Assembly: GCA_023484045.1 (NCBI GenBank)
Contig: JAMDAA010000015.1
Location: forward strand, 8,659 to 72,658
DNA length: 64,000 nt
Reading direction: 5' to 3'
DNA from: Patescibacteria group bacterium
Lineage (GTDB): Bacteria; Patescibacteriota; Microgenomatia; Levybacterales; UBA12049
Shown: positions 1-64,000 of the stretch, piece after piece
Position numbering within the stretch: position 1 is the stretch's first letter
How the letters are laid out: each line of letters begins with the position of its first letter
Position numbers and translations under genes: made by a program
Notes under the pieces: generated by a model
Databases searched by the model: none
The model's input: the letters and a program-made list of their open reading frames with translations, nothing else
What the model was told of the DNA's origin: nothing

Positions 1-4
1 ATAT

Positions 5-739
5 TTATTTTCTTGACATTATGACTTTTTGTTCGCCATAAGCCCCCGGCGCAACCTGGTATTTTGGAAAATAAAAGATTATAGCATTGTCATTAAATGT
101 GAAATTTTTGAAATTATTTGCATTTGCTCCTGCGCCTGAATCGATCATGTCTTTCGGGACGCAATTATCATATGGGCAATTTGGCTGGTTTCGGAATTGT
201 CCTGTTAAATCATTAATCACGAATTCCGATATTTGCTGAGCATAATTAGGGTCGTTTTTAAATAAATCCGAAATAACGACGTCTTTTTTATTTACAATGT
301 CATAATTAAAAGTTTTTATTTCCTGCCGTTCGTTTGCACCACCTTCGAAAGCATTAACTCTTGTAATAAAACTGATATATTGGTTATTTAATTGTTCCGG
401 TGACCAAGTAATAGAGAGTGAATACATTTGTTCGGGAAATTTCGAAATTTCTTCGGGCGTCGAATTCTTCTCCAATAATTTATGATTTTCATCGGTGTTT
501 TTTTTGAACTCGTTTATACTATTGGATACAAAAGTTTTTATTTCCTCATCAAACGATTTTGGTAGAGTTTCAAATTGAGGATATCCTACTGAAATCTTGT
601 AAAGCTTAGTATTTTCTTTTACAAATTTTACTTTAAGTGAAAGCTCTTGGTTGTCCGTAATGTATTTTTGAAAAACAAAATATACTCCGGTTAGAATAAA
701 AAAGATTCCGATCAAAATGAGGATTTTATTGTTTTTCAT
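5..739 (-). CDS. Membrane-anchored protein, DUF4163/DUF3298-like (RsiV-type fold) candidate
   Basis: N-terminal signal-anchor (MKNNKILILIGIFFILTGVYFV). 'ISVGYPQF...' resembles the start of the DUF4163 domain. Identified from memory of the family only. Confidence 0.4.
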   Translation of the reverse strand: MKNNKILILIGIFFILTGVYFVFQKYITDNQELSLKVKFVKENTKLYKISVGYPQFETLPKSFDEEIKTFVSNSINEFKKNTDENHKLLEKNSTPEEISKFPEQMYSLSITWSPEQLNNQYISFITRVNAFEGGANERQEIKTFNYDIVNKKDVVISDLFKNDPNYAQQISEFVINDLTGQFRNQPNCPYDNCVPKDMIDSGAGANANNFKNFTFNDNAIIFYFPKYQVAPGAYGEQKVIMSRK

Positions 740-837
740 AAAATATCACTATATTTACATTAGCACAAATGTCCCCAAATTTAAATTATGTTTACAAAAG
801 GTATTTACTATTCTATGATTAGGTTAGCTTTTTTAGA

Positions 838-1926
838 ATGAATTTAGTTAATTATCTATCGGGGAAAAGACGCGTTTTATCGAATCAATATTTTATTCGT
901 GTGATCGACTTCGAAAGCATATTCGAAAGTTTTTTTGTTTCGGCTATTATCGCAATTTTAGGTATTAGAATATTTTTGCAACTTACCAATTATCCAAAGC
1001 TCGGCGGCGGAGGATTCCATATTGCGCACATGCTTTGGGGTGGGATGTTTATGCTTTTTGCGATAATTATCCTTCTTATTTTTTTAGGAAGACCGACGAG
1101 GAGAACAGCGGCAATTTTAGGAGGTTTGGGCTTTGGTGCTTTTATCGACGAGCTCGGAAAATTTATAACAAGCGACAATAATTATTTTTTTCAACCGACA
1201 TTCTCTTTAATTTATTTAATTTTTGTTATTTTATATGTCACTTTTTATTCATTCAGAAAATATTGGGATTTTTCTAAAAAAGAGTATCTCATAAACAGTC
1301 TGGAGTATATAAAAGAAGCAATAATGACAGACTTAAATAAAGAAGAAAAAAGACTCGCGATGCATTATTTGTCGCATTCTGACCAGAATAATCAGATTAC
1401 GATAACGCTTAAAGATTTATATAAAAAATTAGACACGATTCCAGAATCAGAACCGAACATCATTACTCGGATCAAAAAATTTCTGACTGATTTTTATTTG
1501 AACTTAGTACAAAAAAAATTATTCAAAATCGGGGTAAATGTATTTTTTATTGTTAAGTTTATTTTAAGTATCTTATTGGTTATATCGTCTCTTTCAGCCT
1601 TGATTCAGGTTTTTATCCTGCAAGGAATTACGATTAAGGAAATATATGGCAGTACAATTGAAATCCTAGATCTTTTCGCGAGTTCTGTTGCGGGTGTTTT
1701 TATAATAATAGGCGTTATAAAAATGCGCCGATCTCGACTCGAGGCGTATAAGATGTTCAAAAAAAGTGTGTATATCTCAATTTTTTTAGTTCAGGTTTTT
1801 TCTTTTTATCAGGAACAATTGAGCGCTTTTTTGGGACTTATTTTTAATATTTTAATTCTTATTGCGTTAAATAGTATGATTGATCAGGAAAGAGCAATTC
1901 TCCACAAAAATCAAGAAGAGGATTGA
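838..1926 (+). CDS. Polytopic membrane protein, unknown function
   Basis: 362-aa ORF with multiple hydrophobic segments. Composition is normal for this genome. No recognisable motif. Confidence 0.5.
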   Translation: MNLVNYLSGKRRVLSNQYFIRVIDFESIFESFFVSAIIAILGIRIFLQLTNYPKLGGGGFHIAHMLWGGMFMLFAIIILLIFLGRPTRRTAAILGGLGFGAFIDELGKFITSDNNYFFQPTFSLIYLIFVILYVTFYSFRKYWDFSKKEYLINSLEYIKEAIMTDLNKEEKRLAMHYLSHSDQNNQITITLKDLYKKLDTIPESEPNIITRIKKFLTDFYLNLVQKKLFKIGVNVFFIVKFILSILLVISSLSALIQVFILQGITIKEIYGSTIEILDLFASSVAGVFIIIGVIKMRRSRLEAYKMFKKSVYISIFLVQVFSFYQEQLSAFLGLIFNILILIALNSMIDQERAILHKNQEED

Positions 1927-2279
1927 GGATTTTTTTTCTTTCTGATTTTTTCCGCGCGTGAAGCGCCAACAATATCTCTTTCTTGAACGTTTAAACTAAT
2001 GGGTCCATTGGGACAGTCGCCTTTATATATCCTCGCTCGATGGCATGCTTCATAAGCCTGAAGACCTCCATATTTTTCTCCAAGATGTTTTATTACATAC
2101 ATATCAACAGTAGGTGTCCCCAAGGTAGGTCCTCTACGGGTTGGTACTTTAATTCGTCTTCCGTCGGCAATTATTATATGAGTTGCTCTAGATAGTCCTA
2201 AATCTAAGCCAGGAAGTCGATCAATACCTAAATTTTCACAGTTTTTCATGTAAGAGATTATAACAAAAAAGCTCATCAA
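1911..2279 (-). CDS. RlpA-like double-psi beta-barrel (DPBB) domain protein, short/possibly N-truncated
   Basis: 'ADGRRIKVPTRRGPTLGTPTVDMYVIKHLG' parallels the RlpA DPBB core 'NGRSVVVRVNDRGPF..GRIIDLS..AAKKLG'. The N-terminal half of the domain is missing. Confidence 0.35.
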   Translation of the reverse strand: MMSFFVIISYMKNCENLGIDRLPGLDLGLSRATHIIIADGRRIKVPTRRGPTLGTPTVDMYVIKHLGEKYGGLQAYEACHRARIYKGDCPNGPISLNVQERDIVGASRAEKIRKKKNPQSSS

Positions 2280-2384
2280 TTACAAACTATAGGTCGTGTA
2301 GATTCTAATTTTGTGATCATAAAAACTAAAGCCGATTATTTCTAGCTGAAACAAAAAAATAGAAAATCTGCTATAATAGTACCA

Positions 2385-2822
2385 ATGCATAAAAAGTTTT
2401 ATGCAAGCGGATTTTTTTATCACCCGCCTACACAGCAAATTCTCTTGCAACAAAAAAAGTCTGTAGTCAATTCATCGCCCGCATGGTCAATGTTCGGAGA
2501 TAGCTGTTCTTGTGAAGAAAGCGCCGCGATAACATTTCAACGTATTATTCATAAATTATTAAAAATAAAAATAAAACCCGATTTTATTCATCCGATATAT
2601 ACATATTTTTATAAAGATATAGGTAAGAATAATGTCGTTTTTTACGCAGAAGTGGAAGAGACAAAAAAATTTTCATCAAAAAAAGGTGTATTTACTTGGT
2701 TCACATTTAAACAAATACTTAAACTGCAATTAACAGATCAGATAAAACAAGACCTTATCGTCGGTCAACGCGTTATCGATGCGGGAATACGAAAGGGTCT
2801 CGGCCTCAAAACACTAGAGTAG
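2385..2822 (+). CDS. Nudix-fold protein with degenerate Nudix box (likely catalytically inactive)
   Basis: 'FGDSCSCEESAAITFQRIIHKLLKI' aligns with the Nudix box GX5EX7REUXEEXGU, but the REx2EE glutamates are replaced. Confidence 0.4.
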   Translation: MHKKFYASGFFYHPPTQQILLQQKKSVVNSSPAWSMFGDSCSCEESAAITFQRIIHKLLKIKIKPDFIHPIYTYFYKDIGKNNVVFYAEVEETKKFSSKKGVFTWFTFKQILKLQLTDQIKQDLIVGQRVIDAGIRKGLGLKTLE

Positions 2823-3034
2823 TAAATATTATTGGATTATTCCTTCTTCGATCGCTTTTCAATATTATAAATGTTATTTATAATTAAATACTGCAATAAA
2901 CCATAAATATTTATATTATTTTATTATCATTGCTTTCAGTTGGATTTATTGTGAGCATAACGCGTTACGGCTTAAGAAGTTTTAGTAATCCTGTTTTAAT
3001 GATATTCGGCTTATCAAATTCTTATTTTTAGGGA

Positions 3035-3490
3035 TTGTTTACAAATGGAGTCCTTTACGCGATAAGTGTTTTCGGAATATATTTTATCGCAAGTAACTAT
3101 TTAAGTAAATTAGCCTCATTCTTTGCTGCATTTATTTTTATCTTTTATGGTTGGACTCTTTTTTACACTCATTTTACTTATTCGGAAACAGCGACTTCAG
3201 TATTTTGTATTTGGACAATTTTATTTTTAATTAAATCCGATTGTTTTCAAAAGAGAAAATATGCGATTCTTTTTGGTCTTTTTTTTGGTTTTGGACTTTT
3301 AACACGGTGGATAACAATAGTTTTTGTTTTGGGACCATTAATTTATGTTTTTTATCAGTTTTTGAAGAAACGTTTGTTCAAAAAAAGGCCTGTTTTATTA
3401 AATATTTTATTTTCATTTTTGATTGTTTTGTTGTTGTCGGCATATCCCTATTATCTTAATTCTTATTGGGTATTTTTTATTTTATTTTAA
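3035..3490 (+). CDS. Membrane protein fragment resembling an internal TM region of GT-C (PMT_2/ArnT-like) glycosyltransferases; possible gene remnant
   Basis: 151-aa all-TM ORF. It lacks the N-terminal DE-containing loop and the C-terminal domain seen in the full-length GT-C paralogs of this window. It sits between AT-rich non-coding stretches. Confidence 0.3.
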   Translation: MFTNGVLYAISVFGIYFIASNYLSKLASFFAAFIFIFYGWTLFYTHFTYSETATSVFCIWTILFLIKSDCFQKRKYAILFGLFFGFGLLTRWITIVFVLGPLIYVFYQFLKKRLFKKRPVLLNILFSFLIVLLLSAYPYYLNSYWVFFILF

Positions 3491-3690
3491 TAATTATAGG
3501 GTTTATTTTAGGCTTCAGAAAAAAAAGAATGTGGACAGTGAGGAGTTAGAAAGATTAAGATTAAAATTTGTTAATCTCTTAAAAGATACGGATAAATAGT
3601 GCCGGGCCTTTTTCTGCAAGAAACTCTTAGAAAGAAATCATCATTTATAATTTATTTGCTTTTTTTAGGGACAATGATTAGTATAGGCGC

Positions 3691-4239
3691 ATGCGGAAAA
3701 TAAGGATATTATTTTTTTTCCTGACTTTTTTATTTTTTGGCTTAGTTATCTTTGTGTACACTTTATCTTCTCAAACAAAAATGGCGGGTTTGAATAAATT
3801 GGCAGATGTTAAGGTTCCGACACCGACTACAGCTCCGACGTTTACGCCTTCTCCTACGCCTTCTCCGACACCCATTCCGACTTCAACCCCAACCCAAACG
3901 CCAACGCCAGAGCTGACCTCAATTCCGACTCCGACAATAATTATTATCGCGTCCCCAGAACTCGACACGCTTTTTACAAAATACGCAAATGAATACAGTA
4001 TCGATAAAGAATTGCTTAAGAGGATTGCGAATTGCGAATCGACTCTCAACCCAAACGCGAGTACTAAATATTACGCGGGGCTTTTTCAATTTTCAGAAAG
4101 CTTGTGGATTCAGACAAGAACTCTTATAGGGAAAGACCCCGACGTAAATCTCCGTTACAATCCAGAAGAGGCGATCAGAACAGCCGCTTTTATGGTTTCA
4201 CAAGGTCGATTAGGAATTTGGCCAAATTGCGGGAGATAA
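3691..4239 (+). CDS. Rpf-like transglycosylase domain protein (TM anchor + Pro/Thr linker + transglycosylase-like domain)
   Basis: C-terminus 'CESTLNPNASTKYYAGLFQFSESLW' matches the Transglycosylase-like/Rpf motif 'CESGGN....GYYGLFQFSQSTW'. N-terminal TM, then a PTPTPS-rich linker. Confidence 0.7.
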   Translation: MRKIRILFFFLTFLFFGLVIFVYTLSSQTKMAGLNKLADVKVPTPTTAPTFTPSPTPSPTPIPTSTPTQTPTPELTSIPTPTIIIIASPELDTLFTKYANEYSIDKELLKRIANCESTLNPNASTKYYAGLFQFSESLWIQTRTLIGKDPDVNLRYNPEEAIRTAAFMVSQGRLGIWPNCGR

Positions 4240-4283
4240 AACAGCAACCCGACGGATAATAGCTTTCTTATATTAGATATATT

Positions 4284-5039
4284 TTAACGCCAACCACATA
4301 TCTTTGCTAGTAAATTTTCTGCAACGGATACCTCTTGAATAATTTTTGAAGGTTGTATTTCGGGAAACTTTTTAGCCGCCCAAAACCGACAGATTTCACT
4401 AAGAGCAAGGTTTGATAATCTTGATCTTATTTCTGATCTTATTGCATCTACGCTCTCAGATTCTTCGATTCCTGGTTTTCTTCCGCTTTTTGTATATTCC
4501 CCATTTTCTAATAAGTCATCAATTAATTGTTTAGACATTATTTGCCTTTGATCTAAATATTTTTCAGGAAGATAAAATTCTTCTGGATGTGTTGATTGTC
4601 TGTCTAAGTTCTCACTTCCGAGTCTCGTTACAGAAGATTCTTGAGCAACAGATTCGGGAATATCAACGTAGTAAGTCATTCCTCCATTCACGCCATAACA
4701 GTTAGCGGCAATATAAAGATACGGAGTCCACCATCTTCCGGCCCCTGGAGCTATCTTACTAAATTTTGCAAACTCTTTTCTATCTCTTTCGCCCCGAAAT
4801 AGTCTTACAAAGTCCTCTCCTGTTTTAGGTAACCCTGAATATTCTCTTGTAGGATATGGGGTAAAAAATTTATCAAAAAGAATGTTTAAATCATCGTTTG
4901 AAAACTCTTCCAAACCATGACAATCTCTCACTTCGTCTAGAATATTATTATCATTCTCTGGTAACTGACGCCATTTATCGTGTTCGGTAGAAAACAATTT
5001 TTTCTCTTCTTTTGTTTCTTTTTCAGAAAAGTCTTCCAC
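4284..5039 (-). CDS. Hypothetical cytoplasmic protein
   Basis: 251-aa ORF, acidic/charged, no TM segment. No recognisable motif. Confidence 0.5.
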   Translation of the reverse strand: MEDFSEKETKEEKKLFSTEHDKWRQLPENDNNILDEVRDCHGLEEFSNDDLNILFDKFFTPYPTREYSGLPKTGEDFVRLFRGERDRKEFAKFSKIAPGAGRWWTPYLYIAANCYGVNGGMTYYVDIPESVAQESSVTRLGSENLDRQSTHPEEFYLPEKYLDQRQIMSKQLIDDLLENGEYTKSGRKPGIEESESVDAIRSEIRSRLSNLALSEICRFWAAKKFPEIQPSKIIQEVSVAENLLAKICGWR

Positions 5040-5181
5040 TAGCAGATAATAGCAAATAAAAACCTTTTAGAGAACAAGGTTATTGTTCTAAGTTTTGAAT
5101 GTGTAATTTACTCCAGTATAATATAAAGGTATTTTTTCTATAAGGCCAATAAAATACTTGGGGGTAAAATTTTTAAAAAAA

Positions 5182-6984
5182 TTATTGGGGCAAACAATTA
5201 CAGCTTTTTTCTGATGTACAATCGGGGTTACGACACACGCTAGACCCTAAACCTTCTCCGGATACACAAGTTAAATTTCCATCACATTCATATCCGTTGC
5301 TGCCGCAAGTCTGGTTGCAGTAAGCAATTTTTGGTGTCGGAGTCGGAGCAGCTGTCGGTAAGGGCGTGGCAGTCGGCGTTGGTTGGGGAGTTGAAGTAGG
5401 CGCGGGACGACAATTCTGCTGACATTGGGTGAGCCCCGTGTTATTAAAAGGATAAGGAGGATTATTTTGTGTCGTAAGTTCACACGTATAAGATGATGTG
5501 TTGCATACATATCCTGTGTACGCAGGTCCGCCTCCACAGGAAAAAGGTGTTGACTGAGAAAAATTTGAAAAATTAGAATCATCACTGCAATTCATGCAGA
5601 GTGAATACGCGTATTGCGCGTAATACGATCTGTTGCCATCGATTTGCACCGTTATTTGGGGGTTGTTCGCCTGAATTTTACTATTATACATATCTGCAGT
5701 CGCCGCGCTTCTTCCGACCTGAATCCAATAATTACCCGCCGTTGATTGTCTGGGAAACGAAATAACCGCGTTATATTGGTTGTTTCCAAGACTATTACAT
5801 GCGTTTACAATAACATTTCCGCTCGGAGTGGGAATAAATACGCCGGTATTAAGAGTAAAATTAATATTTTGGGCGGGGACTGTAATAATTTGGGATTGTG
5901 TCGATGCAGTATTTTGTTGATTAACTTGCAAAACTCCTGTTATTTCGTACTGTTTTCCGACTGTTAAATTATTCCAGCTCCATGGTTGGCCATTGTGTGA
6001 AGGGTTATTAATACGGGTAATAACATTATAATTTTGGTTTCCGGGCAACCTCCATAACATAAGCAAGCTCGTATTTTCCTGTTCCGGTCCGTTAATAAAT
6101 ACTGTTCCAGTAATGTTTCCTGTTGTTTGTTGGGGAACAGGAGTAGGATTATTAGGAGAGGGAGATACAGGAGGATTAGCGGGCGGAACGGCTGTAGAAT
6201 TGAGGATAAAATCGATTTTACTATCTCCTCCGGCCGCAGTCACAGTCTCACTTGTCGCGAGTGTGATTACTCCCTGCATCAAAACCGCTTTGATCATATA
6301 ATCTTTTAACGGTACTGTTTTGTCCCATTTCCATCCGTTTTTTTGGCCGGCATTTGTTGTCGTTACGACTGTTTGAAAATCCTGATCGGTCGGTAATCTT
6401 GCCTGAATAAAAAGCGTGTTTTGTGGAGGGATATATCCGTTTATCGTAACAGTGCCCTTAATATAAGTTGTTTGTTCTATAACGACAGATTCAGGTAAAT
6501 CGTGCCAGGTCACGTGTAGATTTAGCTCTTGATTCGCGGCAGGCGCGGTAACGATAAGCGGTTCTGATGTTGTAACCAATTTTCCGTCGACTTGTAAACT
6601 TGCGATCATCTCATACGGCTGTCCAGAAACAGCGTCATTCCACGCCCATGGAGATTTTTCCGCCAAACCAGACGCGTATACAATAATATAATCTCCCGTA
6701 CTTTTATATTTGCGGTATTTTATTTGTACCTGCCCTCTGTCTCCCGGGTCGGGTTTTAATGCAGTGTAGTTAATGACTCCCGCGATCGTCGCGGCGCGGG
6801 ATTTACCGGTCAGGAAAAAAAGCAAAATAAATAAAACGATCAGTGCTCCGATTCCTGCGGCGATATATATAAACAATTTTGATTTTAGAAATGCAATTTT
6901 TTCTTGAGAGGGTGGATTTTCGATGCCTTGAGGAGGTAAACTTGGAGTACTTTGATTGTTTTGATTTTGAATTACCTGGCCCAT
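5182..6984 (-). CDS. Large surface protein: N-in TM anchor, three tandem ~100-aa repeats, Pro/Thr linker, Cys-rich C-terminal module
   Basis: Three repeats share W-x-W-[ND] ... G-[QK]-x-Y-[EM]-I ... L-Q-V (SPWAWND..QPYEMIASLQV / NGWKWDK..KDYMIKAVLMQ / QPWSWNN..KQYEITGVLQV). The C-terminus has more than 15 Cys (CNQTCGSNGYECDGNLTCVSGEG..CRNPDCTSEKSCNC). Confidence 0.6.
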   Translation of the reverse strand: MGQVIQNQNNQSTPSLPPQGIENPPSQEKIAFLKSKLFIYIAAGIGALIVLFILLFFLTGKSRAATIAGVINYTALKPDPGDRGQVQIKYRKYKSTGDYIIVYASGLAEKSPWAWNDAVSGQPYEMIASLQVDGKLVTTSEPLIVTAPAANQELNLHVTWHDLPESVVIEQTTYIKGTVTINGYIPPQNTLFIQARLPTDQDFQTVVTTTNAGQKNGWKWDKTVPLKDYMIKAVLMQGVITLATSETVTAAGGDSKIDFILNSTAVPPANPPVSPSPNNPTPVPQQTTGNITGTVFINGPEQENTSLLMLWRLPGNQNYNVITRINNPSHNGQPWSWNNLTVGKQYEITGVLQVNQQNTASTQSQIITVPAQNINFTLNTGVFIPTPSGNVIVNACNSLGNNQYNAVISFPRQSTAGNYWIQVGRSAATADMYNSKIQANNPQITVQIDGNRSYYAQYAYSLCMNCSDDSNFSNFSQSTPFSCGGGPAYTGYVCNTSSYTCELTTQNNPPYPFNNTGLTQCQQNCRPAPTSTPQPTPTATPLPTAAPTPTPKIAYCNQTCGSNGYECDGNLTCVSGEGLGSSVCRNPDCTSEKSCNCLPQ

Positions 6985-7074
6985 ATATTTATACTAAACT
7001 AGTATAGGAAAAAGTCAAGAACATCTGGAAAATTAATAAGTAAAGCGTTTGATATAATATTTTTAATTATCACT

Positions 7075-7728
7075 ATGTTTGAAACCTTAAGTTCAATTCT
7101 TCCTCTCGATATCGCATCTACCCTCAGTCCTTTAATTTTTGCCATAACGATTGTCCTTCTTTCCGACGAATCCCATAGAAAAGCAAAACTCACGGCATTT
7201 TTTATCGGATCTTTGATCGTCGGTATTATAATTACATCGATCGGTTTTAATCTCGGTCAAAAAACTTTGGCAGGAGGAAAGCAGAGCAATATCTCTTCAA
7301 TAGCAGATTTAATAATCGGTGTATTCTTTATTTTTTTCGCGATAAAATCTCTTCTTTCAAAAGAAAGAAAAGTTCATATTCAAGATTATCAACAAGGCAG
7401 AAAAATATTAAAATGGTTTGGTATCGGAATAATCGTAAACGCGACAAATTTTGACGCGCTTTTTTTAAATCTTACCGCAGCCAAAGAAGTTGGTATAGCA
7501 GGATTATCTTTAACAGTAAAAACTTTTTTTCTTTGTCTGAATTTATTATTTTTTACTCTTCCCATATCTTTTCCGATAGTTTTATATATTATTTTTCCTG
7601 TTGTTGCGACCAGAATCTTAGCAAGAATAAATCGCTTTCTGTTTAAATATTGTAAATATATAATCGCAGTAATGTTTATTCTTTTGGCAATAATCTTTTT
7701 AGAACGGGGACTTGTTTTTTTCTTGTAA
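7075..7728 (+). CDS. GAP-family (DUF2910-like) membrane protein
   Basis: Multi-TM. The N-terminal region 'ASTLSPLIFAITIVLLSDESHRKAKLTAFFIGSLIVGIIITSIG' is paralogous to the ORF at 10417..11082 ('AVALSPMPIAALILILLSSKAKANSISFLLGWFLGIIVNVTIFS'). Confidence 0.45.
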   Translation: MFETLSSILPLDIASTLSPLIFAITIVLLSDESHRKAKLTAFFIGSLIVGIIITSIGFNLGQKTLAGGKQSNISSIADLIIGVFFIFFAIKSLLSKERKVHIQDYQQGRKILKWFGIGIIVNATNFDALFLNLTAAKEVGIAGLSLTVKTFFLCLNLLFFTLPISFPIVLYIIFPVVATRILARINRFLFKYCKYIIAVMFILLAIIFLERGLVFFL

Positions 7729-7751
7729 TTTATTACACTAAAATATAGATT

Positions 7752-8693
7752 GTGTTTAGTCGTCATTATTTAAAAGTTGATATTTGGTTTTTAAGATCCG
7801 CGTTGGCTTGGGTTTTGCTCGTTATCGCTTTATTGATGGTTCCGGTATCGGTAATTTTTTTCTGGTTAAGATTTACGATTTTAAATACCGATCAATTTGT
7901 CAAAACTTTAAGCCCGATCAGTAAAAATGTCTACATTATAGGATCTTTGTCTAATAATTTAAGTAAAAATTTTTTTCAGAATATCGACGCTGAAGGAAAA
8001 ATCAGAGAAGCTCTTCCCGATAAGGCTAAATTTTTAGCCCCGGTATTAACGTTGGAACTTAAAGGCTTTGTCGCAGAGGAAAGCAGGGTTATTTTGACGT
8101 CAAACGCTTTTAATAATGTTTGGACGAAAGTGTTAAAGACTGTTCACCCTAAAATTATTAATATTCTAACCGGCCGGGGGGATTTGAACGTTAATAATCA
8201 AGGAGAAGTAGTTTTGGATTTCTCAGATGCTGTTAGCAGGCTTCAAAAAACCCTTAATAATAAAGGGGTCACAATTTTTAACAATATTTCGATCGAACCG
8301 CAAGTGACTCTTTTTAAATCGGGGAAATTAGCCTATTTTAAAAGCATTCTTAATTTTATTTCTGTTCTCGGGATCGCTTTGCCTGTAATAGGGGTTTTAT
8401 TAATCATCGGCGCAATTTTTTCTTCTCTGAAACGTCTACAGTTTCTGTTTTGGGTTGGTATCGGGATATTAGTTTTTTCAGCGATTCTATTTTTTATAAT
8501 TCAAATCGGAGAAAGTTATTTTGTGAAAATGACAGGAGAGATCGACGCTAAAGCTGCAGGGGCGTTATATCAGATATTGACAGATTCTCTTAAAAAACTG
8601 TCGATCGAAATTAGTATTTCCGGTTTAATTATCGCCTTAGCTTCAAAATTTCTACCAAACAACCGGTTTATAAAAAGGTACTTGACAAAGTAA
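7752..8693 (+). CDS. Membrane protein (N-terminal TM, large extracytoplasmic region, C-terminal TMs), unknown
   Basis: 313-aa ORF co-oriented with its neighbours. No recognisable motif. Confidence 0.5.
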   Translation: MFSRHYLKVDIWFLRSALAWVLLVIALLMVPVSVIFFWLRFTILNTDQFVKTLSPISKNVYIIGSLSNNLSKNFFQNIDAEGKIREALPDKAKFLAPVLTLELKGFVAEESRVILTSNAFNNVWTKVLKTVHPKIINILTGRGDLNVNNQGEVVLDFSDAVSRLQKTLNNKGVTIFNNISIEPQVTLFKSGKLAYFKSILNFISVLGIALPVIGVLLIIGAIFSSLKRLQFLFWVGIGILVFSAILFFIIQIGESYFVKMTGEIDAKAAGALYQILTDSLKKLSIEISISGLIIALASKFLPNNRFIKRYLTK

Positions 8694-8718
8694 TTCTATT
8701 AATGTTTTATTATTATAT

Positions 8719-9246
8719 ATGGCAAAAAACCTGTCCAAAAAATCTTCTGACTGGTGGATTTTTTTACTCGAAGGCGTTTTTCAATTAATTTTAGGACTCC
8801 TCCTCCTTTTTTCTACCGACATCACAGTTTTTCTTCTAGTCCAGCTTCTCGGTGTTTACTGGTTGATTAGAGGAATCATTATGATTATCCGGGTTCTAAT
8901 TGGTAAAGAAAGAAATTGGGGTTGGGTAATGCTTGGAGGAATTTTAGGAATCGTTTCCGGTATTATAGTTCTCCGCTATCCGATCTTTTCAAGCTTTATA
9001 ATACTAGAATTCTTGGTTGTTTTGATCGCGTTTGTCGGCATTATTCAGGGAACGATCTCCCTCGTCAGTGGATTTAGAGGCGGAAGTTTTGGCGAGGTAT
9101 TATTGGGAGCCGTGCTTTGGATAATCTGTCTACTTTTACTCTTCAATCCGTTAAGTTCGATAATAGCGCTTCCGGTTGTTATCGGTATACTTTGGATAGT
9201 AAGCGGAGCGATCCTCACGACGATGTCTTTCTATCTCCGAAAATAA
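8719..9246 (+). CDS. HdeD-family (DUF308) membrane protein
   Basis: Repeated 'W..L..GIL.I..GI..L..P' hairpin units typical of DUF308/HdeD. Four to six TM segments. Confidence 0.5.
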   Translation: MAKNLSKKSSDWWIFLLEGVFQLILGLLLLFSTDITVFLLVQLLGVYWLIRGIIMIIRVLIGKERNWGWVMLGGILGIVSGIIVLRYPIFSSFIILEFLVVLIAFVGIIQGTISLVSGFRGGSFGEVLLGAVLWIICLLLLFNPLSSIIALPVVIGILWIVSGAILTTMSFYLRK

Positions 9247-9287
9247 TTTATCCGTTGTTAGTAAAATTGATATAAGTCTGTTTGTAG

Positions 9288-10304
9288 TTAACGAGGTTTT
9301 ATATCAGCAAACCAATCTGTTCGATTAGGGTCCATCTTTATTATTCCCGGTTTTTTTAAATCAAAATCATCGAAGCCTACGCGTATAAAACCGGGATTAT
9401 CGTGCATGCGGACATAATATCGAAGATTAGCGAGATCCGAAATAGTTGTCCATTGGGTGTAATCGCAGATAATTTTTCCTCCCTCTGTGTTTCTTTCGAC
9501 TCCCGATACGAGATCAAAGTCGTTGATAACATGAAGTATAGTGATGATCGTTGAAGATACGTCTTCGGGCTGCGGAAACACAGATTGAGTAAGAACAATT
9601 GCTCTGATGAAGCGCGAAGTAGGTGTAAAATCACCCGGCAAGCCGAGCATTCCCGTACCCTCACCGAGTTGCGAAAAATTAATACCATCGAGAATCTTAC
9701 TAGACGCGTCATTTGGGGAGAGTTTAATATAATTTCTCAAATTTATAAGATGCCAGTCAAACGGAGGGGCGTTTGTGAGAACGCCGAGTGGATTATCATA
9801 GATTTTCAAATTACCGTCGATGTATTCAAAAACGGCTGCATTGCCATTTTTATCTTGAATACTGAAATGGAGTGGCAAAGACATGTTCATCTGCGGTACG
9901 ACTTCCTCCCAGACAAATACCTTTTGGATAATCTCTTTTGCCTCCGAAACCGTTTGAGCGCTACTCAATAAATATATTCCAACATCAATATTTCCGATAG
10001 TTTCGTTATATTGTTCGGGAGAAGGTTTTTGACATTTTGTAAAACCGGGAAGATAAAGTGCGCCAAAGTATAATCCGCATTCATTTATTCCATCAGAAAC
10101 ATTGTCTGCGCCCAATGAGTTAAGTCCTAAAAAGGCATATTTTCCCTGCCAGGTCAAACCATTTTTTCCTTCAGGAGCTCTGCTTGTAAAAGACGTACTT
10201 TGTGGGAAAAAAGTAAGTTGGGATTTTAAATCAAAATATAGATCCATTGTTCTGCCGATTACAACATCATTGCTTTTTGATTTTATGCGAAGATTGGTAC
10301 ACAT
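9288..10304 (-). CDS. Linear amide C-N hydrolase, choloylglycine hydrolase/penicillin V acylase family (Ntn hydrolase)
   Basis: Starts 'MCTNLRIKSKSNDVVIGRTMD': the nucleophile Cys2 directly after Met and the 'GRTMD' motif are hallmarks of the family. Confidence 0.75.
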   Translation of the reverse strand: MCTNLRIKSKSNDVVIGRTMDLYFDLKSQLTFFPQSTSFTSRAPEGKNGLTWQGKYAFLGLNSLGADNVSDGINECGLYFGALYLPGFTKCQKPSPEQYNETIGNIDVGIYLLSSAQTVSEAKEIIQKVFVWEEVVPQMNMSLPLHFSIQDKNGNAAVFEYIDGNLKIYDNPLGVLTNAPPFDWHLINLRNYIKLSPNDASSKILDGINFSQLGEGTGMLGLPGDFTPTSRFIRAIVLTQSVFPQPEDVSSTIITILHVINDFDLVSGVERNTEGGKIICDYTQWTTISDLANLRYYVRMHDNPGFIRVGFDDFDLKKPGIIKMDPNRTDWFADIKPR

Positions 10305-10416
10305 ATAATAATTCTACAAAACGGAAAAATAAAAAACAAGGAGTATTGTAATAAACCATAACATTCTCAGCTTGTGATTGACTTACGTCTTAAAATACTT
10401 CTTAATAAATATAGAC

Positions 10417-11082
10417 ATGGAGCATTTTATCGCACTTTTATTTCCCAATGCGGTTGCTGTTGCGCTTAGTCCGATGCCAATAGCCGCGCTTATCCTTATT
10501 CTTTTAAGTAGTAAAGCAAAAGCAAACAGTATTTCTTTTCTGCTTGGTTGGTTTTTGGGGATTATTGTAAATGTGACTATTTTTTCAACGATATATAGTC
10601 AGATAGGTAGCGGGAGTAAAAACACGACAGCGGTAATTGTCGATGGAATCCTGGGTGTTTTTCTTCTTTACCTCGCCATTAGAGAATGGAAAAGTCGTCC
10701 AAAAACGGGGGAATCACCGAAAACTCCAAAATGGATGCAAGCGATAGAATCTATTTCGCCTTTAAATTCATTCTTAATTGCGTTTTTATTGATCACGATT
10801 AATTCTAAAAATACTGTTTTAGATATTTCAACAGGAGTAATTATTAGCCGCTCTTCAGCATCGTTAACAGAGACAATAATAGCAATAGTTATTTATTCTA
10901 TTATCGCGAGTTTAACAATTATTGTTCCTGTTTTTGCGTTTATTCTTTTTGGGAAAAGGCTAGAAAAAAAATTAAAAGATGCTAAGACTTGGTTTATTTA
11001 TAACAGTTCTGCGATTCTTTTTGTATTATTCTTGATTCTCGGAGTGAGTTTGTTAAGTAAAGCCATAGGAAGTCAGATATGA
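10417..11082 (+). CDS. GAP-family (DUF2910-like) membrane protein, paralog of 7075..7728
   Basis: The ORF track begins at a TTG at 10378. The ATG at 10417 (MEHFIALLF..) is the more plausible start. Multi-TM. Confidence 0.45.
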   Translation: MEHFIALLFPNAVAVALSPMPIAALILILLSSKAKANSISFLLGWFLGIIVNVTIFSTIYSQIGSGSKNTTAVIVDGILGVFLLYLAIREWKSRPKTGESPKTPKWMQAIESISPLNSFLIAFLLITINSKNTVLDISTGVIISRSSASLTETIIAIVIYSIIASLTIIVPVFAFILFGKRLEKKLKDAKTWFIYNSSAILFVLFLILGVSLLSKAIGSQI

Positions 11083-11339
11083 AGAAAAAAGAATTAATTA
11101 ATATTGTCGGATGGTATGGTGCTTTGGCAACACTTGGTGCTTATATTATGGTAAGTTACGGAATTTTAACAGCACATGATTACTGGTATCAGATTTTAAA
11201 TTTATCAGGAGCGATTGGTTTGGGCACATTGTGTCACTATAAAAAAGCTTACCAGCCATTTGTAGTAAATATAATATGGGGAATTATTGCAGTTTCTGTA
11301 ATAATTCATCTTATTTATTCTGCTAATGTTTTTAACTAA
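11079..11339 (+). CDS. Small 2-3 TM membrane protein
   Basis: 86 aa. Overlaps the upstream gene's stop by 4 bp (ATGA), so it is probably translationally coupled. Confidence 0.45.
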   Translation: MKKKELINIVGWYGALATLGAYIMVSYGILTAHDYWYQILNLSGAIGLGTLCHYKKAYQPFVVNIIWGIIAVSVIIHLIYSANVFN

Positions 11340-11450
11340 TTTTTAAAATAAAATCCTATTGCTTTTTAAAAACACTTTCTTACTAATAGATTTAGATGAC
11401 AAAATAAAGTTAAGCGTTACGTGGTAAGGGTCACAGAATCTGCTAATTAT

Positions 11451-11675
11451 TTAATTCTTTCCAATCTCGAAAATTTTGTTTTTCGATTTTATTCCAGACA
11501 GAAGAAATATATTTCCTTTTTTCGCGTTAAAATGCTTGGCCAATGATTCGATAGCCGCCTTATTTGCTTTGCCTTCGAGTGGCGGTTGGTTTACGTAAAC
11601 GTGGAGCGTGTCGAGTAAATCTTTTTCGATCCGCGCTTTTTTAGAATTAGGATGAACGACAATAGAAATTTTCAT
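11451..11675 (-). CDS. DUF167 (YggU/UPF0235) family protein
   Basis: 'ISIVVHPNSKKARIE...LHVYVNQPPLEGKANKAAIESLAKHF' matches the DUF167 pattern 'V.V.PN.KK..I.....L.V.V...P..GKAN..L...LAK'. Confidence 0.7.
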   Translation of the reverse strand: MKISIVVHPNSKKARIEKDLLDTLHVYVNQPPLEGKANKAAIESLAKHFNAKKGNIFLLSGIKSKNKIFEIGKN

Positions 11676-12809
11676 GAGAGTATAATTATACCAAAGAATA
11701 TAATTCCTAATCGAGTTGCAAAGTTTTCCTTAAAATGTTTAACTAATATCAAAGTGAATTTTTTTAAAAAGTATAAAATTTTGCTTTTGATTATTCTTGT
11801 AATTTTTGGGGTAGGCTTCGGTTTTTTTCTTTTCAACCCAGAAAGATTTTTTGGTGTCTATAACCTATGGTTTCAAAAAACAAACAAGCTTTTGCCCCCG
11901 GTTGATGCTCCGAAAGGTGAAGTTTCTACTTACAAAGGTTTTTGGATGCCGTGTTCTTTTATGAATGATGGTTGTCAGCCGATGAATAACACGGAGTTGT
12001 TAAAAGAAATGAACGTTAATATTATCGGTATCGCTCCGAAAATAGTAATAAATTCCAAGGGCGAGATTAATTATTTTCCGATGGAATTTATGGAAAAAAG
12101 GCTAAGTCAGATAGTTAATAAATATCATTCGGAGGAAATCCGGGTTTTTATTTCCCCGGAGCTCGGTTTTTCTGAGAGTTTAGATTTGGGAGGAGGCGAG
12201 CCCAAACCAATTCCCAGAGAAGCAGCCTCAACCCCTGGGTTTTTGGATAAATACGATATTTTACTCGCTGATCTGGCAAAACTCGCAGAAAAATATCACG
12301 TTGAAATATTTTCTCCCATGAACGAACCGGATATGAAATTAGGAAACGGTGTTGTATCCGCGTGGGCTCAAAACATATTACCTGTAATAAAGAGTAATTA
12401 TACAGGTAAAACCCTGTGGAAAGTTGGAAGGGGTGACAACGCCGGAAATGAAATTACTTTTAAAGGATATGACATATTAGGTATTGACTTCACGGCACAC
12501 GGCGGAGACGAGAATCAAAGCTTAGCCGATTTTCCGTCAACGGCTAGGGGAATTATTGACGGGGCTTTGGCCTGGGCAAAAAGAGATGGCATAGAAACAG
12601 TTTTTCTGACCGAAGTAGGTGTTTGGGGAGGAACAATTAAATTTAGCGATCAGGGAAAAGCAATGATTCATAGGATTATTTTTCAGGAAGGGCAGGGGAA
12701 AGTTAGGGGATTTGTTATTCTTGACCCTCCGCCCGATCAGGGCTGGTCGATTAAAAATACTAAAAGCATGGATGAAATAAAAACTTGGTTTACGGAAAAA
12801 CTTAATTAG
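11652..12809 (+). CDS. Membrane-anchored glycoside hydrolase, clan GH-A (GH5-like)
   Basis: Catalytic acid/base motif 'SPMNEPD' (NEP) and nucleophile motif 'FLTEVGVWGG'. N-terminal signal-anchor. The 5' end overlaps the divergent DUF167 start. A GTG at 11754 (VNFFKKYKILLL...) is a plausible true start. Confidence 0.6.
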   Translation: MNDNRNFHESIIIPKNIIPNRVAKFSLKCLTNIKVNFFKKYKILLLIILVIFGVGFGFFLFNPERFFGVYNLWFQKTNKLLPPVDAPKGEVSTYKGFWMPCSFMNDGCQPMNNTELLKEMNVNIIGIAPKIVINSKGEINYFPMEFMEKRLSQIVNKYHSEEIRVFISPELGFSESLDLGGGEPKPIPREAASTPGFLDKYDILLADLAKLAEKYHVEIFSPMNEPDMKLGNGVVSAWAQNILPVIKSNYTGKTLWKVGRGDNAGNEITFKGYDILGIDFTAHGGDENQSLADFPSTARGIIDGALAWAKRDGIETVFLTEVGVWGGTIKFSDQGKAMIHRIIFQEGQGKVRGFVILDPPPDQGWSIKNTKSMDEIKTWFTEKLN

Positions 12810-12848
12810 TAAAATATTAACCGAGTAAGTGAAAAAAGATTAAGAAAA

Positions 12849-13658
12849 TTAATCTGGTTTGATACCGAAGACTCTTACGCTTGCGATTGAAGTAGCAAGT
12901 TTTTGAAATTGCTCCTGTGGCATTTTTAAATTCTTCATTATCGCCTTTACGGCCGGGTTATTTACCATGCTGTTAATGGGTATGGTGTTTTGGGCAATTA
13001 TTTTAACGTCATGAAATCCTGCTTCTTTTATGAAAGCCAGGTAATCTTTTTTTTCAACAGCACCGGCAATACAACCAACGTATGCTTCTATAGAACTTCT
13101 AATGGAGTCAGGAAGTCTTTTAAGTAAAACTATATCGGAGATCATTAGTCTTCCTCCGGGTTTTAAAACCCTGAACGTTTCACTAAAAACGTTCTTTTTA
13201 TCAGGTGAAAGGTTAATGACGCAATTTGAAATAATTATATCAATAAAATTATCATCGATAGGTAAATGTTCAATATCTCCAAGCTTAAACTCAACATTCT
13301 GATAGTTTCCCATTTGAGCATTATGTTTTGCCTTTTCAATCATCTCAGGTGTCATATCAACGCCAATAACTTTTCCCTTTTTGCCAACTTTATTAGCGGC
13401 CAGAAAGCAATCAAAACCTGCTCCAGAACCTAAATCAAGGACAGTTTCTCCTTCTTTAAGTGATGCAAGAGCGACGGGATTGCCGCAGCCAAGACCTAAA
13501 TTAGCTCCTTTGGGAACCGCTGTAAGTTCTTCCTTTGTGTAGCCAATCTTTTGGCTGATATCCTGCGTCGGGCTACATCCTCCGCAACATGAGCTATTCT
13601 GTTTAGCGACTTTTCCATAGTTATCTCTCACAATTTTCTTTATGTCTCTGTTTTTCAT
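12849..13658 (-). CDS. arsM: Arsenite S-adenosylmethionine methyltransferase (ArsM/AS3MT-like), class I SAM methyltransferase
   Basis: SAM motif 'VLDLGSGAGFD'. ArsM-typical Cys-bearing stretches 'CCGGC', 'LGLGCGNP', 'ISNCVINLSPDK' and 'YVGCIAGA'. Confidence 0.65.
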   Translation of the reverse strand: MKNRDIKKIVRDNYGKVAKQNSSCCGGCSPTQDISQKIGYTKEELTAVPKGANLGLGCGNPVALASLKEGETVLDLGSGAGFDCFLAANKVGKKGKVIGVDMTPEMIEKAKHNAQMGNYQNVEFKLGDIEHLPIDDNFIDIIISNCVINLSPDKKNVFSETFRVLKPGGRLMISDIVLLKRLPDSIRSSIEAYVGCIAGAVEKKDYLAFIKEAGFHDVKIIAQNTIPINSMVNNPAVKAIMKNLKMPQEQFQKLATSIASVRVFGIKPD

Positions 13659-13909
13659 TTTTTAGTTACTTTCTCCATGAGGGGACCAAGAATGTTTTTT
13701 ACTGTTTCTTCTAAGTCTTTTGCTTTCATTAAGGCCAGGCAGCAATTTTTTCCTCTATTTTGAAAACTGATAACTGCTAATTTATCCCCAGCTTTTATCT
13801 CGGCTTTATCTCTTACTGTTTTTGGTAATACCATCTGGCCTCGTTCGTCAACACTAATAAGAGCCTCTACTTTGCAATAATCGAAGTCGTTTTTAGTTTG
13901 TCTGGTCAT
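13655..13909 (-). CDS. AbrB/MazE/SpoVT-type (swapped-hairpin) small DNA-binding protein
   Basis: 'ISVDERGQMVLPKTVRDKAEIKAGDKLAV' is a looped-hinge helix motif. Overlaps arsM by 4 bp (operon). Paralog of 45296..45553. Confidence 0.6.
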   Translation of the reverse strand: MTRQTKNDFDYCKVEALISVDERGQMVLPKTVRDKAEIKAGDKLAVISFQNRGKNCCLALMKAKDLEETVKNILGPLMEKVTKK

Positions 13910-14014
13910 ATTTATCTAGTTATTGATATCTGATTATTCTGAAAAATCAGAATATACTGAATATAATAATTGTTGGTTTAAATTTTGTCAAGAGGTTAAA
14001 AATCACTTTGAAAT

Positions 14015-14536
14015 CTATTTTCCAGTCATCTTCATTACTTCACGCATAAAGAAGGGTAGATCCATCGGATGCCTTGAGGTTACTAAATTTCCGTCAACGA
14101 CAACGTCTTTATCTTCCCAAATTCCACCTGCTTTTTTAATATCTTCCGGAACTCCATCATGCCAATAGGAAGTTAAACGCCTTCCTTTAACAACGTCTGC
14201 TTCGACAAGCGTCCATGGACCATGACAAATTGAAGCAACCGGTTTATTTTTTTCAAAAAAAGAATTGGTAATTTCCTGTGCCTTTTTAATTTTGCGAACA
14301 GTTGCCGGCGCACCGTCTGGAGATCCTCCGGGAATAATTAAAAGGTCGTAATAATCCGGATTTACCTGATCGATAGTTTTATCGGGCATTAATGAGTATC
14401 CATTTTCACCACTAATTTCTATTTTTTTTGGTGCGGCTACATCAACCTGCCAACCTTCTTCTAAAAGCCTAAAAATTGGGACATAGACTTCCATGTCTTC
14501 AAACTTATCCGCTGTTAATACAATTGCTTTTTTCAT
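14015..14536 (-). CDS. DJ-1/PfpI family protein (class I glutamine amidotransferase-like)
   Basis: 'LLIIPGG' and nucleophile elbow 'ASICHGPW' with the conserved Cys-His. Confidence 0.85.
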   Translation of the reverse strand: MKKAIVLTADKFEDMEVYVPIFRLLEEGWQVDVAAPKKIEISGENGYSLMPDKTIDQVNPDYYDLLIIPGGSPDGAPATVRKIKKAQEITNSFFEKNKPVASICHGPWTLVEADVVKGRRLTSYWHDGVPEDIKKAGGIWEDKDVVVDGNLVTSRHPMDLPFFMREVMKMTGK

Positions 14537-14662
14537 TGTGCATGTATTATGTTAACTTAAATTATTGTGATAGTTCTGTGTTTTGGCTTACAAATAGGCG
14601 TCACTTTTTGAGGTTAAAATATCTTGTTCTGCCTAGTGGAAAACAGATGTTTTGTTTCAATT

Positions 14663-15145
14663 TTAGGCTTTCAAAGAATTTTTAAATATTTTTAAAGCCT
14701 TAAGTTGTATCGGACTGAAGTGAATTACTGGCCTTTTAGATTTTAAATATTCTATTGCTTCTTCGACCTCCGCCCCTTTTTTAATAAGATATGCCAGAAA
14801 TAGAGTTGGTGCTCTGCCGTGCCCGTTTCTGCAATGAATATAAACTTTTATTTTTCTACTTATTAAAAATTCCAAAGTCTGTACGCCGAGAGTCAATTTA
14901 TCGGGTGTTGGAGCTTCACGGTCTTTAGTTGGTAACCATAAAAAATAATCAACGCCTCTGGGTGCATCAATCCTATCTTCTTCCAGACTAATATCTGCTC
15001 TTACATTTTTTACCAACAATTCCTTATTAAAACCTAATTGACAACACATATTCGTACCTATAAAAACATTGTCGTCAATTTGATCATAATCAAAACCTTT
15101 ATGTCCTAAAGTATGGTTGTATATATCAACAATTTTATTTGTCAT
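14663..15145 (-). CDS. Dual-specificity/protein-tyrosine phosphatase (CX5R)
   Basis: Active-site signature 'VYIHCRNGHGRAPT' (HCxxGxxR[ST]). Confidence 0.75.
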   Translation of the reverse strand: MTNKIVDIYNHTLGHKGFDYDQIDDNVFIGTNMCCQLGFNKELLVKNVRADISLEEDRIDAPRGVDYFLWLPTKDREAPTPDKLTLGVQTLEFLISRKIKVYIHCRNGHGRAPTLFLAYLIKKGAEVEEAIEYLKSKRPVIHFSPIQLKALKIFKNSLKA

Positions 15146-15282
15146 AAATTAAATATAACACAGAAAGAAGGTTGAGTGATTCGGCAGGCTTGCCACTATA
15201 GTAAAAAGATCGAAAAATTAACGTGGTTGATTAAAAATGAAGTTTTTTTAGTTGACGTATTCAGAAACAAGAAAAGAGAATT

Positions 15283-15402
15283 TTATTTATGTCGTTTACT
15301 AGCTTTTTTTGCTAGCATTTGACGCTTTATCTCAAGCCTTTTCTTAGTTTTATGTGAGCGGGATTTCTTTTTCTTCCCAACTCCTGTAGGTCTTTTTGCC
15401 AT
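15283..15402 (-). CDS. Unannotated 39-aa highly basic small ORF (MAKRPTGVGKKKKSRSHKTKKRLEIKRQMLAKKASKRHK)
   Basis: Hand-translated from the minus strand. Below the 60-aa ORF-track cutoff. Lys/Arg-rich like a ribosomal or nucleic-acid-binding peptide. Sits directly downstream of 15437..15949. Confidence 0.25.
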   Translation of the reverse strand: MAKRPTGVGKKKKSRSHKTKKRLEIKRQMLAKKASKRHK

Positions 15403-15436
15403 AGATATGATTATACACTATTTGGACTCGAAAATA

Positions 15437-15949
15437 TTATTTATTTAATTCAGGAGTAAATCCAATAGGGGGATTTATATATACACCTTCTTTTATCATT
15501 TGCTCTACCCAATCTGCTAAAGTATTTCCTGCTTCAAGTTTTTCTGGAACTGCTTGCATAAAAGACGAATCCAATTCATATTTGCCTTTTCCAAGCGTGA
15601 CATCCGCAACTTCTGCTTCACCGATTTTTAAAGTAAGATTATATGGAAAAGATATTCCTTCCAAGCCATGATCAGTTAAAGCAAAAGTTATTTCTCTTCG
15701 GTTGTACCAAGACCAAGAGCTACTGTTACCTTCTACGCATACTTTTATAGTACCTTTGGCTGGTCCTAAATAGTCATGGCCTAATTCAAATCCTTCTATA
15801 AAGTCAATGCTCGCGCCATCTTTAAGTTTTGCGTCCCTGTGTCTTCCGCTTTCAAGTTGAGCACATACCTTATATTTTTGCGATAGTTCGTGCATGCGTT
15901 GATATGCAGATGGCGCAGGCCGAAGTTGTTCTAAATTTGGACTTATCAT
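15437..15949 (-). CDS. Hypothetical protein
   Basis: 170-aa ORF, co-oriented and probably co-transcribed with 16022..16930. No recognisable motif. Confidence 0.5.
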   Translation of the reverse strand: MISPNLEQLRPAPSAYQRMHELSQKYKVCAQLESGRHRDAKLKDGASIDFIEGFELGHDYLGPAKGTIKVCVEGNSSSWSWYNRREITFALTDHGLEGISFPYNLTLKIGEAEVADVTLGKGKYELDSSFMQAVPEKLEAGNTLADWVEQMIKEGVYINPPIGFTPELNK

Positions 15950-16021
15950 ATAAGTTAAAGGATACTAACACCAGGATAGTGATATGTCAAGGGCTAAAAA
16001 AGCACCAGGGAATAGATTGTA

Positions 16022-16930
16022 CTATTTTATTCTGATTGTTAAAAGAGCACCTAGCTCAAAGTATCTTGCTAATATAATTGCAACCTTTCTTGCCTCTGTT
16101 TCATCAAAATCAGCTAAATATTTATTGTGTTTTTTTGCCTCCGAACTGTCTTTGCTAACGATATTTCTTACTTTTCTTGCTATAAAATATGTGGGAATCG
16201 GGATAAGTTCTGTAGTTAAAACTCCCCAATTTATATCGGAAGTTATGCAAAACGTGACTGCGCCAACGGCCATACCTAATGTACCCGCAAGAGCAATTTC
16301 ACGGTTGTCTTTTTTGGCTCTATGAGCGACCTCTCTTAGGAGGAGGATAAATTTTTTTACAGTATTGTCGTTAGCATCAGCGGCATGTTTGGTTTCGTGT
16401 CCCAAAAAAGATTGAACTTCTCTGTGCATGGCTTTATTTAAAAGCCTTTCTGCAAATTTTGTCCCTCTTTCATAAGGCGTCTTTGTTAGATAGTCTGGCA
16501 ATCTTTTTGTCTTTAATAAAGACTCAAAAACTGTAGGACCTCCATAATATATTCCTCCTCTTGCTATATATTTTGCGTAATCAGAATAAGAAGCAAAATC
16601 GTTCCATTCGGGATCTATATATAAGGTGATAGACTTATCTTTTTTAGAGTGTTCTCCATATCGTATAATAGGATTGCCGTCAATAAATTCTTTTTCACCT
16701 GCGTATTCTCTTTCTATAACAATTTTATATTCAGAAACTGTTTTTGGAGACATTCCTAAAGAAATCAATAATTTTGCACAATTATCCGCATTTACATCTA
16801 CAATATAAGGACAAGATTCACTTAGAACACGTTCACCATAAACAACTGTGGGAGGCACGATTGGAGATTCATGAGATCTATTTATTTCTGCGTGTTTAAT
16901 AAGTCTTCGTCCTGTTTCTATAAACATCAT
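16022..16930 (-). CDS. Hypothetical protein with HExxH motif and C-terminal TM segment (putative membrane-anchored metallopeptidase-like)
   Basis: 'SFLGHETKHAADAND' carries HExxH. The TM helix is 'IALAGTLGMAVGAVTFCITS'. Preferred over the overlapping + ORF at 15984..16325 on composition. Confidence 0.45.
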   Translation of the reverse strand: MMFIETGRRLIKHAEINRSHESPIVPPTVVYGERVLSESCPYIVDVNADNCAKLLISLGMSPKTVSEYKIVIEREYAGEKEFIDGNPIIRYGEHSKKDKSITLYIDPEWNDFASYSDYAKYIARGGIYYGGPTVFESLLKTKRLPDYLTKTPYERGTKFAERLLNKAMHREVQSFLGHETKHAADANDNTVKKFILLLREVAHRAKKDNREIALAGTLGMAVGAVTFCITSDINWGVLTTELIPIPTYFIARKVRNIVSKDSSEAKKHNKYLADFDETEARKVAIILARYFELGALLTIRIK

Positions 16931-17089
16931 AGAAATAAATTATATAAAAAAGGAGGCAATTTGTCAAACTATAGGACTATTTTACTCGAGAATCGTAGTT
17001 ACAATATAATCAAATAAGAGTGAAGGATAAGTAAGAGAAGGACTAATGCAAAACCCCTGAAAAAAGTATGGCGAGTATAAGAATTGTAA

Positions 17090-17347
17090 TTACGGCAAAA
17101 ACAGCGACAGTTTTAAGAAAAAGATCGATGGCAATTTTCTTTTTGCCTTCAATATAAAGCTGGAATGGTTGATAGAAAAAAGGTAGCCCATCACGGCAGC
17201 AGAAAGCGTAAAAAGGGAAACAACGGCGATCGGGACAATAACCGAATTTACAGGACCGGTATTTTTAGTTCCAAAAAACATCACAGATGCAATAACAGTA
17301 ATATATAGTAATGCTACAGCGGCATTAATAAACGGGTTTTTAGTCAT
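17090..17347 (-). CDS. Small 2-TM membrane protein
   Basis: 85-aa hydrophobic ORF downstream of the hydrolase gene. Confidence 0.4.
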   Translation of the reverse strand: MTKNPFINAAVALLYITVIASVMFFGTKNTGPVNSVIVPIAVVSLFTLSAAVMGYLFSINHSSFILKAKRKLPSIFFLKLSLFLP

Positions 17348-17373
17348 ACGTTGTAAAATAAGTATAAACCTTT

Positions 17374-17955
17374 CTACTTTATTTTACAAAGTTCGTCTAA
17401 TATCGCTTGTATCCTTACGTTTTTCCCGCTAAAATGTCCCTGACCTTTTTTTACGATCAATTTTCCTCCTAACTGCTTAGATAGATATTTCGCGTGTTCC
17501 AAAGGGCAATAGGGATCATTATCTGAATGAATAAAAACAAATTCTTTTGCATGTTTTTTTATTTGTTTAAAATCAAATGGCTTAAGAAATAATTCCTTCA
17601 AGGAGTCCCATCCAAGATTATTCATAAAAGAGCCAACTAATATGCATTTATCAACTGTTGTGGTATTTGGAAGAGCTTCTAATAAACCGAGAATTTCAAC
17701 GGCCCCCGAAGAATGACCAATTATTACAGAATCATTATCGAATTCCCAGTCTTTATTTGAAAAAATAAAATTATTATATCTTTGGATATTTGGTTTTTCA
17801 GAAAAAGGCAGATTTGGTACCCATACTTTGTACCTTAACTTTTCTAATTCTTTTTTGAGCCAGGGAAACCAGTTGGCCGAAGAATTAGAATTTGTCCCGT
17901 GCAAAATCAGGGCATTTTTCATTACAGAAATTATATCAGTTTTATTTCCAACCAA
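17374..17955 (-). CDS. Alpha/beta serine hydrolase, RBBP9/YdeN-like
   Basis: Nucleophile elbow 'IIGHSSGA' (GxSxG), 'ALILHGTNSNS', C-terminal 'HFS' His. About 190 aa, typical for the YdeN/RBBP9 family. Confidence 0.65.
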   Translation of the reverse strand: MVGNKTDIISVMKNALILHGTNSNSSANWFPWLKKELEKLRYKVWVPNLPFSEKPNIQRYNNFIFSNKDWEFDNDSVIIGHSSGAVEILGLLEALPNTTTVDKCILVGSFMNNLGWDSLKELFLKPFDFKQIKKHAKEFVFIHSDNDPYCPLEHAKYLSKQLGGKLIVKKGQGHFSGKNVRIQAILDELCKIK

Positions 17956-18250
17956 TCTCGGAATAAATAATCTTTTTAAGAGAGTTTTGTACCGCTAGCC
18001 GTATGTGAAGAAGTCAACTTCGACGCCGAAAATCGCAGAAATTGCAGGCATCGCGATAGGGAACAAGAAGATCTATTTAAATCCCATCCAGAAAAACCAA
18101 GCGCCGATGAGTAATATTACTATGCCCCAAATTGTCTGCTTGCCTTTGAACATTTGCGCCTGTTTATGAACATGTTCCGGAAATCAAATTTTCATAGTTT
18201 CTAAATTGTATTACTTTTTTAATAAACAACCCACCGCTTCCTCTCTTTTA

Positions 18251-18955
18251 TTAACTCGTAATTTTTGATAGTTGAAACAATCTCCGGCCTACTATGATAA
18301 ACCACACCATCATCGGAATCAGTGAAAGAAAGGACATAATTAAACCTATTATTCCCACAGTTGGAGGTACGAGCATTAATATTCCCATGCCGATACCGAT
18401 ATACGCAGTTGTTTTGCTGAATAGCTCGCTTTTTAACATGGTTACGGAATCAATAAGAAGCGCTATGGCAACAAGAACGTAACTCGCATTAAAAGCCGTT
18501 CCTTGGTAGGTAGCCAAAAACATTTGTCCTGCCGATAGAAGTGCAGTTTTTTGAACTTCTGTCGTTGCAATAATATATTGATTGCTTAAGGAAAGCATTT
18601 CAAAGGCAACTCCTGAGGAAAAATAAATTGCTATACCCACTAAGCCTAAGGTTGTAGCCAATAGCGTATATGACTCATTTTTTCGTTTGAGAAGGATATA
18701 TAAAGTTAAAAACAATGGAATCTGCAAAATCCAATCGATAAACATGATTGCATCTAGAGACAGGAGGCCTAAGATTGTGTTCTTCTGAAACAAATTGAAA
18801 AAGCCGATGACATCCTTTGGAGGCGGACTTACTACATAAACGACTATCTGAATAATAACAAGGAAGACGATTGTGTATAAAGTAAATCCGGTAACCTTTA
18901 ATAGTGGTTTCCATACTGTTAAATTTATATTGGTATTATTTAAAAATTTATTCAT
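18251..18955 (-). CDS. Multi-TM membrane protein (DUF4386-like)
   Basis: 234 aa with about 6 TM segments. Family assignment is tentative. Confidence 0.4.
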   Translation of the reverse strand: MNKFLNNTNINLTVWKPLLKVTGFTLYTIVFLVIIQIVVYVVSPPPKDVIGFFNLFQKNTILGLLSLDAIMFIDWILQIPLFLTLYILLKRKNESYTLLATTLGLVGIAIYFSSGVAFEMLSLSNQYIIATTEVQKTALLSAGQMFLATYQGTAFNASYVLVAIALLIDSVTMLKSELFSKTTAYIGIGMGILMLVPPTVGIIGLIMSFLSLIPMMVWFIIVGRRLFQLSKITS

Positions 18956-18956
18956 G

Positions 18957-19346
18957 TTATGTGTTTTTAATTTTCAGAGATAGGTATATAATTCCGGCTG
19001 AAATTGCAGCTACGGTAAACTCAAGAAGCGTATAGCCCAACGGAGCAACTTCAGGTTGCATTAAATGTAGTTGATCAGCGATAACCTGCAGGATGTTTAA
19101 AACTCCCACAGCTATTCCAAATATACTTCCAAGCTTTGGCTTCTTAAACATTAACGGAATAGTGGCGATTTCAGTAATAACGATTGTTAAAAAGAAGAAC
19201 AACCACACAATAGATACATTACCTTGAGTGCGTGTTTCGAATCCAATAGGAGCAGGAAACTCTAAAATCGTGATAGCGATAATGGTAACGATACAACCAA
19301 TGACCTTAAATCTTGCCTTTTTGATAATTTGTTTCTTTTCTGTCAT
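18957..19346 (-). CDS. Membrane protein (4 TM), unknown
   Basis: 129-aa ORF. Its stop lies 1 bp upstream of the start of the next gene. Confidence 0.45.
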   Translation of the reverse strand: MTEKKQIIKKARFKVIGCIVTIIAITILEFPAPIGFETRTQGNVSIVWLFFFLTIVITEIATIPLMFKKPKLGSIFGIAVGVLNILQVIADQLHLMQPEVAPLGYTLLEFTVAAISAGIIYLSLKIKNT

Positions 19347-19611
19347 ACACGATCAGTATAGCAACTTATATACGTTTTAAAAAAGCGGTGAAAACTACTT
19401 TATAGAGACCTTGTAAAATACGGTTTAACACATGTTTGAAGCTAAATTGATTTATACCGTTTGAAATCAGCGATTGTGACCAGAGTTCATAATAAGGTTA
19501 AACTTGGCATATTAAATGCCGACTGGTTCTGTGGTTAGTCCTACCCCGGGATCTTCGCTCCGCTATGTTCGCTTCGAGACTCGAATCCCATTCTAATTTT
19601 TTAGTTCAGCA

Positions 19612-19686
19612 GGGCTCCGCAGCTAGGATTCGAACCTAGAACCTTGAAATTAACAGTTTCCTGCTCTACCGTTGAGCTACTGCGGA
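19612..19686 (-). tRNA. tRNA-Asn (anticodon GUU)
   Basis: Hand-folded on the minus strand: acceptor TCCGCAG/CTGCGGA, D-arm GCTC-AACGGTA-GAGC, anticodon loop CU-GUU-AA, T-arm CTAGG-TTCGAAT-CCTAG, discriminator G. No encoded CCA. Confidence 0.7.
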
Positions 19687-19831
19687 GCCCTGCTGCCTAA
19701 ATTAATTTTCAAGAACTTTTGCTATTCTAGCATCAAATTAAACAAAAATCTAGCCTCAAAAACAAGCCAGAATGGCTATACAAGCTTGACTAACTAAGCC
19801 AAAATTTGGTATATTACAAACCTATATTTAG

Positions 19832-19860
19832 CCCTGCGAGACGCAGGGTTTTAAAGTTTT
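19832..19860 (+). terminator. Intrinsic-terminator-like hairpin (CCCTGCG-AGA-CGCAGGG + TTTTAAAGTTTT) abutting the start codon of 19861
   Basis: Perfect 7-bp GC-rich stem, 3-nt loop, then a T-rich tract. It lies between a putative promoter (TTGACT-18 nt-TATATT at about 19778) and the ATG at 19861. Confidence 0.4.
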
Positions 19861-20580
19861 ATGGAAGAAGCAATAATCGGTTTAATAACCTTAATTTCGG
19901 TGATCATTACTCCGGTCCCCGAACAGCCAATATTGTATTTACAGCCGCAACAAAACGTCTTGGTGGATGTTCTAGCAGAGCATTCGATGGATTTGAGAAA
20001 TCGTATAGAAGACAAGTACGAAAACGAGGTTTTTTCTGACAACATAATACTCGCGCTCCATTATTTTAAAGGAGATGCAAATAATTTTAAAATCGACAAG
20101 AGTAAAACAGGTCCCCAAAACATCGAATGGGAAAAGATAAGAGAGCCGTTTAGTTTTTCGTTTGAGCTGAAGCCCGACGAGGTTTTTGCTTTCCATAGAA
20201 ATATCTCGAGAGATTATTTAAATTCCAATATCAAGACCGTTGGTTCGAGATATAATTTTGAAGACGGTTATAAAGCCGTCGCTGGCTTGAGTGGAAACGG
20301 CGTGTGTCATCTTGCGTCTTTTATAAACTGGACAGCGCAGGATGTGCCATTAATCGATGGAAAAAAACTTAAAGTAACTGCAAAAGTAAGTCATGATTTT
20401 GCAGAGATTCCCGGTGTTCCACAAGAATTTGGAACTTCGATTTTTTATTCTCCATTTGGCGCTGGAAATTCACAAAATCAAAATCTTTATATTAAAAATA
20501 CTTTTCCAAAACCATTAAAATTCACGTTTTCAGTAAAAAAAGAAAAAGTCGATCTTAAAATCCTCGAGGAAAAAAGTTAA
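19861..20580 (+). CDS. VanW-like domain protein
   Basis: 'AVAGLSGNGVCHLASFINWTAQ' resembles the VanW core 'G.GGGVCQVSTTLYNA'. N-terminal hydrophobic segment. Confidence 0.45.
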   Translation: MEEAIIGLITLISVIITPVPEQPILYLQPQQNVLVDVLAEHSMDLRNRIEDKYENEVFSDNIILALHYFKGDANNFKIDKSKTGPQNIEWEKIREPFSFSFELKPDEVFAFHRNISRDYLNSNIKTVGSRYNFEDGYKAVAGLSGNGVCHLASFINWTAQDVPLIDGKKLKVTAKVSHDFAEIPGVPQEFGTSIFYSPFGAGNSQNQNLYIKNTFPKPLKFTFSVKKEKVDLKILEEKS

Positions 20581-20632
20581 AGTTTGTGATCTTTATTACT
20601 GATTATGTTTTATGTATAATTAATATAGAATC

Positions 20633-21070
20633 ATGAAACTTTTAACGTTAATCGATAAACTTTTGCCTTCCCAAACTGTTTTTGCCCACTGTGATGTTCC
20701 GTGCGGAATTTATGACCCTAAGCCCGCGCAGATAGCCGCAGCGACAGTTTTAAAAATGGTCCAAAAAATAAACGAATTGCCAAAAGATGATTCGCTTCAA
20801 ACTCAAAACTCGCTAATCAGAATGGTTTGGACAAAAGAAGAACACGCGAGGATTTGTAAAGAAGAATTACTGATTTTATGGACCGATTATTTTAAACCCG
20901 AGCATCTGGAAATGTTTCCTAATCTCCACGATATATTTTGGAAAGCCGCAAAACTTTGCTCTAAAAATAAACAGGAGGTAAATTTAGAATCGGCAGAAAA
21001 TTTGGTAAAAGCGGTAAACGAAATCGCAGATATGTTTATTAAATCAAAATCTCTCCCTCAAAAAAAATAA
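20633..21070 (+). CDS. sodN: Nickel superoxide dismutase precursor
   Basis: Leader 'MKLLTLIDKLLPSQTVFA', then the Ni-hook 'HCDVPCGIYDP' (His1-Cys2...Cys6 of mature NiSOD). About 130-aa helical body. Confidence 0.85.
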   Translation: MKLLTLIDKLLPSQTVFAHCDVPCGIYDPKPAQIAAATVLKMVQKINELPKDDSLQTQNSLIRMVWTKEEHARICKEELLILWTDYFKPEHLEMFPNLHDIFWKAAKLCSKNKQEVNLESAENLVKAVNEIADMFIKSKSLPQKK

Positions 21071-21400
21071 ATGGTCAAAATTTTGCGATCGATATTTTTT
21101 AAACTTCCGATACTCAAATTTGAAGCAGAAGGTCGTAGTATGATTCCTCTAATAAAAAACGGGCAGACAGTTTTGATTAGTAAATTTTCATATATTTTTA
21201 AAAATCCCAAAATTGGAGATGTCGTTGTGTTAAGAAATCCTGAGAAAAAGTTAAAAGACAAAAAGTATATAATAAAAAAGATTAATAAAATCTACGGAGG
21301 AAAATATTTTGTGGTCGGAATGAATTTAAAAGAAAGTACAGACAGCCGGAGTTTTGGATTAGTCGCAAAAAAAGAAATTATCGGGAAAGTATTATTGTGA
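21071..21400 (+). CDS. sodX: NiSOD maturation peptidase (S26 signal-peptidase-like)
   Basis: 'GRSMIPLIKNGQ' Ser-nucleophile region of S26 peptidases. The 'GDVVV' and 'IIGKV' β-strands fit the S26 family. Immediately follows sodN (1-bp gap). Confidence 0.75.
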   Translation: MVKILRSIFFKLPILKFEAEGRSMIPLIKNGQTVLISKFSYIFKNPKIGDVVVLRNPEKKLKDKKYIIKKINKIYGGKYFVVGMNLKESTDSRSFGLVAKKEIIGKVLL

Positions 21401-21936
21401 TGGGCGCGATTATTTTTAATTCATTTTTATTTTTTATACTCATTTTTCTTCTTATTATTCTATCGATGGTTTGGCCTCCCGACAGTCCATGGAGTCCCTG
21501 GTGGAGGACTTCGAAAAACAAAGCGAGGGCAATGTGTAAACTCGCAAAAATCAGTAAAAAGGACATAGTCTATGATTTAGGGTGCGGGGAGGCAACGGCA
21601 TTAATAGTCGCGACAAAAGAATTCGGCGCAAATGGAGTAGGGATCGAAATCGATCCATTACGTTTTTTCATTTCAAAAATTAATGTTCTGGTAAACAGAG
21701 TTTCAACTAGAGTAAAAATTATCAAAGACAATTTTTTTAATCAGGACATATCAAAAGCGACAATAATATTTGTTTATCTTGTCCCAAAAGCATTAAAAAG
21801 ATTAAAACCGAAATTTTTAAAAGAATTAAAACCCGGGACAAAAATAGTAAGTTATAAATACGAAGTTGATTTACCTCTCGCATTGTACGATAAGGTTCAT
21901 GAGATCAGAGTTTACAAAATTCCTAATAACACTTAA
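21397..21936 (+). CDS. Membrane-anchored class I SAM-dependent methyltransferase
   Basis: N-terminal TM, then 'VYDLGCGEATALIVATKEFGANGVGIEIDP' (motif I / post-I). Overlaps sodX by 4 bp. Confidence 0.55.
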   Translation: MMGAIIFNSFLFFILIFLLIILSMVWPPDSPWSPWWRTSKNKARAMCKLAKISKKDIVYDLGCGEATALIVATKEFGANGVGIEIDPLRFFISKINVLVNRVSTRVKIIKDNFFNQDISKATIIFVYLVPKALKRLKPKFLKELKPGTKIVSYKYEVDLPLALYDKVHEIRVYKIPNNT

Positions 21937-23293
21937 AAAGATTAATTCGATTTGTAACTCCTTCTGCTTTTACGGGAAAACTCTCCAATAACTTACAAGA
22001 TTTTAAAACCAAGTCTTTGTTAAAGATTTCGTCGATAACCTTTTCCTCAATACTTATTTGAGGATAAGATACTCCGTGAGAAATAATAATCGTCTTTTTT
22101 TGAACCGCTTTTTTTGTCAAAAATTCTTTGTCTAAAATTTTTTTGGTAAAAAAATATTCATGGGCATCTGTAACGCCTTGAAGAGGGGGGATTTTAGTAA
22201 CGTACAAAAGCGCAGGCGTTATATCATTGACACCGTATAAATAGTCGGGATTTTCCTTTCGAATCAATTGCACGATTTTTTCAAAATTTTCGACTTTTTG
22301 TAGATTTCTGTAACCGGAGAAATAAACAGAAATATTTATAAGAATAAAAATAGACACAATAAAAAGAATAATCGGTCTTTTAAAATTAAGCTTTTTTGTT
22401 AAAAAATTATAAAATTCGTAAAAAGAAAGACAAAGAAAAGGGACTAAAAAATTAAGATATAAATAATACACGTCCTGAAAACCGAAGAAAAAAATAATGG
22501 AAGAAATTGAGACTAACGCAAAAAAAGTACTTTTTCTAATATCCAGAAGATTAAATATCAATATCATAAAAAGTAGAAAATCCTTACTTATAAAAAACCA
22601 CGCAACCTCGTTTTTCATAATTCCGGAAGGTCGGGAAAGTGAAAATCCAAAAATATCTCCAAAAAATTCCTTCGGTGCAAAGATTAAAAATGGGAGAACG
22701 ACGATAAAACCAGTTACTATAAAAGCGATGGAAAAGTTAAATATTTTTTTGTAATTTTTCTGTAAAATTAGGTAAACGAAAAAAGAGAAAGCGATTGGAA
22801 TATAATATGCTTTGGTAAGAAATGATAAGGCCATAAATACTCCGGATAAAAAATATTTTTTCTCCTGAAGAAACAAAAAACCTAGCACTGCAAATAGTGA
22901 GGCGGTAAAAACTCCTGTTTGATGATCAGATGTAGACAGGACAATAAAAGAAAAAATGTAAAGCGCAGAGCTTGTTAATGAAAGAAGAATATCCTTTGTT
23001 TTTTTATAAGTTATAAAATAAATAAGAGTAGTTATAATCATTACTTCGATTGCGGATGTAATATAAAAAATTTCGATATTTTTATTAGTCAATAAATAAT
23101 ACAAAGAGGATATATAAGAGAAAAAGGGAAAATTTGAAAAGAAAATATCTCTGTAAAGCAATTTTCCCTGGAATATTTGATAAACATCATTAAAATAAAT
23201 ATTTGTGTCGGAAAGACGAACGCCAATGTTTAAAACTTTTATAACGAAAAAAAATCCTAAAAAGCCGATAAGAGGAACGAGGCCTTTCTTCAT
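21923..23293 (-). CDS. GT-C fold glycosyltransferase-like membrane protein (PMT_2/ArnT-like)
   Basis: Multi-TM. First loop 'YFNDVYQIFQGKLLYRDIF' is paralogous to 'YGDEGIYQVVGMGINNNRLLYRDIW' of 54212..55669. Soluble C-terminal domain. Confidence 0.55.
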   Translation of the reverse strand: MKKGLVPLIGFLGFFFVIKVLNIGVRLSDTNIYFNDVYQIFQGKLLYRDIFFSNFPFFSYISSLYYLLTNKNIEIFYITSAIEVMIITTLIYFITYKKTKDILLSLTSSALYIFSFIVLSTSDHQTGVFTASLFAVLGFLFLQEKKYFLSGVFMALSFLTKAYYIPIAFSFFVYLILQKNYKKIFNFSIAFIVTGFIVVLPFLIFAPKEFFGDIFGFSLSRPSGIMKNEVAWFFISKDFLLFMILIFNLLDIRKSTFFALVSISSIIFFFGFQDVYYLYLNFLVPFLCLSFYEFYNFLTKKLNFKRPIILFIVSIFILINISVYFSGYRNLQKVENFEKIVQLIRKENPDYLYGVNDITPALLYVTKIPPLQGVTDAHEYFFTKKILDKEFLTKKAVQKKTIIISHGVSYPQISIEEKVIDEIFNKDLVLKSCKLLESFPVKAEGVTNRINLFKCY

Positions 23294-24342
23294 TTTTTGA
23301 TTTTTAGAATTAACCAGCGAAGTTTATCTGCGATTTTATAAAATTGATAAGTAAAAGGTTTAATCACTAGGTCATAGCTTCCGACGAATTCGACGAGTCT
23401 TGGTCCGTATCCCTGTTTAAAACGGTGAAACCCAAACCATGGATCATTTGCGTCCGGGTTTGGTCCTAAAGATCCCCACATATCAAATTTTTTAAGTCCC
23501 ATTTTTTTACCAAATTTTATTACTTCCCACATCATTAAATTAGATGCCATAACTTCCCGGTTTTCACTCGACGACGCGCCGTATGGATAATATAAGGTAT
23601 CATGAAAAATAAAAACAATCCAGGCGGCGAGAATTTTTGAATTATATTTTGCCAAAAAAAGACGAGCAGTCAGTTTGTCTTCCGAAGGCTTGTCCTGAGT
23701 TTGTCGAAGAGTCTCCCACATTAACTTGTGATAATTTTCGTTATGGGCAAAAAATTTCTGCCTGCTTGTTGTTACTTTTGTGAGCCTTAGATATTCTTTA
23801 AACGCTTCTTCGGAATTATCTTCGATTATTTTGACATTATGTTTTTGAGCGACTCTAATGTTATAACGCGTTTTAGGATGCATATTTTTTAAAAGTTCAT
23901 CCTCTGATTTTGTTAAATCGAGCTGAAAAGTATATTTGGTAAATAAGGGATGAGCAGAAGGCCTAAGGCCTAAATTTACAATTTTTAATTTACTCGCCTC
24001 GCTTCGCGGGCGAAGCGGGCAATTTTTAATATTGTCGACGTTTGGCTCGAGTTGGATAAATATACAATTTTCCTCTTTCCCGATTCTTTTAAGTTCATCG
24101 AGAATTTCTTTATCCGGTAATTCTCCCTTTGGAAAATAGCCGATTGTCAGGTTTGTTTTTGGAGTCTTATGAACAGTCAGCTGGAAGCCCGATTTTAATT
24201 TATTTTTTTCATAAAATCCTTTTCTTATTACTTTAAGACCTGTTTTTTCCCGAAATTTTCCCCATTCAAAAGACTGAAGGGGATGGGTCACGATTTTATT
24301 AAATTCTTTTTTTTCTTTTTCGGTTATATTTATTATTTTCAT
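23290..24342 (-). CDS. FemAB-family peptidoglycan interpeptide-bridge peptidyltransferase-like protein
   Basis: 'THPLQSFEWGKFREKTG' matches the FemX/FemAB N-terminal 'FLQS.EWGE.K' motif. About 350 aa, typical for the family. Confidence 0.7.
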   Translation of the reverse strand: MKIINITEKEKKEFNKIVTHPLQSFEWGKFREKTGLKVIRKGFYEKNKLKSGFQLTVHKTPKTNLTIGYFPKGELPDKEILDELKRIGKEENCIFIQLEPNVDNIKNCPLRPRSEASKLKIVNLGLRPSAHPLFTKYTFQLDLTKSEDELLKNMHPKTRYNIRVAQKHNVKIIEDNSEEAFKEYLRLTKVTTSRQKFFAHNENYHKLMWETLRQTQDKPSEDKLTARLFLAKYNSKILAAWIVFIFHDTLYYPYGASSSENREVMASNLMMWEVIKFGKKMGLKKFDMWGSLGPNPDANDPWFGFHRFKQGYGPRLVEFVGSYDLVIKPFTYQFYKIADKLRWLILKIKK

Positions 24343-26213
24343 AAAAATTCCGGCGCGTCATCATTCCCCAAAATATGTAAATTTTGGGAAATTACATTTT
24401 TCGGTAACTCGAAAATAAAACGTGATACGGTATTTGAAGTTTTTTGTCCGAAAAACATTCTTTTACGGGCATACGTTAAAAATAACCTTTCTTTCGCGCG
24501 TGTCATTCCGACATAACATAATCTTCTTTCTTCTTCGAGTTCGTGTCGGTCGAACAAAGACCTACTGTGTGGGAAAAGTCCTTCTTCCATGCCAACCATA
24601 AAAACGATCGGGAATTCGAGTCCCTTAGCGGCGTGCAGGGTCATAAGCGTTATCGCGTTTTTTTGCTTAGAGCTAAATATTGTCGGATGATCGGGCATAT
24701 ATTCCTGTTCGATTAACGCGACGTTTTCTAAAAATTGGGTAAGATCTGAAAACTCGATCGCGACGGACCGCAGTTCTTTAATATTCTCAAGTCTTTGTCT
24801 GTCGTCTTCGTCGCTCTCGTCGTATAAAGAAAGATAGTCAGTATTTTTAATGACGGAATCCAGAATATCGATCGTTGACTTATCTTTCTGTTCAAAAGAA
24901 GACTGAAATTCGATAAATTTTTTAAACCTTCCTTTTCCGAGTTTTTCGAGTCGTTTGTGAGATATCGTGTCTTTCGGGTTTTCGATATTTTTAAGATACG
25001 CGAGAATATCTTTTATTTCTTTTCTTTCATAAAATCGTGTCCCGCCAATTAACGTATAAGGAATGCTGTGGTGCAGCAGTACTTCTTCTAAGATTCTCGA
25101 CTGCGCGTTTGTCCTATAAAGGACTGCGACGTCGGAATAATTATAATGTGAGTCTTTGCTGTCAAAATATTTGAGATTTAATACCTGATTTATTATAAAT
25201 TCGACTTCATCGTGTTCATTTTTTGCTTCATTAACAATTACTTCATCGCCGATTGGATTTTTTGTCCAAAGCGACAAAACCGGATGAGTTGTGTTATTTG
25301 AGATTACGGAAGATGCAGCATCTAATATTTTTTGTGTCGATCTGTAATTTTGCGAAAGTGAAAATGTTTCTGTATTTTTAAAATCTTCTTTGAATTTTGA
25401 TAAATTTCTAAAATCTGCGCCGCGCCAGCTGTAAATACTCTGGGAAAAATCGCCGACGACGCACACGTTTTTGTACTCGGAAGAAAGCATTTTTGTTAAA
25501 ACGTATTGTGCGTGATTTGTGTCCTGGTATTCATCGACTAAGACGTATTTAAAACGTTCTTGATATTTTTTTAAAACGTCCTGATTTTTCTTAAATAGTT
25601 TTATTGTTTTTAAAATTAAATCGTCAAAATCGAGGGCGTTATTTTCGTCGAGGGTTTGTTGATATAAATTATAAACTTTTGCCGCCACTTCTTGAAAAAG
25701 TCCCCGGGCAATTTCCTGATATCGCTTTTCGTCGATTAATTCATTTTTTGCCCCAGAAATCGTCGTCAGAATAGAATTGGGTTTATAATCTTTCACTGAA
25801 ATATCGAGAGCTTTGAAAGCTTGTTTCACGGCATCGATCTGGTCTTGCTCATCGTATATAACGTATTTTGGTGAGATATTAATATATTTCCCATCGATTC
25901 TTAATATCTTGGCGCAGAGGGAGTGGAATGTTGAAACCCACGGTTTTATTTTTTTACCCGAAAGATATTTTTGAATTCTCTCGTTCATCTCTTTTGCCGC
26001 TTTATTCGTAAATGTGATCATGATTATATTTACTGGATTTACTTTTTTTTCTAAAATCAGATGCATAACTTTATGAACAAGGACTTTCGTTTTTCCGCTT
26101 CCTGCGCCGGCCAGAATTATCATGGGTCCATCGGTATTTATTACGGCCTTTTGCTGTTCGGGGTTTAAATCCTTGAGAAAATCGTTTGTCATACCGTATA
26201 ATGATATCACCAC
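24339..26213 (-). CDS. pcrA: ATP-dependent DNA helicase, UvrD/PcrA/Rep family
   Basis: Walker A 'AGAGSGKTKVL', motifs 'TFTNKAAKEM', 'VLVDEYQDTN', 'YRSTQKIL', 'TLHAAKGLEFP'. Confidence 0.9.
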   Translation of the reverse strand: MVISLYGMTNDFLKDLNPEQQKAVINTDGPMIILAGAGSGKTKVLVHKVMHLILEKKVNPVNIIMITFTNKAAKEMNERIQKYLSGKKIKPWVSTFHSLCAKILRIDGKYINISPKYVIYDEQDQIDAVKQAFKALDISVKDYKPNSILTTISGAKNELIDEKRYQEIARGLFQEVAAKVYNLYQQTLDENNALDFDDLILKTIKLFKKNQDVLKKYQERFKYVLVDEYQDTNHAQYVLTKMLSSEYKNVCVVGDFSQSIYSWRGADFRNLSKFKEDFKNTETFSLSQNYRSTQKILDAASSVISNNTTHPVLSLWTKNPIGDEVIVNEAKNEHDEVEFIINQVLNLKYFDSKDSHYNYSDVAVLYRTNAQSRILEEVLLHHSIPYTLIGGTRFYERKEIKDILAYLKNIENPKDTISHKRLEKLGKGRFKKFIEFQSSFEQKDKSTIDILDSVIKNTDYLSLYDESDEDDRQRLENIKELRSVAIEFSDLTQFLENVALIEQEYMPDHPTIFSSKQKNAITLMTLHAAKGLEFPIVFMVGMEEGLFPHSRSLFDRHELEEERRLCYVGMTRAKERLFLTYARKRMFFGQKTSNTVSRFIFELPKNVISQNLHILGNDDAPEFL

Positions 26214-26232
26214 GTCACACGTGGCTCAAGGC

Positions 26233-26904
26233 ATGAAAAAACTTTTCATAATTGCTAATTGGAAATCAAATAAAACAGAACATGAATCCATAAAATGGAT
26301 TCAAGAATTTCCAATTTCCTCCCGCTCAGCGGGACAATTTCCAAACAATAAAGAAATAATAATATGTCCTTCTTTTGTTTATCTCCCGCTTCTTAAATCA
26401 TATATCCTAGATCATAATTTACCGATAAAATTGGGGACACAGAATATTTCGAAATTTGACGAAGGTGCTTATACGGGCGAAATTAACGGAAAACAAATAA
26501 AAGACTTTGCCGATTACGTGATTATCGGTCATTCGGAAAGAAGACAAAATTTTTCCGAAAGTGAGGAGACGATTAATAAAAAAATCGAGCAGGCAAAAAA
26601 ATACAGACTAACGCCGATTCTCTGTGTCCAAAATCCAGATTTTAGAATTTCACAAAAGATAGAAATTATTGCTTACGAACCGGTTTTCGCAATCGGTACA
26701 AACTATCCGGACACGCCGGAAAATGCGAGTCTTGTCTCAGCTGAAATTAAGAAAAATAGTTTATCAAATCATGTTGTTTATGGAGGCAGCGTGACTTCGA
26801 AAAATGTAAAAGAATTTACCCAAAAATCTAATATCGACGGAGTTTTAGTCGGCAATGCAAGCTTAGATCCTCTCGAGTTTTTCGAAATCATAAAAAATGC
26901 GTAA
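26233..26904 (+). CDS. tpiA: Triosephosphate isomerase
   Basis: 'IIANWKSNK', catalytic 'IIGHSERR' and 'AYEPVFAIGT'. The ORF-track start at 26122 overlaps pcrA. The ATG at 26233 (MKKLFII...) is the real start. Confidence 0.85.
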   Translation: MKKLFIIANWKSNKTEHESIKWIQEFPISSRSAGQFPNNKEIIICPSFVYLPLLKSYILDHNLPIKLGTQNISKFDEGAYTGEINGKQIKDFADYVIIGHSERRQNFSESEETINKKIEQAKKYRLTPILCVQNPDFRISQKIEIIAYEPVFAIGTNYPDTPENASLVSAEIKKNSLSNHVVYGGSVTSKNVKEFTQKSNIDGVLVGNASLDPLEFFEIIKNA

Positions 26905-27991
26905 AAAGAAAGTCCTGATTATCGTTTTAGTCATTACATTATTTGTGCTTATAAAAGCGGGTTTGAGCTTGAGTAAGTATACGCCGGTTTTATTTCAATT
27001 AATTTTTAACCGCGACATTACACTTAAAAAATCAGATCATAATATTAATTTACTGCTTTTGGGGATCGGAGGAGGAAAACACGAAGGGCCGAATTTAACA
27101 GACACGATAATTTTTGCGAGTCTCGACCCCGAAAAAAAAACCGTTTCTCTTGTTTCGATTCCGCGGGATCTTTGGGTTTCGGATATCGACGGGAAAATTA
27201 ACACTGCTTATTCGATCGGAGAAAGTAAAAAAACAGGCGGTGGAATTTTGCTAACCCGTGCGCTTGTTTCTAAAATCCTTGGTCAACCGATCGATTACAC
27301 GATTAGAGTCGACTTTGATGGTTTTGTAAAAGCAGTTGATTCAGTTGGAGGATTAGATATCGATGTCGAAAACACATTCGACGATTACGAGTATCCGATC
27401 GAAGGCAAGGAAAATGATGCCTGTGGACACACAGAAGAAGAGATACAGGTGCTTGCGACGAGTTCTTCGATGGTTGACGCTTTTCCCTGCAGGTATATAC
27501 ATGTTCATTTTGACAAGGGCCTACGGCATATGGACGGAGATACTGTTTTGAAATTTGTCAGATCAAGACACGCAAAGGGGGAGGAAGGAACGGATTTTGC
27601 AAGAAATAAGAGACAGGAAAAGGTTATTGCTGCATTTAAAAATAAGCTTTTTTCAACAGATGTAATTTTAAATCCGGTAAAAGTCGTAAGTCTTTATTCT
27701 GCGATCAGCGATAATGTTGATACAGATATAGAGCAGACAGAATTTGATGATTTTGTGAGACTCGCGCAAAAGATGAAAGACGCAAAAATCCAAAGTATTG
27801 TTTTAGATACCGATAACGAAAAAAATCAGGGAAGCGGATTATTGATAAATCCGCCGATAGGAGAAGAGTATAACAATCAGTGGGTTTTAATTCCAAAACT
27901 CGGCAATAATGATTTTTCCGGAATTAAAAATTATGTCGCGTGCGAGATAAAAGCGGAAAATTGCCCGAGCATTAATTCAAAGAAGAATTGA
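26897..27991 (+). CDS. LytR-CpsA-Psr (LCP) family cell-envelope polymer transferase
   Basis: N-terminal TM. 'INLLLLGIGGG...TDTIIFASLDPEKKTVSLVSIPRDLWV' is the canonical LCP core. Confidence 0.85.
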   Translation: MRKKKVLIIVLVITLFVLIKAGLSLSKYTPVLFQLIFNRDITLKKSDHNINLLLLGIGGGKHEGPNLTDTIIFASLDPEKKTVSLVSIPRDLWVSDIDGKINTAYSIGESKKTGGGILLTRALVSKILGQPIDYTIRVDFDGFVKAVDSVGGLDIDVENTFDDYEYPIEGKENDACGHTEEEIQVLATSSSMVDAFPCRYIHVHFDKGLRHMDGDTVLKFVRSRHAKGEEGTDFARNKRQEKVIAAFKNKLFSTDVILNPVKVVSLYSAISDNVDTDIEQTEFDDFVRLAQKMKDAKIQSIVLDTDNEKNQGSGLLINPPIGEEYNNQWVLIPKLGNNDFSGIKNYVACEIKAENCPSINSKKN

Positions 27992-30158
27992 TTTTATAGA
28001 TTCTGGTCTGCCCGTTTTCGTAAACGATTTTACCAATCTCGCTAAATTTATCTTCATATAGAGCAGGATATTTTTCGCGCTCTAAATCGCCGACAAAAAC
28101 ATAAGAAATTTTGTATTTATCGATCAATTGCTTTACTAGATCGATATCTATCATTTCGTAAAGCTCCTTAACTTCGTTTATTCTCGGGGCTGGAATATCA
28201 TATGTTCCGCGCCACAACCACTCATGCACTGTCCAGCCTAAAACCGTCGGAAGACCTGTATTTGCTGAAACGCGGGCATAATTTGTGTAGGAATCACCTT
28301 GCGCTTCTAGAATTACAGGCTGATTTTTAATATTTTTATTTATCCAAAGAATCGCTTCGTAATCAGTCGGATAAAGTTTTTTTAGATATCGGGTTCCATC
28401 TAGTCCGTGGGTGATCTGTAAATTACCGTAATAAGAATTAATCGCAAAATATGGATAAACTGCGATTAAAAATAATCCGATACTACCAATAAATACAAAT
28501 ACTACTAATATTAAATTTTTAGTGAAATTTGATATTAATCGGAAAATAATATAACCGGAAGAAAGAGAAAGCATAATAAAAGCTTGGTAAACTAGCTTAA
28601 ACATCGTATTCGCGCGGTAATGGGCAGGATAGATGTCTTTAATATAAATAAATTCAGGGACGATTATAAGTAAAGTAGAAATAGAGATCAGAATAAGAGT
28701 AAAAAAATCAGCGACGGGAATTCGATATTCGTGTTTCGATTTTATTTTTTTAAATAAAACAATAATAAAAGCTATTGCCCAAAAATAAAAAAATCCATAA
28801 AGAATAGAAAGTTGCCATATTGGTGATTTTTGGCAATGATCGGCCTCGAATAAAAACGGTCCGATTTTTCCGATGTCGGTTAAAAATTTTGGCGCACATA
28901 AAACCCCGATTCCTGAAGCAAATGGTTTGAAGAAAATATTAAATGGAAGAGAAAAAATAAAAAAACAAATAACGATAATAAATATTATTTTTAATAATTC
29001 ATAAAGTTTTGTTTTAAAAAGCAACTCCTTGTTTAAAAATATGATAGAACCAAGCACAATTATACTGAGTAAAGCGTATATAGCACCATCCCAGGCATTG
29101 GTCATGTAAGCGGCCGCGATTAAAAAAGATACAACAACAAGTTTTTTTATATTAATTCTTTGACTCAAAAATTCATTCAGCAATAATGCGATTATTGTTA
29201 ATATTATCGGAATACCCAAAACATGTCCGTGAAGGTCTGATACAACAAACGAATAGATTGGAAATTCATGAATGGTGTTGTAAATAAAACGGGTGGCGTT
29301 TGGGTACCAATATGCGTTGGGAAATGTTTGTGGTGAGAAGATGAGTTGCCAAAAAGGAACAGGATTTTCATTGGGATATGGTTTAAAAAATGTGTAAATC
29401 GGGTGTAGATTTCCTCCGAGAGAAACCAAGAATGCTGTTAATAAGCCGCCCAATAAAATTTTGAGATTCGAGATTTTTGACTCGAATTTTCGATATATAA
29501 GGTTTACTCCGATCGAAAAAGACATAGCAAACGTAAAAGCAAACAAAGTTGCGAGCATTAAGTTATATGTTATCTGTGATGGAATTCCGGATATTTTTGT
29601 TAAAACAGCAGTTATTAAATGACCGAAATAATAATAGTTGATCGAAAACGGCGTGAACCACATATCTTTCGGCGGGAAATAGTCACTTCTTAAAATCGAA
29701 TTGACAAATCCAAAATCCATGAACTTTTCGAGTCCGTTAATATCGGGCTGGAAATTTCTGATATACGACCAAAAAAATAATCCGGCAACGAACAATAACT
29801 CCTCGAAAACAAATATTTTCCATTTTCTTTTGAACAACTCAGTTGCTGGTTTTAAGCTCAGTAATTTAGTTTTTAAATATGGATATAAAAAATAATTCGC
29901 GGAGGTGAGTAAAAGTAAAATAATAATCGAATTTAATCTTGTGAATTGCGCGATATGAGTTACTCCTAAAATAAATATTAGATAAGAAGTAATAATCGCG
30001 CTTATTATTTTTGAAAAAATATACCCCCGATCAAAAAAATTATGAAAAATGTATATAGAAAACGGCAAAAAACAAAAACCGATTATGAAAAACAATAACC
30101 ACCAATTAGCTGTAAAAAGTAAATCTAGAGATTGCATATTATTTTTTAATAACCCCAA
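27972..30158 (-). CDS. Large polytopic membrane protein with C-terminal soluble domain (DUF2298-like; GT-C-related)
   Basis: 728 aa with more than 12 TM segments, then an approximately 130-aa hydrophilic C-terminus. Last gene of the long minus-strand operon. Confidence 0.5.
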   Translation of the reverse strand: MGLLKNNMQSLDLLFTANWWLLFFIIGFCFLPFSIYIFHNFFDRGYIFSKIISAIITSYLIFILGVTHIAQFTRLNSIIILLLLTSANYFLYPYLKTKLLSLKPATELFKRKWKIFVFEELLFVAGLFFWSYIRNFQPDINGLEKFMDFGFVNSILRSDYFPPKDMWFTPFSINYYYFGHLITAVLTKISGIPSQITYNLMLATLFAFTFAMSFSIGVNLIYRKFESKISNLKILLGGLLTAFLVSLGGNLHPIYTFFKPYPNENPVPFWQLIFSPQTFPNAYWYPNATRFIYNTIHEFPIYSFVVSDLHGHVLGIPIILTIIALLLNEFLSQRINIKKLVVVSFLIAAAYMTNAWDGAIYALLSIIVLGSIIFLNKELLFKTKLYELLKIIFIIVICFFIFSLPFNIFFKPFASGIGVLCAPKFLTDIGKIGPFLFEADHCQKSPIWQLSILYGFFYFWAIAFIIVLFKKIKSKHEYRIPVADFFTLILISISTLLIIVPEFIYIKDIYPAHYRANTMFKLVYQAFIMLSLSSGYIIFRLISNFTKNLILVVFVFIGSIGLFLIAVYPYFAINSYYGNLQITHGLDGTRYLKKLYPTDYEAILWINKNIKNQPVILEAQGDSYTNYARVSANTGLPTVLGWTVHEWLWRGTYDIPAPRINEVKELYEMIDIDLVKQLIDKYKISYVFVGDLEREKYPALYEDKFSEIGKIVYENGQTRIYKINSSLN

Positions 30159-31647
30159 TATAAAAAGCTGGTCTTCCGTTTGGATAGTTTATCGTTTTTT
30201 TAATATTGAAATCAAAGCCATGAATCTCGCTTATTCGATCGTATCCTATTGCGAAAAGTTGATGCTTATTTTGGTCGAATGATTTTAGATCTCCGATAAG
30301 GCATTTAGATTCACATTTGTTTTCAGGGTCATAAAATTTAACAAAAATATTTGGTGAATTAAAATTGCCCATAATAAACATATTATCATACTGATTCTTA
30401 TTTTTTATAAAGTACTGCATGATAGGTTTTGGTCCATACTGCCATCCCCAAAAATCGGATGAATACAAAGGATATTGAATAAAATAAAATTTTGTGAAAA
30501 AGATTAAATTAATCGAAATAATAGAGACAATCATTGTGACAAGAGCAAAACTATTGATAAATCGTTTCCCGTATTGTGTCAAGATAGTAATACCGAGGCC
30601 AATAAATATTGCGAATAAAGGTGCACCAATAATTGAGCGACTGGTAAAAGGGGCGTTCGCCGTAACTGTACCTGCTATTGGATAAATAAAAAGCCAATAA
30701 ATTAGAAGTTGAGAGATTTTTTTATTTATTGTCAGAAAGGTGCTTATCAGGCCAACAAATAAAAAAGGAAGCGTTATTTTTAGTAAAGGAGTTAAACCTC
30801 CTGTAAAATGTCGAGTAATAAAGGTGGGTTCGCCTATCATAAAATATGATGGAGAAAGTTGTGCAAGATAATTCTGGATGATTCGTAAAATAGTTTGTGT
30901 AAAAGACAATTTTGCAGAAAAAACGGATACCATATTAAAACGAGCAATGCCCTCTCCGTTAAAAAAACTTAAGATAAGCGGTATGCTCAAGATAAAAAAT
31001 AATAACAATCCAGCAATAGTTTCTTTTTTGTGTAAAAAATATGCTTTCCTATAAATTAATAAAACTCCTATTAAGAGGAACGGTATTAAAAGTCTCGCTG
31101 GTTGATATGTGTATAATGTTAAAGCGGCAAGGATAAAAGCAGGTATAACAAAAAACTTATGACGTGTTGCTTTTATCAATAAAAAAATAGTGGCTATAAA
31201 GAATGTGTTGTAAATCGTGAACTCGAAACCCGTTCTATTGTAATGAATTAACCAAGGCATAGTAGCTGTTATAAAAGCAATTAAAAGCCCAAAACGTTTT
31301 GAGCGAATTTCTTTCCCCAAAAAATACATAAGAATTATTGTTATTAACCCGCAAAAGACCGATGGTAATCTTACGCTTGTCTCATTCAATCCAAAAATAA
31401 ATATAAAAGGAATTGTTAGATAGGTTGCTAATGGAGGGCGATAATCTCCAAAAGACCGAAAGAATATAGGGGAAGAGATACCGTATTCATCCTTTCCGGT
31501 GTTGAGAAGCGAATATGCATTGTAACCGATAGAAGCTTCATCATAGAAAAATCCAGAAGGGATATTAGAAAGTCCATATATTCTTAAAATAAATCCCAAA
31601 AAGACAATAAAAAATAATATTACGAATTCAATTTTTATTCTCCCCAT
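30139..31647 (-). CDS. GT-C fold glycosyltransferase (GT39/GT83, ArnT/PMT_2-like)
   Basis: 'FFYDEASIGYNAYSLLNTGKDEYGISSPIFFRSFGDYRPPL' is the canonical PMT_2/ArnT first periplasmic loop with the DE motif. Confidence 0.75.
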   Translation of the reverse strand: MGRIKIEFVILFFIVFLGFILRIYGLSNIPSGFFYDEASIGYNAYSLLNTGKDEYGISSPIFFRSFGDYRPPLATYLTIPFIFIFGLNETSVRLPSVFCGLITIILMYFLGKEIRSKRFGLLIAFITATMPWLIHYNRTGFEFTIYNTFFIATIFLLIKATRHKFFVIPAFILAALTLYTYQPARLLIPFLLIGVLLIYRKAYFLHKKETIAGLLLFFILSIPLILSFFNGEGIARFNMVSVFSAKLSFTQTILRIIQNYLAQLSPSYFMIGEPTFITRHFTGGLTPLLKITLPFLFVGLISTFLTINKKISQLLIYWLFIYPIAGTVTANAPFTSRSIIGAPLFAIFIGLGITILTQYGKRFINSFALVTMIVSIISINLIFFTKFYFIQYPLYSSDFWGWQYGPKPIMQYFIKNKNQYDNMFIMGNFNSPNIFVKFYDPENKCESKCLIGDLKSFDQNKHQLFAIGYDRISEIHGFDFNIKKTINYPNGRPAFYIGVIKK

Positions 31648-33271
31648 TTAGTATTTGAGATAGTGCTTCCTGAGTTAATCTTTTGGTGTTTTTAAAAATT
31701 ATTACTTTTGGATGATCGTATACTTGGAATGTTTCTTCGCTCGAATCATCTTTTATTGTCAATCCGAATAGCGAAGGATAAGAAGTAAATTCACCTACTT
31801 TTTTATATCCCAATTTTTTAGCAAAAAGCAATTTATAATATTTACTCGTGATCGGATATTTTTTATCGAGATTAATAAGAGTTCCGTATAATCGTCGACT
31901 ATTAATAACAATGTAATCAGCGGTTGATAATTTTTCAGTATAATAATTTATTTTATCGGAATTGTCAGGATCGTATATCGTTAATTGCTCGAATTGATAT
32001 TGGGCGGGGGAATAATTCTTAAAAGAAACAGGGAGGCCATCGTCCCAATGTTCTCCTAAGATTTTACTTCCACTCGGAATATTTTTATAAATCCATTTTG
32101 ACGCCGAAATTCGTGTTTGCTCTTTGACGTATATCGAGAAAAAAGCGAGCGCCCAAAAGATTGTTGTTATTGCGAAGAAATACAATAAAAATTTTCCAAT
32201 AAATTTTGTTTTTTTCGCGATAATATACAGGAGATAACTCGAAAAAATAATCAAAAAAGGTAAAATCGGCACCATAAAGCGTATGAATTTTGTGTGCCAC
32301 GAACCGACGTATAGAAAGTAGACGATCGGGAAAGATAATAAAATTATAAGTTTATAGTCTTTATTTTTTATAAGTTTAATAAAAATTAAGATTAATCCTA
32401 AAGGGATAATTATCGTAATTAATCCTAGTTGCCAGAAAAGATTTATAAACTGGAATAAATAAGAAGGCGTGTTAGTGAATTGAAGCGTATAAGGAACAAG
32501 TAGGGTTCCGAGCGCGACTCCTGATTCATAACGCATCGATTCGAGGAATTTATTCCAGGAAAAAAAAGTATACGGAGAAAAGATTATAAAAATACATAAA
32601 CTGATTATTAAATAAAAAATAAATAACGCGTTTTTTTTGATAAAGTTTTTCCGATCCAGAATTATGTTTATGAGATAAGCGGTTGTCGGCAAAATCAAAA
32701 AAGATAAAGCCGTTGTTTTTGCTGCGACAGCGAGCCCAGTAACGATACCACACCCAATATAATTTTTGAAGCTTGGCTTATTGAGTAGACTTAAAGACAA
32801 TAAAGAAATTATAACAACGGTCAATGCAAGAAAGTTTTCGGTTATTCCAAGATGCGACGTTTGTATAGAAGAAACAGAGAAGGTATAGAAAAAAGCAGAG
32901 ATTAAAGCAACTCTCTCATTAAAAAGTTTTTTTGCGAGAAGGTATAGAAAAAAGATGGTAATAGTAGAATAAAGTGCCGAATAAAATCTTGCAATTAAAT
33001 TAATGTGGCCCCAATCATAGGTCCAGATGGGATTATTAGTTACTCTTACCAGCATATCTCCGGTCGCGCGGATTAAATAAATCGAAAAACCGCCGTAAGC
33101 AAAAAAATCTGGATTTAATTGTTTGAAAAAAGAGATTCTCGTAACGGCATTTGCGATATTTCTTTCGTCGGGGTGAAACATGTTGCCCTGATCCCAATTA
33201 AGATTGTAAAATCTTAAAAAAGCCCCGATTAATAAAAAGACTATCAATATTATTTTTGTTTTAAATTTCAT
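31628..33271 (-). CDS. GT-C fold glycosyltransferase (ArnT/PMT_2-like)
   Basis: 'NMFHPDERNIANAVTRI' first-loop motif. About 13 TM segments and a C-terminal soluble domain. Confidence 0.65.
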   Translation of the reverse strand: MKFKTKIILIVFLLIGAFLRFYNLNWDQGNMFHPDERNIANAVTRISFFKQLNPDFFAYGGFSIYLIRATGDMLVRVTNNPIWTYDWGHINLIARFYSALYSTITIFFLYLLAKKLFNERVALISAFFYTFSVSSIQTSHLGITENFLALTVVIISLLSLSLLNKPSFKNYIGCGIVTGLAVAAKTTALSFLILPTTAYLINIILDRKNFIKKNALFIFYLIISLCIFIIFSPYTFFSWNKFLESMRYESGVALGTLLVPYTLQFTNTPSYLFQFINLFWQLGLITIIIPLGLILIFIKLIKNKDYKLIILLSFPIVYFLYVGSWHTKFIRFMVPILPFLIIFSSYLLYIIAKKTKFIGKFLLYFFAITTIFWALAFFSIYVKEQTRISASKWIYKNIPSGSKILGEHWDDGLPVSFKNYSPAQYQFEQLTIYDPDNSDKINYYTEKLSTADYIVINSRRLYGTLINLDKKYPITSKYYKLLFAKKLGYKKVGEFTSYPSLFGLTIKDDSSEETFQVYDHPKVIIFKNTKRLTQEALSQILNGENKN

Positions 33272-34538
33272 TTCTCTCGATCAATTTAGCTATTTTTTCT
33301 CCCATTTCAATAGCGTAATTTGTCCCCCGGTCCCATGGATAAACCTGTTCCATGTCTACGAGATAAACATTTTCTAAAGGAGTTTCACAAGGTAAAATAT
33401 TTTTTCCATAATTTGTGTCGACTACCGGTTGCGCAAATTCATCCTTAAACAAGCGGTAATCAACCAAAAATTCTTTATAATTTTTATTTATTTTTTTTAA
33501 AAAAGGATCATAAATTCTGATCAACTCATCTTTTGATTTTGAAAATAGTTTATCGTTGGATTGCAGATATTTTCCGAGATAGACAAGATGTTCATTATTA
33601 TAGTTACTCTTGTCGACGAAATTTGTGTGTTCGACGATCGCCATGATCGGCCAGGAGTTGTCGCAAATGCTTAGCCAGTATGTATTATCTTTTAAGAATT
33701 TTTCTTTAAGCCTCAATACTAAATTTAATACTCCGAGTGTTTTTATTTTTTCAGCCTTTTTTCGATAATCGTCCGGTAAGTTTTTTGTGATTTTTAGAAA
33801 TTGACGAGACGGAATTGTTACGATGACTTTATTAAATTCATAAAATTTATTAGCAGTCTTTATCGTGATTTTTTCATCGATTTTTTTTATTTCACTTACT
33901 TCACTTTTGAAAAAAACATTTCCTTTCAACACTTTAATTTTTTTTAAAATTGTATTTTCGAATTCTAAAAATCCGCCCTTTGGATAAGCGAGTTCTGTCG
34001 TACGTTTTTTAATTCTTGCCCAGAACCACGCTAAAGAAATATTTTTTGAAGAGTCGCCAAACTTGCCAATTAACTGAGGTTCCCAAATCATCCCGTAGGC
34101 TTTTTTACCCATCGCTTTCGGTAAAAAATCAGCGGTGTTTATATTCTCAAATATTTTCCAAAACGGATTAAATTTTAAGAAGGCCAAAACAGCAGCCATC
34201 CTTATTCTTTCAAAAATATTTAATTTCGAGAAACTTAATACTTTTGAAGGAGAATCGAGTTGATAAATTTTACCGTCGATGTAAACAGAAGTTTTTGGTC
34301 GGATTATTAAGACATCGTGCTCAATTTCTTTGGCAAAATTTAATGCGTTTTTGTCATTAGTAAAAAAATGATGGTAATACTTATCGAGCGTCCAGCGCCA
34401 ATTTTTTTCTTTAAATCCAGATGCGAGTCCGCCGGGTAAATCGCTCTTTTCAAAGATCGTTACGTCATGGCCTAATTTTAATAAATGTAAAGCTACTGAT
34501 AGTCCTTCGATTCCGGCGCCGATTATCGCGATTTTCAT
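33261..34538 (-). CDS. FAD/NAD(P)-binding Rossmann oxidoreductase (amine-oxidase/UDP-galactopyranose-mutase-like)
   Basis: 'MKIAIIGAGIEGLSVA...IFEKSDLPGGLASGF' dinucleotide-binding motif. 'YHHFFTNDKNALNF' resembles the Glf 'GPHIFHTN' region. The Glf-like call is tentative. Confidence 0.55.
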   Translation of the reverse strand: MKIAIIGAGIEGLSVALHLLKLGHDVTIFEKSDLPGGLASGFKEKNWRWTLDKYYHHFFTNDKNALNFAKEIEHDVLIIRPKTSVYIDGKIYQLDSPSKVLSFSKLNIFERIRMAAVLAFLKFNPFWKIFENINTADFLPKAMGKKAYGMIWEPQLIGKFGDSSKNISLAWFWARIKKRTTELAYPKGGFLEFENTILKKIKVLKGNVFFKSEVSEIKKIDEKITIKTANKFYEFNKVIVTIPSRQFLKITKNLPDDYRKKAEKIKTLGVLNLVLRLKEKFLKDNTYWLSICDNSWPIMAIVEHTNFVDKSNYNNEHLVYLGKYLQSNDKLFSKSKDELIRIYDPFLKKINKNYKEFLVDYRLFKDEFAQPVVDTNYGKNILPCETPLENVYLVDMEQVYPWDRGTNYAIEMGEKIAKLIERNEI

Positions 34539-35926
34539 AAACTAATATTACCGCGGGTTACGAGGAACAAAAGAACGCCAATGGTAGTTGTTGCTATCGC
34601 CGCGATGGCACCGATTATAGCAGATGAACTACCCGGTTTTGCAGGTGCAAGCGTCGGAGTTGCCGATGCCACCGGGGCTTGGGTAATAGTCGGCGTCGGG
34701 GTTAAAGTGGGCGACGGTATTTGTGTCGGAGAAGGTGTCGATAGAATAGGTGTTGGAGTCGACGTTATTTTTATCGTCGGAGTTGCCGATGGGGTCGCCG
34801 ATTCATTAACTTGCGAACCTTGCGCGTAAACGGTAAAAGATTGAGTTATTGTTTTAAGCACGCCGAATTTATCCGGGGCGATTATCGACACCGTGTGTTG
34901 TCCCGGAGAGAGCGTTTTTTGAGGACGGAAACTCCAATTGCCTTTATTGTCAACTATAACTTGAGTTTGAATATTTTCATCAGAATGAATAATCAATTTT
35001 ATACTTGCGCCGGGAGAAGCAACACCTTTAAATAATGGTTGCTGATCCGTAAACTTCTCTTCATCTTTCGGCGTTAAAATCTCGGCATTTTTATTCGATA
35101 CTTGATTTGCAGAAAATGCCGGAAAATTGACATTGGCAGATGCAGAAGACTCTTCTTCTGACACATTGATCGGCGAATTCCCGGTCGTAAAATCATAATC
35201 TTTAGAAAGCGTAATGGTTGGGACGACGTTTATCTGATTAGCAAATAACTTAACATTGGATCTGGCCGAAGGTCCGATAGCTAACATTTGAAGCTTCGTA
35301 TCTTTAGAAATAGGGAAAAAAGACTTAAGATCGTCTGTCCTCAACGCATTTAGTGGGATTATATAACTGCCGTCTCCTTTTACGATCGTCGATGTAGTTT
35401 GGGCTTTTGGGATAGTTATATATACAATTGCTTCTTGAGGATTGGTTCCGTCGGGCATGATTACTTTTCCGACAATCGGCTGTTGTGCAGAAGGAGAAGC
35501 CTCAATATTAGGCGCTATAGTTATCTCAAAAAGTGTTTCATTGTTCTGGAAAGTGTCTTGTCCGGATACAATATTAAAAAAATATTTCGCCGAAGGTTTT
35601 AATCCCCGAACCATAAAATAATGAAGTTTGTACGCCGCGACGTTTCCCGATTGCTGATCCCGTGTGTCCAGCGCCGTCGATCCTAAATTACTCGTTTCAC
35701 CGTAGGAAATCGATCCTAAAACACTCGCGTCTGTTTCGTAAGACACAGTAAAAGAAATTTCAGAAACATTCGTGATTCGGACATTTTTAGGTGTATTGGT
35801 CGGAGAAGCCTTGCTTACAAAAATCGTACCGTTTTTTACGAGAATAGAAGTCACAGTGATACCGATTATTATTAAAAATAATCCCAAAAGTGTCGGTATT
35901 CTTTTTCTCCAGATATTATTTTTCAT
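34535..35926 (-). CDS. Surface protein: N-terminal anchor, FN3/β-sandwich-like domains, Pro/Thr linker, C-terminal PG-[SD]...TM sorting-like tail
   Basis: 'VRITNVSEISFTVSYETD' is FN3-like. Linker 'PTPILSTPSPTQIPSPTLTPTPTIT'. C-terminus 'PAKPGSSSAIIGAIAAIATTTIGVLLFLVTRGNISL'. Confidence 0.55.
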   Translation of the reverse strand: MKNNIWRKRIPTLLGLFLIIIGITVTSILVKNGTIFVSKASPTNTPKNVRITNVSEISFTVSYETDASVLGSISYGETSNLGSTALDTRDQQSGNVAAYKLHYFMVRGLKPSAKYFFNIVSGQDTFQNNETLFEITIAPNIEASPSAQQPIVGKVIMPDGTNPQEAIVYITIPKAQTTSTIVKGDGSYIIPLNALRTDDLKSFFPISKDTKLQMLAIGPSARSNVKLFANQINVVPTITLSKDYDFTTGNSPINVSEEESSASANVNFPAFSANQVSNKNAEILTPKDEEKFTDQQPLFKGVASPGASIKLIIHSDENIQTQVIVDNKGNWSFRPQKTLSPGQHTVSIIAPDKFGVLKTITQSFTVYAQGSQVNESATPSATPTIKITSTPTPILSTPSPTQIPSPTLTPTPTITQAPVASATPTLAPAKPGSSSAIIGAIAAIATTTIGVLLFLVTRGNISL

Positions 35927-36258
35927 GGTGATTTACTCGCTCCTTGTGTGCCTTGCGTAACCGATTCCAGTTGTAAGACAACGGACGGCGTGGGTGTCGT
36001 GATTATAGTAGGAGAGCCAGTTGCGGAATTTGTTTCCGAAAGGCCTTTTTTAAATTCAAAGACAGGAGTTATTTGTTGTCTTTTTTTGAGCATATCGATT
36101 GTTTTTGTGTCGAAGTTAGGATTAATCGCAGATGTTTGGACATTTAATGTTTCGGGAATAGTCGATGTTGCAAAATTATGGTAAATACTGAATATAATCC
36201 AGAATACTACTAGAACAACAGAAGATATTAATAGAAATATTATTTCTCTTTTTTTCAT
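35923..36258 (-). CDS. Small N-terminal-TM protein in the pilNO operon
   Basis: 111 aa. Overlaps its neighbours by 4 bp and 1 bp. Unknown function. Confidence 0.45.
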   Translation of the reverse strand: MKKREIIFLLISSVVLVVFWIIFSIYHNFATSTIPETLNVQTSAINPNFDTKTIDMLKKRQQITPVFEFKKGLSETNSATGSPTIITTPTPSVVLQLESVTQGTQGASKSP

Positions 36259-36259
36259 G

Positions 36260-36874
36260 TTAAGTTTTGAAATAAGCCTTGGCTTTTAGATTCAATTGCA
36301 AGTCATTTTCATTAGATGAGCTTTTGGAAAGAGAAATCGTGTCGATCGTTACGATTCGATCAAAATCACTCAAAGAATAAAGAAAATTTTTTATGTTATC
36401 GTATGTGCCTGTAATATCGACTGAAAAATTAAACGAATAATTTATTGGTTCTTTTTTTGATTCAGAAATTTCGACCTGAGATACTTGAAGTCTTTTAATC
36501 GCAACACCTGAATTTCCCGCAATAGCTTGAATTTGTCCTGCTAAAATTGGGATCATCGGACTTTGCGGGATCGCGGACAAAACGATAGGGATATCGTTTG
36601 TTAATACATTATATTTTTGTTGAAGAATACTCAGGTTATTAATTTTTTCGGTTAATTCTTGGTCAACAAGCTGATTGTCGGCAAGCTGTCTCCTTAAATT
36701 GGATATCGTCGAAAGAGTCGGACTTATCGCAAATAAGCCAAAAACAGAAACCGCGATAAGTGTAAAAGCAATAGTCGTAAATGCTCTCGCTTTTTCCTGT
36801 TTAAAAGTATTCGAGATTACTTTAAGGTATTTCGCGTCTTTTAAATTTTTTAAAATATTTTTACGTGGTTCCAT
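36260..36874 (-). CDS. pilO: Type IV pilus assembly protein PilO-like
   Basis: Cytoplasmic N-terminus, single TM, coiled-coil 'ISNLRRQLADNQLVDQELTEKINNLSILQQKY', C-terminal β-rich domain. Sits directly downstream of pilN. Confidence 0.55.
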   Translation of the reverse strand: MEPRKNILKNLKDAKYLKVISNTFKQEKARAFTTIAFTLIAVSVFGLFAISPTLSTISNLRRQLADNQLVDQELTEKINNLSILQQKYNVLTNDIPIVLSAIPQSPMIPILAGQIQAIAGNSGVAIKRLQVSQVEISESKKEPINYSFNFSVDITGTYDNIKNFLYSLSDFDRIVTIDTISLSKSSSNENDLQLNLKAKAYFKT

Positions 36875-36876
36875 AT

Positions 36877-37431
36877 TTATTTAGTTTTTAATTTTATCGT
36901 TAAGCTTGTAATTATGATTCCACTAGACGTTTTGTTTTCGATTTTATCGATACTAATTGAGTCGGGCTTCAGTTGATTTTTTATAGATTTAATAAAAGAG
37001 GCTAAAGAGGTTATCGATCTGACATCGCCCTCGATTTTTATGCGGTCCTGCGAATATATTAAATTCGAAGTCATGAAATCACTCGGGGTTGATTCTACGA
37101 TACTACTAAATATTTTTGTTGTTTCGTTCCCCTTGTTGGATAATTTTGAAGCGAGAAGAAGACGGTCTTGGAGATCCCGGTACTTCGCTTCGTTTCCCTT
37201 CCAGCTTAATACAATTGCTTGTTTTTGTCTGATTTTATCGTGGAGATCGATCAATTGTCGATCAAGAGAGAAGCGATACAAAAAGGCCGAAAGTGCGATT
37301 ACTTCGGTCGCGATTACGATTAAGCGTCCGATCGTTAACGACCAGGTTATAAATTTTTCCAAAAGACTTTTTCGGTCTTTAAATAAATTGATCGACGGCG
37401 TTTTTGCCATACCAATGCTAAGTAACACCAA
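36877..37431 (-). CDS. pilN: Type IV pilus assembly protein PilN-like
   Basis: N-terminal 'INLFKDRK' (INLLP-type PilM-binding motif), single TM 'LTIGRLIVIATEVIALSAFLY', coiled coil. Confidence 0.6.
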   Translation of the reverse strand: MVLLSIGMAKTPSINLFKDRKSLLEKFITWSLTIGRLIVIATEVIALSAFLYRFSLDRQLIDLHDKIRQKQAIVLSWKGNEAKYRDLQDRLLLASKLSNKGNETTKIFSSIVESTPSDFMTSNLIYSQDRIKIEGDVRSITSLASFIKSIKNQLKPDSISIDKIENKTSSGIIITSLTIKLKTK

Positions 37432-37524
37432 AATTTGGTGCTATGTTTAGTCTATGAGGTTTTTAAATTTTTGTAAAGCGGGATATATTTTATTTTAAAA
37501 CCAGGATGTTATAATTAATGATCT

Positions 37525-38436
37525 ATGATTAAACAAAAAGTATTTTTTTATCCGATTAAAGATAGTAATCCAAACGATATTTCTCTAAAAGCAAGACATC
37601 TTCTGGAAAGAGTTATTGACGATAGCAAAATTGTTTTGGAAAAAGAAATCCCGGTAAAAGTTCATCCGGGACAGATGGGGAATATAACTTTTATTAAACC
37701 CGAAAACTTTGACGGAATTATCGATTATCTTCTGAAAAAAAATATTACAACTTATTTCGTCGAGACAGGAATGGTTACTGGACCCGGATCTAATACGGAT
37801 ATTCACAGGAGAATTGCGATGGAACATGGATTTACAAAAGTCTCTTTTGTTATAGCGGATGGAGAAGATGGAAAAGACCATATCGAAGTTGAAATCAAAA
37901 ATGGAAAGTTTTTTAAAAAATGTATGATTGGTAGAAAACTTGTCGAAGCAAAACAAGTTGTAGTCTTAAGCCATTTTAAGGGTCATGTCGACGCCGGATT
38001 TGGCGGAGCGATTAAAATGTTAGGTATTGGTTTTGCTTCGAGACAAGGCAAAATGGAGGCTCACAGTAAAGTTTACACACCCGACTTAAAGACAATTGAT
38101 TGGAGAAAGCATCAACAACTATATTACGGAAAAATCTTTAGGGAACGGGTTGCCGAATATGCTTTAGCTGCGGCTTACAATAAACGACATATCTATATTA
38201 ATTTTGCTTTATCGATTACAGATAATTGTGATTGCGATAACACGGTAATGACGCCAATATATAATGACCTGGGAATATTTGCCTCAATAGATCCAGTAGC
38301 CGTAGATAAGGCCTGTTTTGATTTGTTAAAAAGAAGAGAAGGAAAAAAACCTTTTGAGGGAGAGGATGTTTTTACTTACGCGGAGAAAATCGGGCTAGGG
38401 TCACAGAATTACGAATTAATAAATCTCTTCTTATAA
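37525..38436 (+). CDS. DUF362 domain protein
   Basis: 'VVLSHFKGHVDAGFGGAIKMLGIGFASRQGKMEAH' is the DUF362 core. Confidence 0.6.
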   Translation: MIKQKVFFYPIKDSNPNDISLKARHLLERVIDDSKIVLEKEIPVKVHPGQMGNITFIKPENFDGIIDYLLKKNITTYFVETGMVTGPGSNTDIHRRIAMEHGFTKVSFVIADGEDGKDHIEVEIKNGKFFKKCMIGRKLVEAKQVVVLSHFKGHVDAGFGGAIKMLGIGFASRQGKMEAHSKVYTPDLKTIDWRKHQQLYYGKIFRERVAEYALAAAYNKRHIYINFALSITDNCDCDNTVMTPIYNDLGIFASIDPVAVDKACFDLLKRREGKKPFEGEDVFTYAEKIGLGSQNYELINLFL

Positions 38437-38843
38437 TGTTTTAAATCGATTTTTGTTTTTATTGAGAGGGGTTTTGGTAGTTTATTTAATTTAAACCATC
38501 TGATTCCGTCGCATTTTTCCGGTTCTAATATTTTTGGCGTTTGTCCTTTTTTAATTCTTGCTAAAAAAGTGCTCGGGACCCAATGCTGTTTTTCATTTGG
38601 AATTATATGATCGGTTGCAGGGAATTGCTCTAAAATCTTTATTTCTATCCCGTATTCTTCCATCATCTCTCGTTTTATTGCTTCTTCGAGTTTTTCTCCA
38701 AAACGAACCGCTCCTCCAGGAACTTCCCAACAGCCGATTTCGTTTCTACATTTTGTCCCTCTTTTTGACAAAAACAATTCATTTTTATCATTAAAAATCA
38801 TCGCTCCGACACCGACTCCGATAAAATCAATGCCCTTTTTCAT
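38409..38843 (-). CDS. NUDIX hydrolase
   Basis: Intact Nudix box 'GGAVRFGEKLEEAIKREMMEEYGIE'. Confidence 0.85.
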   Translation of the reverse strand: MKKGIDFIGVGVGAMIFNDKNELFLSKRGTKCRNEIGCWEVPGGAVRFGEKLEEAIKREMMEEYGIEIKILEQFPATDHIIPNEKQHWVPSTFLARIKKGQTPKILEPEKCDGIRWFKLNKLPKPLSIKTKIDLKHYKKRFINS

Positions 38844-38850
38844 AGCGTAA

Positions 38851-39444
38851 TTATAAATTAACTCGTAGTTTTATCAGTTCTGTTTTTAATTGTTTTGGAT
38901 CATGAAAATGAATAGTATGAATATTTAGTTTCTTCGCCGCTTTTATATTTTCTAGCCAATCGTCGACAAAAATGCATTCTTGCGGGGTTACTTTAAGTTT
39001 TTTAAGAATTAATTCAAACGCTTTTAATTCTGGTTTACATATTCCTACTTCAAAAGAATACATTGTTGAGTGAAATAGCCTGTGATAATCAAATTTTTGT
39101 TCGCAATGTTCAACCCATTCTTTTGCGTGAACGGACAATAATCCGAGTCTATATCCGTTTTCTTTAAGCTTTTCGATAATTTCTCTAGTGCCTTTTATCT
39201 CGACCATGTTTTCGCGGATAAGCGCCTTTAATTTATTTGTGGTGATGTCCCATTTATATTTTTTTATTATTTTTTTCCAGTATTCTTCTTCTGTAATTTT
39301 CCCGTGAAATAACTGTTCTGATTCATCTTCGAAACATATTTTAGATGTTATTTCGGCCCCAGTAATTTTAGTTATCCTTTTTTCGATACCTCGCATTCCG
39401 GAAAAAAATACTTCCGATAAATCAAAAATAATTGTCGTAATCAT
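38851..39444 (-). CDS. HAD-superfamily hydrolase
   Basis: Motif I 'IIFDLSEV' (DxD/DxS nucleophile loop) and C-terminal 'FVDD' motif IV. Confidence 0.65.
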   Translation of the reverse strand: MITTIIFDLSEVFFSGMRGIEKRITKITGAEITSKICFEDESEQLFHGKITEEEYWKKIIKKYKWDITTNKLKALIRENMVEIKGTREIIEKLKENGYRLGLLSVHAKEWVEHCEQKFDYHRLFHSTMYSFEVGICKPELKAFELILKKLKVTPQECIFVDDWLENIKAAKKLNIHTIHFHDPKQLKTELIKLRVNL

Positions 39445-39499
39445 AGAATGAATTATAACATGTCTAGAATTTAGTGGGCCTAAGAGGTAAAGCTAAAGA

Positions 39500-39790
39500 C
39501 TATTTAGTTTTCTTAGATTTTGGTTTTTTTGCGGCTACAGGTTTTACGGTCTTTTTTGCCGGCATTAATTTTGAAAGTCTCGATTTAATCCTCGCGGCTT
39601 TATTTTTATGGATAATTTTATTTTTCGCCGCTTTATCGACTGTTTTTGTGGCAATCAATATAGTTTTTTCCGAAGGTTTTTTCCCAGCCTTTTTAATGGC
39701 TTCGCTCAAAAGTTTTTTAAATTTTGCGTTTTTTACGCTTCTTTTCTTGTCTTGTCGTAATTTCTTTTTTGCCGATTTTATTACTGGCAT
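39500..39790 (-). CDS. rpsT: 30S ribosomal protein bS20
   Basis: 'MPVIKSAKKKLRQDKKR...IIHKNKAARIKSRLSKL' matches bS20 ('IKSAKKR' ... 'HKNKAARHKA'). Confidence 0.85.
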   Translation of the reverse strand: MPVIKSAKKKLRQDKKRSVKNAKFKKLLSEAIKKAGKKPSEKTILIATKTVDKAAKNKIIHKNKAARIKSRLSKLMPAKKTVKPVAAKKPKSKKTK

Positions 39791-39824
39791 AGCGTTATTT
39801 TATCATGCTATACTGGTAAATACA

Positions 39825-41492
39825 ATGCCTAAGGATTTTTTAAGAAAAAGCCTCAACATACTTCTTGCCAGACAGACAAACATTTTATCGGCCGCTTTTA
39901 TTATCATGCTGACGATTGTTTTGTCTCAGTTACTCGGTCTTATAAGACAAAGATTATTAGTCAGTATTTTTGGTGCGTCGGATACTTTAGGAGTATATCT
40001 GGCATCACAAAAACTTCCGGATTTTTTATTTCAACTTATTATTGCGGGCGCGTTGTCTTCTTCTTTTATTCCTGTTTTTTCGGAATACTTAAACAAGGGC
40101 AAAGAAAAAGAGGCGCACGAAATGGCTTCGACGCTTCTTGTTTTGTGTTTCGGAATTTTTTTGGTTTTGTCTTTGATCCTATTTATATTCGCTCCGTTTT
40201 TCCTTCACGTATTAAACCTTGGATCGGGATTCTCAGATAAAGAAATGATTTTAATGAGCGATCTAATGAGGATTATTATTTTCGGTCAACTTCTTTTTAT
40301 ACTCGGGACATTCTTTTCGGCAATCTTGCAGTCGTACAATCATTTTTTTATTCCGGGGATCGCAGCGGCTTTATACAATTTAGGAATAATAATCGGAATA
40401 GTTGTTTTTTCGTCGGTTTTTGGGATATATTCTGCTGCGATCGGTGTGGTTTTGGGTGCGTTTATATTTTTTATAGTACAGCTACCGATGAGTAAAAGGG
40501 TCGGATTTTCTTTCCGACCGTCGTTAAAAAACATAAAAGAAGACGGCGTACTGGAAGTTGTAAAACTTATGTGGCCGAGAACCATTTCGATCGCGGTTTT
40601 CCAATTCGGAACGATCGCGACCGTAACACTTATTTCATTCTTGTCATCTCCGGGAAGAAACTACGTAATATTCGATTACGCACAAACCTTAGCGTTTGCG
40701 CCGGTCGTGTTGTTTGGGCAGACGATCGCGCAAGCGGCATTTCCAGTATTATCGAGGGAAAGAGAAAAACTTGAGGAATTTAAGACAACTTTTACGACGA
40801 GTTTTAATCAAATAGCGTATCTTATAATTCCCGTTTCTGTGATTTTTATAGTTTTAAGAGTCCCGGTTATTCGCTTATTTTTCGGCGCCGGACAATTTGA
40901 CTGGAGCGCGACGCTTTTAACCGGAAAAGCTTTAGCAATTTTATCGCTTTCGATCTTTGCACAGGCGCTAATATACCTGGTTTCGCGTGGTTTTTACGCT
41001 TTTCACGACACAAGGACGCCGCTTATAATAGGGAGCGTAACAACAGTCTTAATGCTTTTAGTAAACGCTTTATTTATTTTTGTTTATCATTTTGGCATCG
41101 AGAGCGTTGCGATCGCAACTTCGATCGGCGCTGTAATAAATTTGATATTACTTCTTACATTCCTGGACATAAAAATTAAAGGTTTTAACAGAAAGTTTTT
41201 AATAGTACCATTTGTAAAAATAACTTTGGCGAGTTTTTTAAGCGGTTTTGCGTTGTATATTCCGATTAAGCTTTTAGATCAATTAGTTTTTGATACAACA
41301 AAAACAGTAAACCTTCTTTTCTTAACCGGAATATCGAGTTTTGCGGGACTTAGTTTCTACCTTCTCCTTACGTGGTTGTTTGATGTCAAAGAAGCGAGTA
41401 TGTTTATACATTTGTTTAGAAAAGTGAGCGGCTGGAGAGAGATATTGGGGAAAAGCGAAGAAACGATCGACGGCACGCGAATTAATCCTTAA
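39825..41492 (+). CDS. murJ: Lipid II flippase MurJ/MviN
   Basis: 'LSQLLGLIRQRLLVSIFGASDTLGVYLASQKLPDFLFQLIIAGALSSSFIPVFSEY' is the canonical MurJ N-terminus. The ORF-track start at 39474 is an artefact over rpsT. The ATG at 39825 (MPKDFLRK) follows a TATACT -10-like box. Confidence 0.85.
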   Translation: MPKDFLRKSLNILLARQTNILSAAFIIMLTIVLSQLLGLIRQRLLVSIFGASDTLGVYLASQKLPDFLFQLIIAGALSSSFIPVFSEYLNKGKEKEAHEMASTLLVLCFGIFLVLSLILFIFAPFFLHVLNLGSGFSDKEMILMSDLMRIIIFGQLLFILGTFFSAILQSYNHFFIPGIAAALYNLGIIIGIVVFSSVFGIYSAAIGVVLGAFIFFIVQLPMSKRVGFSFRPSLKNIKEDGVLEVVKLMWPRTISIAVFQFGTIATVTLISFLSSPGRNYVIFDYAQTLAFAPVVLFGQTIAQAAFPVLSREREKLEEFKTTFTTSFNQIAYLIIPVSVIFIVLRVPVIRLFFGAGQFDWSATLLTGKALAILSLSIFAQALIYLVSRGFYAFHDTRTPLIIGSVTTVLMLLVNALFIFVYHFGIESVAIATSIGAVINLILLLTFLDIKIKGFNRKFLIVPFVKITLASFLSGFALYIPIKLLDQLVFDTTKTVNLLFLTGISSFAGLSFYLLLTWLFDVKEASMFIHLFRKVSGWREILGKSEETIDGTRINP

Positions 41493-41503
41493 TTTTCTAA
41501 AAA

Positions 41504-42202
41504 ATGGTATCAGTCGAAAATTTTAGACATAAGGAACAGGAAGAAAAAGCAAAGCCCGTACAACTTGCTGTTTTAATTTCAAATAAGGGCACGGGTACAA
41601 ATCTGCAAGCTGTAATAGATGCAATAGAAGATAGATCAATTAATGCCAGTATTGCAATAGTAGTAAGCGATAAACCTGATGCAAAGGGATTTGAGAGGGT
41701 TAAAAACCGTAATATACCGAAAGGGGTCATATCTTTTAATAGATCAACACAAACTAGGAAGGCTTATGGGGCAGATTTAGGAATCACTTTAAATAGATAT
41801 GGTACTCAGATTGCGATTCTAGCCGGGTTTTCAACAGTACTGCCTCATTCCTATTTCGAAACATTTAATGGTATAACAATAAATATTCACCCGGGCCTTT
41901 TACCCGACAAAGAAGATGGGCAATATCTTTTTCCCGACGGTTCACCAGCGCCTTGGAATAAAGGTCTTATGACGAATGATGCTGTTAAAAATTTTATCGG
42001 CCTTAAGTATGCGGGGTCGACATGGCACATTGTAACCGAAGAAGCAGATACGGGCCCAGTTTTACAGCGAGTAGTAGTTGAAACTCAGCCTGAAGATACA
42101 GTCGAAACTCTTTATTCGCGATTAAAACGAGCTGAGCATAAAGGTTTAATAGAGATATTAAAAAACCCTCAGAGAATCATGAACAGTGCTTCCCAATTAT
42201 GA
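41504..42202 (+). CDS. Formyltransferase-domain protein (PurN/GART-like) with an internal insertion
   Basis: 'LAVLISNKGTGTNLQAVIDA', 'INIHPGLLP' (HPSLLP catalytic His) and 'GSTWHIVTEEADTGPVL' (Asp). Confidence 0.6.
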   Translation: MVSVENFRHKEQEEKAKPVQLAVLISNKGTGTNLQAVIDAIEDRSINASIAIVVSDKPDAKGFERVKNRNIPKGVISFNRSTQTRKAYGADLGITLNRYGTQIAILAGFSTVLPHSYFETFNGITINIHPGLLPDKEDGQYLFPDGSPAPWNKGLMTNDAVKNFIGLKYAGSTWHIVTEEADTGPVLQRVVVETQPEDTVETLYSRLKRAEHKGLIEILKNPQRIMNSASQL

Positions 42203-42235
42203 TTTTAGCCTCGTAGTCTGTTATAATCTTTCAGT

Positions 42236-44014
42236 ATGGAACAAAATATCAGAAATTTTGCGATCGTGGCGCATATCGATCACGGTAAATCAACTCTAGC
42301 AGACAGGTTTTTGGAGATCACAAAAACTGTCTCTAAAGAAAAAATAATAAATCAATTTTTAGACCAAAATCCGATAAGCAGAGAACGCGGAATCACGATA
42401 AAGCTCGCGCCGGTTCGGATGAACTATGAATATAATGGCGTTAATTATATCCTAAATCTGATCGACACTCCCGGTCATGTTGATTTCTCTTACGAGGTGT
42501 CGCGAACCCTCGCGTGTTGTGAGGGCGTAATTCTATTGGTCGACGCAACGCAGGGGATTCAGGCTCAGACCGTTGCCCATTTCAATGCGGCAAAAAAACA
42601 AAATCTCGTTATAATCCCGGTTATAAATAAAATAGACATGCCAAACGCCCAAAGCAAAATCGTGGCAAAGGCGATGTGCAATATTTTTGGATTTAATGAA
42701 GAAGAGATTTTATATATTTCTGCAAAAACAGGAGAAAACACAGGCATTGTTTTAAAAAAAGTCGTTGAAAAAATTCCTGCACCAACGGGTAACAAAAATT
42801 TATCGCTTCGGGCGCTTGTTTTTGATGCGGTTTACGACGAACACAGGGGGGTTATCGCTTTTGTCCGGATCGTTGACGGGAATATAAAACATAGAGAAAA
42901 AATAAAACTTATTCAGGAAGAAACTTTAACCCAAGGGACGGAGGTTGGTTATTTCTCTCCTTTTCTCTCTCCGTCAGCCGAACTCAAAACAGGAGAGATA
43001 GGATATATAATAACAGGCGTAAAAGACATTCATGAATGTCGGGTCGGGGATACGATTACGAATTCAGAATTCCCCAGCCTCGCCAAGCGAAGCGGGGCGG
43101 GCAAAATTCAGAATTCAAAATTTGAAAAAGTAGAACCGTTGCCAGGTTACGAACCACCTAAACCCATGGTTTTCTTCGGTGTTTATCCTAAAAATCCCGA
43201 TGACTTTGTTCGTCTTAAAGAAGGATTGTCAAGACTTACTCTCAAAGATGCCTCACTCACTTTTTCCGAAGATTACTCATCTTTTTTAGGAAGCGGATTC
43301 AGAGTCGGTTTTTTAGGACTGCTGCATGCAGAGATTATTAAAGAAAGGCTGAAAAGGGAAGAAAAAGTCGAGCCGCTTTTAACTATCCCGCAAGTTTTGT
43401 ATAAGAAAAATCCCGATGGCTCGATGCTTGAGCCATATATTAGTTTATTGATTTATTCTCCGGTCGATTTTATCGGAAATATTATGTCTCTCTGCCAAAG
43501 AAGAAAAGGTAAGCTTATTAACACTTTATACCATGATACGTACGCGGTTTTGGAGTATGAACTACCGTATAGTATGTTTATAAGAGGGTTGTCATCGGAA
43601 TTAAAATCTGCATCTTCGGGATTTGCGAGTGTCGATTATGAGTTTATCGGTTTTAGAAGCGCAAATTTAATAAATTTAGAGATTATAATCAATGATCATC
43701 CGATCGATGTTTTATCGGAATATGTTTATAAAGATGAGGTTATTTATAAGGCCCGGGAAAAAACAGAAAAATTAAAAGAATTATTACCAAGACAACAGTT
43801 TAGACAAATTATCCAAGGTGTTATTGATGGAAAAATTATTGCGAGAGAAGAAATTCCGCCGTTCAGAAAAGATGTTGTCGCAAAACTTTCCGGAGGAGAC
43901 AGAACAAGAAAAGATAAACTCCTAAAAAAACAAAAGAAAGGAAAGAGAAGGTTGGAAAATTATTCAAAAGTTAACTTACCACAAGAAGCCCTGCTTTCTT
44001 TTTTGGAGAAATAG
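42236..44014 (+). CDS. lepA: Elongation factor 4 (LepA)
   Basis: 'FAIVAHIDHGKSTLADR', 'NLIDTPGHVDFSYEVSR', 'NKIDMP'. LepA-specific C-terminal domain. Confidence 0.95.
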   Translation: MEQNIRNFAIVAHIDHGKSTLADRFLEITKTVSKEKIINQFLDQNPISRERGITIKLAPVRMNYEYNGVNYILNLIDTPGHVDFSYEVSRTLACCEGVILLVDATQGIQAQTVAHFNAAKKQNLVIIPVINKIDMPNAQSKIVAKAMCNIFGFNEEEILYISAKTGENTGIVLKKVVEKIPAPTGNKNLSLRALVFDAVYDEHRGVIAFVRIVDGNIKHREKIKLIQEETLTQGTEVGYFSPFLSPSAELKTGEIGYIITGVKDIHECRVGDTITNSEFPSLAKRSGAGKIQNSKFEKVEPLPGYEPPKPMVFFGVYPKNPDDFVRLKEGLSRLTLKDASLTFSEDYSSFLGSGFRVGFLGLLHAEIIKERLKREEKVEPLLTIPQVLYKKNPDGSMLEPYISLLIYSPVDFIGNIMSLCQRRKGKLINTLYHDTYAVLEYELPYSMFIRGLSSELKSASSGFASVDYEFIGFRSANLINLEIIINDHPIDVLSEYVYKDEVIYKAREKTEKLKELLPRQQFRQIIQGVIDGKIIAREEIPPFRKDVVAKLSGGDRTRKDKLLKKQKKGKRRLENYSKVNLPQEALLSFLEK

Positions 44015-44017
44015 ATA

Positions 44018-45130
44018 CTATAGTGCTAAGAAAACAAGCGCCCCGATTATCGTAGCCGCGATTCCAAAAGCGCCTGCACCGAGAATAATATCTCCCGGTC
44101 CCGGTGCTTGCGGAGTAGTAACGACTGTAGTCGGAGTTGCTGTGGCCGCCGGCCGTGTTGTTCCGCCCGTTGCACTTCCCCCAGAGATAGTTATTGTTTT
44201 ACTGCAAGTTGCAATATCGCTCACAGCGCCTTTATCGTCTGTTAATACAGCAGATGTGTTAAACGTTCCCGAATTATTAAAAGTATGGGCGATTTGAACG
44301 CTTACGTTATTTGTTCCGATTCCGCCGGCTTGAGTAACATCCTGGACCGGCCCGTCTCCGAAATTAAATGTTGCTTTATTTATCGTGCTATCGGGGTCAT
44401 TACCAGAAGCAGTGAATGTAATCGAAAGAGGAGCTGTTCCCGACGCTTCGCGATCTAAAGCGAAGGACGTACAAACCGGAGATTGATTTGTGGCGCTTGG
44501 AGTGGCAGTTATCGAAGGTTGAATAGTCGGCGTTGGCACTACTCCTCCAATTTTTATATAAGCAGGAATTGTATTTTTTATAGAATTTTCGGTATAAGGG
44601 TCGCCCGCAGCAGAAGATCGCGCTTGAGTCTGCGGTGTGTAACTTATTTCAGTTGGGGCGTCTGTCGCTTCGATCGCGTTAAAAGATATGGTTCCAAGTT
44701 TTGTCGCCGATTGAATAACCTTGGTCGGGTCAGCGCCCTGACTGCTACTTACAATAACAGAAAGCAATGCGTATACGCTCCCCGAATTATATGTTGGACC
44801 TTCAAGCGCGGTTACAACGGCAGAGTTCGGGACAAATCCATTCTGTATAACTGCTAGCTTTTTCGGATCATATTTAATGTAAAGTTTAACGACCGTGATA
44901 ATATTTTTCCCCGGATCCATCATTATGTCCATGTCCGCTTTATCTCCGACGTTTTTTTGTATCGGTGAAGCGAGTGTCGAATCCGGTTTAAAAGAAACAA
45001 CGGTTAAAGGTGCGGCACTACTTCTTATTTCTTGTTGCCTTTGGAGCAAATATAATGTTACAGGTATCGCTCCGAGAAGAACTAAAATAAAGCCTAATAA
45101 AAGTATCTTTTTGCCGGAGAAAAGACTCAT
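44018..45130 (-). CDS. Secreted/anchored PKD-domain protein with Pro/Thr/Ala-rich C-terminus and PG-x-G...TM tail
   Basis: PKD signature 'FNFGDGPVQDV...IAHTFNNSGTFNTSAVLTDDKGAVS'. C-terminus 'PGPGDIILGAGAFGIAATIIGALVFLAL'. Confidence 0.6.
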   Translation of the reverse strand: MSLFSGKKILLLGFILVLLGAIPVTLYLLQRQQEIRSSAAPLTVVSFKPDSTLASPIQKNVGDKADMDIMMDPGKNIITVVKLYIKYDPKKLAVIQNGFVPNSAVVTALEGPTYNSGSVYALLSVIVSSSQGADPTKVIQSATKLGTISFNAIEATDAPTEISYTPQTQARSSAAGDPYTENSIKNTIPAYIKIGGVVPTPTIQPSITATPSATNQSPVCTSFALDREASGTAPLSITFTASGNDPDSTINKATFNFGDGPVQDVTQAGGIGTNNVSVQIAHTFNNSGTFNTSAVLTDDKGAVSDIATCSKTITISGGSATGGTTRPAATATPTTVVTTPQAPGPGDIILGAGAFGIAATIIGALVFLAL

Positions 45131-45211
45131 ACAATAAAACCCATAATTTCTGGGATATTTTTATAGTAAAGAACAGCAAACATCCTGTCAAGTAGGTGCT
45201 AGTCTTAGGAC

Positions 45212-45266
45212 TTGCAATTGCTGTAAAGACGGTGTATAATTTGAACGGAAAGTAGGAAATTCCGTT
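45212..45266 (+). promoter_or_regulatory. Near-consensus sigma70-type promoter (TTGCAA-17 nt-TATAAT), then a 23-bp palindrome AACGGAAAGTAGGAAATTCCGTT (putative operator)
   Basis: -35 at 45212..45217, -10 at 45235..45240. Inverted repeat at 45244..45266. SD-like 'AAAGGCGGGTGA' precedes the ATG at 45296. Confidence 0.5.
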
Positions 45267-45295
45267 TATTTCATATTAAAGGCGGGTGAAAAAAG

Positions 45296-45553
45296 ATGTT
45301 TATAGATAATAAAAAGTTTTACGGTTCAACCACCGTTGGAGAGAAGGGTCAGGTAGTCCTCCCAGCCGATTTAAGGCGAGATCTCAAAGTTGAGGCAGGT
45401 GATAAATTGGCTGTTTTGGTTTTGAAAAAGTCAGGTTTTTCGGGTATCGTCATGATTCAGACTGGACTTCTCACTGTTATTCTCGAGAAGTTTTTCGGCG
45501 GGAAGTTGGCAGAATTTATTAAAGATAAGAAATCGACAGAAAAAGTTAAATAA
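45296..45553 (+). CDS. AbrB/MazE/SpoVT-type small DNA-binding protein (paralog of 13655..13909)
   Basis: 'TTVGEKGQVVLPADLRRDLKVEAGDKLAV' shares '..G[EQ].GQ[VM]VLP....R....[IV].AGDKLAV' with the arsM-linked paralog. Confidence 0.6.
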   Translation: MFIDNKKFYGSTTVGEKGQVVLPADLRRDLKVEAGDKLAVLVLKKSGFSGIVMIQTGLLTVILEKFFGGKLAEFIKDKKSTEKVK

Positions 45554-45559
45554 ATACCT

Positions 45560-46606
45560 ATGATTAAAAGGTTTTTTATCAGGAGAAATATTTTGATTGC
45601 CTTGGCATTTCTAGCAATTCTTTTTATTGGTTTTCGGGTGTATCCATCTTTTTCGAGCGCAGCCCGGGAGGAAACGATCGAAGTAAAAAGAGATACTATT
45701 ATGCAGAGAGTAACTGCTTCCGGAGAAATCAAATCCGAAGACGAAGTCGAGCTAAAATTTCCAGTGAGTGGGAAATTAGTTTATCTCGCAGTTGAAAAAA
45801 ATGAGCCGGTTAAAAAAGGAAGTTATATCGCCTCTTTAGACAAAGAAAAACTAGAAGCAAGCTTACGACAAGCCTGGCAAGATTTTACCGCTGCCAAAGC
45901 CGAATCCGAAAAAGTTTACGACGAACTTAAAAGAAAAGTAGACGAATCTTTTGACGAAAAAATAAGAAGGACAGCCGTAGATGCAAAACAGAATAAAGCC
46001 TATGACTCGATTAAAAAAGCAGAACAAGATTTAAAAGACGCCGATTTATACTCGCCGATTACAGGAGTTGTCACCAAAGTTTATGTTCAAGCGGGAACAG
46101 GAATTACCAATACCACTTCCATTGTCACGATCGCAAATCCGAATAACATGGTTTTTTTAGCAAGGGTAGGCGAATCGGATATTGGCGATGTTTCGATTGG
46201 TCAAGAAGCTTCGGTTGCCCTCGACGCTTTTGAAGGGAAAACGTTTAAAGGGCATGTTTCCGAAATCGACTATGCAGCAACAGTTAACGGCGGCAAAAGC
46301 TATCTTGTCAAAATTGTTTTAGAAGACCTTACTAAAGTAAAACTCGATATGAGCGGAGACGCAGAAATAATAACGGTTTCTCGTCCCGATGCCTTAATTA
46401 TTCCGCGAAGCGCAGTCCAAGAAAAAAACGGCCCCACTTCGCCAGGGCTTCGCGGGGCAAGCAAAAAATACGTCGAGATTTTGGAAGGAAAAAACACCAG
46501 ACAAAAGGAAATAACAACCGGCATAAAAGGTACCGGCGGAGTTGTCGAGATTCTTTCGGGACTTGATGTTTTTGAGAAAGTAATAGTTCCAAAACCTGCA
46601 AAATAG
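45560..46606 (+). CDS. Efflux periplasmic adaptor (HlyD/MacA family)
   Basis: N-terminal TM, biotinyl/lipoyl-like hairpins ('SGEIKSEDEVELKFPVSGKL', 'DLYSPITGVVTKVYVQAG'), long coiled coil. Confidence 0.75.
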   Translation: MIKRFFIRRNILIALAFLAILFIGFRVYPSFSSAAREETIEVKRDTIMQRVTASGEIKSEDEVELKFPVSGKLVYLAVEKNEPVKKGSYIASLDKEKLEASLRQAWQDFTAAKAESEKVYDELKRKVDESFDEKIRRTAVDAKQNKAYDSIKKAEQDLKDADLYSPITGVVTKVYVQAGTGITNTTSIVTIANPNNMVFLARVGESDIGDVSIGQEASVALDAFEGKTFKGHVSEIDYAATVNGGKSYLVKIVLEDLTKVKLDMSGDAEIITVSRPDALIIPRSAVQEKNGPTSPGLRGASKKYVEILEGKNTRQKEITTGIKGTGGVVEILSGLDVFEKVIVPKPAK

Positions 46607-46607
46607 C

Positions 46608-47837
46608 ATGGCAAGAAACATAAAGATAGCCGCATTTTTAGCATTTAAATCGATTGTTAAAGGCAACAAAGCAACAACAGCGCTTATAATTTTTATTTTG
46701 TCTTTGGCCTTTGTTAATTTAGTTTTTATCGCAGGGATTCTAAACGGTGTTCTCGAAGGGATTAATAAGCAGGTCGTAACTAACCTTGTTTCAAATATTG
46801 TTATCGAGCCCCAAGAAGAGCCGACAAAAAAAGACTTCATTATTCACGCAAGGGACATCATGGATCAAGTTGAAAAGATTCCGGGAGTTACAGCCGTTAC
46901 CAGTCGTTATAAATTGGCCGGGACGTTGGCTTTCGACAAGGAAAAAAACGGAAAATTCAAGTTTAGGTCAGGAGAAATAATCGGAGTTGATCCGGAAAAC
47001 GAAAAGAACATCTCGAATATTGCTTCGAAAATAATTAGCGGAGAGTATCTAGAAGGTTTAGGTAATGGCGAAATTCTTTTGGGATCGTCCTTAGCCGGAG
47101 GATACGGAGATTCCGAAGATCTTATCGACTTAGGAGGAGTTAGAGTTGGAGATAAAGTTCAGGTTACTTTCTCAAACCAAACGGTCAAAGAGTATAAAGT
47201 GAAAGGTATTTTTAGAGTTCAATTCGGTTTTGTTGATAGATTAGCTTTTATTACTACCAAAGAAGCAGAATCGATACTCGGTGTTCACGATAATGCGTCT
47301 CAAATCCTCGTAAAAATTAAAGATACAGGTAGCGAAGACGGCTATGTTGACCAAATTAAAACTTTTTTTCCCAATTTAAGAGTTGATAAATGGAATAATT
47401 TTGTCGGGGCATTGGGTAATGTTTCTAAAAGCTTTGACATGATTACACTTATCATTAGCGCCATTGGGTTGGCGGTGGCAGCGATCACGATCTTTATCTT
47501 AATTTATGTTGAGGTGGTTCATAAAAGGCGGCAGATCGGAATTTTAAAGGCGATCGGTATTAAACAAAATATTATTATCTACTCTTATATTTTTCAGGCG
47601 CTTTTTTATGTCAGTTTAGGGGTTGTTATCGGAACACTTCTAACGCTTTATGTATTGGTGCCATTCTTTTCTGGTCACCCACTAAGACTTCCGGTCGGCG
47701 AGACGGGTTTGGCGTTAAATAAATTAGGGCTTATCTATAATGCGCTCAGCTTATTTTTAGCGGCTTTGATCGCCGGGTTTATTCCGTCGTGGCGAGGAGC
47801 GAAGGAAAACATTCTTAAAGCTATTTGGGGAGCATGA
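46608..47837 (+). CDS. ABC transporter permease, MacB/FtsX-like
   Basis: N-terminal TM, large periplasmic domain, FtsX-like 3-TM C-terminal bundle ('RRQIGILKAIGIK'). Confidence 0.8.
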   Translation: MARNIKIAAFLAFKSIVKGNKATTALIIFILSLAFVNLVFIAGILNGVLEGINKQVVTNLVSNIVIEPQEEPTKKDFIIHARDIMDQVEKIPGVTAVTSRYKLAGTLAFDKEKNGKFKFRSGEIIGVDPENEKNISNIASKIISGEYLEGLGNGEILLGSSLAGGYGDSEDLIDLGGVRVGDKVQVTFSNQTVKEYKVKGIFRVQFGFVDRLAFITTKEAESILGVHDNASQILVKIKDTGSEDGYVDQIKTFFPNLRVDKWNNFVGALGNVSKSFDMITLIISAIGLAVAAITIFILIYVEVVHKRRQIGILKAIGIKQNIIIYSYIFQALFYVSLGVVIGTLLTLYVLVPFFSGHPLRLPVGETGLALNKLGLIYNALSLFLAALIAGFIPSWRGAKENILKAIWGA

Positions 47838-47838
47838 T

Positions 47839-48549
47839 ATGGAAAAATCAAATCTCAAAACTCAAAGATCAAAAATAAACAATATAATTAAAGTAGAAAA
47901 TCTTAAAAAAATTTATCCCGGTAGAGTTCCAACACCAGCGTTAAAAGGTGTCTCTTTTGACGTGAAAGCGGGAGAATTTATCGCGATTATGGGGCGAAGT
48001 GGCTCTGGTAAATCAACCCTTCTTCACCAACTGGGGTTAATCGATACACCAACCGAAGGGCAAATTCTTATTAATGACACTGATGTTTTAAAACTTTCTG
48101 ATTCAGGAAAAACTTTATATCGTCTGCAAAACTTAGGCTATGTATTTCAGGAATACGCGTTAATCGCAGAACTAACAGCTTTAGAAAATGTGTATTTACC
48201 GGCATTTGCTTTGGGTGGAAACAATGATGGCTATAAAAAACGGGCCCAAGAAATGTTGGAAATTGTCGGCTTAGGCGAGCGGGTAGACCATTATCCCAAT
48301 GAACTCTCGGGCGGTGAACAACAAAGAGTCGCTATTGCCAGAGCGCTTATTAACAAACCCAAAATACTTTTTGCCGACGAGCCCTGTGCAAATCTTGACA
48401 GCGTTTCCTCAAAAGTCGTTTTAGAGTTATTCAAAAAACTGAATAAGGAGTTAGGACAAACTATTGTCATGGTCACACACGAACCGGAAGATGAGAAGTT
48501 TGTCGACAGAGTAATCTGGATGAGAGATGGGCTTTCGGAGTCCCCGTAA
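47839..48549 (+). CDS. ABC transporter ATP-binding protein (MacB/LolD type)
   Basis: Walker A 'GRSGSGKSTLL', signature 'LSGGEQQRVAIARAL', Walker B 'ILFADEP'. Confidence 0.9.
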   Translation: MEKSNLKTQRSKINNIIKVENLKKIYPGRVPTPALKGVSFDVKAGEFIAIMGRSGSGKSTLLHQLGLIDTPTEGQILINDTDVLKLSDSGKTLYRLQNLGYVFQEYALIAELTALENVYLPAFALGGNNDGYKKRAQEMLEIVGLGERVDHYPNELSGGEQQRVAIARALINKPKILFADEPCANLDSVSSKVVLELFKKLNKELGQTIVMVTHEPEDEKFVDRVIWMRDGLSESP

Positions 48550-48562
48550 TTACTACAGGGTA

Positions 48563-48618
48563 TTGACAATAAAAAAACTTTGTTGTATAAATTAGCAGTC
48601 ACTTTTAACAAGTGATAT
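48563..48618 (+). promoter_or_regulatory. groESL promoter (TTGACA-17 nt-TATAAA) with overlapping CIRCE-like element TTAGCAGTC-N9-AAGTGATAT
   Basis: -35 at 48563..48568, -10 at 48586..48591. The left CIRCE half-site matches TTAGCACTC at 8 of 9 positions. The right half is degenerate (6 of 9). hrcA is present in the window. Confidence 0.5.
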
Positions 48619-48647
48619 TTTATTAAGACAGGAGTTTATTTATATAT

Positions 48648-48989
48648 ATGAAAAAAACCAAATCAAAAGCTTCAGGGCAATCTCACTTAACTCATGATCT
48701 ATTTAAAATAAAGCCTCTTTTTGACAACGTATTGGTAAAACCTTTGGAAGCCGAAGAAAAAACCGCGAGCGGAATTCTTCTTCCGGATACCGTAAAAGAA
48801 AAACCCCAAACAGGACTTGTTATGGCAATTGGTTCGGGCGCGACAAATGATGAAGGAAAATTTATTCCAATGGTCGTTAGGCCAGGACAAAAAGTTATGT
48901 ATAAAAAATGGGGCGGAAATGAAGTAAAGGTAAAAGGCGAAGAATGGATGCTCGTTGAACAAAAAGATATACTCGCAATTGTAGAATAG
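48648..48989 (+). CDS. groES: Co-chaperonin GroES
   Basis: 'IKPLFDNVLVKPLEAEEKTASGILLPDT' with a mobile loop. About 20-aa N-terminal extension. Confidence 0.9.
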   Translation: MKKTKSKASGQSHLTHDLFKIKPLFDNVLVKPLEAEEKTASGILLPDTVKEKPQTGLVMAIGSGATNDEGKFIPMVVRPGQKVMYKKWGGNEVKVKGEEWMLVEQKDILAIVE

Positions 48990-49043
48990 CGTCTAGGAAT
49001 TAGCGTTCAGTGACTAGTTTTAATAACTAAACGCTAGACGCTA
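48987..49043 (+). other. groES-groEL intercistronic imperfect hairpin (TAGCGTCTAG..TAGCGTT / AACGCTAGACGCTA)
   Basis: The 10-bp perfect inverted repeat TAGCGTCTAG/CTAGACGCTA plus an inner 7-bp repeat starts at the groES stop codon. Confidence 0.4.
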
Positions 49044-49058
49044 AAAACTAAAAGCTAA

Positions 49059-50717
<1,659 letters not shown>

Positions 50718-50757
50718 AAAAGATCAAAAATCAAACCTCAAAAATCAAAACTGATAA

Positions 50758-50780
50758 GAATCGCCGAAAGGCATTTTTTT
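50758..50780 (+). terminator. Weak intrinsic terminator after groEL (GCC-GAAA-GGC tetraloop hairpin + T7)
   Basis: Short stem with a GNRA loop, then 'TTTTTTT'. Low stability. Confidence 0.3.
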
Positions 50781-51017
50781 GACAACTTGTTTTTTTTGCT
50801 CGAAACACACTTTTTGTTTTCGCTCAGAATGTGATTTTTCTTGTCACCCACCTTTTGTCTGTTAATATCATTTGGTACCCAATAATTCATTACTTTGTAT
50901 TTTATAATATCAGCTATTTTATCATTCGTTCCTTCGAAAAATCACATTCCTCGCTCATCTATGTTAAAAATAAATACTTCAATAAACGTATTTTTTATGT
51001 TATATTAATTTCACTTT

Positions 51018-51851
51018 ATGCTAAAAAAACTTCTTCTCTATTTAACCCCTCTGGTACTTGCTTCGATTATTTTGGTAATTTTTATTTTTTACATAAATAA
51101 TAATTCAGGAAAGGGTGCTTTACAGGTAACTTCGGTTCCAAAAGCAGATGTTTATTTAAACGATAAATTAATCGGTCAAACGCCGCTTTGTAAATGTGAC
51201 CTATCCGATATGATTTCGGTCGGAGATTACACTGTCCGTCTTGTTCCGAAAGAAGACGGATTTTCTCCTTTTGAGGAAAAAATAAAAATAACAAAATCTA
51301 TTTTAACAGTTGTCGACAGAACTTTTGGAAAGGCGGGAAATTCCGAAGGAAGTGTTATATCGCTTGTCCCCCTTACCGATTCAAAAAAAACGGAGCTTAT
51401 GATTTTGTCTTTTCCGGACAACGCACGAGTTTTATTAGATAATAATTCCGTGGGTAATACGCCTCTTCTTTTAAAAGATATTACCGAATCGGATCACGAA
51501 ATAAGATTGGTAAAAGACGGTTACACTGAAAAAATGATTAAAATAAGGACAGTCGCCGGTTATAAACTCACGTTGCTCGGATTTTTGGGCGTAAACCTAA
51601 GTGAATTATCAGCACCGGTTGTTTTAACAATTACTCCTACTCCGATAGTAATCGTTTCAAAAATAAAAATTCTTCAGACGCAAACGGGATTTTTGAGGGT
51701 TCGGGAAACCGGTTCGCTAAATTCAGCAGAGATCGGAAAGGCCTATCCGGGAGAGGAATACGAAATTATAAAAGAAGAAAATGGTTGGTTTGAAATAAAG
51801 TTCAAAGACGTAACTGGCTGGGTTAATTCCCAATACGTCGCAAAGCAGTAG
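51018..51851 (+). CDS. PEGA-domain + bacterial SH3-domain membrane-anchored protein
   Basis: Two PEGA-like units ('VTSVPKADVYLNDKLIGQTP', 'ILSFPDNARVLLDNNSVGNTP'). C-terminal SH3b 'LRVRETGSLNSAEIGKAYPGEEYEII.EENGWFEI...GWVNSQYV'. Confidence 0.65.
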   Translation: MLKKLLLYLTPLVLASIILVIFIFYINNNSGKGALQVTSVPKADVYLNDKLIGQTPLCKCDLSDMISVGDYTVRLVPKEDGFSPFEEKIKITKSILTVVDRTFGKAGNSEGSVISLVPLTDSKKTELMILSFPDNARVLLDNNSVGNTPLLLKDITESDHEIRLVKDGYTEKMIKIRTVAGYKLTLLGFLGVNLSELSAPVVLTITPTPIVIVSKIKILQTQTGFLRVRETGSLNSAEIGKAYPGEEYEIIKEENGWFEIKFKDVTGWVNSQYVAKQ

Positions 51852-51854
51852 GGT

Positions 51855-52799
51855 TTACGACCCGATGGCATAGATAATGCCGATTACTAAGAAGAGCCAA
51901 ATTATAACGGTCGTTAAAAGCTGCTTATCTTCGATTAAAATTCTTTCGGGATTTTCGCCTTCTTGCTTTTCGTACATTACCTGCATATAACGCATAATTC
52001 CGTATACGACAGGAATAATAGTGATCATTAACCATTTCCTCTGAAAAAACGCAGGAAGAAAATCAGGTAAAAATAATCCAAAAGATATTTTAAACCCTTG
52101 CGGATTTTCCAAAAAAGTAAAAAGTGAATATGAGATAAAAGTCGAAGTCGCAAAAACCGAGAGATAAAGGTCCAAAAGTTTTTCTGAGTAATGGGAAAGC
52201 GCTTGTCGTGTTGAGTAGGCTTTTGATTCAAGATGTTGAGATATTAGTGCGAGTTCGGACCGTCTTTTGCCGACGGCGATAAAAAGCGAAATTGAAATCG
52301 TTGTTAATAAAAGCCATACAGAAATATGAAATCCAGAAGCGAACTCTCCTCCGTAAACTCTTAAAATATATCCTGCGGCAAGGGCTAAAATATCGATAAG
52401 CGCAATATTTTTCAAAAACATCGAGTAAGCGACCTGGAGAATCGCAAAAACGATAATCAAGATAAAAAACGCGGGTGTTACGTAATGACTTATTATAAGC
52501 GAAGCAACGCCTAAAATAACCGCGATTATAAGGCCTGTAGGAATCGAAATATCACCGTGGGCCAGGGGGCGGTATTTTTTAAAAGGGTGCAGTTTATCTT
52601 TTTTAATATCGAAAATATCGTTTATTATATATATCGCCGATGATAAAAAACAAAACGTAATAAAACCGAGTATTATTTTTTGAAGCACCAAAATTTCAAA
52701 AAGCTGTCCCGTGAACAGGATCGCCGGAAAGATCGCAAAGTTTTTAATCCATTGTCTCGGACGAAGAAGTCTTATTATGTTATATAATTTCTTTTTCAT
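51855..52799 (-). CDS. UbiA-family prenyltransferase, decaprenyl-phosphate phosphoribosyltransferase (DPPR synthase)-like
   Basis: N-terminal 'LLRPRQWIKNFAIF' typical of the Rv3806c-like DPPR synthase branch. Asp-rich motifs in 'DIFDIKKDK'. About 8 TM segments. Confidence 0.65.
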   Translation of the reverse strand: MKKKLYNIIRLLRPRQWIKNFAIFPAILFTGQLFEILVLQKIILGFITFCFLSSAIYIINDIFDIKKDKLHPFKKYRPLAHGDISIPTGLIIAVILGVASLIISHYVTPAFFILIIVFAILQVAYSMFLKNIALIDILALAAGYILRVYGGEFASGFHISVWLLLTTISISLFIAVGKRRSELALISQHLESKAYSTRQALSHYSEKLLDLYLSVFATSTFISYSLFTFLENPQGFKISFGLFLPDFLPAFFQRKWLMITIIPVVYGIMRYMQVMYEKQEGENPERILIEDKQLLTTVIIWLFLVIGIIYAIGS

Positions 52800-53868
52800 C
52801 TTTCTCCAAACTAAGATGTAAAAAAAGCAATAGTCCTCCGACGAGTACGATTAACATTAATATTGTAAAAATTTTCCCCTGGCTCGTTAAGCTCAGAGAA
52901 ATCGTTCCTAATATAGCAGAAATAACCCAGTAAAACAACGCGATCTGTCTTTGCCCAAAGCCTAAACTTAAAAGAATGTGATGAAGATGTTTATTATCGT
53001 GCCAGAAAGGTGATTTGCCGGAAAAAATTCTTCGAAGAATTGTGAATACCCCGTCGATCATCGGGATTCCCATAACAAGAATTGCCGTCGCGAGTTTTGC
53101 GCCGGATAGCATCGACGTTGCGGCCAAAAGTAGGTATAAAGAAGTAGCGCCATACCCAGGGAAAATTTTTGCAGGATAAAAATTAAAAATTAAAAAACCT
53201 AAACTAGCGCCTGCGATCGCAAAAGACAGGTTTGCCGAGATAAAGGTATCTTGTTCTGATATCGGAAAACGCAAACTTAAGATTCCGATCACGATCGCCG
53301 AGATTGCGACGATTCCGGGCATTTGTCCATCCACTCCTTTACTCCAATTTAACATGTTCATAACCCACGTGATCCAAAAAAGAGCGATTATATCGGCGAG
53401 CGATATCGTTAGACTCGCTCCTAAAAAAGACAGTGTCGTGTTTATCGAATCGAAATGAAGAATTCCGCCCGCAGGATTTGTTATAAAAGGTATGGTTATG
53501 CCGCTTGCGACTACCATCAGAGAAACAGCGATGTTTACAAAAAATCTTAAATATGGAGACAGATCAAATTTATCGTCTAAAACACCGATGACAAGCGCAA
53601 TAAAAGATGCAGAAAACAAAATTAACGTAGTTTGATTTAATGGGAGGAATATTATTCCGGCGACAAGAACTCCGAAAAAAAGCGGGATGCCACCGCCTCT
53701 TGGAATCGGTTTTTTATGAATAACGCCCGGATGTTTGTGTGTTTTTGGGTCGTCGACGATATTTAATTTTTTAAGAAAATAAATACAAATTGGCGTTATG
53801 AATACGGTTACGAAAAAAGCGACTAATAACGGTAGCACAAGAGAAAGATTATTACCGACGATTTGCAT
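52780..53868 (-). CDS. Polyprenyl-phosphate N-acetylhexosamine-1-phosphate transferase (WecA/MraY family)
   Basis: 'NIVDDPKTHKHPGVIHKKPIPRGGG', 'GVLDDKFDLSP', 'HLHHIL' (carbohydrate-recognition and HHH motifs of PNPT enzymes). Confidence 0.8.
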   Translation of the reverse strand: MQIVGNNLSLVLPLLVAFFVTVFITPICIYFLKKLNIVDDPKTHKHPGVIHKKPIPRGGGIPLFFGVLVAGIIFLPLNQTTLILFSASFIALVIGVLDDKFDLSPYLRFFVNIAVSLMVVASGITIPFITNPAGGILHFDSINTTLSFLGASLTISLADIIALFWITWVMNMLNWSKGVDGQMPGIVAISAIVIGILSLRFPISEQDTFISANLSFAIAGASLGFLIFNFYPAKIFPGYGATSLYLLLAATSMLSGAKLATAILVMGIPMIDGVFTILRRIFSGKSPFWHDNKHLHHILLSLGFGQRQIALFYWVISAILGTISLSLTSQGKIFTILMLIVLVGGLLLFLHLSLEKDEKEII

Positions 53869-53874
53869 AAATAA

Positions 53875-54237
53875 TTAAACTATGATTTGCACGGTTCTGA
53901 TAATAAAAAGAAAAACTAGAAAAGAAACTAAAAAACCGGTTGCAAAAATTAATCTTCCGATGAGCGGCATTTTTTGATAGATCGTATTCGAAAGCGTAAA
54001 ATTAATCCCCAAAAAAATAAACGCGATTGAGATCGGAATTAAAATCTCGAGTTTCGTTCCGAGTCTTTCCTCCCCCCAGGGCATTTGATTAAAAAGAGGT
54101 ATGAATGGCGGCATTTTTTGGTACGAAAAAAATATGATGGCGATGGTTAAAAAAATAAATAAAATCGTTCCAAAAAAAGATGCAAAAATAATTCTGTCGG
54201 CAAAAGCCTTTTTAAAAAAGTCGTTCATAAATAACAC
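53875..54237 (-). CDS. Small 3-TM membrane protein
   Basis: 120 aa, between the WecA-like and GT-C genes in the same operon. Confidence 0.4.
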   Translation of the reverse strand: MLFMNDFFKKAFADRIIFASFFGTILFIFLTIAIIFFSYQKMPPFIPLFNQMPWGEERLGTKLEILIPISIAFIFLGINFTLSNTIYQKMPLIGRLIFATGFLVSFLVFLFIIRTVQIIV

Positions 54238-55669
54238 TATTTCCGATACTTATCCATTGTCTGTAACCGTTTAGTTCATATGGAACTGGATTGTTCGGGG
54301 AAGTGATAATGATAAATTTAGGATTTATTTTTTCTAGGTCCATTTTTGTTTCGTCAATATTATTACTTTTCATCGAAATATGATAGGCAACGATGAATTT
54401 TCCCGGCGGTAATTTATTTACGAGTTTATACACCTGCGCATTGTTTCCCCAGATGAAAAGATTATCTTTCCCGATCCTGTTTTTAATGAATTGAGCGAGT
54501 TCGTAATCGATTGGAGTTTGTTTATCAAAAAATTCCTGATAAGAGTAAACGCTTTCTTGATTAAGCACAAAAGATAAATAATTTTGGTAGTAGGCTATAT
54601 TTTTATCATATAATTTAAAGTTACTCAAAATTAAAATAATAACGGCGATAAATAAAACGGATATCAATTTCGAATATTTCTTGTCGAAAAAAATAAGCCC
54701 GATCATTAAAGAGAAACTTGGAAGAAGCATTAAAAGATAATGAGTATAAGGTCTTTGCGCAAAAAATGCGCTGAATGTCGAAAACAAAAACCACAATAAA
54801 ATAAATATTGTTGCGGGATTCATTTTATCTCTTTTTTTAAACAGAAAAAAAATAAAACCCGATAAAATTATAAGTTTTATAATTAACAATCCTTGCGGTA
54901 TTAATAGTTTGTTTCCGTATCCGATATAACCGACGTTTTGTATAAATACAGCAGTATAAAAATCCCAGAAAGCGCCTTTTATAAAGAAAAACAAAAAAGC
55001 GAAAATGATCGGGATAAAAAAACCGAGTAAAAATGGATAAACTTTTTTTATTAAGGCAGTTAAATGTTGTCTTTTATAGTTAATAAATATTAAAGAAAGC
55101 AAGAAAGCGGTAAATTCAAATACGGCAACAACTTTAAATAAAAATGCGACAGATAATAAAAGTCCGGAAGTAAAAAGAATCATTTTGGGTAACTTATGAA
55201 ATTCGCTTTGAGTTAATTTAAATAGTAAAAAAGCAGATAATATAATCGGAAGAAGCATAAAATTTTCTGCGTTTGCGATATTGCCTTCGATTATCGGCAA
55301 GCCAAAAAAAAGGGCAAAAAAAGAAGTGGAAACAAAAACAATCTTTTTATTTTCAAATAGCGTCTTTGCTAGATGGAAAAAGACGATTACAGATGAAAGA
55401 CCGACGATTAAAGATACAAATCTTAACATAAATTGGTCAGAAGAAAAAAATGAATAGAGTAGATACAAGAGAGGAGGTTTGTTGTCCCAAATATCTCTGT
55501 ATAACAGTCTATTGTTATTTATGCCCATTCCGACTACTTGATATATTCCTTCGTCGCCGTACCAATATGGTTCAAAAAGAGAAGGTAATCTTAAGAAAAA
55601 AAACACAAATAATATAGAAAGTAAAAACCAACAGTTTCGGCTTTTTTCGAGTCGTGCAAGTTTTTTCAT
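54212..55669 (-). CDS. GT-C fold glycosyltransferase (ArnT/PMT_2-like)
   Basis: 'YWYGDEGIYQVVGMGINNNRLLYRDIWDNKPPL' DE-loop. More than 10 TM segments and a C-terminal soluble domain. Confidence 0.65.
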   Translation of the reverse strand: MKKLARLEKSRNCWFLLSILFVFFFLRLPSLFEPYWYGDEGIYQVVGMGINNNRLLYRDIWDNKPPLLYLLYSFFSSDQFMLRFVSLIVGLSSVIVFFHLAKTLFENKKIVFVSTSFFALFFGLPIIEGNIANAENFMLLPIILSAFLLFKLTQSEFHKLPKMILFTSGLLLSVAFLFKVVAVFEFTAFLLSLIFINYKRQHLTALIKKVYPFLLGFFIPIIFAFLFFFIKGAFWDFYTAVFIQNVGYIGYGNKLLIPQGLLIIKLIILSGFIFFLFKKRDKMNPATIFILLWFLFSTFSAFFAQRPYTHYLLMLLPSFSLMIGLIFFDKKYSKLISVLFIAVIILILSNFKLYDKNIAYYQNYLSFVLNQESVYSYQEFFDKQTPIDYELAQFIKNRIGKDNLFIWGNNAQVYKLVNKLPPGKFIVAYHISMKSNNIDETKMDLEKINPKFIIITSPNNPVPYELNGYRQWISIGNSVIYERLF

Positions 55670-55679
55670 TCTCTATAAA

Positions 55680-57173
55680 TTATAGTTTCTCGGTGACTTT
55701 GTATTCAAGTCGCTTCCCAAACATGAGTTGCGTGTGAGATATTAAAGCCGGAAGAGCGGTCAGAAAAAATCCGACGATCGGTAAAAGTACAAATTCGAGC
55801 GGGAAAATAAACTGCCGCTTTATCGAAACAGAAGAATTTTTCGGCCGGCTTTTGTAATCAATAATGATCATCGCAAGGAGCGAAAAAAGACAGGATGTTA
55901 ATATGAAACCGGCGAGTCTTGGCAGGTTATAGCCGATCGCGGTTCTTGAGAAAACAGGATTGACTAAAGGAATAATATTGGCAGCGATTGTTACGATGAA
56001 CCAGTTAACCGGCCAAAGAATGTGATCGAGTAAAACATTGTAAAGAATTATGGTCTTTTTAAAAAATGGGACTCCCGGAACAGTTAACCACCATTTGATA
56101 AAAAGAGGATTGTCAGACGCGCCCCATGACCACCTGCGTTCTTGCTGATATTTATTTTTCAAACTTTTTATATAACTTGTAGAAAGCGCGGCATCCATAG
56201 ACGTTCTTAAAAATATCGGTACAACAGAAACATCTCCCTTTAACGCGTAAAACGCTTTAAAAAATATTCTGTAATCTTCGGGGATAACGTCGACGTCCCA
56301 AAAGCCAATATTTTTTAAAGTCAAAAATGATAAAGTGTACGTCGAATTTGTTATTAGTCTGTTACCTTGAAGTAAAACTCCTGTTCTCCAAAGACTTCCG
56401 AAAAACGAAACGATTCTAGTCGGCGCAGGAACTTTCCAGATATTGTTGTAATAAACTGTTGCCGATTGCCAAAAAAGATGGTGTCTATTTGGGTGAATTA
56501 AAAAGCTATGGGTTAAGTACGCAAAATATTGTCGGTCGAAAATTGAGTCCGCATCGACAGACGAAACCGTTGTGTAATTTATATCAATGATACCTCCTTC
56601 AACGAGTCTTTTGTACGCTTCTTTTCCGGCAAAAGCCTCATTAGATGATTTTCCTTTTATTTCTCCAAGAATATCGGGATGGTAGGCCGCGAATATGTCT
56701 CCGAAATTTTTCTTAAATTTGTTTATAAGATAATCAGCTTTTTCTTTAGCTTCTTTTTCTCTTTCTTCCATGCCTAAGACGATATAGATCTGTTTTGTGG
56801 GTAAGGTTTGATCTGCGATCGCTTTAATCGTGATTTCGAGTTTCGTTACGCTTTCTGTGTAATTTGGGATTACTATAATGTGGCTTACTTTATCAAATTT
56901 ATCCAATTGTTTAGCTTTTTTTAGCCAATCTTCTTTTTCTGCTTCTCTAATTTTTTTGGATGCGATATAGGCCGTGATCGTGAGAGAGAAAGACTTATAA
57001 AACCAATATACATCGAAAAAAACGATAAAATAGGCGATTATATAGGGCGCAAAAAGCGATCCCCATATAGGAGATAATATTAAAATCCAAACTATAAGTC
57101 CCGATAAAATTTCGATTGTGCGTATCGTCTTAATCGGATAACGGTCAAATATTTTTTTAAAAAAACCGGTCAT
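55680..57173 (-). CDS. Membrane-embedded processive family-2 glycosyltransferase (cellulose/chitin-synthase-like, QxxRW)
   Basis: N-terminal TMs, 'IIVIPNYTE' (UDP-binding), 'SSVDADS' (DxD), 'QQERRWSWG' (Q-x-x-R-W), C-terminal TMs. Confidence 0.7.
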   Translation of the reverse strand: MTGFFKKIFDRYPIKTIRTIEILSGLIVWILILSPIWGSLFAPYIIAYFIVFFDVYWFYKSFSLTITAYIASKKIREAEKEDWLKKAKQLDKFDKVSHIIVIPNYTESVTKLEITIKAIADQTLPTKQIYIVLGMEEREKEAKEKADYLINKFKKNFGDIFAAYHPDILGEIKGKSSNEAFAGKEAYKRLVEGGIIDINYTTVSSVDADSIFDRQYFAYLTHSFLIHPNRHHLFWQSATVYYNNIWKVPAPTRIVSFFGSLWRTGVLLQGNRLITNSTYTLSFLTLKNIGFWDVDVIPEDYRIFFKAFYALKGDVSVVPIFLRTSMDAALSTSYIKSLKNKYQQERRWSWGASDNPLFIKWWLTVPGVPFFKKTIILYNVLLDHILWPVNWFIVTIAANIIPLVNPVFSRTAIGYNLPRLAGFILTSCLFSLLAMIIIDYKSRPKNSSVSIKRQFIFPLEFVLLPIVGFFLTALPALISHTQLMFGKRLEYKVTEKL

Positions 57174-57182
57174 ATTTTGATT

Positions 57183-57983
57183 TTAATCTTTTATAATAAA
57201 AAGAGTAAGAGTGTTTTTTATTGTTTGTTCTTTGACTTTTTCAAAGGGAATATTTTTAATTTTTGCGATCGATTCAGCCACTATTATAACATACTCTGGG
57301 CTATTTCTCGTACCCCGATGAGGTTCCGGAGTTAAAAAAGGGCTGTCTGTTTCTGTTAAAATCCGGTCGATCGGCGCGAACTTTGCAAGATCTTTAAGGC
57401 TAGTCGTTTCTCCTTTTGCTAAACCTTTGTAAGTTATGTTTCCATCGAATCCAATATAAAAGCCAAGATTAAGCACTTTCTTCAGGAATTCAATGTCTCC
57501 CGAAAAACAATGGAATACGCCCGGCGGATTTAAAAGATAAGATTTATGATTCAAGAGAATTTCTAAGATTTCTTTTCCTGCATGACGGTTATGGATTTGG
57601 AGCGGAAGTTCTAATTTATGCGCGATTTCGATTTGTTTTATAAATAAGGATTTCTGATTTTTTTGATCTGTAATTCCATTTGATTCATAATTAAAAAAAT
57701 CCAACCCGATTTCTCCGATCGCGACGACTTTTGGATGCTTTGCAAGTTCCTCAAGCTTATATATCCAATTCTTTTCGAGTTTGTCGGCATGATGAGGATG
57801 AATTCCGACGGTTGCGTAAAGCCCATCATATTTTTCAGCGATTTCAATAGCCTTTTTACTCGAATCAAGATCAGCTCCGACGTTAATAATTTTTGTAATC
57901 CCAGCTGCAAATGCCTTTTTAATCACTTCATCAACATCTTTTTCAAAAGCATGGAAATTCAAATGACAATGGGTATCGACCAT
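57183..57983 (-). CDS. tatD: TatD-family metal-dependent deoxyribonuclease
   Basis: 'MVDTHCHLNF', 'GEIGLDF', 'LPLQIHNR', 'GVFHCFSG', 'TETDSPFL'. Confidence 0.9.
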   Translation of the reverse strand: MVDTHCHLNFHAFEKDVDEVIKKAFAAGITKIINVGADLDSSKKAIEIAEKYDGLYATVGIHPHHADKLEKNWIYKLEELAKHPKVVAIGEIGLDFFNYESNGITDQKNQKSLFIKQIEIAHKLELPLQIHNRHAGKEILEILLNHKSYLLNPPGVFHCFSGDIEFLKKVLNLGFYIGFDGNITYKGLAKGETTSLKDLAKFAPIDRILTETDSPFLTPEPHRGTRNSPEYVIIVAESIAKIKNIPFEKVKEQTIKNTLTLFIIKD

Positions 57984-58061
57984 AATATTTAAAGAAAAGA
58001 TTATTGTTTTTTCTTGACAGACGAGATATAATATCCTACTCTGTAAATATAGATAAATAAC

Positions 58062-58259
58062 ATGAAAAAAACAACTCTTGGGAAAAGGTATACGATCTCA
58101 AAAAGTAAAATTCCAATAGCATACCTTATTGATTACATAAAGGAGGGTTTATCGATCTCTGATTTTATTTCTTCCTATCCATGGTTAAAGAAAAAAGATG
58201 TTGAGGATGCATTAGATGAAATAAAAAAGAGAGAATTTACCTCTCGATATGCCATCTAA
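58062..58259 (+). CDS. DUF433 family protein (antitoxin-like partner)
   Basis: 'IAYLIDYIKEGLSISDFISSYPWLKKKDVEDALDEI' matches the DUF433 pattern '..G.S.EEI...YP.LT.EDI.AAL'. Confidence 0.6.
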   Translation: MKKTTLGKRYTISKSKIPIAYLIDYIKEGLSISDFISSYPWLKKKDVEDALDEIKKREFTSRYAI

Positions 58260-58653
58260 AAAACCTCGTATTCAACTTTACGCTGACGAGTGTTTTCCTG
58301 TTCCCTCCGCAACTTATTTGAAATCGTTAGGTTATTCTGTGGTACATGCTTATGATAGAAACTATATCAAAAGAAGTGATTATTTCCACTTTTCAGTAAG
58401 TAAGAAATTAAACAGAACTCTTATAACTTTAGATCGCGACTTTATTAAATACGGAAAATTAAACGTGGAAAATTCTTTGGGAATTATTATTATTTCTACA
58501 GGAACTGCTACTTATTTGAGTGTTAATAAGGTTTGTAATAAATTATTAAAATTAATCAGCGAAGATTTTGTTAAAAATTCTTTAATCAAAGTGACTATAG
58601 ACAAGATAATTAAAATAAAGAATGGAAAAGTTGTAATGGAGAAAAAGCTGTAA
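58249..58653 (+). CDS. DUF5615 (PIN-like/Mut7-C fold) protein, toxin-like partner of the DUF433 protein
   Basis: 'IQLYADECFP...LKSLGYSVVHA' and 'RTLITLDRDF' fit DUF5615. Overlaps the DUF433 gene by 11 bp. Confidence 0.55.
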   Translation: MPSKKPRIQLYADECFPVPSATYLKSLGYSVVHAYDRNYIKRSDYFHFSVSKKLNRTLITLDRDFIKYGKLNVENSLGIIIISTGTATYLSVNKVCNKLLKLISEDFVKNSLIKVTIDKIIKIKNGKVVMEKKL

Positions 58654-58699
58654 TTTAAATTAAACTTTTATCAACTTTTAGGTATAATTATTTACAATT

Positions 58700-59230
58700 A
58701 TGAAAATAGTGGTTGGGTCGAAAAATCCGACAAAAATACAAGCAGCAAAAGAAGCATTTTTGATGGTTTTTCCGAATAAAAAATGGGAAGTCGTTGGGAT
58801 TGATGTTGAATCTGGGGTCGTAAGCCAGCCGATGAGCGATGACGAAAGCATAAAAGGCGCCAGAAACAGGGCAAAAGCTGCGATAAAAAAAATTAAGGCA
58901 AATTATGGGGTTGGACTCGAAGGCGGATTACAAAAAATCGATGGAATGTGGTTTGATTGCGGATGGATCGTAATTATTGATAAAGAAGGAAACGAAGGGA
59001 TTGGGTCGACGATAAAAATGCACACGCCAAAGAAATTCATGAAACTTATAGATAAGGGCATAGAACTGGGTATTGTAAACGACATGATATTTAAGACAAA
59101 AAACTCAAAACACGCCGAAGGGCACTTCGGGCTAATGACGAATGGAGCGATTACTAGAACAAAAGGCTATAGAGACGGAGTTATTTCGGCCCTTAGCCGA
59201 TTCATCCATCCGGAATTATTTAAAAAATGA
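58700..59230 (+). CDS. Non-canonical purine NTP phosphatase (YjjX/DUF84, inosine/xanthosine triphosphatase-like)
   Basis: 'MKIVVGSKNPTKIQAAKEAF' N-terminal P-loop-like motif of YjjX. About 175 aa. Confidence 0.65.
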   Translation: MKIVVGSKNPTKIQAAKEAFLMVFPNKKWEVVGIDVESGVVSQPMSDDESIKGARNRAKAAIKKIKANYGVGLEGGLQKIDGMWFDCGWIVIIDKEGNEGIGSTIKMHTPKKFMKLIDKGIELGIVNDMIFKTKNSKHAEGHFGLMTNGAITRTKGYRDGVISALSRFIHPELFKK

Positions 59231-59298
59231 GAGTAGTTAAATAGAAAGGGTGTAAAGCTATAACACTTGAAGGGTGTGAAGTACATAAGAACCTATAG

Positions 59299-60129
59299 TT
59301 GCATTGGATAGGCAATTATGCCATAATCCTTTTTCTACTTATGTCACTGCCAGAGCCCGAAGCAAAAGCTATCAAGGAAAGAATCGCTGAACATGAAAAT
59401 ACAGCAGAGATTCTTTGGGGGCAAGGAAGTACAGCATACTGCGGTGTTCCCATCAAGTTACATCCAGAGTTTAAAAGGGCTTTTATCAGAAGACAGCCTT
59501 TTTTTAAAGATCAGTTTCCTAAACGCCAATTTCATAAAATGACAGATAGTTTATGCGTGTGCATTGATAAAAGTACCTCATTACTCGCTGCTTTTCCAGG
59601 ATTACAAATAGCTTTTGAAGACAAAACTGCTAAGTTTGGAACTACTAGTACAGAAGTTGTTGTAAACGGTGCTTATATTGCTACTATACAATCACAAACA
59701 ATATATATCTCATCAATCGAGCGACCGGAAGAATCGGTAGAGGATGTTTTTTCTCATGAGTTTGGTCACCACATCCACTTTTATTTTACTCCGGAGCAGC
59801 ATATGGAGTTTTTTGAGCGACAACAATGGTATGTAGGTGACGGTCGTTACCGAAGAGTCGCAACGCCAAGTGATATTATCTCTGAAAAATACACCAATAA
59901 AGAGATAAGTACGCCGCGTTGGGAGCTATTCGACAAGTATGGAATAATAAGAAATCAATATAGATATGTTCATCCACATGAAATGGTCGCTACGGTCGTT
60001 GAGGAAAATTGGAGAAACTTACTACAATTTCTTCAGTTAACTGGTGAATCCAACCAAACAGGAATAATTAGGTTTATTCTAGATAAAATTCCTTTGGTTC
60101 CAAATAGTACATCTGAAATTAGAACTTAA
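59299..60129 (+). CDS. Hypothetical HExxH-motif protein (putative metallopeptidase-like), possibly secreted
   Basis: 'FSHEFGHHIHFYF'. Hydrophobic N-terminus. Codon usage looks slightly GC-richer than its neighbours (qualitative). Confidence 0.45.
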   Translation: MHWIGNYAIILFLLMSLPEPEAKAIKERIAEHENTAEILWGQGSTAYCGVPIKLHPEFKRAFIRRQPFFKDQFPKRQFHKMTDSLCVCIDKSTSLLAAFPGLQIAFEDKTAKFGTTSTEVVVNGAYIATIQSQTIYISSIERPEESVEDVFSHEFGHHIHFYFTPEQHMEFFERQQWYVGDGRYRRVATPSDIISEKYTNKEISTPRWELFDKYGIIRNQYRYVHPHEMVATVVEENWRNLLQFLQLTGESNQTGIIRFILDKIPLVPNSTSEIRT

Positions 60130-60171
60130 TTGAATACTATTTAGAGAAAAAGATTTGCATTTCAGAATAAC

Positions 60172-61581
60172 TTAAATTCTTGGGAAAAGGGGAGGTTGAG
60201 ATTTAATCTGATTTTCAGAAAATTGTTTTTCGATTTTTTCGGCAGTTTCGGGCAAGAAAGGTTTTAGATTAAATGCGATATTTTGAATTTCAATAACATA
60301 GTTTTTTAATTTATTTTTCGCCTCATCCCTGTTTAATTCCCACGGTTTTTCTTCGTTAATTTTTTTATCAACATCTGTTATTTTTCTCCAAATCTCTTTT
60401 AATCCATCGTTTAATCGATATTCACGAATCGCTTTTTCGACATTTTCGTCAAATTTCACTTCAAAATTTTCCCCCTCGACTCCATTTTTTTCGCAAAGTT
60501 TTGCGACTCGAGCAACTAAGTTTCCCAATCCATTTGCTAAATCAGAATTATAAGCTTGTTTTAATTTTTCTTCTGAAACATCACTGTCTTCGGTTACTGT
60601 GCAATAGCGCAAAAGATAATATCTCACGCCGTCTGTCCCATATTTTTTAACCCATTCAGAAGGTCGAATAATATTACCAAGAGATTTACTGATTTTTTCG
60701 CCGTTTAATTTTAAAAATCCATTAACAAGAATTGTCTTTGGAAGTTCGATTCCCGCTGATTTTAGCATCGCCGGCCACAAAAGCGAATGCCAGCGCAGAT
60801 TATCTTTTCCTAAAACATGAACGTCAGCCGGCCAGAATTTTTCAAACAGAGTTTCGTCTTCCAAAAAACCAACGCCGGTTAAATAATTTATTAATGCGTC
60901 AAACCAAACGTAAATTACCTGACCTGGATCATTTGGTACTTTAATTCCCCAGGTAAAATTAGTGCGTGATACAGGAACATCTTTAATGTTTTTTGCAAAT
61001 TCGAGCATTTCGTTTCTCCGCGCTTTTGGAAAAATAGAATCTTGATTTTTTTTGATGTGGTCGATCAAAAAATTGCTATATTTTGACCATTTAAAAAAAT
61101 AATTTTTTTCTGTTATTTTTTTAACTTCAAGATTTAAATGAAGGGGACATTTCCCGTTTTTTAGATCATCTTCAAAATAATACGCCTCGCACCCTTCACA
61201 ATATATTCCCGTGTATTCTCCGAGATAAATGTCATCGTTATTATTCACCCTGTTCCATATTTCCGAAACTACTTTTTCGTGATCTGGATCGGTTGTTCTT
61301 ATAAACCTGTCATAAGAAATATTTAGAGAATCTTGTTCTTTTTGATCGGTGTCAGAGATCTCTTTTACGAACTCGGCAGGGGAAACACCCTTGTCTTTTG
61401 CCGCTTTTTCCGATTTTTTGCCATACTCGTCCGTGCCGGTTAGAAAAAAAACATTTTCTTTTCCGATTTTTATTCGATAGTACCGCGCTAAAACATCGGC
61501 GATTATCTTTTGAAAAGCGTGGCCGATGTGGATAGTGTCGTTTACGTAATCGATAGCTGTTGTTACATAAAATTTATTCAT
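60172..61581 (-). CDS. metG: Methionine--tRNA ligase (short form)
   Basis: 'YVTTAIDYVNDTIHIGHA' (HIGH), Zn-knuckle 'CEGCEAYYFEDDLKNGKCPLH', 'KISKSLGN' (KMSKS). Confidence 0.9.
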   Translation of the reverse strand: MNKFYVTTAIDYVNDTIHIGHAFQKIIADVLARYYRIKIGKENVFFLTGTDEYGKKSEKAAKDKGVSPAEFVKEISDTDQKEQDSLNISYDRFIRTTDPDHEKVVSEIWNRVNNNDDIYLGEYTGIYCEGCEAYYFEDDLKNGKCPLHLNLEVKKITEKNYFFKWSKYSNFLIDHIKKNQDSIFPKARRNEMLEFAKNIKDVPVSRTNFTWGIKVPNDPGQVIYVWFDALINYLTGVGFLEDETLFEKFWPADVHVLGKDNLRWHSLLWPAMLKSAGIELPKTILVNGFLKLNGEKISKSLGNIIRPSEWVKKYGTDGVRYYLLRYCTVTEDSDVSEEKLKQAYNSDLANGLGNLVARVAKLCEKNGVEGENFEVKFDENVEKAIREYRLNDGLKEIWRKITDVDKKINEEKPWELNRDEAKNKLKNYVIEIQNIAFNLKPFLPETAEKIEKQFSENQIKSQPPLFPRI

Positions 61582-61651
61582 ATATTAAGAAATTCTACCA
61601 GAAAATGAGATTACACACAACGATTATAGTTCAATGATTTGAACCATTAAA

Positions 61652-62110
61652 CTATAATAAATGTCTTCGGAGTCTTCTTTTGAATATTTCCTTTCCTTTT
61701 TTTTGTTTCTTTTCAAATCCTATACTGCCATACATTTTTGGAGGAGATAGTTTAAGCAGTAATTCCTCTATTTTATCGACAAACTCTTCTTTTTTCTGAT
61801 TCACAAAAATTTTATTAATGACTTTTTGATATCCGCTTTTGCCATGTTTTAGAAAGTAGGAAACATTCATAATGGTCGGTCTTGAAACTTTTATTTTATC
61901 GACTATTTCGTCGTAAGTATAATTTCTTGAAAGAAGTATCGCTATGGCCAACCGCTTTGTTAACATAACCTTTTCTGTTGGAGAGAGAAGGTCTTCTATG
62001 AAATTTTGGGCGTCGGTCGGATTTTTAAGTTCTATAACCGTTTCGATAAATAATCGAAAAATAGATTCCGCGAGCTCCCTATTAAGAATTCTTCTAGATA
62101 TTCTCCCCAT
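61652..62110 (-). CDS. TrpR/YerC/YecD-family small DNA-binding protein
   Basis: 'EDLLSPTEKVMLTKRLAIAILLSRNYTYDEIVDKIKVSRPTIMNVSYFLKHG' is a TrpR-like HTH core. Confidence 0.6.
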   Translation of the reverse strand: MGRISRRILNRELAESIFRLFIETVIELKNPTDAQNFIEDLLSPTEKVMLTKRLAIAILLSRNYTYDEIVDKIKVSRPTIMNVSYFLKHGKSGYQKVINKIFVNQKKEEFVDKIEELLLKLSPPKMYGSIGFEKKQKKGKEIFKRRLRRHLL

Positions 62111-62194
62111 TCAGTTCAATAGTTTGAACCATTGAACTAAATTTGTCAAGATTTAATATTTCAATATTAAGATTCATTAAGATTATTGTTAAGA

Positions 62195-62533
62195 TTATTG
62201 CTTGCGGCTGAAGAAAAGCTCGATGGTTAGAAAGAGCGCGATTAAAACGATTAGAAAGAATACATGTGTTAAGTTCAATAGTCTTAAAATAAGAAAACTT
62301 ATAACAAATAATCCAAGCAGTAATCCCCGTCGAAAGTTACTCAAAACTAAAGCTATCAAAAAACTGATTAGAAAAAATAAGGTTGTTAAAAATAAGGGAA
62401 TGATCGGGATTTTAAGATCGAATAAAGATAATTTAGAATCAGGAGACAAAAATAATAACAAATATAAAAATAACCCCAAAAAAATAATAGTTGAGAGTAA
62501 ATTAATAAACCTCTGCCTTCTTTTCTTCCGCAT
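62195..62533 (-). CDS. Small polytopic membrane protein
   Basis: 112 aa, 3-4 TM segments. Preferred over the Lys-rich antisense ORF at 62202..62546. Confidence 0.35.
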   Translation of the reverse strand: MRKKRRQRFINLLSTIIFLGLFLYLLLFLSPDSKLSLFDLKIPIIPLFLTTLFFLISFLIALVLSNFRRGLLLGLFVISFLILRLLNLTHVFFLIVLIALFLTIELFFSRKQ

Positions 62534-62574
62534 AGATTTAGTTTAACATAAAAGCTATAATAGGCCCATCAAAT

Positions 62575-63240
62575 ATGACTCAAAAACAAATTAAAATTAT
62601 CGAAAAAGTAAAATCAGAAGTTAAAAAATCTTTAAAAAATGATTCGACCGGTCATGATTATTGGCACGCGGAAAGGGTCAGAAAAATGGCCAGAAGAATT
62701 GTTGAAACAGAAAAAGTGAAAGTTAATTTATTTGTAGTAGAATTAGCATCCCTTTTGCATGATATTGCGGATTGGAAGTTTTATGAAGGCGATTTGGAAG
62801 TCGGACCAAAAAAAGCAAAGAAAATGCTGTCTCGATATAAAGTAGAAAAAAAAGTAGTCGATCACGTTGTCAAAATAATCAAAAACATTTCTTTTAAAGG
62901 CGCAGGGGTTTTAAATACGATGAGAACTTTAGAAGGTAAAATAGTTCAGGATGCGGACAAACTTGATGCTATAGGTGCAATCGGGATTGCGAGGATTTTT
63001 GCATTCGGCGGAAAAATGAATTTTCCGATTCACGATCCAAACATAAAGCTAACATTTCATAAAACTTTCGAGGAATATAAAACAAAATCGACAACCACGA
63101 TTAATCACTTTTATGAAAAATTGCTTTTACTGAGGGACAGAATGAATACAAAAACAGGAAGAGAGATTGCAGAAAAGAGACATAAGTTTCTGAAGCGTTA
63201 TTTAGATAGATTTTTAGAGGAATGGGAAGGGAAGAATTGA
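62575..63240 (+). CDS. HD-domain phosphohydrolase
   Basis: 'GHDYWHAERV', 'LLHDIAD', 'QDADKLDAIGAIGIARIFAF' (H...HD...D metal ligands). Confidence 0.8.
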   Translation: MTQKQIKIIEKVKSEVKKSLKNDSTGHDYWHAERVRKMARRIVETEKVKVNLFVVELASLLHDIADWKFYEGDLEVGPKKAKKMLSRYKVEKKVVDHVVKIIKNISFKGAGVLNTMRTLEGKIVQDADKLDAIGAIGIARIFAFGGKMNFPIHDPNIKLTFHKTFEEYKTKSTTTINHFYEKLLLLRDRMNTKTGREIAEKRHKFLKRYLDRFLEEWEGKN

Positions 63241-63322
63241 CTTCTTGACCCTCCTAATCTTAGCATTCGCCTTACCTACTATTCGTAGCGCGGCTCATGC
63301 TGCGATTTTAGGAAGGGTCGGC

Positions 63323-63340
63323 GCCCCAATAAATTGGGGC
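63323..63340 (+). terminator. GC-rich perfect palindrome GCCCCAATAAATTGGGGC after the HD gene (terminator-like or protein-binding)
   Basis: Seen directly. Not followed by a T-run (TTGACAAG follows), so it is not a canonical intrinsic terminator. Confidence 0.35.
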
Positions 63341-63378
63341 TTGACAAGAAATTGGCAGTCATGTTAAGATACTGCTAA
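63341..63378 (+). promoter_or_regulatory. hrcA promoter (TTGACA-17 nt-TTAAGAT) overlapped by CIRCE-like inverted repeat TTGGCAGTC-N9-TACTGCTAA
   Basis: Both half-sites match TTAGCACTC/GAGTGCTAA at 7 of 9 positions. The arms are mutually complementary at 7 of 8 positions. Confidence 0.5.
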
Positions 63379-63430
63379 TCCTTCGACAAGCTCAGGATCT
63401 TCGATCCTCAACGAGCTCAGGATTTTCAAT

Positions 63431-64000
63431 ATGCATGATTTAACTCAACGACAAGTCGAAATATTAAAAAGCGTAATCGAAGAATACATCGAAACCGCAG
63501 AACCTGTTGGTTCTGAAACCCTCGAAAAAAAACACAGTTTAAGTACGTCTCCGGCGACGATCAGAAACGAAATGGTCCGGCTCACAGAGCTAGGATATCT
63601 TAAAAAACAGCATGTTTCTGCGGGTCGTGTCCCGACCCCAAAGGGAATGAAATTTTACGTCAGACAGCTCATGAAAGAAAAAGAGCTTTCGACAGCAGAA
63701 GAAGTCGCAGTAAAAGAAGGGCTTTGGGATTATCGTAATCAGACGGATAAATTTATGAGAGAACTCACAAAATCATTAGCAGAAAAAACAAAAGCTTTGG
63801 CCATTGTTACGACTGATCAAGGTGATTTCTATTGCGCGGGTTACGCAAATATTTTGGAAATGCCCGAATTTTTTGACATAAATATCACAAGATCGCTTCT
63901 TGAGATGCTTGACGAATCGGACTATTTCATTAAAAATTTTATGGACATACAAGACGAAGAAGATGTTCATATTTTTTTAGAAGATGAATTAGGGCCCAAA
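63431..64000 (+). CDS. hrcA: Heat-inducible transcription repressor HrcA (3'-truncated by the window edge)
   Basis: 'LTQRQVEILKSVIEEYIETAEPVGSETLEKKHSLSTSPATIRNEMVRLTELGYL' is the canonical HrcA N-terminal winged helix. Confidence 0.85.
   Translation, partial: MHDLTQRQVEILKSVIEEYIETAEPVGSETLEKKHSLSTSPATIRNEMVRLTELGYLKKQHVSAGRVPTPKGMKFYVRQLMKEKELSTAEEVAVKEGLWDYRNQTDKFMRELTKSLAEKTKALAIVTTDQGDFYCAGYANILEMPEFFDINITRSLLEMLDESDYFIKNFMDIQDEEDVHIFLEDELGPK

Follow-up and report, generated by a model that had tools for sequence, protein, structure and literature searches.

The C-terminal tails of two surface proteins encoded in the 64 kb stretch of DNA analysed here (the window), which comes from an uncultured, Levybacteria-like CPR bacterium, are probably divergent, LPXTG-derived cell-wall sorting signals, of a type widespread in Levybacteria/Microgenomates and processed by a sortase; we put the probability of this reading at roughly 60%. 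The mechanism is of a known kind, and the tail is a variant that standard annotation models miss.

A sequence-only reading of the window had described two unrelated surface proteins, each with a Pro/Thr linker, a P-x-x-P-G motif and a C-terminal helix; the ORFs and tails are as it described them, and are the only two of such a type in the window. The features referred to below are as follows:

34535..35926, minus strand: ORF of the family-1 surface protein (463 aa; C-terminal end ...TPTLAPAKPGSSSAIIGAIAAIATTTIGVLLFLVTRGNISL)
34631..34645, minus strand: PAKPG, the site equivalent to LPXTG in orthologues, with an invariant Gly
34553..34627, minus strand: ‘class A’ hydrophobic segment, a predicted helix (residues 434-458, the last being Arg458)
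34538..34555, minus strand: short basic C-terminal tail, RGNISL
44018..45130, minus strand: ORF of the family-2 surface protein (370 aa; C-terminal end ...TPQAPGPGDIILGAGAFGIAATIIGALVFLAL)
44099..44113, minus strand: PQAPG, at the site where family-2 orthologues have L-[PA]-x-T-G, with an invariant Gly (119/119)
44021..44098, minus strand: ‘class B’ segment downstream of the motif, made up of PGD and then a hydrophobic, Gly-rich stretch with ...VFLAL as its C-terminal end, without a basic residue
36877..37431, minus strand: pilN-like gene
36260..36874, minus strand: pilO
35923..36258, minus strand: small ORF with a transmembrane (TM) segment

The bodies of the two proteins are unrelated (FN3/Pur_ac_phosph_N plus Big_13 in one, PKD in the other, with cohesin in family-2 orthologues), and each has a hydrophobic segment at its N-terminus as well as a Pro/Thr linker. 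Family 1 starts with an N-terminal helix, followed by three beta-sandwich domains (FN3-like, middle and Big_13), the linker and a class A tail; a fold search with its predicted model returned only generic tandem FN3 matches. Family 2 consists of an N-terminal TM, a cohesin-like region, a PKD domain, the linker and a class B tail. The family-1 gene is the fourth gene of a conserved cassette of overlapping genes, together with the pilN-like gene, pilO and the small TM ORF (35923..37431, minus strand), in a lineage without PilQ. In both proteins the motif sits at the extreme C-terminus of a secreted body, with 32 residues (family 1) or 27 residues (family 2) from the Gly to the C-terminus, and is followed by a hydrophobic, membrane-spanning segment, as judged by hydropathy and by the helix predicted for residues 434-458. 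The structure prediction for family 1 places PAKPG in a disordered linker directly ahead of this terminal helix.

Taken alone, a P-x-x-P-G string behind a Pro-rich linker is statistically unremarkable; its significance comes from conservation in orthologues, rather than from the window sequence itself. Every one of 355 related tails has the Gly (98/98, 22/22, 119/119 and 116/116 in the separate sets), which is also the most informative column in the C-terminal third (4.24-4.32 bits). The residue preceding it varies across lineages, being T, P, S, A or V. Amongst 119 family-2 tails, 81 have T at this position and 35 have P, with [LIMV][PAS]xTG present in 64; for 98 class A tails of family 1 the order is reversed (P in 59, T in 23), with LPxTG in 16 and [LIMV][PAS]xTG in 20. 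Orthologues carry a literal LPPTG, LPATG, LAPTG or LPDTG at the motif site, LAPTG being frequent in family 2, and the tails are homologous to LPXTG-type signals. Across a set of 1,664 ORFs we found 71 LPxTG-like strings, 44 of them within the last 45 residues; the 34 C-terminal strings that are then followed by a TM all come from families 1 and 2. The window pentapeptides, PAKPG and PQAPG, retain only the Gly of LPXTG, having lost L, P and T, and so neither reads L-P-x-T-G or an accepted variant that keeps Thr-Gly, whereas many orthologues do. By sequence comparison, the P-x-x-P-G of the window is LPXTG with Thr-to-Pro and Leu-to-Pro drift.

The related tails do indeed sit on unrelated bodies, as the sequence-only reading had it, but the ‘shared’ tail it proposed separates into two related subclasses; when the two window tails are compared across classes by HMM, the score is weak (E=0.017 in one direction and no match in the reverse). 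Class A follows the pattern G-[NS]-S-S, helix, TRGxxSL, with a classical basic tail, and 92 of 98 orthologues have Arg or Lys amongst the last 10 residues (Arg458 being the basic residue near the end of the family-1 protein). Class B reads G-P-G-[DE], with the acidic residue at +3, then a Gly-rich helix ending FFAL in which two Gly positions are conserved (G353, 97%; G363, 100%); a basic tail occurs in none of 259 cases, and the family-2 protein of the window likewise has none. In scans for further members, the tail HMMs run against the 1,664 ORFs matched the two families only, always at the C-terminus and with no false positives, and the class B profile matched 127 proteins, 126 of them exactly at the C-terminus. 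The class B tail is carried by at least five unrelated protein bodies, and family 1 itself has a class A tail in some members and a class B tail in others. One could still suppose that two generic TM anchors behind Pro-rich linkers have come to resemble each other by chance, given that P-x-x-P-G is not improbable in a linker of 30-40% Pro and that direct similarity between the window tails is weak. Set against the invariant Gly, the strictly C-terminal HMM matches and the modularity of the tail, this idea has next to no chance of being right, and at the level of the families it is refuted.

We also compared the tails with curated sorting-signal models. Those of the window match none, the LPXTG_anchor model TIGR01167 included, at E<=10, whilst the tails of orthologues touch sortase-type families only; against TIGR01167 (cutoff 15.9 bits) they score between 8 and 18.5 bits, and a single class A tail passes (18.5 bits). 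The PEP-, PGF- and GlyGly-CTERM models and their relatives give no match at E<=10, and the window tails read on as PGS and PGP, rather than PGF. The sequence-only reading had noted that neither canonical motif (PEP-CTERM, PGF-CTERM) is present, and had likened the tails to PGF-CTERM and to substrates of exosortases or archaeosortases, a framing that does not match the evidence. A new system of this type, or of the rhombosortase type, would pair the Pro-Gly signal with an intramembrane or polytopic enzyme; the Pro-Gly does adjoin a Gly/Ala-rich helix, and class B, with its conserved helix Gly and no basic tail, superficially resembles rhomboid-type substrates. However, in addition to the silence of the models, no exosortase, archaeosortase (PF09721), rhomboid or CPBP gene was found in the window, and no exosortase, rhomboid or CPBP gene in some 1.8 Mb of related loci inspected for other purposes; for GlyGly-CTERM/rhombosortase specifically there is no model match, class B is devoid of a basic cluster, and the window encodes no rhomboid. 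The searchable literature holds no link of exosortases, archaeosortases or rhombosortases to CPR bacteria, orthologues read LPXTG, and the lineage has a classical sortase, so that we regard such a system as very improbable. We read the Pro-Gly as a drifted Thr-Gly of LPXTG, rather than as PGF-like, because of these LPXTG orthologues, the sortase-only model matches and the sortase of the lineage.

This sortase belongs to a conserved Levybacteria family (Pfam Sortase, PF04203) with a catalytic His/Cys/Arg triad; amongst 2,130 homologues His158, Cys227 and Arg236 are each at least 97% conserved. At one locus (L123) family 1, family 2 and the sortase all lie on a single contig, and the enzyme passes the generic models (74.1 bits against a cutoff of 26.6 for PF04203, and 60.4 against 39.35 for TIGR01076), whilst reaching none of the NCBIfam class A-F cutoffs (class C, 65.9/160; class D, 42/165; class E, 37.6/160; class F, 18.8/166). 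Two further contigs, JAUSEF010000090.1 and k141_1913287, hold the sortase together with Pro-type substrates. The suggestion in the sequence-only reading of a lineage-specific, sortase-like processing signal sits well with these contigs and with the LPxTG of orthologues. No sortase lies in the window or in the 2.6 kb past its left end; sortases are reported to be near ubiquitous in Microgenomates (Meheust 2019, PMC6744442). We infer that the window genome encodes one as well. The two unannotated genes in those 2.6 kb encode polytopic membrane proteins.

Conserved adjacency of sortase and substrate was considered and rejected: when 130 family-1 loci (~1.8 Mb) were scanned by regex and then HMM, a sortase lay less than 10 kb away from family 1 at just one, L123. 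The neighbourhoods of four unrelated proteins with class B tails (P0312, P0332, P0247 and P0300) either contained no sortase or were on contigs too short. A protein of ~770 aa, coupled to the sortase, was also dismissed as its dedicated substrate, since its TM is central and it lacks a C-terminal tail. We consider the Levybacteria sortase to be the probable enzyme family for these tails.

A serious, though on balance unlikely, alternative is that the tails of this genome have become plain membrane anchors that are not cleaved, LPXTG having decayed to PxxPG, with the Pro-Gly left as a helix-breaking junction and the proteins remaining tethered to the membrane as stalks. The loss of L, P and T from the window pentapeptides and the lack of a basic tail in class B would fit, as would the highly conserved N-terminal TM that family 1 also possesses. 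An early candidate feature, an unusually conserved tail helix, was rejected on an internal control, and this too is compatible with simple anchoring: the hydrophobic segment is conserved at 2.2-2.7 bits, against 2.7-3.4 bits for ordinary single-pass TMs of the same genomes. A recent preprint on the CPR Pam pilus likewise interprets the C-terminal helices of PamC, PamD and PamR as simple, permanent anchors and reports no motif (10.64898/2026.03.03.709456). Neutral decay, however, is at odds with a Gly that never changes whatever residue precedes it, and the sortase is kept in genomes with Pro-type tails. Moreover, the residue before the Gly co-varies within genomes between the two unrelated proteins: across 43 unique pairs, 19 are T/T and 13 non-T/non-T, with one T/non-T and 10 non-T/T (Fisher p=3e-4, uncorrected for phylogeny), and at one locus (L066) both proteins read IAPSG. 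A strict Thr/Pro co-variation is weakened by a counter-example (L148), whilst the association itself, again uncorrected for phylogeny, stays. Such co-variation in two unrelated proteins is a sign of a partner common to both, not of independent drift.

Under the sortase-processed reading that we favour, the proteins would be exported through Sec by way of the N-terminal signal and held in the membrane by the C-terminal hydrophobic segment. A membrane-anchored sortase of the lineage, a Cys transpeptidase with the His/Cys/Arg triad, would then recognise the pentapeptide that ends in the invariant Gly, cut ahead of this Gly, and pass the protein to a peptidoglycan precursor, such that the FN3/Ig or PKD stalk would be displayed on the wall of a monoderm cell. 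We infer that the Levybacteria sortase acts on and cleaves these tails, and suggest that it tolerates Pro ahead of the Gly, although the searchable literature documents no sortase substrate with Pro before the scissile bond. One contig with a member of the sortase family encodes both Thr-type and Pro-type tails, in a genome that may have other sortases; either the enzyme accepts both, or the Pro-type proteins are left uncleaved. More tentatively, and with considerable doubt, we speculate that this is an as yet unclassified sortase with recognition relaxed to ~x-x-x-[T/P/S/A]-G, acting on two signal subclasses, one of them without a cationic stop-transfer tail; on that reading the subclasses may meet different fates, for example wall-linked for one versus membrane-retained or associated with the pilus machinery for the other.

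CPR/Patescibacteria are believed to rely on contact between their surface and their hosts, yet little is known of how proteins are anchored there. In annotation pipelines, proteins of this sort are labelled solely by the Ig, PKD or FN3 domains they contain. The LPXTG-derived signal, found across the lineage and split into two subclasses, escapes the curated LPXTG model; it marks out a small set of conserved surface proteins, and a dedicated pair of HMMs for the two tails should improve prediction of the surface proteome in Microgenomates. If the Pro-for-Thr variants are truly cleaved, known sortase specificity would be extended; an acyl-enzyme formed on a Pro carbonyl would, if true, be biochemically new and of potential use in sortase-mediated ligation.

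With regard to known systems, the Pam pilus proteins (PamC, PamD and PamR) are likewise found on the CPR surface and have Ig/FN3-type folds; their C-terminal helix has been proposed to tether surface structures in a monoderm envelope. Family 2 scores 25 bits against the CPR_pilus_PamR model (NCBIfam; cutoff 300), a weak resemblance at the domain level only. PGF-CTERM/archaeosortase A, PEP-CTERM/exosortase and GlyGly-CTERM/rhombosortase share the general tripartite arrangement, in which diverse secreted proteins carry a motif and a TM ahead of the C-terminus, with a Pro-Gly adjoining the helix; a basic cluster normally closes their signals, and their enzymes are polytopic membrane proteins. The Levybacteria tails, unlike these, have no PGF, PEP or GG motif, and their orthologue consensus is LPXTG. 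Also comparable are the LAXTG signal of class E sortases in Actinobacteria and the (S/P)PXTG signal of C. difficile SrtB, where the first two motif positions also vary by lineage along with the enzyme; those variants retain the Thr before Gly, whereas the Levybacteria tails need not, and the Levybacteria enzyme falls far below the class E cutoff (37.6 bits against 160).

A positively charged C-terminal tail is a defining trait of classical sortase signals. From the LPXTG/sortase system of Gram-positive bacteria (TIGR01167, PF04203) the Levybacteria tails differ in that Pro precedes the Gly as often as Thr does, and Ser, Ala or Val sometimes do; in the frequent loss of Leu and Pro from the first two positions; and in class B, where a basic tail is always missing and the continuation is fixed as G-P-G-[DE]. 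Nearly all of the tails escape the curated model, and their sortase stays below the class-specific cutoffs. Their likeness to it lies in the position at the extreme C-terminus behind a Pro/Thr-rich, wall-spanning linker, in a pentapeptide ending in Gly that is followed by a hydrophobic segment of ~20 residues, in the basic tail of class A, in the literal LPXTG or LAXTG of many orthologues, and in a His/Cys/Arg-triad sortase that the lineage possesses and that shares contigs with the tails.

We propose, at a probability of roughly 0.6, that the tails of ORF1 and ORF2 (the window's members of protein families 1 and 2) are drifted forms of a sortase signal that derives from LPXTG, extends across Levybacteria and has two subclasses. 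A Pro/Thr linker and terminal hydrophobic segment are combined in these two ORFs only, in a window of low GC (about 0.35) whose encoded envelope functions are those of a typical monoderm CPR:

34535..35926 (-): ORF1, 463 aa
34631..34645 (-): PAKPG of ORF1, position verified
44018..45130 (-): ORF2, 370 aa
44099..44113 (-): PQAPG of ORF2, position verified

The C-terminal ends given in an earlier, sequence-only reading agree exactly with the sequence, and the bodies are, as it held, unrelated (FN3/Pur_ac_phosph_N and Big_13 in ORF1; PKD, and cohesin in orthologues, for ORF2). Homologues of family 1 (>500) and family 2 (>170) are all from Patescibacteria/Microgenomates, many named Levybacteria.

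The C-termini of these homologues sort into two classes. Class A, which takes in most of family 1 (ORF1 included), follows the pattern [LIP]-[PAS]-[PAS]-[PT]-G-[NS]-[SP]-[ST], ~20 hydrophobic residues, then [TS]-R-G-x-x-S-L; class B, comprising all of family 2 (ORF2 included) and 22 of 120 family-1 members, reads [LIM]-[PA]-x-[TP]-G-P-[GTS]-[DEN], followed by a Gly-rich hydrophobic stretch and a C-terminal ...LLFFAL. Every one of the 355 tails examined (98, 22, 119 and 116) keeps the motif Gly, whose column carries more information than any other in either protein's C-terminal third (4.24 and 4.32 bits). Literal LPPTG, LPATG, LAPTG and LPDTG are common among orthologue tails, with [LIMV][PAS]xTG present in 64 of 119 tails in family 2 and 20 of 98 in family-1 class A. 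Thr precedes Gly in 81 of the former and Pro in 35 (n=119); in the latter (n=98) it is Pro in 59 and Thr in 23. The P-x-x-P-G of the sequence-only reading (15/98 in family 1, 2/119 in family 2) is thus a minority, drifted form of L-P-x-T-G, and descent of the tails from LPXTG-type signals is well supported and very probable. The 22 class B-tailed family-1 proteins (e.g. at loci L008, 10001..11461, and L015, 10001..11374) read LAPGGNS-PGPDGK..., which looks like a class A relic (L-A-P-x-G-N-S) with the beginning of a class B tail behind it, as though the latter had been added after an older class A motif.

Building HMMs from the tails to look for more members had been suggested. Across 1,664 ORFs from the window and 50 Levybacteria loci, the HMMs of the two classes match family-1 and family-2 ORFs only, always C-terminally, and the classes are related, since cross-class matches reach E of about 2e-6. 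The same ORFs hold 71 LPxTG-like strings, 44 within the last 45 residues; a TM follows 34 of those 44, all 34 in families 1 and 2. The idea that the tail helix is unusually conserved was rejected, the hydrophobic segment averaging 2.2-2.7 bits versus 3.25 for PilO and 3.43 for the family-2 N-terminal TM, ordinary single-pass TMs of the same genomes that are no less conserved; constraint falls on the motif rather than on the helix.

An exhaustive search of 1.84 billion representatives with the class B profile (E<=1e-3) gave 127 matches, 126 of which end exactly at the C-terminus of the protein. With tails removed, the bodies comprise 99 family-2 proteins, 10 fragments and 9 unrelated proteins, the last from three further families (Cys-rich, ~300 aa; FN3; Cys-repeat) and all bearing a Thr-Gly motif plus P-[GNE]-[DN] (LP[PA]TG in 7/9, LAPTG and LLPTG in one each). 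Family 1 itself switches tail class (A or B), and such swapping and reuse has the appearance of a portable sorting signal. Elsewhere in the window, the Pro/Thr-linker surface protein at 5182..6984(-) (600 aa) ends in a Cys-rich module (CNQTCGSNGYECDGNLTC...) rather than a TM tail; P0247, one of the unrelated class B-tailed proteins, has similar Cys repeats.

Families 1 and 2 lie ~6 kb apart in most genomes, so their tails can be paired within each genome. Over 43 unique pairs, the residues preceding Gly (family 1/family 2) are T/T 19 times, T/non-T once, non-T/T 10 times and non-T/non-T 13 times, an odds ratio of ~25 (Fisher p 3e-4, uncorrected for phylogeny); striking pairs are IAPSG in both proteins of locus L066, and PAKPG/PQAPG in the window. 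Co-variation would be expected if one recognition partner served both proteins, for which it is only suggestive.

The search for a processing enzyme, also raised earlier, divides: sortase, exosortase, rhomboid and CPBP protease are absent from the window and from the 2.6 kb past its left end, but sortase is found on relatives' substrate-bearing contigs (slash, point just after Gly; Thr-type or Pro-type, residue preceding it). A sortase family is reported to be near ubiquitous in Microgenomates (Meheust et al. 2019, PMC6744442).

L123, 18809..19549: sortase, 246 aa, contig shared with families 1 and 2 (metagenome scan for family-1 loci)
JAUSEF010000090.1 (124 kb): sortase P0457; family-2 P0159, TMVPG/PGS, Pro-type (record look-up)
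ENA k141_1913287 (306 kb): sortase P0384; family-2 P0205, AMAKPG/PKE, Pro-type; family-1 gene, NIPPTG/NSS, Thr-type (record look-up)

The L123 sortase exceeds the cutoffs of PF04203 (74.1 vs 26.6) and TIGR01076 (60.4 vs 39.35) and reaches none among the class A-F sortase models; its 2,130 homologues (about 243-246 aa; source names sortase, Levybacteria or Patescibacteria) retain each of His158, Cys227 and Arg236 at 97% or more. The gene shows no synteny with the presumed substrates (only 1 of 130 loci has it less than 10 kb from family 1), the usual order being AlaRS, a ~770-aa single-TM protein, sortase, a 45-aa ORF, pyrimidine-nucleoside phosphorylase and YceG. At L123 16564..19549, L142 3684..6732 and L146 3717..6735 it is in every case coupled translationally, by an 8-bp overlap, to the upstream protein (~750-775 aa, single TM, no Pfam family), and the 45-aa ORF is conserved; that ~770-aa protein was rejected as a substrate, having no sorting tail.

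Continued cleavage of the window's PxxPG versions is uncertain, because Pro preceding the scissile bond is not documented for sortase substrates in the searchable literature and class B lacks a cationic tail. In the main rival, the ORF1 and ORF2 tails are now uncleaved anchors in this genome; against it, genomes with Pro-type tails retain sortase, as JAUSEF010000090.1 and k141_1913287 hold both. On the latter, Thr-type and Pro-type tails coexist on one contig that bears this sortase family. We consider the anchor account possible, if rather unlikely. The lineage-specific sortase-like signal proposed earlier fits the evidence, with cleavage of PxxPG the part in doubt.

Modelled with AlphaFold2 (mean pLDDT 79), ORF1 has an N-terminal helix (6-31), three beta-sandwich domains predicted with confidence (47-366), a disordered linker (372-433) within which PAKPG lies, and a terminal helix (434-458); Foldseek returned generic tandem FN3 stalks and nothing else. 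Family 1 is the fourth gene of an overlapping cassette (34535..37431(-)) conserved in 47/50 Levybacteria loci; an amine oxidase usually comes after the cassette:

36877..37431 (-): pilN-like
36260..36874 (-): pilO
35923..36258 (-): small TM ORF, 111 aa

Given this cassette, and the absence of PilQ from CPR (PMC6744442), a possible role for family 1 is that of a stalk that spans the wall in association with the type IV pilus machinery.

A dense PMT_2-type cluster adjoins the Pro/Thr-linker surface proteins, whose linkers may be O-glycosylated:

3035..3490, 21923..23293, 30139..31647, 31628..33271: PMT_2-type (protein O-mannosyltransferase-like) glycosyltransferases
23290..24342: FemAB
26897..27991: LCP ligase
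27972..30158: DUF2298

Other features of the window include a nickel superoxide dismutase (Sod_Ni, E=4.5e-45) directly followed by a small S26-type peptidase (20633..21400(+)), probably its maturation protease, the two being an oxidative-stress module in a CPR genome. In the region 39474..39900, an ORF resembling ribosomal protein bS20 (39500..39790(-); Lys-rich, MPVIKSAKKKLRQ...) is overlapped from the opposite strand by a long GTG-start MurJ ORF, whose true start is probably near 39.9 kb, since the Pfam MurJ match starts at about residue 162. Two small MazE/AbrB-like antitoxin-type ORFs (Pfam MazE_antitoxin, E ~1e-5) lie at 13655..13909(-) and 45296..45553(+), the latter with family 2 on one side and an HlyD/FtsX/ABC efflux operon on the other.

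In practice the tails are useful for annotation of CPR surface proteomes, and there is a modest chance that a sortase of unusual specificity may emerge from them. The sequence-only reading had also seen exosortase/archaeosortase architecture; with no PEP-CTERM, PGF-CTERM, GlyGly-CTERM or related model matched in any tail search, no exosortase or rhomboid in the window, and LPXTG-like motifs in orthologues, such a system is unsupported and highly improbable. At E<=10, no curated model of C-terminal sorting signals matches ORF1 or ORF2, full-length or as isolated tails. For canonical orthologue tails taken in isolation, the only models touched are sortase-dependent (TIGR01167 LPXTG_anchor, EF0750_LPXTG, SpaH/EbpB pilin and Microco_LAVTG): window tails score nothing, class B tails 8-11 bits and other orthologue tails 13-14 bits, while one class A orthologue tail exceeds the TIGR01167 cutoff (18.5 vs 15.9 bits).

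Follow-up and report, generated by a model that had tools for sequence, protein, structure and literature searches.

A 30-nt GC-rich palindrome in the EF4 (lepA) gene of a patescibacterium is probably an in-frame copy of a dispersed family of ultra-short CPR repeats

We found that the lepA gene of a CPR (Patescibacteria) bacterium very probably carries, at 43072–43101 of the 64-kb stretch of DNA analysed here (the window), a 30-nt GC-rich imperfect palindrome that closely follows the consensus of an ultra-short repeat family dispersed across the CPR and is lodged as a clean in-frame passenger in a loop of EF4. The segment, CCCCAGCCTCGCCAAGCGAAGCGGGGCGGG on the + strand, agrees with the family consensus CCCCGGCCTCGCCAAGCGAAGCGGGGCGGG in 29 of its 30 bases and encodes (F)PSLAKRSGAG. 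Its best reading is as a translated and tolerated copy of a selfish palindrome akin to the repetitive extragenic palindromes (REPs) and the Rickettsia palindromic elements (RPEs), but far shorter than the latter. Literature searches, also for the exact 26-mers and for the peptides encoded, turned up no description of this repeat in the CPR.

The host gene (42236–44014, + strand) codes for a LepA/EF4 protein of 592 aa, as established by ORF translation, Pfam and alignment to EF4 structures. It displays the five-domain LepA architecture, with every Pfam domain exceeding its cut-off: GTP_EFTU (residues 4–181), GTP_EFTU_D2 (205–275), EFG_III (308–379), EFG_C (397–477) and LepA_C (485–590). Aligned over full length with the canonical EF4 chains of E. 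coli (3CB4), Aquifex (2YWE) and Thermus (5IMQ/4W2E), the window protein has the same five domains in the same order, with identities of the 39–45% class and E-values from 1e-142 to 1e-159, the latter for Aquifex 2YWE; it differs from them in the linker after the domain II strand GDT(I/L)T, where it has 17 extra residues. In the alignments to Aquifex 2YWE and Thermus 5IMQ, a gap of exactly 17 residues falls at the window loop. This bears out the preliminary description, which had proposed an extra loop relative to canonical EF4 and had put the E. coli segment at roughly 15–17 residues shorter.

The loop reads GDTIT-NSEFPSLAKRSGAGKIQNSKFEKVEP-LPGY in the ORF, and the peptide stretch across the insert is ...NSEFPSLAKRSGAGKIQNSK... 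Its 26 residues (N276–P301; codons 43061–43138, + strand), delimited from homologue loop lengths, Pfam and AlphaFold, lead from the end of domain II to the start of domain III, so that the insert sits between the Pfam D2 domain, which ends at 275, and EFG_III, which begins at 308. Among 109 close homologues the loop has 8 aa in 28 and 13 aa in 29, as against 26 aa in the window LepA, and most Levybacteria-like LepA proteins have an enlarged version (13, 15 or 21 aa vs 8). The 17 added residues are composite: the palindromic core supplies 10, and three heptamer units supply about 7. The AlphaFold model is otherwise confident (mean pLDDT 82.8) and drops below 50 at residues 282–296; the insert is accordingly predicted to be a disordered, surface-exposed linker joining domain II to domain III.

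At the nucleotide level, the 12-mer AATTCAGAATTC occurs at 43061–43072 and 43105–43116 on the + strand and has no other exact occurrence in the window; the 32 bases separating the two copies are rich in GC against a window average of about 35%. Their spacing of 44 nt is not divisible by 3, and translation takes the two copies in different frames (NSEF vs IQNS). Taken alone, an exact 12-mer that recurs within 60 nt is unremarkable (about 0.9 expected per window in first-order Markov simulations, six loci observed), whereas the GC core pattern GCCTCGCNNNGCGAAGCGGG, with 0 matches expected, is far beyond chance. The core interrupts a heptamer array in the order AATT CAGAATT ^core^ CAAAATT CAGAATT CAAAATT, a placement at a T^CAA junction that most of the family copies listed share. 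The upstream part of this array (43061–43071, + strand; AATT plus CAGAATT) holds the first half of the left 12-mer and is recognised from core-free arrays in related genes, and the downstream part (43102–43122, + strand; CAAAATT CAGAATT CAAAATT) includes the right 12-mer and is reported by Tandem Repeats Finder with period 7 and 3.0 copies. When the 30-mer is deleted, NSEFKIQNSKFEKVEP remains, in frame.

Related lepA genes help to separate the core from its surroundings. The 12-mers are not insertion scars, because the same kind of heptamer array encodes the loop in core-free Levybacteria genes: (AATTCAG)4.6, translated as NSEFRIQNSEF, in L003, and (CAAAATT)5 in L247. The preliminary description had taken the core and its two direct repeats as one unit; the GC-rich in-frame insertion between the 12-mers is confirmed in the sequence, but the 12-mers belong to the pre-existing array and the inserted unit is 43072–43101 alone. 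Another pair of lepA genes, L004 and L005, with 93.8% DNA identity, differs by one clean 21-nt core of the CTC type (see below), with no duplication. Differing cores occupy the same LepA loop in P0003, P0024, P0044, P0064, P0070 and P0093, and a 39% identical, array-free Taylorbacteria LepA also has a core there. The closest relative of the window protein, P0002 (85% identical), has an 8-aa loop with neither array nor core, and no empty-site allele of the window gene was found among the relatives compared. For this reason the order of events at the window gene is drawn from more distant homologues, which suggest that the heptamer array was present in the loop before the core was inserted.

The 30-mer can fold into a hairpin (−8.7 kcal/mol as DNA; −20.6 kcal/mol as RNA with flanks), whose stability is alike on both strands and modestly better than that of shuffled sequences. 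A strand-specific hairpin relying on G-U pairs in one strand was considered and dropped, as both strands fold about equally well. A simple terminator scan flagged the lepA copy on neither strand, and a role as an antisense intrinsic terminator, formed by the hairpin and the U-rich reverse of the array, is speculation only. At gathering score, a single hit came from the Rfam 15 scan of the window, a tRNA at 19615–19686, and no known RNA family was matched at the core.

We define the family to which the core belongs as CCCCGGCCTCGC-CAA-GCGAAGCGGGGCGGG followed by CAA, with a length of 30 nt. A scan of groundwater and sediment metagenome contigs with the pattern GCCTCGCN{0,6}GCGAAGCGGGGCGGGCAA recovered at least 123 copies in at least 120 loci, and 123 of these were used to build the consensus. 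The 28-mer of lepA is identical in 80 of the 123 metagenome copies listed, and 110 of the 123 have the left extension CCCCG, which lay outside the search pattern. Among the matches listed, the length is exactly 30 nt in 105 of 109 non-redundant copies, and 66 of 104 copies directly abut heptamer repeats with the consensus CAAAWTT, leaving about a third without a flanking repeat. The flanking arrays of the copies listed comprise 2 units upstream and 2–3 downstream, and the heptamer itself varies by locus (CAAATTT, CAAAAAT, CAAATTA, CAAAACT and others). Some copies are array-free, set either into unique sequence or into the apex of another inverted repeat. Among the copies listed, the base at position −1 is T in 73% of those with arrays and in 87% of those without; CAA belonged to the search patterns, so its presence at every 3' junction is in part a product of the search. 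Identical cores with unique flanks are found in independent assemblies from NCBI, JGI, ENA and Logan, and the copies show a modest strand bias. Some loci of 8–15 kb hold two copies (L196, L197, L041 and L116), and the window holds one of the CCCCG type and one of the CTC type. Long ORFs contain 46 of the 109 copies listed (42%), in all three sense frames (12/15/16), which render the 30-mer as PRPRQAKRGGQ, PGLAKRSGAGK or PASPSEAGRA; the host frame stays open through all 46.

The CTC type is a sister subfamily of the form CTCGCCTCGC...GCGAAGCGGG; the record titles of its copies name at least 13 CPR candidate phyla. The window contains one representative, the 27-nt core CTCGCCTCGCTTCGCGGGCGAAGCGGG (23993–24019, + strand), with CAA next to it downstream; this core matches the CTC-type consensus, lies inside a femAB-like gene and antisense to it, and encodes CPLRPRSEA. 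The core of this gene and that of lepA are related, in keeping with the shared motif pointed out in the preliminary description. The window FemAB loop is longer by exactly 9 aa than the 30-aa modal loop of its homologues; the core is flanked by CAATTTTTAAT with a repeat period of 41 nt, and core-free FemAB homologues already carry an IENLKFKIEN repeat. In a genome scan, a CTC/CTT extension that the pattern did not ask for was present in 50 of 52 matches from low-GC loci vs 7 of 68 from high-GC genomes (Fisher p = 1.6e-23). Compensatory and non-compensatory changes are mixed in the central stem of the 30-nt CTC-type versions, as judged by eye, with the outer stems fixed by the search pattern. 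A phage origin was dropped as a candidate, as the CTC-type pattern gave 0 matches in a collection of viral contigs. Separately, single-linkage clustering on 11-mers of the GC islands of low-GC loci chained 449 islands into one cluster, an uninformative outcome, and left the HlyD island as a singleton.

Several known classes of short elements resemble these repeats in part. RPEs are selfish palindromes of about 150 bp that lie in frame in unrelated conserved genes and are translated in a manner judged compatible with the host fold (PMC10969869). The CPR element is like them in its stop-free, in-frame insertion into conserved protein genes of a reduced, AT-rich genome; however, RPEs span about 100–150 bp and yield one conserved peptide, whereas the CPR cores span 21–42 nt (30 nt in lepA), are read in three frames, usually sit within heptanucleotide arrays, and have no sequence similarity to RPEs. 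The GC clusters of yeast mitochondria, for example those in var1, are short GC-rich palindromes that form many variable families with AT-rich flanks and make strain-polymorphic in-frame insertions, and bypass 'byp' elements have been described from the same organelle (PMC8811140). Like the GC clusters, the CPR element is a short GC-rich palindrome in a protein gene of a very AT-rich genome; unlike it, they are organellar and have terminal AG/TAG repeats regarded as target duplications, while the CPR flanks pre-exist with no duplication and the sequences are unrelated. REPs and REPINs are described as non-autonomous, dispersed imperfect palindromes of 20–40 nt that need neither terminal inverted repeats nor target duplication (PMC3116915, PMC3337134). 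The CPR element matches REPs in being a short (20–40 nt) imperfect palindrome with many dispersed copies. REPs are extragenic by definition, begin with 5' GTAG and form inverted doublets, whereas 42% of the CPR copies listed are intragenic, as are the lepA and femAB copies, and the CPR copies are single hairpins starting with CCCCG or CTCGCC. REPs also have a linked RAYT gene; at the CPR loci, a tblastn search of 1.7 Mb of loci that bear the element, sampled at about 8 kb per genome, with IS200, IS608 and RAYT queries gave one weak RAYT-like match (E = 7e-4), adjacent to no copy. The seamless, duplication-free placement of a hairpin beside a fixed short neighbour (T^...^CAA, that is, 3' of TTG on the other strand), along with the modest strand bias, recalls the 'peel and paste' of IS200/IS605. 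Those elements need two different subterminal hairpins and TnpA, whereas the CPR element has one hairpin in 21–30 nt and the same tblastn search detected no TnpA; the resemblance is one of mechanism only. MITEs, for their part, are about 50–500 bp long and bear the terminal inverted repeats of a parent IS, while the CPR cores measure 21–42 nt, no parent IS was seen at the sampled loci, and there is no target-site duplication, as indicated by the clean 21-nt indel between L004 and L005 and by flanks that pre-exist in empty orthologues.

These observations suggest a scenario in which an array of (CAGAATT/CAAAATT)n would first have enlarged the EF4 loop in this lineage, and the palindrome would then have entered at a T^CAA junction inside the array without target-site duplication. 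As the insertion is clean, its length a multiple of 3 and its frame free of stop codons, the palindrome would simply be translated, adding PSLAKRSGAG to the linker. EF4 would tolerate it as selfish or neutral passenger DNA, and the peptide probably needs no function. Our preferred guess for its mobility, which we hold only tentatively and consider doubtful, is a trans-acting HUH/Y1 enzyme (RAYT or IS200-like) that would perform a hairpin-dependent, single-strand cut-and-paste or copying reaction; such an enzyme would insert the element beside a short target (on the opposite strand, TTG) and make no duplication.

For this mobility step, and for it alone, the main alternative is short-homology recombination or oligo-like incorporation, in which gene conversion, template switching, or uptake of single-stranded DNA and its incorporation at the replication fork would employ the AT-rich heptamer arrays as homology arms. 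The strong association of cores with (CAAAWTT)n arrays, the lack of target duplication, the near-identity of cores across many candidate phyla, which fits horizontal spread, and the failure of the tblastn search with IS200, IS608 and RAYT queries to find a transposase near the copies in 1.7 Mb all speak for it, and CPR bacteria carry competence genes. We nevertheless regard it as rather unlikely: the heptamers differ by locus, so that the arms would often mismatch, array-free copies occur, and the base-precise junction T^core^CAA better fits site-specific cleavage. A classical transposon or MITE-type insertion, with the two AATTCAGAATTC copies as its target-site duplication, would account for the exact 12-nt direct repeats around the lepA palindrome, for the CAATTTTTAAT repeats that likewise flank the femAB copy, and for the abutting 14-nt direct repeats of 66 of the 104 family copies among the matches listed. 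It is highly improbable, given that the same repeats are present in the core-free L003, L247 and FemAB homologues, that L004 and L005 differ by their 21-nt core without any duplication, and that the flanking repeat is absent from about a third of the copies listed and from the Taylorbacteria lepA copy. Further, neither repeat period (44 or 41 nt) is divisible by 3, so that a core plus duplication would break the frame, whereas the net gain is exactly 30 nt in lepA and 27 nt in femAB.

Other explanations would dispense with mobile DNA altogether. The loop might be an adaptive, lineage-specific extension of EF4, for example one contacting the ribosome or the membrane, as it is enlarged in most Levybacteria-like LepA proteins and the insert is basic (K, R) in a translational GTPase that contacts the ribosome. 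This we judge very unlikely, since the 30-mer recurs in over 100 unrelated coding and non-coding loci and is read in three frames, at 85% identity the closest relative has a plain loop of 8 aa, unrelated cores occupy the same spot in orthologues, and disorder is predicted for the region. Programmed translational bypass, known from T4 gene 60 and from the 'byp' GC clusters of mitochondria, also comes to mind, because an AT-rich gene here contains a GC-rich hairpin with matching sequences on either side; the repeats would be the take-off and landing sites. Yet the insert has an open frame that continues into the conserved LPGY...KPMVF downstream, a hop from TTC at 43070–72 to TTC at 43114–16 would skip 44 nt and meet a TGA two codons on, and all 46 intragenic copies listed are open in the host frame; we therefore give bypass practically no credence. 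We discount almost entirely an assembly or sequencing artefact, or a hairpin made de novo by slippage or snap-back synthesis. Although the window derives from a metagenome-assembled genome and tandem heptamers are prone to slippage, identical cores with unique flanks occur in the independent NCBI, JGI, ENA and Logan assemblies, the gene stays in frame, and de novo origin cannot yield a 29/30 match to a consensus seen over 100 times.

On the preferred reading as a translated selfish palindrome, lepA is intact, and the linker between two domains of its product, predicted to be disordered, tolerates the odd segment as a passenger. More generally, GC-rich palindromes of 21–30 nt and heptanucleotide arrays recur inside and between genes in many CPR phyla, and at least two conserved proteins, EF4 and FemAB/FemX, owe hypervariable loops to them. 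It is conceivable, if short of probable, that the CPR/Patescibacteria harbour a class of undescribed ultra-short GC-rich palindromic mobile elements (21–42 nt, always a multiple of 3), near base-perfect across many candidate phyla, seamless at T^CAA, preferring the middle of (CAAAWTT)n and routinely translated, which along with the arrays would form a general generator of lineage-specific surface loops such as those of EF4 and FemX. The extreme conservation of the 30-mer across phyla and the multiple-of-3 core lengths, even outside ORFs, could reflect a function as yet unrecognised; the elements may stabilise slippage-prone arrays by interrupting them, or may rely on a yet-to-be-found enzyme. 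If truly undescribed, it would be smaller than any other in-frame selfish element known from bacteria. For the annotation, alignment and phylogenomics of the CPR it would then be both a practical marker and a confounder, as it gives rise to spurious low-complexity peptides such as PGLAKRSGAG and LASLKLRRSGQ, and it would offer a tractable system for studying how duplication-free hairpin elements move in tiny genomes.

The ORF at 42236-44014 (lepA, 592 codons), from a Patescibacteria (CPR) bacterium near Levybacteria, codes for the full EF4 domain set (Pfam) and encloses both copies of a 12-mer direct repeat along with a GC-rich core. Re-reading 43060-43118 bore out the preliminary description: AATTCAGAATTC has just two copies in the window, at 43061-43072 and 43105-43116, with 32 GC-rich bases separating them against a window mean of ~35% GC. 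The copies are spaced by 44 nt, which is no multiple of three, and lie in different reading frames. Alignment with the Aquifex and Thermus structures confirmed an extra loop relative to canonical EF4, namely one gap-free insertion right after the GDTIT strand; the length difference, put at roughly 15-17 residues in the preliminary description, is exactly 17. Finding the same 12-mer twice inside 60 nt is by itself statistically ordinary (~0.9 expected per window, six such loci observed). The GC core, unlike its 12-mer flanks, is out of the ordinary, with 0 matches to its motif expected.

A metagenome scan with the pattern GCCTCGC, a 0-6 base gap, and GCGAAGCGGGGCGGGCAA recovered at least 123 copies, spread over at least 120 low-GC contigs that derive from groundwater, sediment, and comparable material. 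Among the matches listed, 80 of the 123 copies contain a 28-mer identical to that of lepA, 110 of the 123 carry a left CCCCG that was absent from the search pattern, and 105 of 109 non-redundant copies of this CCCCG-type family are exactly 30 nt long. The lepA core differs by a single base from the 30-nt consensus, CCCCGGCCTCGCCAAGCGAAGCGGGGCGGG followed by CAA, and is a copy of this dispersed palindromic repeat. Abutting heptamer repeats (consensus CAAAWTT) enclose 66 of 104 of the listed copies, most often with a pair of units on the upstream side and two to three on the downstream side, and T precedes the core in 73% of these. The listed copies without arrays, mostly a TCC-loop variant at the apex of larger inverted repeats, are preceded by T in 87% of cases. 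Also among the matches listed, 46 of 109 copies are embedded in long ORFs, with 12, 15, and 16 in the three sense frames and 3 antisense, and there is a modest surplus on the G-rich strand (52/80 and 34/50 copies). Selection might explain the intragenic sense bias, since the reverse-complement array (AAWTTTG)n would create a TGA at every unit junction. The TCC-loop 30-mer occupies the apex of CCCCTCCC...GGGAGGGG in twelve of the scanned DNA loci (L136, L140, L141, L146, L152, L170, L179, L190, L223, L233, L239, and L242) with a conserved upstream stretch, caccctccccttcatcccctccc, suggesting that it may be part of a larger composite repeat element.

The interpretation first placed on the lepA finding, which is itself real, was partly right: the direct repeats, then described as bracketing the core, are fragments of a heptamer array known core-free in relatives. 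The loop from GDT(I/V)T to LPGY is hypervariable across 109 close homologues, with the canonical 8 residues in 28, 13 in 29, 15 in 11, 21 in 9, and a maximum of 34. Longer loops show a 7-residue pseudo-repeat (e.g., NSEFRIQNSEFTP, ISNIKNQISNIEP, and QIQNSKFKIQNS), and the DNA behind them consists of heptanucleotide tandem arrays, such as ACA(AATTCAG)4.6 in the lepA of locus L003 and (CAAAATT)5 in that of L247, both without a GC core. The window array reads AATT CAGAATT, core, CAAAATT CAGAATT CAAAATT, and in silico deletion of 43072-43101 (30 nt) leaves an in-frame GDTIT-NSEFKIQNSKFEKVEP-LPGY. The direct repeats thus appear to predate the core. The 17 extra residues are thus composite, ~7 coming from three heptamer units and 10 from the core. 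In alignment A1 of LepA homologues P0001-P0120, post-GDTIT lengths group at 6/8, 13/15, and 21-23 residues, in steps of 7 aa (three heptamers, 21 nt). The repeat unit varies by lineage (AATTCAG, CAAAATT, CAACTYT, or CAAATCT) and is uniform inside each gene, which suggests that this coding loop may be under microsatellite-like concerted evolution.

In the Pfam matches, domain II runs up to residue 275 and domain III begins at 308; the enlarged loop spans residues 276-301, with 280-289 encoded by the core. An AlphaFold2 model built with 109 homologues (mean pLDDT 82.8) dips to pLDDT <50 over residues 282-296, which lie between the final strand of domain II (273-276) and the opening strand of domain III (312-318). 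The insert is thus predicted to be a disordered extension of an inter-domain surface linker, which would account both for its tolerance and for the recurrence of cores at this site. The EF4 loop hosts different cores by lineage, all at a T^CAA junction and all with lengths that are multiples of three: the 30-nt CCCCG-type in the window, a 21-nt CTC-type in L245 and L005, a CCCTCC-type 30-mer in L246, 42-mers in L002 and L004, and a 33-mer in L006. The lepA genes of L004 and L005 share 93.8% DNA identity and are set apart by a single 21-nt CTC-type core, CTCGCCTCGCGGCGAAGCGGG; neither a duplication nor a change in heptamer number accompanies it. A LepA from Ca. Taylorbacteria with only 39% identity (L070 1896-1916, MHSF01000020.1) also has a 21-nt CTC-type core in this loop, which reads VGDTIISAD-SPRGEAG-KNLPPLEGY; there is no heptamer array, so this core is an independent occurrence at the same permissive site. 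In L132 (119-175), a CCCCG-type core is directly followed by a TCTCGCGCCGCCGGCATAGCCTCTGGCGA... core of the kind seen in the L006 lepA loop (3835-3870); therefore, different core families can adjoin, as likewise in L005.

The kinship proposed between the lepA core and a core in a femAB-like gene was upheld at the level of sister subfamilies. This CTC-type has the form CTCGCCTCGC-(1-10 nt)-GCGAAGCGGG followed by CAA, and 45 of its 52 genome-scan copies, including that of L070, are 21 or 30 nt long. In the GTDB genome scan, a CTC/CTT extension outside the pattern was present in 50/52 low-GC matches versus 7/68 high-GC chance matches (p = 1.6e-23). By record title, the hosts are Levy-, Roizman-, Saccharibacteria, Nomura-, Giovannoni-, Kuenen-, Komeili-, Berkel-, Portnoy-, Taylor-, Specht-, and Buchananbacteria and Parcubacteria, with a few bins labeled otherwise. 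The femAB-like core (23993-24019, 27 nt, CTCGCCTCGCTTCGCGGGCGAAGCGGG then CAA) lies antisense within the minus-strand ORF 23290-24342, is flanked by CAATTTTTAAT repeats, and contributes exactly +9 aa, CPLRPRSEA. The FemAB loop (26-54 residues among homologues, mode 30) parallels the EF4 loop in being hypervariable, in bearing repeats without the core (core-free homologues already carry the flanking 7-aa repeat, IENLKFKIEN), and in gaining whole codons from it. Between IQLEPN and AHPLF, many FemAB homologues (P0123-P0239) have recurrent peptides, e.g., HSGEEQSDDSRIDSGQARMTE and SELVSES...MLNQVQHD, which resemble translated copies of further repeat families.

The window has a third GC-rich island at 46429-46459 in a plus-strand HlyD-like ORF (45560-46606): GGCCCCACTTCGCCAGGGCTTCGCGGGGCA then AGC, with A-rich flanks, encoding GPTSPGLRGAS. 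It likewise ends in ...GGGGCAA and is a singleton in clustering. Heptanucleotide arrays without a GC core lie at 47843-47876, 49027-49060, 50719-50750, and 53177-53196. A (CAAANNT)4.9 array lies at the N-terminus of an ORF 3' of an FtsX-like gene, (CTAAAAG)4.9 lies immediately upstream of a groEL-like start, and (CAAAAAT)4.6 immediately past a groEL-like stop. Save one weak 5-nt array (1206-1234), all tandem repeats above 4.5 copies in the window are of period 7.

Judging from these comparisons, the lepA core represents one copy of a dispersed palindrome, which sits cleanly and in frame within an older array and is translated; it is probably neutral passenger DNA. Its seamless gain and loss, fixed junction, and hairpin resemble HUH/Y1 single-strand systems (IS200/IS605, REP-RAYT). 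However, tblastn with approximate IS200, IS608, and RAYT queries found no HUH/Y1-type gene near copies across 1.7 Mb of element-bearing loci, and, to our knowledge, a single 21-30-nt hairpin is below the size of any known HUH/Y1 substrate. The only transposase-like signal in these loci is a weak match to the RAYT query (L023 181-564, minus strand; 23% identity, E = 7e-4), ~7 kb from that locus's core. As the main alternative, cores may spread via short-homology recombination between similar arrays, possibly following DNA uptake, an explanation weakened by the array-free copies. We speculate that a core interrupting the array may stabilize a frameshift-prone microsatellite in an ORF, which might explain its mid-array position.

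The closest analogues are the Rickettsia palindromic elements, which are in-frame, translated, and ~150 bp long (PMC10969869), the GC clusters of yeast mitochondria, which are in-frame polymorphic insertions in var1 (PMC8811140), and REP/REPIN sequences (PMC3116915). The CPR core differs from REPs in being not exclusively extragenic and without GTAG, with no RAYT detected in the sampled loci; from MITEs in having neither target duplication nor terminal inverted repeats; and from the Rickettsia elements in size and in having no single conserved peptide. A bypass element was ruled out, as the insert is in frame. Searches with exact sequences and encoded peptides found no description of the family in CPR in the literature covered, which mostly excludes subscription journals. 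The insert in lepA is, taken alone, probably no more than an ordinary passenger that the gene tolerates, but it reveals an apparently undescribed, widespread, ultra-short element family along with heptamer-array-encoded loops in CPR proteins.

Follow-up and report, generated by a model that had tools for sequence, protein, structure and literature searches.

A 30-nt GC-rich insertion in a Patescibacteria adaptor gene, probably a decayed copy of a short palindromic element family

A periplasmic adaptor gene in a Patescibacteria metagenome-assembled genome (MAG) carries a discrete insertion of about 30 nt that has sharp ends when compared with the empty site of its homologues. This GC-rich, in-frame block, which we call c3 (CCCACTTCGCCAGGGCTTCGCGGGGCAAGC; positions 46433..46462), is probably a decayed copy from a family of short palindromic elements, carried as a passenger. 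That it derives from some short palindromic mobile element is very likely. The analysis is based on a 64-kb stretch of DNA (hereafter the window; 35.7% G+C) taken from a 76.7-kb contig of a genome with 36% G+C, whose nearest LepA and FemX homologues are mostly labelled Levybacteria.

The host gene (45560..46606, plus strand) encodes a 348-aa HlyD/RND-type periplasmic adaptor, or membrane fusion protein, with the Pfam domains HlyD_D23 and HlyD_3, and its homologues carry the annotation efflux RND adaptor. It lies in a conserved operon, downstream of a small MazE/AbrB-like gene (45296..45553) and upstream of genes for an FtsX-type permease (46608-47837) and an ABC ATPase (47839-48549), all on the plus strand. 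The adaptor together with the permease and the ATPase (46608..48549) constitutes a MacAB-like efflux unit, and the order MazE-like gene, adaptor, FtsX permease, ABC ATPase is identical in two other loci (L244 and L245).

The initial annotation described a GC-rich core within this gene at 46418-46472, and the core is present as quoted, encoding QEKNGPTSPGLRGASKKY in the plus-strand ORF. The inserted block within it, at 75% G+C (24/32 G+C counted over the core), encodes residues P292-S301, PTSPGLRGAS. All 18 aligned adaptor homologues (38-61% identity) are without the insert, reading QEKNG/KKYVE where the window protein reads QEKNG-PTSPGLRGAS-KKYVE. The empty site is also seen at the DNA level in the two syntenic operons, as CAA GAG AAA AAT GGC/AAG AAA TAT, compared with CAA GAA AAA AAC GGC (CCC ACT TCG CCA GGG CTT CGC GGG GCA AGC) AAA AAA TAC in the window, where the inserted codons are in parentheses and the position of the junction is ambiguous by 1-3 nt. 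Thus the segment is derived rather than ancestral, being missing in every one of these homologues and in the DNA of both operons.

Two further explanations, that c3 is an artefact of assembly or sequencing or that it is ancestral and has disappeared from every other lineage, are scarcely credible. An artefact would be in keeping with the confinement of true family copies to metagenome-derived assemblies and with the break of an independent Logan contig within the related copy in lepA. However, an identical c3 insert is present in the independent Logan assembly of SRR10252151, c3 is in frame within a contiguous conserved gene, and the copies show graded divergence. Loss of an ancestral segment would have to be assumed for 18 of 18 homologues, which is unparsimonious.

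The insert falls within a beta-turn of the adaptor's C-terminal domain, where it separates a Gly codon from a Lys codon. An AlphaFold2 model of the adaptor (mean pLDDT 85) places residues 290-301 in coil between strands 287-289 and 302-309, with a pLDDT of ~55 for the block 291-300 versus ~87 on either side. From this model, c3 appears to occupy a tolerated, low-confidence surface loop.

The A-rich segments on either side of the core had been described as imperfect direct repeats. The repeats do exist (18 nt, 78% identity), but they were not made by the insertion. The left flank (46418..46432, plus strand) consists of the ancestral A-rich codons Q-E-K-N-G, kept in homologues in both protein and DNA, and the right flank (46463..46472, plus strand) of the ancestral codons K-K-Y-(V), likewise kept in homologues. 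Because the repeats are simply the conserved E-K-N-G and K-K-Y-V codons that border the homologues' empty site, c3 has no target-site duplication.

G+C richness by itself is weak evidence for c3, as the window contains three 30-nt islands of at least 75% G+C, compared with 1.1 expected and a maximum of 6 in first-order Markov simulations. Two facts lift c3 above chance, namely the precise ten-codon insertion and the 10-mers shared among c3 and two sister cores, one in a femAB-like gene (c1) and one in lepA (c2). The grouping of c3 with these cores, proposed in the initial annotation, is borne out, and both sister cores are missing or different in a relative at ~79% nucleotide identity (GCA_023485715.1). 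Within the 64 kb, c3 has 10-mers in common with the femAB core, which has a further one in common with the lepA core; outside the cores, the only occurrence is a single reverse-strand 10-mer 20 nt upstream of c3. The CTTCGC/GCGAAG motif itself is not enriched in the window (CTTCGC, 25 occurrences versus 25.8 expected; GCGAAGC, 8 versus 5.7). The 11-mer GCTTCGCGGGG is unique in the window, and its single one-mismatch partner lies in the femAB core. A search for a source of the cores inside the window revealed no tRNA or other RNA origin and no other similar sequence in the 64 kb; Rfam at the gathering threshold gave no match to the cores, the sole hit in the window being one tRNA-Asn.

The femAB core, c1 (ACTCGCCTCGCTTCGCGGGCGAAGCGGGC; 23992..24020, plus strand), is a canonical member of the family. 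It is an exact copy of the 27-mer CTCGCCTCGCTTCGCGGGCGAAGCGGG, scores 49.4 bits with the covariance model and lies antisense to its host gene (23290..24342, minus strand). A perfect 11-nt direct repeat, CAATTTTTAAT, flanks it (left, 23979..23989; right, 24020-24030; plus strand), with 41 nt from start to start. The lepA core, c2 (43073..43102, minus strand), is a diverged copy in a variable loop of lepA (42236..44014, plus strand). It aligns with the consensus over its full length, with 24/28 identities and two 1-nt insertions (p < 0.0005), and scores 29.7 bits with a covariance model that it helped to build. Flanking c2 is a perfect 12-nt direct repeat, AATTCAGAATTC (left, 43061..43072; right, 43105-43116; plus strand), followed by an extra 7-nt partial duplication. 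In the relative GCA_023485715.1, lepA is without c2 (a 54-nt gap), and the femAB gene has 21 nt fewer where c1 would lie, with a different short hairpin in its place, CCGGCTCTGCCGG. Repair of the frame by simple excision was considered for both cores and rejected, given repeat spacings of 41 and 44 nt, neither of which is a multiple of three; the lepA frame is restored only on removal of 51 nt (the 44 nt plus the 7-nt partial duplication).

A fourth copy (c4) is located in the same lepA loop of the Levybacteria genome GCA_030650175.1, in the orientation opposite to that of c2, and the orthologous codons are perfectly duplicated on either side of it over 12 nt (AAAAGTCAAAAT). Its opposite orientation and its own duplication indicate an insertion independent of c2.

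Several observations concern the host loops and other small inserts in the same genomes. The LepA loop after GDTIT (43061-43122 in the window; L004 10835-10906) contains the element in two genomes, with ~12-nt duplications (NSEF and KSQN), and the LepA homologues P0125, P0126 and P0128 likewise have additional residues in this loop. Logan contig SRR10252151_19624 breaks exactly within c2 (L003 position 1), and these hairpins appear to interrupt assemblies. At the c1 site, the femAB-like gene of GCA_023485715.1 (L001 ~10310-10330) has a short GC hairpin, GATCCGGCTCTGCCGGAG, that encodes DPALPE, and other FemX homologues carry neither c1 nor this hairpin; the FemX loop seems to have been struck repeatedly by different hairpins. 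The FemX of GCA_030650175.1 has a heptamer block, (AACTCTC)n, encoding NSQLSTLNSQL and present twice in one gene (L005 10325-10357 and 10724-10756), and seems to represent another type of small insert, richer in A+T. Elsewhere in the window, a GC-rich palindrome of the form TCCCGCG...CGCGGGA (6774-6803; 83% G+C) encodes KSRAATIAGV within a minus-strand ORF (5182..6984), just past a membrane helix predicted in the encoded 600-aa protein, which is without a Pfam match; the palindrome may be a hairpin insert of another family.

The family consensus, (G/A)CTCGCCTCGCTTCGCGGGCGAAGCGGG(C/T), is a REP-like, GC-rich palindrome of roughly 29-30 nt, in which a 4-nt unpaired tag is followed by a bulged 10-bp hairpin, and the canonical copy folds better than shuffled sequences (z -3.1 to -3.7). 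The element is present on at least 120 metagenome contigs, at least 86 of which have the identical 27-mer. Contig G+C ranges from 29 to 57% for all but nine of the at least 120 contigs listed; those nine, at 60-74%, have mostly non-canonical variants and may be chance matches. A first scan of genome contigs with GCGGGCGAAGCGGGCWWWW was swamped by GC-rich chance matches, and 6 of the 118 matches listed are true copies. These six come from MAGs labelled Patescibacteria, Komeilibacteria, Sedimentisphaerales, Pirellulales, Bacteroidetes and Gammaproteobacteria, or at least five labelled phyla among the matches listed. No true copy was found in 50,697 phage records, 72,556 plasmid records or IMG/VR, and across the databases scanned true copies are known only from metagenome assemblies and MAGs. 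The family is apparently undescribed, as the literature yielded no account of it whether searched for the sequence, the encoded peptides or the topic.

The ends of the element are sharp and its flanks random, with partial conservation beyond the 27-mer only at positions -1 (G/A) and +27 (C/T); the tag is (G/A)CTC in 105 copies. Among the copies listed, 55 of 120 (46%) are inside long ORFs, compared with 65% for random positions. Intragenic copies occur in both orientations and use six of six frames, and the 27-mer is without a stop in any of the six. Host genes include those for ParB, SSB, Fpg, an Xer-type recombinase, ScpB, MreB, GatB and ribosomal proteins S9 and S11; the copy in parB (L105) would be a 30-nt insert, judging from the typical length of ParB. 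Copy number is low, with ~4 additional copies in 735 kb beyond the ascertained ones. The copies do not form CRISPR arrays: they are solitary, and the only two loci with more than one copy have irregular spacing.

Direct repeats of at least 8 nt flank 9 of 110 copies versus 6 of 411 controls, reaching up to 12 nt at variable offsets. Flanking duplications of 10-12 nt are present in three metagenome copies, and most copies are without any. At orthologous filled sites the element is identical, including positions that were free in the search pattern, while the flanks are only 75-90% identical, an identity that is biased by the pattern search itself. Nested copies, with the element inside relatives of itself, also occur; they, the many sites, the sharp ends with random flanks and the range of labelled MAGs are all features typical of mobile DNA. 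In L177, L167, L181, L204, L228, L165 and L198, the canonical 27-mer sits inside its own variant (gctcgcctcgctga, then the 27-mer, then agctttggcgaagcgggc), and L145, L200 and L225 have 9-nt tandem expansions of the GCGAAGCGG arm. A general preference for the apex of other palindromes was rejected (3% versus 1.3%), the nested cases being few and without enrichment.

Against this background, c3 is the most diverged of the three window cores. Using a covariance model built without c3, we obtained a full-length match on the minus strand (46432-46462), from which the orientation of c3 is assigned; the orientation is uncertain because the sequence is nearly palindromic. The score of 9.7 bits is at noise level (whole-window E ~6). 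Only c1 and c2 score higher in the window, which puts c3 in third place, just ahead of two unrelated hits at 9.6 bits. The ends of the match fall within 1 nt of the insert ends defined by the homologues. The best local alignment of c3 to the consensus has 14/16 identities (p ~0.005 from composition-matched shuffles). Both termini match those of the family (GCTTGCCCCGC versus GCTCGCCTCGC and GGCGAAGTGGGG versus GGCGAAGCGGGC), and the centre departs from it (GAAGCCCTG versus TTCGCGG). Hairpin folding of c3 is no better than that of shuffled sequences (z -0.4 and -1.6). When applied to 78.6 kb of related genomes, the covariance model found c4 only, and no second c3-like copy was found in ~1.7 Mb of loci scanned; an HMM made from pattern-selected copies alone was too narrow to score c2 or c3. 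The location of c3 near c1 and c2, two certain family members that lie 22 kb and 3 kb away, speaks for membership, which we regard as probable.

A weak model score and a centre unlike that of the consensus could also indicate that c3 is the hairpin of a different GC-rich palindromic family, still derived from a mobile element. Unrelated hairpins do exist in the same material, including CCGGCTCTGCCGG at the relative's femAB site, GAGGTCAGACCTC, GGCGAGGCTCAACCTCGCC and CCTGCCGGCAGG. However, a different family would have to share both termini with this one and the same size (30 nt), to be matched by the model over exactly the insert and to lie within the same 23 kb as two certain members. We consider this explanation unlikely and favor a decayed copy of the present family.

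The one shared 10-mer that lies outside the cores, CCGCGAAGCG (46403..46412, plus strand), is identical to an element arm on the reverse strand and is complementary to 46447-46455. It is derived in the window lineage, which has PRSA where the homologues have PRVA and read AGA GTx GCT. Its occurrence near c3 could be due to chance (roughly 1 in 100) or to local conversion. The same motif would be the template if c3 had arisen locally, through slippage or through strand-switch copying of CCGCGAAGCG (quasi-palindrome correction), in which case the likeness of c3 to the family would be a matter of composition. Over 19 nt the insert shows 79% complementarity to 46403-46421, including 9 bp that pair perfectly, and the derived state of the motif also suits such an event. 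On the other hand, a strand switch would copy the intervening A-run as well and accounts for only 9-10 of the 30 nt, the remainder of c3 matches the family termini, and the likeness to the consensus exceeds that of the composition-matched shuffles. Local origin is therefore improbable in our assessment, and the decayed family copy remains the preferred reading. Pairing of c3 with the upstream CCGCGAAGC into a larger hairpin was also considered and discarded, because 46396-46470 folds no better than shuffled sequences.

Finally, the hairpin could be a selected functional element, for instance an antisense terminator, a structure in RNA or DNA through which the operon is regulated, or an extra loop of use to the adaptor. 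A terminator-like site is called on the minus strand, with its stem at 46448-46431 followed by T7, and the constancy of orthologous family copies next to flanks that have diverged to 75-90% identity could be taken as a sign of selection. However, no homologue has the loop, which is disordered in the AlphaFold2 model, and c3 folds no better than shuffled sequences. Moreover, all neighboring genes are on the plus strand, so a minus-strand terminator would have nothing to terminate, and the minus-strand T-run is the complement of ancestral Lys/Asn codons, which weighs against the terminator reading. A selected function for c3 is very improbable.

The comparison with homologues shows that a 30-nt block was added at the beta-turn. 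Its length is divisible by three and the sequence of the family is free of stops in six frames, so the gene stays open and gains a ten-residue surface loop. We infer that the insert is a neutral passenger, with no functional part in the pump, drifting from a master sequence. As for how the element moves, we tentatively propose copying from a single-stranded DNA hairpin by an enzyme acting in trans, most plausibly a RAYT/IS200-type Y1 (HUH) transposase. Products of such an enzyme would carry no target duplication, and a single-strand Y1 mechanism is in line with the duplication-free state of most copies. A Y1 enzyme would not be expected to leave the duplications of 10-13 nt found at c1, c2, c4 and a few metagenome copies; flanking duplications of this length in AT-rich targets, as in the femAB and lepA copies, might come from another mode of insertion or from a later event.

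A scan of ~60 window ORFs identified no gene for a transposase, an integrase or a reverse transcriptase, and the remaining block (27.9-37.4 kb) is syntenic to a relative annotated without genes of these three kinds. The neighborhoods of 120 copies, examined out to 2.5 kb, show no enrichment of a partner gene. Three hits to a neighboring PolX (DNA_pol_B_thumb plus PHP) probably stem from L142, L150 and L209, which probably represent one shared site; in these loci near-identical stretches of 22-27 nt directly flank the element, and they appear orthologous. A phmmer search with an IS608 TnpA query gave nothing useful. Three RAYT-like Y1 genes, with the motifs CLMxNHFHLL and YIHLNP, are present in 735 kb of family loci. 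Each is flanked by its own different hairpin and none by the 27-mer element: GAGGTCAGACCTC at L223 (1960-2760), GGCGAGGCTCAACCTCGCC at L228 (4555-5352) and GTCCACCTCGAAGGTGGAC at L145 (9500-10305). In L223 and L228, in-frame copies of the gene's own hairpin are found inside the transposase gene. REP/RAYT-type systems with intragenic copies thus exist in these genomes, but these genes do not connect any such system with the 27-mer element.

A bolder view, which is possible but on the doubtful side, is that c3 is one footprint of an undescribed mobile hairpin of 30 nt that is promiscuous and could be the smallest mobile DNA with a wide distribution. A length of 3n and freedom from stops would make it compatible with coding sequence, it would be letter-identical across distant lineages, and its spread would leave a duplication of either 0 or ~12 nt.

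Among known systems, REPs are dispersed imperfect palindromes of 20-40 nt with a short unpaired end tag and a 4-5-nt loop, and their superfamilies are defined by a GTAG or CGTC tag, with the variants TGTC and CCTC (PMC3733652). Some sit in frame within known genes, among them genes for replication and repair, as do the Rickettsia elements RPE-4 and RPE-6, and no dedicated transposase is known for CGTC-class REPs (Di Nocera et al. 2013, PMC3733652). The present element resembles REPs in its combination of tag and hairpin, in falling within the 20-40-nt range and in its in-frame intragenic copies (SSB, Fpg, Xer-type recombinase, ScpB, ParB). It differs in its tag, which is (G)CTC rather than GTAG or CGTC, and in its stem, which has 10 bp, is bulged and is without A-T pairs at the first positions. 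In addition, its copy number per genome appears low, about half of its copies are intragenic, and no RAYT gene flanked by the element was found in the window or in the 735 kb of family loci. REPINs are described as vertically inherited and lineage-specific; by that description they differ from the element, the same 27-mer of which occurs across genomes of very different G+C and labelled phyla. The Rickettsia palindromic element RPE-1, attributed to Ogata and colleagues in 2000, is reportedly ~100-150 nt long and restricted to Rickettsia. By these descriptions it is set apart from the element, which is 30 nt long and taxonomically widespread.

The closest behavioral analogue is provided by the GC clusters of yeast mitochondria, which, together with the byp elements of Magnusiomyces, are short GC-rich palindromes that invade an AT-rich genome (PMC8811140). 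GC clusters include in-frame insertions in var1, have terminal repeats that have been read as target duplications, and undergo rapid decay and merging (PMC8811140). They differ from the present element in being organellar and eukaryotic, in having 2-3-nt AG or TAG terminal repeats and in that some are bypassed by the ribosome. In contrast to byp and T4 gene 60-type systems, the adaptor ORF is continuous through the 30-nt insert, which brings in neither a stop nor a matched pair of take-off and landing codons, and ribosomal bypassing is therefore not needed. The element is also similar to MITEs in being non-autonomous, in its inverted-repeat arms and sharp ends, and in the 11-12-nt duplications at c1, c2 and c4. 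However, it measures 30 nt compared with the usual 50-500 nt of MITEs, and it has no target-site duplication of fixed length: c3 has none, and where duplications are present they are imprecise, with extra partial copies.

For the adaptor gene, c3 matters little, amounting to ten extra residues in a loop. The interest lies in the family rather than in the c3 copy, because an identical 27-mer occurs across 29-57% G+C and several labelled phyla. About half of the copies are in frame within housekeeping genes such as lepA, femX, parB, SSB and ribosomal protein genes, which clashes with the view that REPs are extragenic, present in high copy number, inherited vertically and lineage-specific. Confirmation of the family would provide a tractable case for studying the movement of very short DNA within a genome and from one genome to another, would account for some of the unusual GC-rich peptides inserted into proteins of uncultivated bacteria, and would serve as a marker of recent insertion in comparisons of closely related MAGs. 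Such inserts inflate loops in Patescibacteria proteins and so bear on both annotation and structure prediction.

Follow-up and report, generated by a model that had tools for sequence, protein, structure and literature searches.

The region of interest lies on the minus strand of the window, by which we mean the whole 64,000-nucleotide stretch analysed. Positions 51855–57983 form a single compact unit that encodes a TatD-family hydrolase, a membrane-embedded synthase-type GT2, a GT-C glycosyltransferase, a 117-aa orphan protein with three TM helices, a WecA-type PNPT and a UbiA-fold protein, with spacings between successive genes, from TatD to UbiA, of 9, 10, -17, 6 and -20 nt. The last five of these reading frames had been listed in a preliminary description of the region, and all are present where it placed them. 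TatD (57183..57983; PF01026, E=2e-83; TIGR00010), absent from that description, opens the unit, 9 nt ahead of the GT2 gene, and probably plays no role in glycan synthesis. Two junctions overlap. The end of PNPT and the beginning of UbiA share 20 nt (52780..52799), exactly as claimed, with a GGAG 4 nt ahead of the UbiA ATG. At the other junction, GT-C runs into the start of the small protein by 17 nt (54212..54228) rather than the proposed 26 nt (54212–54237); the small protein exists, but its most likely start is the ATG at 54228 instead of 54237, in agreement with GenBank entry MCL5438694.1 and with the length of 63 orthologues. Identical 17- and 20-nt overlaps occur in the gene calls of a relative (L081), and from such conserved overlaps translational coupling is plausible. 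On the plus strand, a gene at 51018..51851 encodes a membrane-anchored protein with PEGA (PF08308, E=6e-19) and wall-binding SH3b (PF08239, E=5e-12) domains, and is the convergent neighbour of the operon in 72 loci.

The genes GT2, GT-C, small ORF, PNPT and UbiA are compact, colinear and on one strand in 62 of the 63 informative Levybacteria loci, defined as related loci of sufficient length for all five genes. This arrangement is not due to chance. A Woesebacteria locus (L073) keeps GT2, GT-C, a small ORF, PNPT and UbiA, with the order partly kept in Woesebacteria, and TatD occupies the same position in about 60 related loci. Median identities across Levybacteria of 68% (GT2), 64% (PNPT) and 65% (UbiA) approach that of GroEL (72%), which argues for a core function. 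From this phylum-wide synteny, it is a reasonable inference that the cluster is an envelope-glycan operon, although the co-conservation of TatD in the unit means that synteny alone, in small genomes, is no proof of shared function.

The 314-aa UbiA-fold protein (51855..52799, minus strand; PF01040) is, judged by its sequence, a member of the DPPR synthase (polyprenyl-phosphate 5-phosphoribosyltransferase, PPPRS) branch, as had been suspected from its N-terminal segment LLRPRQWIKN (residues 11–20). It passes the NCBIfam model NF008978 (214.7 against a cut-off of 207) and falls below the cut-off of NF008977 (223 against 234); the menaquinone, ubiquinone, heme-O and chlorophyll prenyltransferase models give at most 58 bits, compared to 215–223 for the two DPPR-synthase models. 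The mycobacterial enzyme Rv3806c (8j8j) matches residues 7–307 with E=4e-39, whereas the next UbiA structure, AfUbiA, reaches 2e-6. Eleven of the 12 PRPP-contact residues are retained: R13, K19, Y57, N60, D64, K74, R77, Q122, Y125, K130 and Y144, equivalent to R22, K28, Y70, N73, D77, K87, R90, Q135, Y138, K143 and Y157 of Rv3806c. All 11 are conserved among 72 orthologues, and they include the Mg site NDxxD (N60/D64), four residues that bind ribose and 5'-phosphate (K19, Y57, Q122 and Y144), and the K/R pyrophosphate cluster R13, K74, R77 and K130. Binders of phosphoribose and its 5'-phosphate are not common to other UbiA enzymes (PMC10994848). The protein thus does not group with the menaquinone or heme-O enzymes, the outcome named beforehand as refuting the DPPR-synthase assignment, and the assignment survives. 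Like Rv3806c it has no fused phosphatase domain; unlike Rv3806c it has Gln in place of K208 (Lys in 48 of the 72 orthologues) and an 18-residue insertion ahead of its last helices, and its gene is not adjacent to a PAP2 phosphatase (Rv3807c equivalent), DprE1/E2 or an equivalent of the GtrA-like Rv3789. We infer that the enzyme makes a lipid-linked ribose donor from PRPP, similar to the mycobacterial cell-wall donor.

The GT-C protein (54212..55669, minus strand; 485 aa) is PMT_2/GT39-like, scoring 27.3 bits for PF13231 against a cut-off of 26.1, with a weak PF02366 match. Its AF2 model (pLDDT 90.1, pTM 0.90) has a GT-C fold ending in a small alpha/beta domain that is predicted to lie outside the membrane. 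Foldseek matches in the PDB include AglB, STT3, Pmt4, DPY19, PglB and ArnT (E=1e-5 to 2e-3); AftD reaches only E=0.24, and neither Emb nor AftA is among the listed matches. Invariant residues are D39-E40 in the first outer loop after TM1, D62-N-K-P66, E128-GNIANAEN-136 and R306/H310/Y311. The earlier GT-C/ArnT-like call is thus borne out by family match, modelled fold and the invariant Asp-Glu pair. A fold match does not, by itself, reveal the donor of such an enzyme.

The GT2 (55680..57173, minus strand; 497 aa; PF13632, 27.2 bits against a cut-off of 27) begins with two TM helices, followed by a cytoplasmic GT-A domain and an interface helix, and ends in further TM helices. The predicted QxxRW motif is indeed present as QERRW on the interface helix (Q344-E-R-R-W348) and is invariant in 39 homologues, as are D207-A-D209 and E299-D300. 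The best PDB folds for its AF2 model (pLDDT 78.7) are the Chlorella virus and Xenopus hyaluronan synthases, BcsA, PcManGT and Chs1 (E=7e-9 to 1e-5). In its DxD, ED and QxxRW motifs, its TM layout and these folds the protein thus resembles hyaluronan synthase, BcsA and chitin synthase, although identities are only 9–15% and TM-scores only 0.43–0.49. It differs from that group in having neither partner subunits nor a c-di-GMP (PilZ) domain, and in carrying an invariant MEExE segment where processive synthases usually have a DDG nucleotide-binding motif. The processivity first ascribed to it is putative, and a single-addition enzyme like PcManGT is the alternative.

The PNPT (52780..53868, minus strand; 362 aa; PF00953, E=8e-23) is a polyprenyl-phosphate N-acetylhexosamine-1-phosphate transferase of WecA/TagO type, in line with the initial WecA/MraY-family call. 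Its best PDB matches are MraY structures (E=5e-12), while the mraY model gives 46 bits. With WecA/TagO GlcNAc-1-P transferases it shares the PF00953 fold, the DD Mg site (LDDK, 97) and the NxxNxxxGxDG motif (NMLNW..GVDG, 171–181), and an HLHH (294) takes the place of HIHH, the sugar-recognition motif of WecA. Because its 104 bits for TIGR02380 (wecA) fall below the cut-off of 326, it is not a WecA equivalog, and its GlcNAc-1-P specificity is putative.

The orphan membrane protein (53875..54228, minus strand), found in 63 loci, is predicted to have three TM helices; one loop, PPxIPxFNQxPWG, is conserved. It matched no Pfam or NCBIfam family; a Pfam scan of 40 orthologues gave no consistent match, a profile search of the PDB gave none, and hhalign detected no similarity to a GtrA protein. 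All of its 439 representative homologues stand alone at about 117 aa, and none is a fusion. We regard the protein as a candidate for an accessory subunit or a flippase.

We read the region, whose gene identities, conserved catalytic residues, folds and synteny are established, as a housekeeping envelope-glycan operon of Levybacteria (Microgenomatia, CPR) with its enzymes acting in one proposed pathway, at a probability of roughly 0.55. On the cytoplasmic face, the PNPT would place HexNAc-1-P, probably GlcNAc-1-P, on polyprenyl phosphate, priming a lipid-linked glycan, and the synthase-type GT2 would extend, and possibly export, a beta-linked chain. The UbiA-fold enzyme would use PRPP to load polyprenyl phosphate with 5-phosphoribose. 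Once the 5'-phosphate had been removed and the lipid flipped, steps for which the orphan protein is the sole candidate within the operon, polyprenyl-P-ribofuranose could serve as donor for the GT-C. Outside the membrane, the GT-C would use this product to attach pentofuranose either to the glycan or to some other acceptor in the envelope.

As far as the operon, its conserved ±10 kb flanks and the 64-kb window show, this pathway has gaps: we found there no 5'-phosphatase (HAD-PRP or PAP2), no recognisable flippase (GtrA, SMR or MATE) and neither FAD_binding_4 (DprE1-type) nor adh_short (DprE2-type) proteins. The window encodes a single HAD, which is of generic HAD-IA type and lies about 13 kb away. 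Since these functions were not found, the sugar is more likely ribose, as ribofuranose, than arabinose, and the three-component framework of PMC11127046 likewise takes missing DprE1/E2 to indicate ribofuranose. Systems pairing PPPRS with GT-C are experimentally established and were described in 2024 as widespread, being documented in Pseudomonas and Citrobacter and predicted in Gram-positives (PMC11127046). The idea that a polyprenyl-P-pentose feeds a GT-C, previously drawn from Actinobacteria, hence has real precedent but is not confined to that group, and the word "undescribed" applied to the polymer holds for the lineage and the glycan, not for the mechanism. In Citrobacter youngae the components are ORF15 (PPPRS-PRP), ORF14 (MATE) and ORF12 (GT136) (Kelly et al. 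2024, PMC11127046). As there, a predicted PRPP-dependent polyprenyl-P-ribose synthase is here encoded beside a GT-C, with DprE1/E2 not found; unlike there, the operon lacks a HAD-PRP domain and a flippase of the MATE or GtrA type, and its GT-C is PMT_2-like. Rather than an accessory serotype island, the Levybacteria module is a lineage-wide core operon joined with PNPT and synthase-type GT2. The operon thus suggests that these uncultured members of the candidate phyla radiation carry a pentose-containing surface glycan not studied so far, built by a logic known from other bacteria. In the EPS locus of Lactococcus cremoris plasmid pF27D, a polysaccharide locus of a low-GC monoderm, a DPPRS homologue (30% identity) similarly occurs, together with a hypothetical 462-aa membrane protein, an explicit HAD-IB phosphatase, a GtrA flippase and LCP; an LCP ligase gene is present in the window as well (26897–27991). 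The operon has no counterpart of that phosphatase or GtrA; the HAD-IA protein is unrelated to the phosphatase, and no similarity was detectable between the 462-aa protein and the window GT-C or between GtrA and the small protein.

The best-surviving alternative, which we consider unlikely, is that PNPT, GT2 and GT-C serve different envelope processes that happen to be co-located (for instance formation of a wall-polymer linkage unit, exopolysaccharide synthesis and hexose transfer by the GT-C) and that the UbiA product feeds GT-C enzymes encoded elsewhere. Synthase-type GT2 enzymes usually function without a PNPT primer, so the four enzymes possibly do not form one linear pathway, and TatD is conserved along with them despite having no obvious link in function. 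The window also holds at least three further full-length PMT_2-type GT-C genes (21923–23293, 30139–31647, 31628–33271), which show no BLAST similarity to the operon GT-C, as well as one PMT_2 fragment and a DUF2298 gene (27972–30158), any of which could equally take the UbiA product. In one related locus (L060), genes for a DUF2298 homologue and a GalE-like epimerase are found 2–4 kb downstream of UbiA. Against separate pathways, however, five membrane proteins of glycan metabolism keep a fixed order with overlapping frames in the 62 loci and in Woesebacteria, and no second lipid-sugar synthase is encoded beside the operon GT-C.

Somewhat less probable again is protein O-glycosylation, in which the GT-C and a lipid-linked pentofuranose would decorate pilins or wall/S-layer proteins, possibly the PEGA/SH3b protein that invariably adjoins the operon. 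The GT-C matches the O-mannosyltransferase families PMT_2 and PMT and folds like OST and Pmt4, the window contains pilus genes such as PilO, and TfpW offers a precedent by placing arabinofuranose on Pseudomonas pilin (cited in PMC11127046). The PMT_2 family, however, is broad and takes in enzymes that modify lipids and glycans as well, and the PNPT and synthase-type GT2 in the operon point to a glycan acceptor.

A mycobacterium-like arabinan, with lipid-linked ribose epimerised to arabinofuranose and the GT-C acting as arabinofuranosyltransferase, is improbable. The UbiA protein is homologous to Rv3806c, and the enzyme classes equal the arabinogalactan set of PNPT (WecA), GT2 polymerase, DPPRS and GT-C, a comparison for which we take the M. 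tuberculosis locus aftB-ubiA-Rv3807c-glfT2 as the source. Yet the suggested search for DprE1/DprE2-like genes came back empty across the operon, its conserved flanks and the 64-kb window, and together with the missing 5'-phosphatase and known flippase this leaves the arabinan pathway unsupported; complete DPA-type modules, such as that on a Flammeovirgaceae plasmid, hold the DprE1/DprE2 genes beside the DPPRS gene, and the GT-C resembles OST, PMT and ArnT folds over AftD. An assignment of the UbiA protein to the common aromatic or isoprenoid prenyltransferases (those of MenA, UbiA, heme O or chlorophyll synthase type), as PF01040 membership and the JGI product name of some homologues, 4-hydroxybenzoate polyprenyltransferase, might suggest, is effectively refuted by the model and structure scores and the conserved phosphoribose-binding residues given above. 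The GenBank annotation already names the UbiA and PNPT proteins.

By all sequence tests applied, the UbiA-fold protein encoded at 51855-52799 on the minus strand is a polyprenyl-phosphate phosphoribosyltransferase (PPPRS), in the branch of decaprenyl-phosphate 5-phosphoribosyltransferase (DPPRS) to which the preliminary description had likened it. Pfam places it in the UbiA family (PF01040). Against three decaprenyl-phosphate phosphoribosyltransferase models of NCBIfam, the protein scores above the curated cut-off of NF008978 (214.7 bits, cut-off 207), below that of NF008977 (223 bits, cut-off 234) and misses that of NF008976 (164 bits, cut-off 474), while the models of non-DPPRS prenyltransferases (heme O synthase, UbiA, chlorophyll synthase, GGGP-type and others) give at most 58 bits. 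It also aligns to positions 190-410 of the 482-position profile NF006088 (170 bits, cut-off 351), the N-terminal part of which we take to be a fused HAD phosphatase domain, and the protein covers the C-terminal part only. In the PDB, M. tuberculosis Rv3806c (8j8j) is a full-length match (E=4e-39, query 7-307 against chain 16-296), followed among UbiA structures by 4tq3 at E=2e-6. The PRPP contacts of Rv3806c are R22, K28, Y70, N73, D77, K87, R90, Q135, Y138, K143, Y157 and K208, and its phosphoribose-binding residues are not conserved in other UbiA enzymes (PMC10994848). Mapping these contacts through a HMMER alignment, we found 11 of the 12 to be identical. The ribose and 5'-phosphate binders K28, Y70, N73, Q135 and Y157 correspond to K19, Y57, N60, Q122 and Y144, which are kept in 66-72 of the 72 orthologues compared (archaeal, deltaproteobacterial and acidobacterial ones among them); the Mg site D77 corresponds to D64, and the K/R pyrophosphate cluster R22, K87, R90, Y138 and K143 to R13, K74, R77, Y125 and K130, which are likewise conserved among the orthologues. 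The remaining contact, K208, is Gln199, with a conserved R198 beside it, and is Lys in 48 of the 72 orthologues. Given the DPPRS scores, the match to Rv3806c and the conserved PRPP contacts, the protein neither clusters with menaquinone or heme O prenyltransferases nor lacks DPPRS-specific residues, the outcome that had been named beforehand as speaking against this assignment, and an ordinary prenyltransferase is effectively excluded. The GenBank annotation already reads polyprenyl-phosphate phosphoribosyltransferase; the pipeline names are correct for two of the five operon proteins (MCL5438692-96, locus tags M1268_*).

All five minus-strand reading frames of the preliminary description were recovered with unchanged coordinates: a GT2 glycosyltransferase (55680-57173), a GT-C glycosyltransferase (54212-55669), a small membrane protein (53875-54237 as first read), a PNPT enzyme (52780-53868) and the UbiA protein. 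The 20-nt overlap reported between PNPT and UbiA stands, but the one between GT-C and the small reading frame becomes 17 nt and not 26 once the latter is started at the ATG at 54228 (53875-54228). This ATG, which is also the GenBank start and yields 117 aa, the same length as in 63 orthologues, is most likely the correct one. A GGAG lies 4 nt upstream of the UbiA ATG. The earlier reading had missed a TatD-family gene (57183-57983) 9 nt upstream of GT2, which brings the compact unit to six genes, with intergenic gaps of 9, 10, -17, 6 and -20 nt. A consensus scan of 50700-62200 gave 32 promoter-like sites against 37.6 in shuffled sequence, and 11 terminator-like sites against 9.5, counts that are uninformative on the transcript. 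Divergent from the TatD promoter region, at 58062-58653 (+), lie genes for a 65-aa and a 134-aa DUF5615 protein with an 11-nt overlap, a toxin-antitoxin-like cassette with a counterpart in only one related locus.

The window has a GC content of 31-42%, and its proteins have their closest relatives in Candidatus Levybacteria/Levyibacteriota, which places it in a CPR genome. A scan of GTDB species representatives yielded 80 loci, and by tblastn and ORF clustering the order TatD, GT2, GT-C, small protein, PNPT, UbiA, together with a convergent PEGA/SH3b gene, is found in essentially all Levybacteria loci. Where the locus is of sufficient length for all five genes, these are compact and colinear in 62 of 63 cases, the sole exception (L060) having an insertion that separates GT2 from GT-C. 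In a Woesebacteria locus (L073), GT2, GT-C, a small reading frame, PNPT and UbiA are kept, with a GalE-like epimerase inserted. Median identities are 68% for GT2, 65% for UbiA, 64% for PNPT, 51% for GT-C and 42% for the small protein, with GroEL at 72%. The operon is a strongly constrained core feature and no variable serotype island, and since it is nearly unchanged across the lineage, with a conservation near that of GroEL, its product is probably a core surface structure. The recurrent neighbours within ±10 kb of 81 loci are TatD, MetRS, PEGA/SH3, GroES/EL, a PKD protein, LepA and MurJ.

The PEGA/SH3b protein (51018-51851, plus strand) carries an N-terminal anchor, and its gene converges on the UbiA gene with stop codons 3 nt apart, a position that it also occupies in 72 related loci; it is possibly a wall-associated protein or a glycosylation target. 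Between PEGA and GroEL, just downstream of the cluster, about eight loci (L016, L023, L025, L026, L028, L035, L040 and L051) carry PyrF/PyrE-like genes, recognised by sequence motifs only. PyrE, orotate phosphoribosyltransferase, is another PRPP user, and the adjacency is probably a coincidence.

The PNPT protein contains the PF00953 (Glycos_transf_4) domain in Pfam and all of the expected motifs, the Mg-binding DD, NxxNxxxGxDG and HLHH, the last being of the H(I/L)HH type. With 104 bits against TIGR02380 (WecA, cut-off 326) and 46 bits against TIGR00445 (MraY, cut-off 192), its sequence reads as WecA/TagO-like more than MraY-like, as a family member and no equivalog. The GT2 protein matches PF13632 (Glyco_trans_2_3) with a score at the cut-off and has the invariant motifs D207-A-D209, E299-D300 and Q344-E-R-R-W348; the usual form of the DDG-type motif upstream is not conserved. 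In its structural model (pLDDT 78.7), two N-terminal TM helices are accompanied by a GT-A domain, an interface helix bearing QERRW, and C-terminal helices, and the top fold matches are hyaluronan synthases, BcsA, PcManGT and chitin synthase, at TM-scores of only 0.43-0.49. These matches, together with the invariant DAD, ED and QERRW, support a synthase-type GT2, for which processivity is a prediction; the enzyme may instead add a single sugar to the PNPT product. A GtrB/DPM1-type polyprenyl-P-hexose synthase is ruled out by the QxxRW motif and the synthase-like TM layout, and GtrB/DPMS structures did not occur among the best 50 fold matches.

The GT-C protein matches PF13231 (PMT_2) just over the Pfam cut-off, and its AlphaFold (AF2) model is confident (pLDDT 90.1). 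Foldseek assigned this model a probability of 1.00 to ten GT-C structures, the closest folds being the OST catalytic subunits AglB, STT3 and PglB together with Pmt4, DPY19 and ArnT. The loop after TM1 carries an Asp39-Glu40 pair that does not vary among 40 homologues, as expected of an active GT-C enzyme, and by the positive-inside rule this loop would face outward. The protein is a member of the GT-C fold glycosyltransferases (PMT_2 / GT39-GT83-like), in which the acidic pair would supply the catalytic residue of the first loop outside the membrane. As in the three-component pentofuranose glycosylation systems of PMC11127046, PPPRS and GT-C are encoded together, two genes apart in one compact unit that is conserved in 62 of 63 loci. 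The role of GT-C can nevertheless be read in other ways. The operon genes may serve separate pathways, the UbiA product feeding GT-C enzymes encoded elsewhere in the genome; within the window there are already three further full-length PMT_2-type genes, one PMT_2 fragment and one DUF2298 protein. Alternatively, the GT-C enzyme may glycosylate proteins, for which TfpW of Pseudomonas is a precedent.

Known polyprenyl-P-pentofuranose pathways require a 5'-phosphatase and a flippase, and for arabinose or xylose epimerases too (PMC11127046). In the conserved ±10 kb of the 81 loci, we found no recurrent phosphatase, epimerase or flippase. The operon and its conserved flanks hold no HAD or PAP2 5'-phosphatase gene, and the UbiA protein has no fused HAD-PRP domain; the only HAD protein in the window, a generic HAD-IA at 38851-39444, is unrelated to the phosphatase of a Lactococcus DPPRS cluster, and the 5'-phosphatase could be encoded elsewhere in the genome. 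Flippases of the MATE, GtrA and SMR families are absent from the operon, and a MurJ homologue lies 10 kb from it. The DprE1/DprE2-like epimerases to which the preliminary description had drawn attention did not turn up either, as neither 63 ORFs of the window (searched with Pfam) nor the conserved flanks contain a DprE1 (FAD_binding_4) or a DprE2 (SDR) protein, and for this reason ribofuranose is predicted over arabinofuranose within the framework of PMC11127046. For an arabinan-like pathway the epimerases would have to lie elsewhere in the genome, and it is further disfavoured by the lack of an Aft/Emb-type fold match for GT-C (AftD only at E=0.24, Emb and AftA absent from the Foldseek match list). 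We also considered as a partner an adh_short gene near the cluster of a related locus (L081), and rejected it, as it is absent from the recurrent neighbours and the window yielded no counterpart.

In complete examples from other organisms, such partner genes adjoin the PPPRS gene. On the Lactococcus cremoris plasmid pF27D (L082), a 462-aa hypothetical protein, DPPRS, a HAD-IB phosphatase and GtrA are encoded together with an LCP gene nearby, and on a Flammeovirgaceae plasmid DPPRS is adjacent to an FAD oxidoreductase and an SDR gene, whereas the Levybacteria operon, its conserved flanks and the 63 scanned ORFs of the window lack these partners. By hhalign or BLAST, the GT-C, small and HAD proteins of the window show no similarity to the hypothetical protein, GtrA and HAD-IB of pF27D, the comparison of the small protein with GtrA included. 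The pF27D genes (7587-12650) sit inside an EPS locus of this dairy plasmid, and with its 462-aa membrane protein, DPPRS, HAD-IB, GtrA and LCP the set has the appearance of a complete module for a lipid-linked pentofuranose. Plasmids of haloarchaea, Bacteroidota, cyanobacteria and actinomycetes carry DPPRS homologues as well. The GalE-like NAD-dependent epimerase within the Woesebacteria cluster (L073, 5995-6933, minus strand) has a similar counterpart just downstream of UbiA in L060 (12093-13211, plus strand), accompanied by a DUF2298 homologue (13918-16212, plus strand); these SDR proteins could be ordinary nucleotide-sugar epimerases, or ORF13-like ribose-to-xylose epimerases as in Citrobacter O2.

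Three TM helices are predicted in the small protein, and its loop PPxIPxFNQxPWG is strongly conserved. As a single sequence it has no Pfam or NCBIfam family, and only noise came from a Pfam search with 40 orthologues (E up to 5) and from searching the PDB with a profile. By phmmer against the full library it has 439 representative homologues, each of them stand-alone and none a fusion protein. This conserved orphan is a candidate for a missing pathway component.

From the observed gene identities, residues, folds and synteny, we infer a pathway in all its substrates and in the order of its steps. PNPT would prime polyprenyl-P with HexNAc-1-P, and GT2 would extend, and perhaps also export, a beta-linked chain. 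PPPRS would convert PRPP to polyprenyl-P-ribose-5-P, a phosphatase and a flippase would bring polyprenyl-P-Ribf to the outer face, and within the operon the small protein is the sole candidate for the flipping step, or for helping GT-C. GT-C would then move the pentofuranose onto the glycan, and the LCP ligase at 26897-27991, 24 kb away, could join the polymer to peptidoglycan. In the locus aftB-ubiA-Rv3807c-glfT2 of M. tuberculosis, a GT-C enzyme, DPPRS and a GT2 polymerase are likewise neighbours. In its boldest form, to which we assign a probability of only about 15%, the proposal is that Levybacteria, and perhaps Microgenomatia more widely, make an essential ribofuranose glycopolymer linked to the wall by means of a minimal five-protein machine, in which the small protein replaces the flippase or an accessory subunit and a PMT_2-type GT-C, unrelated to Aft, Emb and GT136, acts as pentofuranosyltransferase and possibly as polymerase. 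If true, this would be a previously unknown CPR envelope component and a lineage marker.

CPR bacteria are largely uncultured and host-dependent, with tiny genomes, and to our knowledge essentially nothing is known of their envelope chemistry. If the UbiA enzyme makes lipid-linked ribofuranose, PRPP would be spent on a pentofuranose-bearing envelope glycan, which could mediate host attachment and would offer ribofuranose, or a related pentose, as a chemical marker along with a testable enzyme set. Extracytoplasmic pentofuranosylation by PPPRS and GT-C is established in mycobacteria, Pseudomonas and Citrobacter, and the class is reported to be widespread, including Gram-positives and a phage (PMC11127046); the recently defined pathway would be extended to a major uncultured radiation. 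For CPR, Patescibacteria and Levybacteria, our literature search turned up nothing relevant on either DPPR synthase or pentofuranose pathways. What is new here is that the system occurs in this lineage and as a core operon, in fixed association with PNPT and a synthase-type GT2, that it includes an orphan 3-TM protein, and that it apparently lacks the usual accessory genes.

A second envelope operon (27972-34538, minus strand) encodes a DUF2298/Chlor_Arch_YYY membrane protein of 728 aa, two PMT_2-type GT-C proteins of 502 and 547 aa, together with a 425-aa FAD-dependent oxidoreductase (NF005560) with an amine-oxidase/CrtI-like fold. In a Deltaproteobacteria MAG (L075, 2147-3226), a homologue of this flavoprotein (31% identity, E=5e-53) lies directly upstream of the DPPRS homologue. 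The enzyme may have polyprenyl-linked substrates, and could stand in for DprE1 without being its orthologue, or modify the lipid carrier. The wall-related genes of 21923-27991, among which sits a UvrD helicase gene, include, besides the LCP (LytR-CpsA-Psr) glycopolymer-to-peptidoglycan ligase, a PMT_2/GT87-like GT-C (21923-23293) and a FemAB-family peptidyl transferase (23290-24342). At 3035-3490 (+), a 151-aa ORF covers the distal part of the PMT_2 domain only and has the appearance of a truncated GT-C; it is preceded by a 145-aa ORF without a Pfam match (2385-2822, plus strand), so the gene may be disrupted or the assembly in error. A choloylglycine hydrolase-family amidase (9288-10304) lies between two membrane proteins of the SfLAP family (Sap, sulfolipid-1-addressing protein; 7075-7728 and 10378-11082), which would not be expected in a CPR genome. 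Oxygen exposure is implied by a nickel superoxide dismutase gene with an S26-type peptidase gene after it (20633-21400, plus strand), an arrangement that resembles a sodN-sodX pair.
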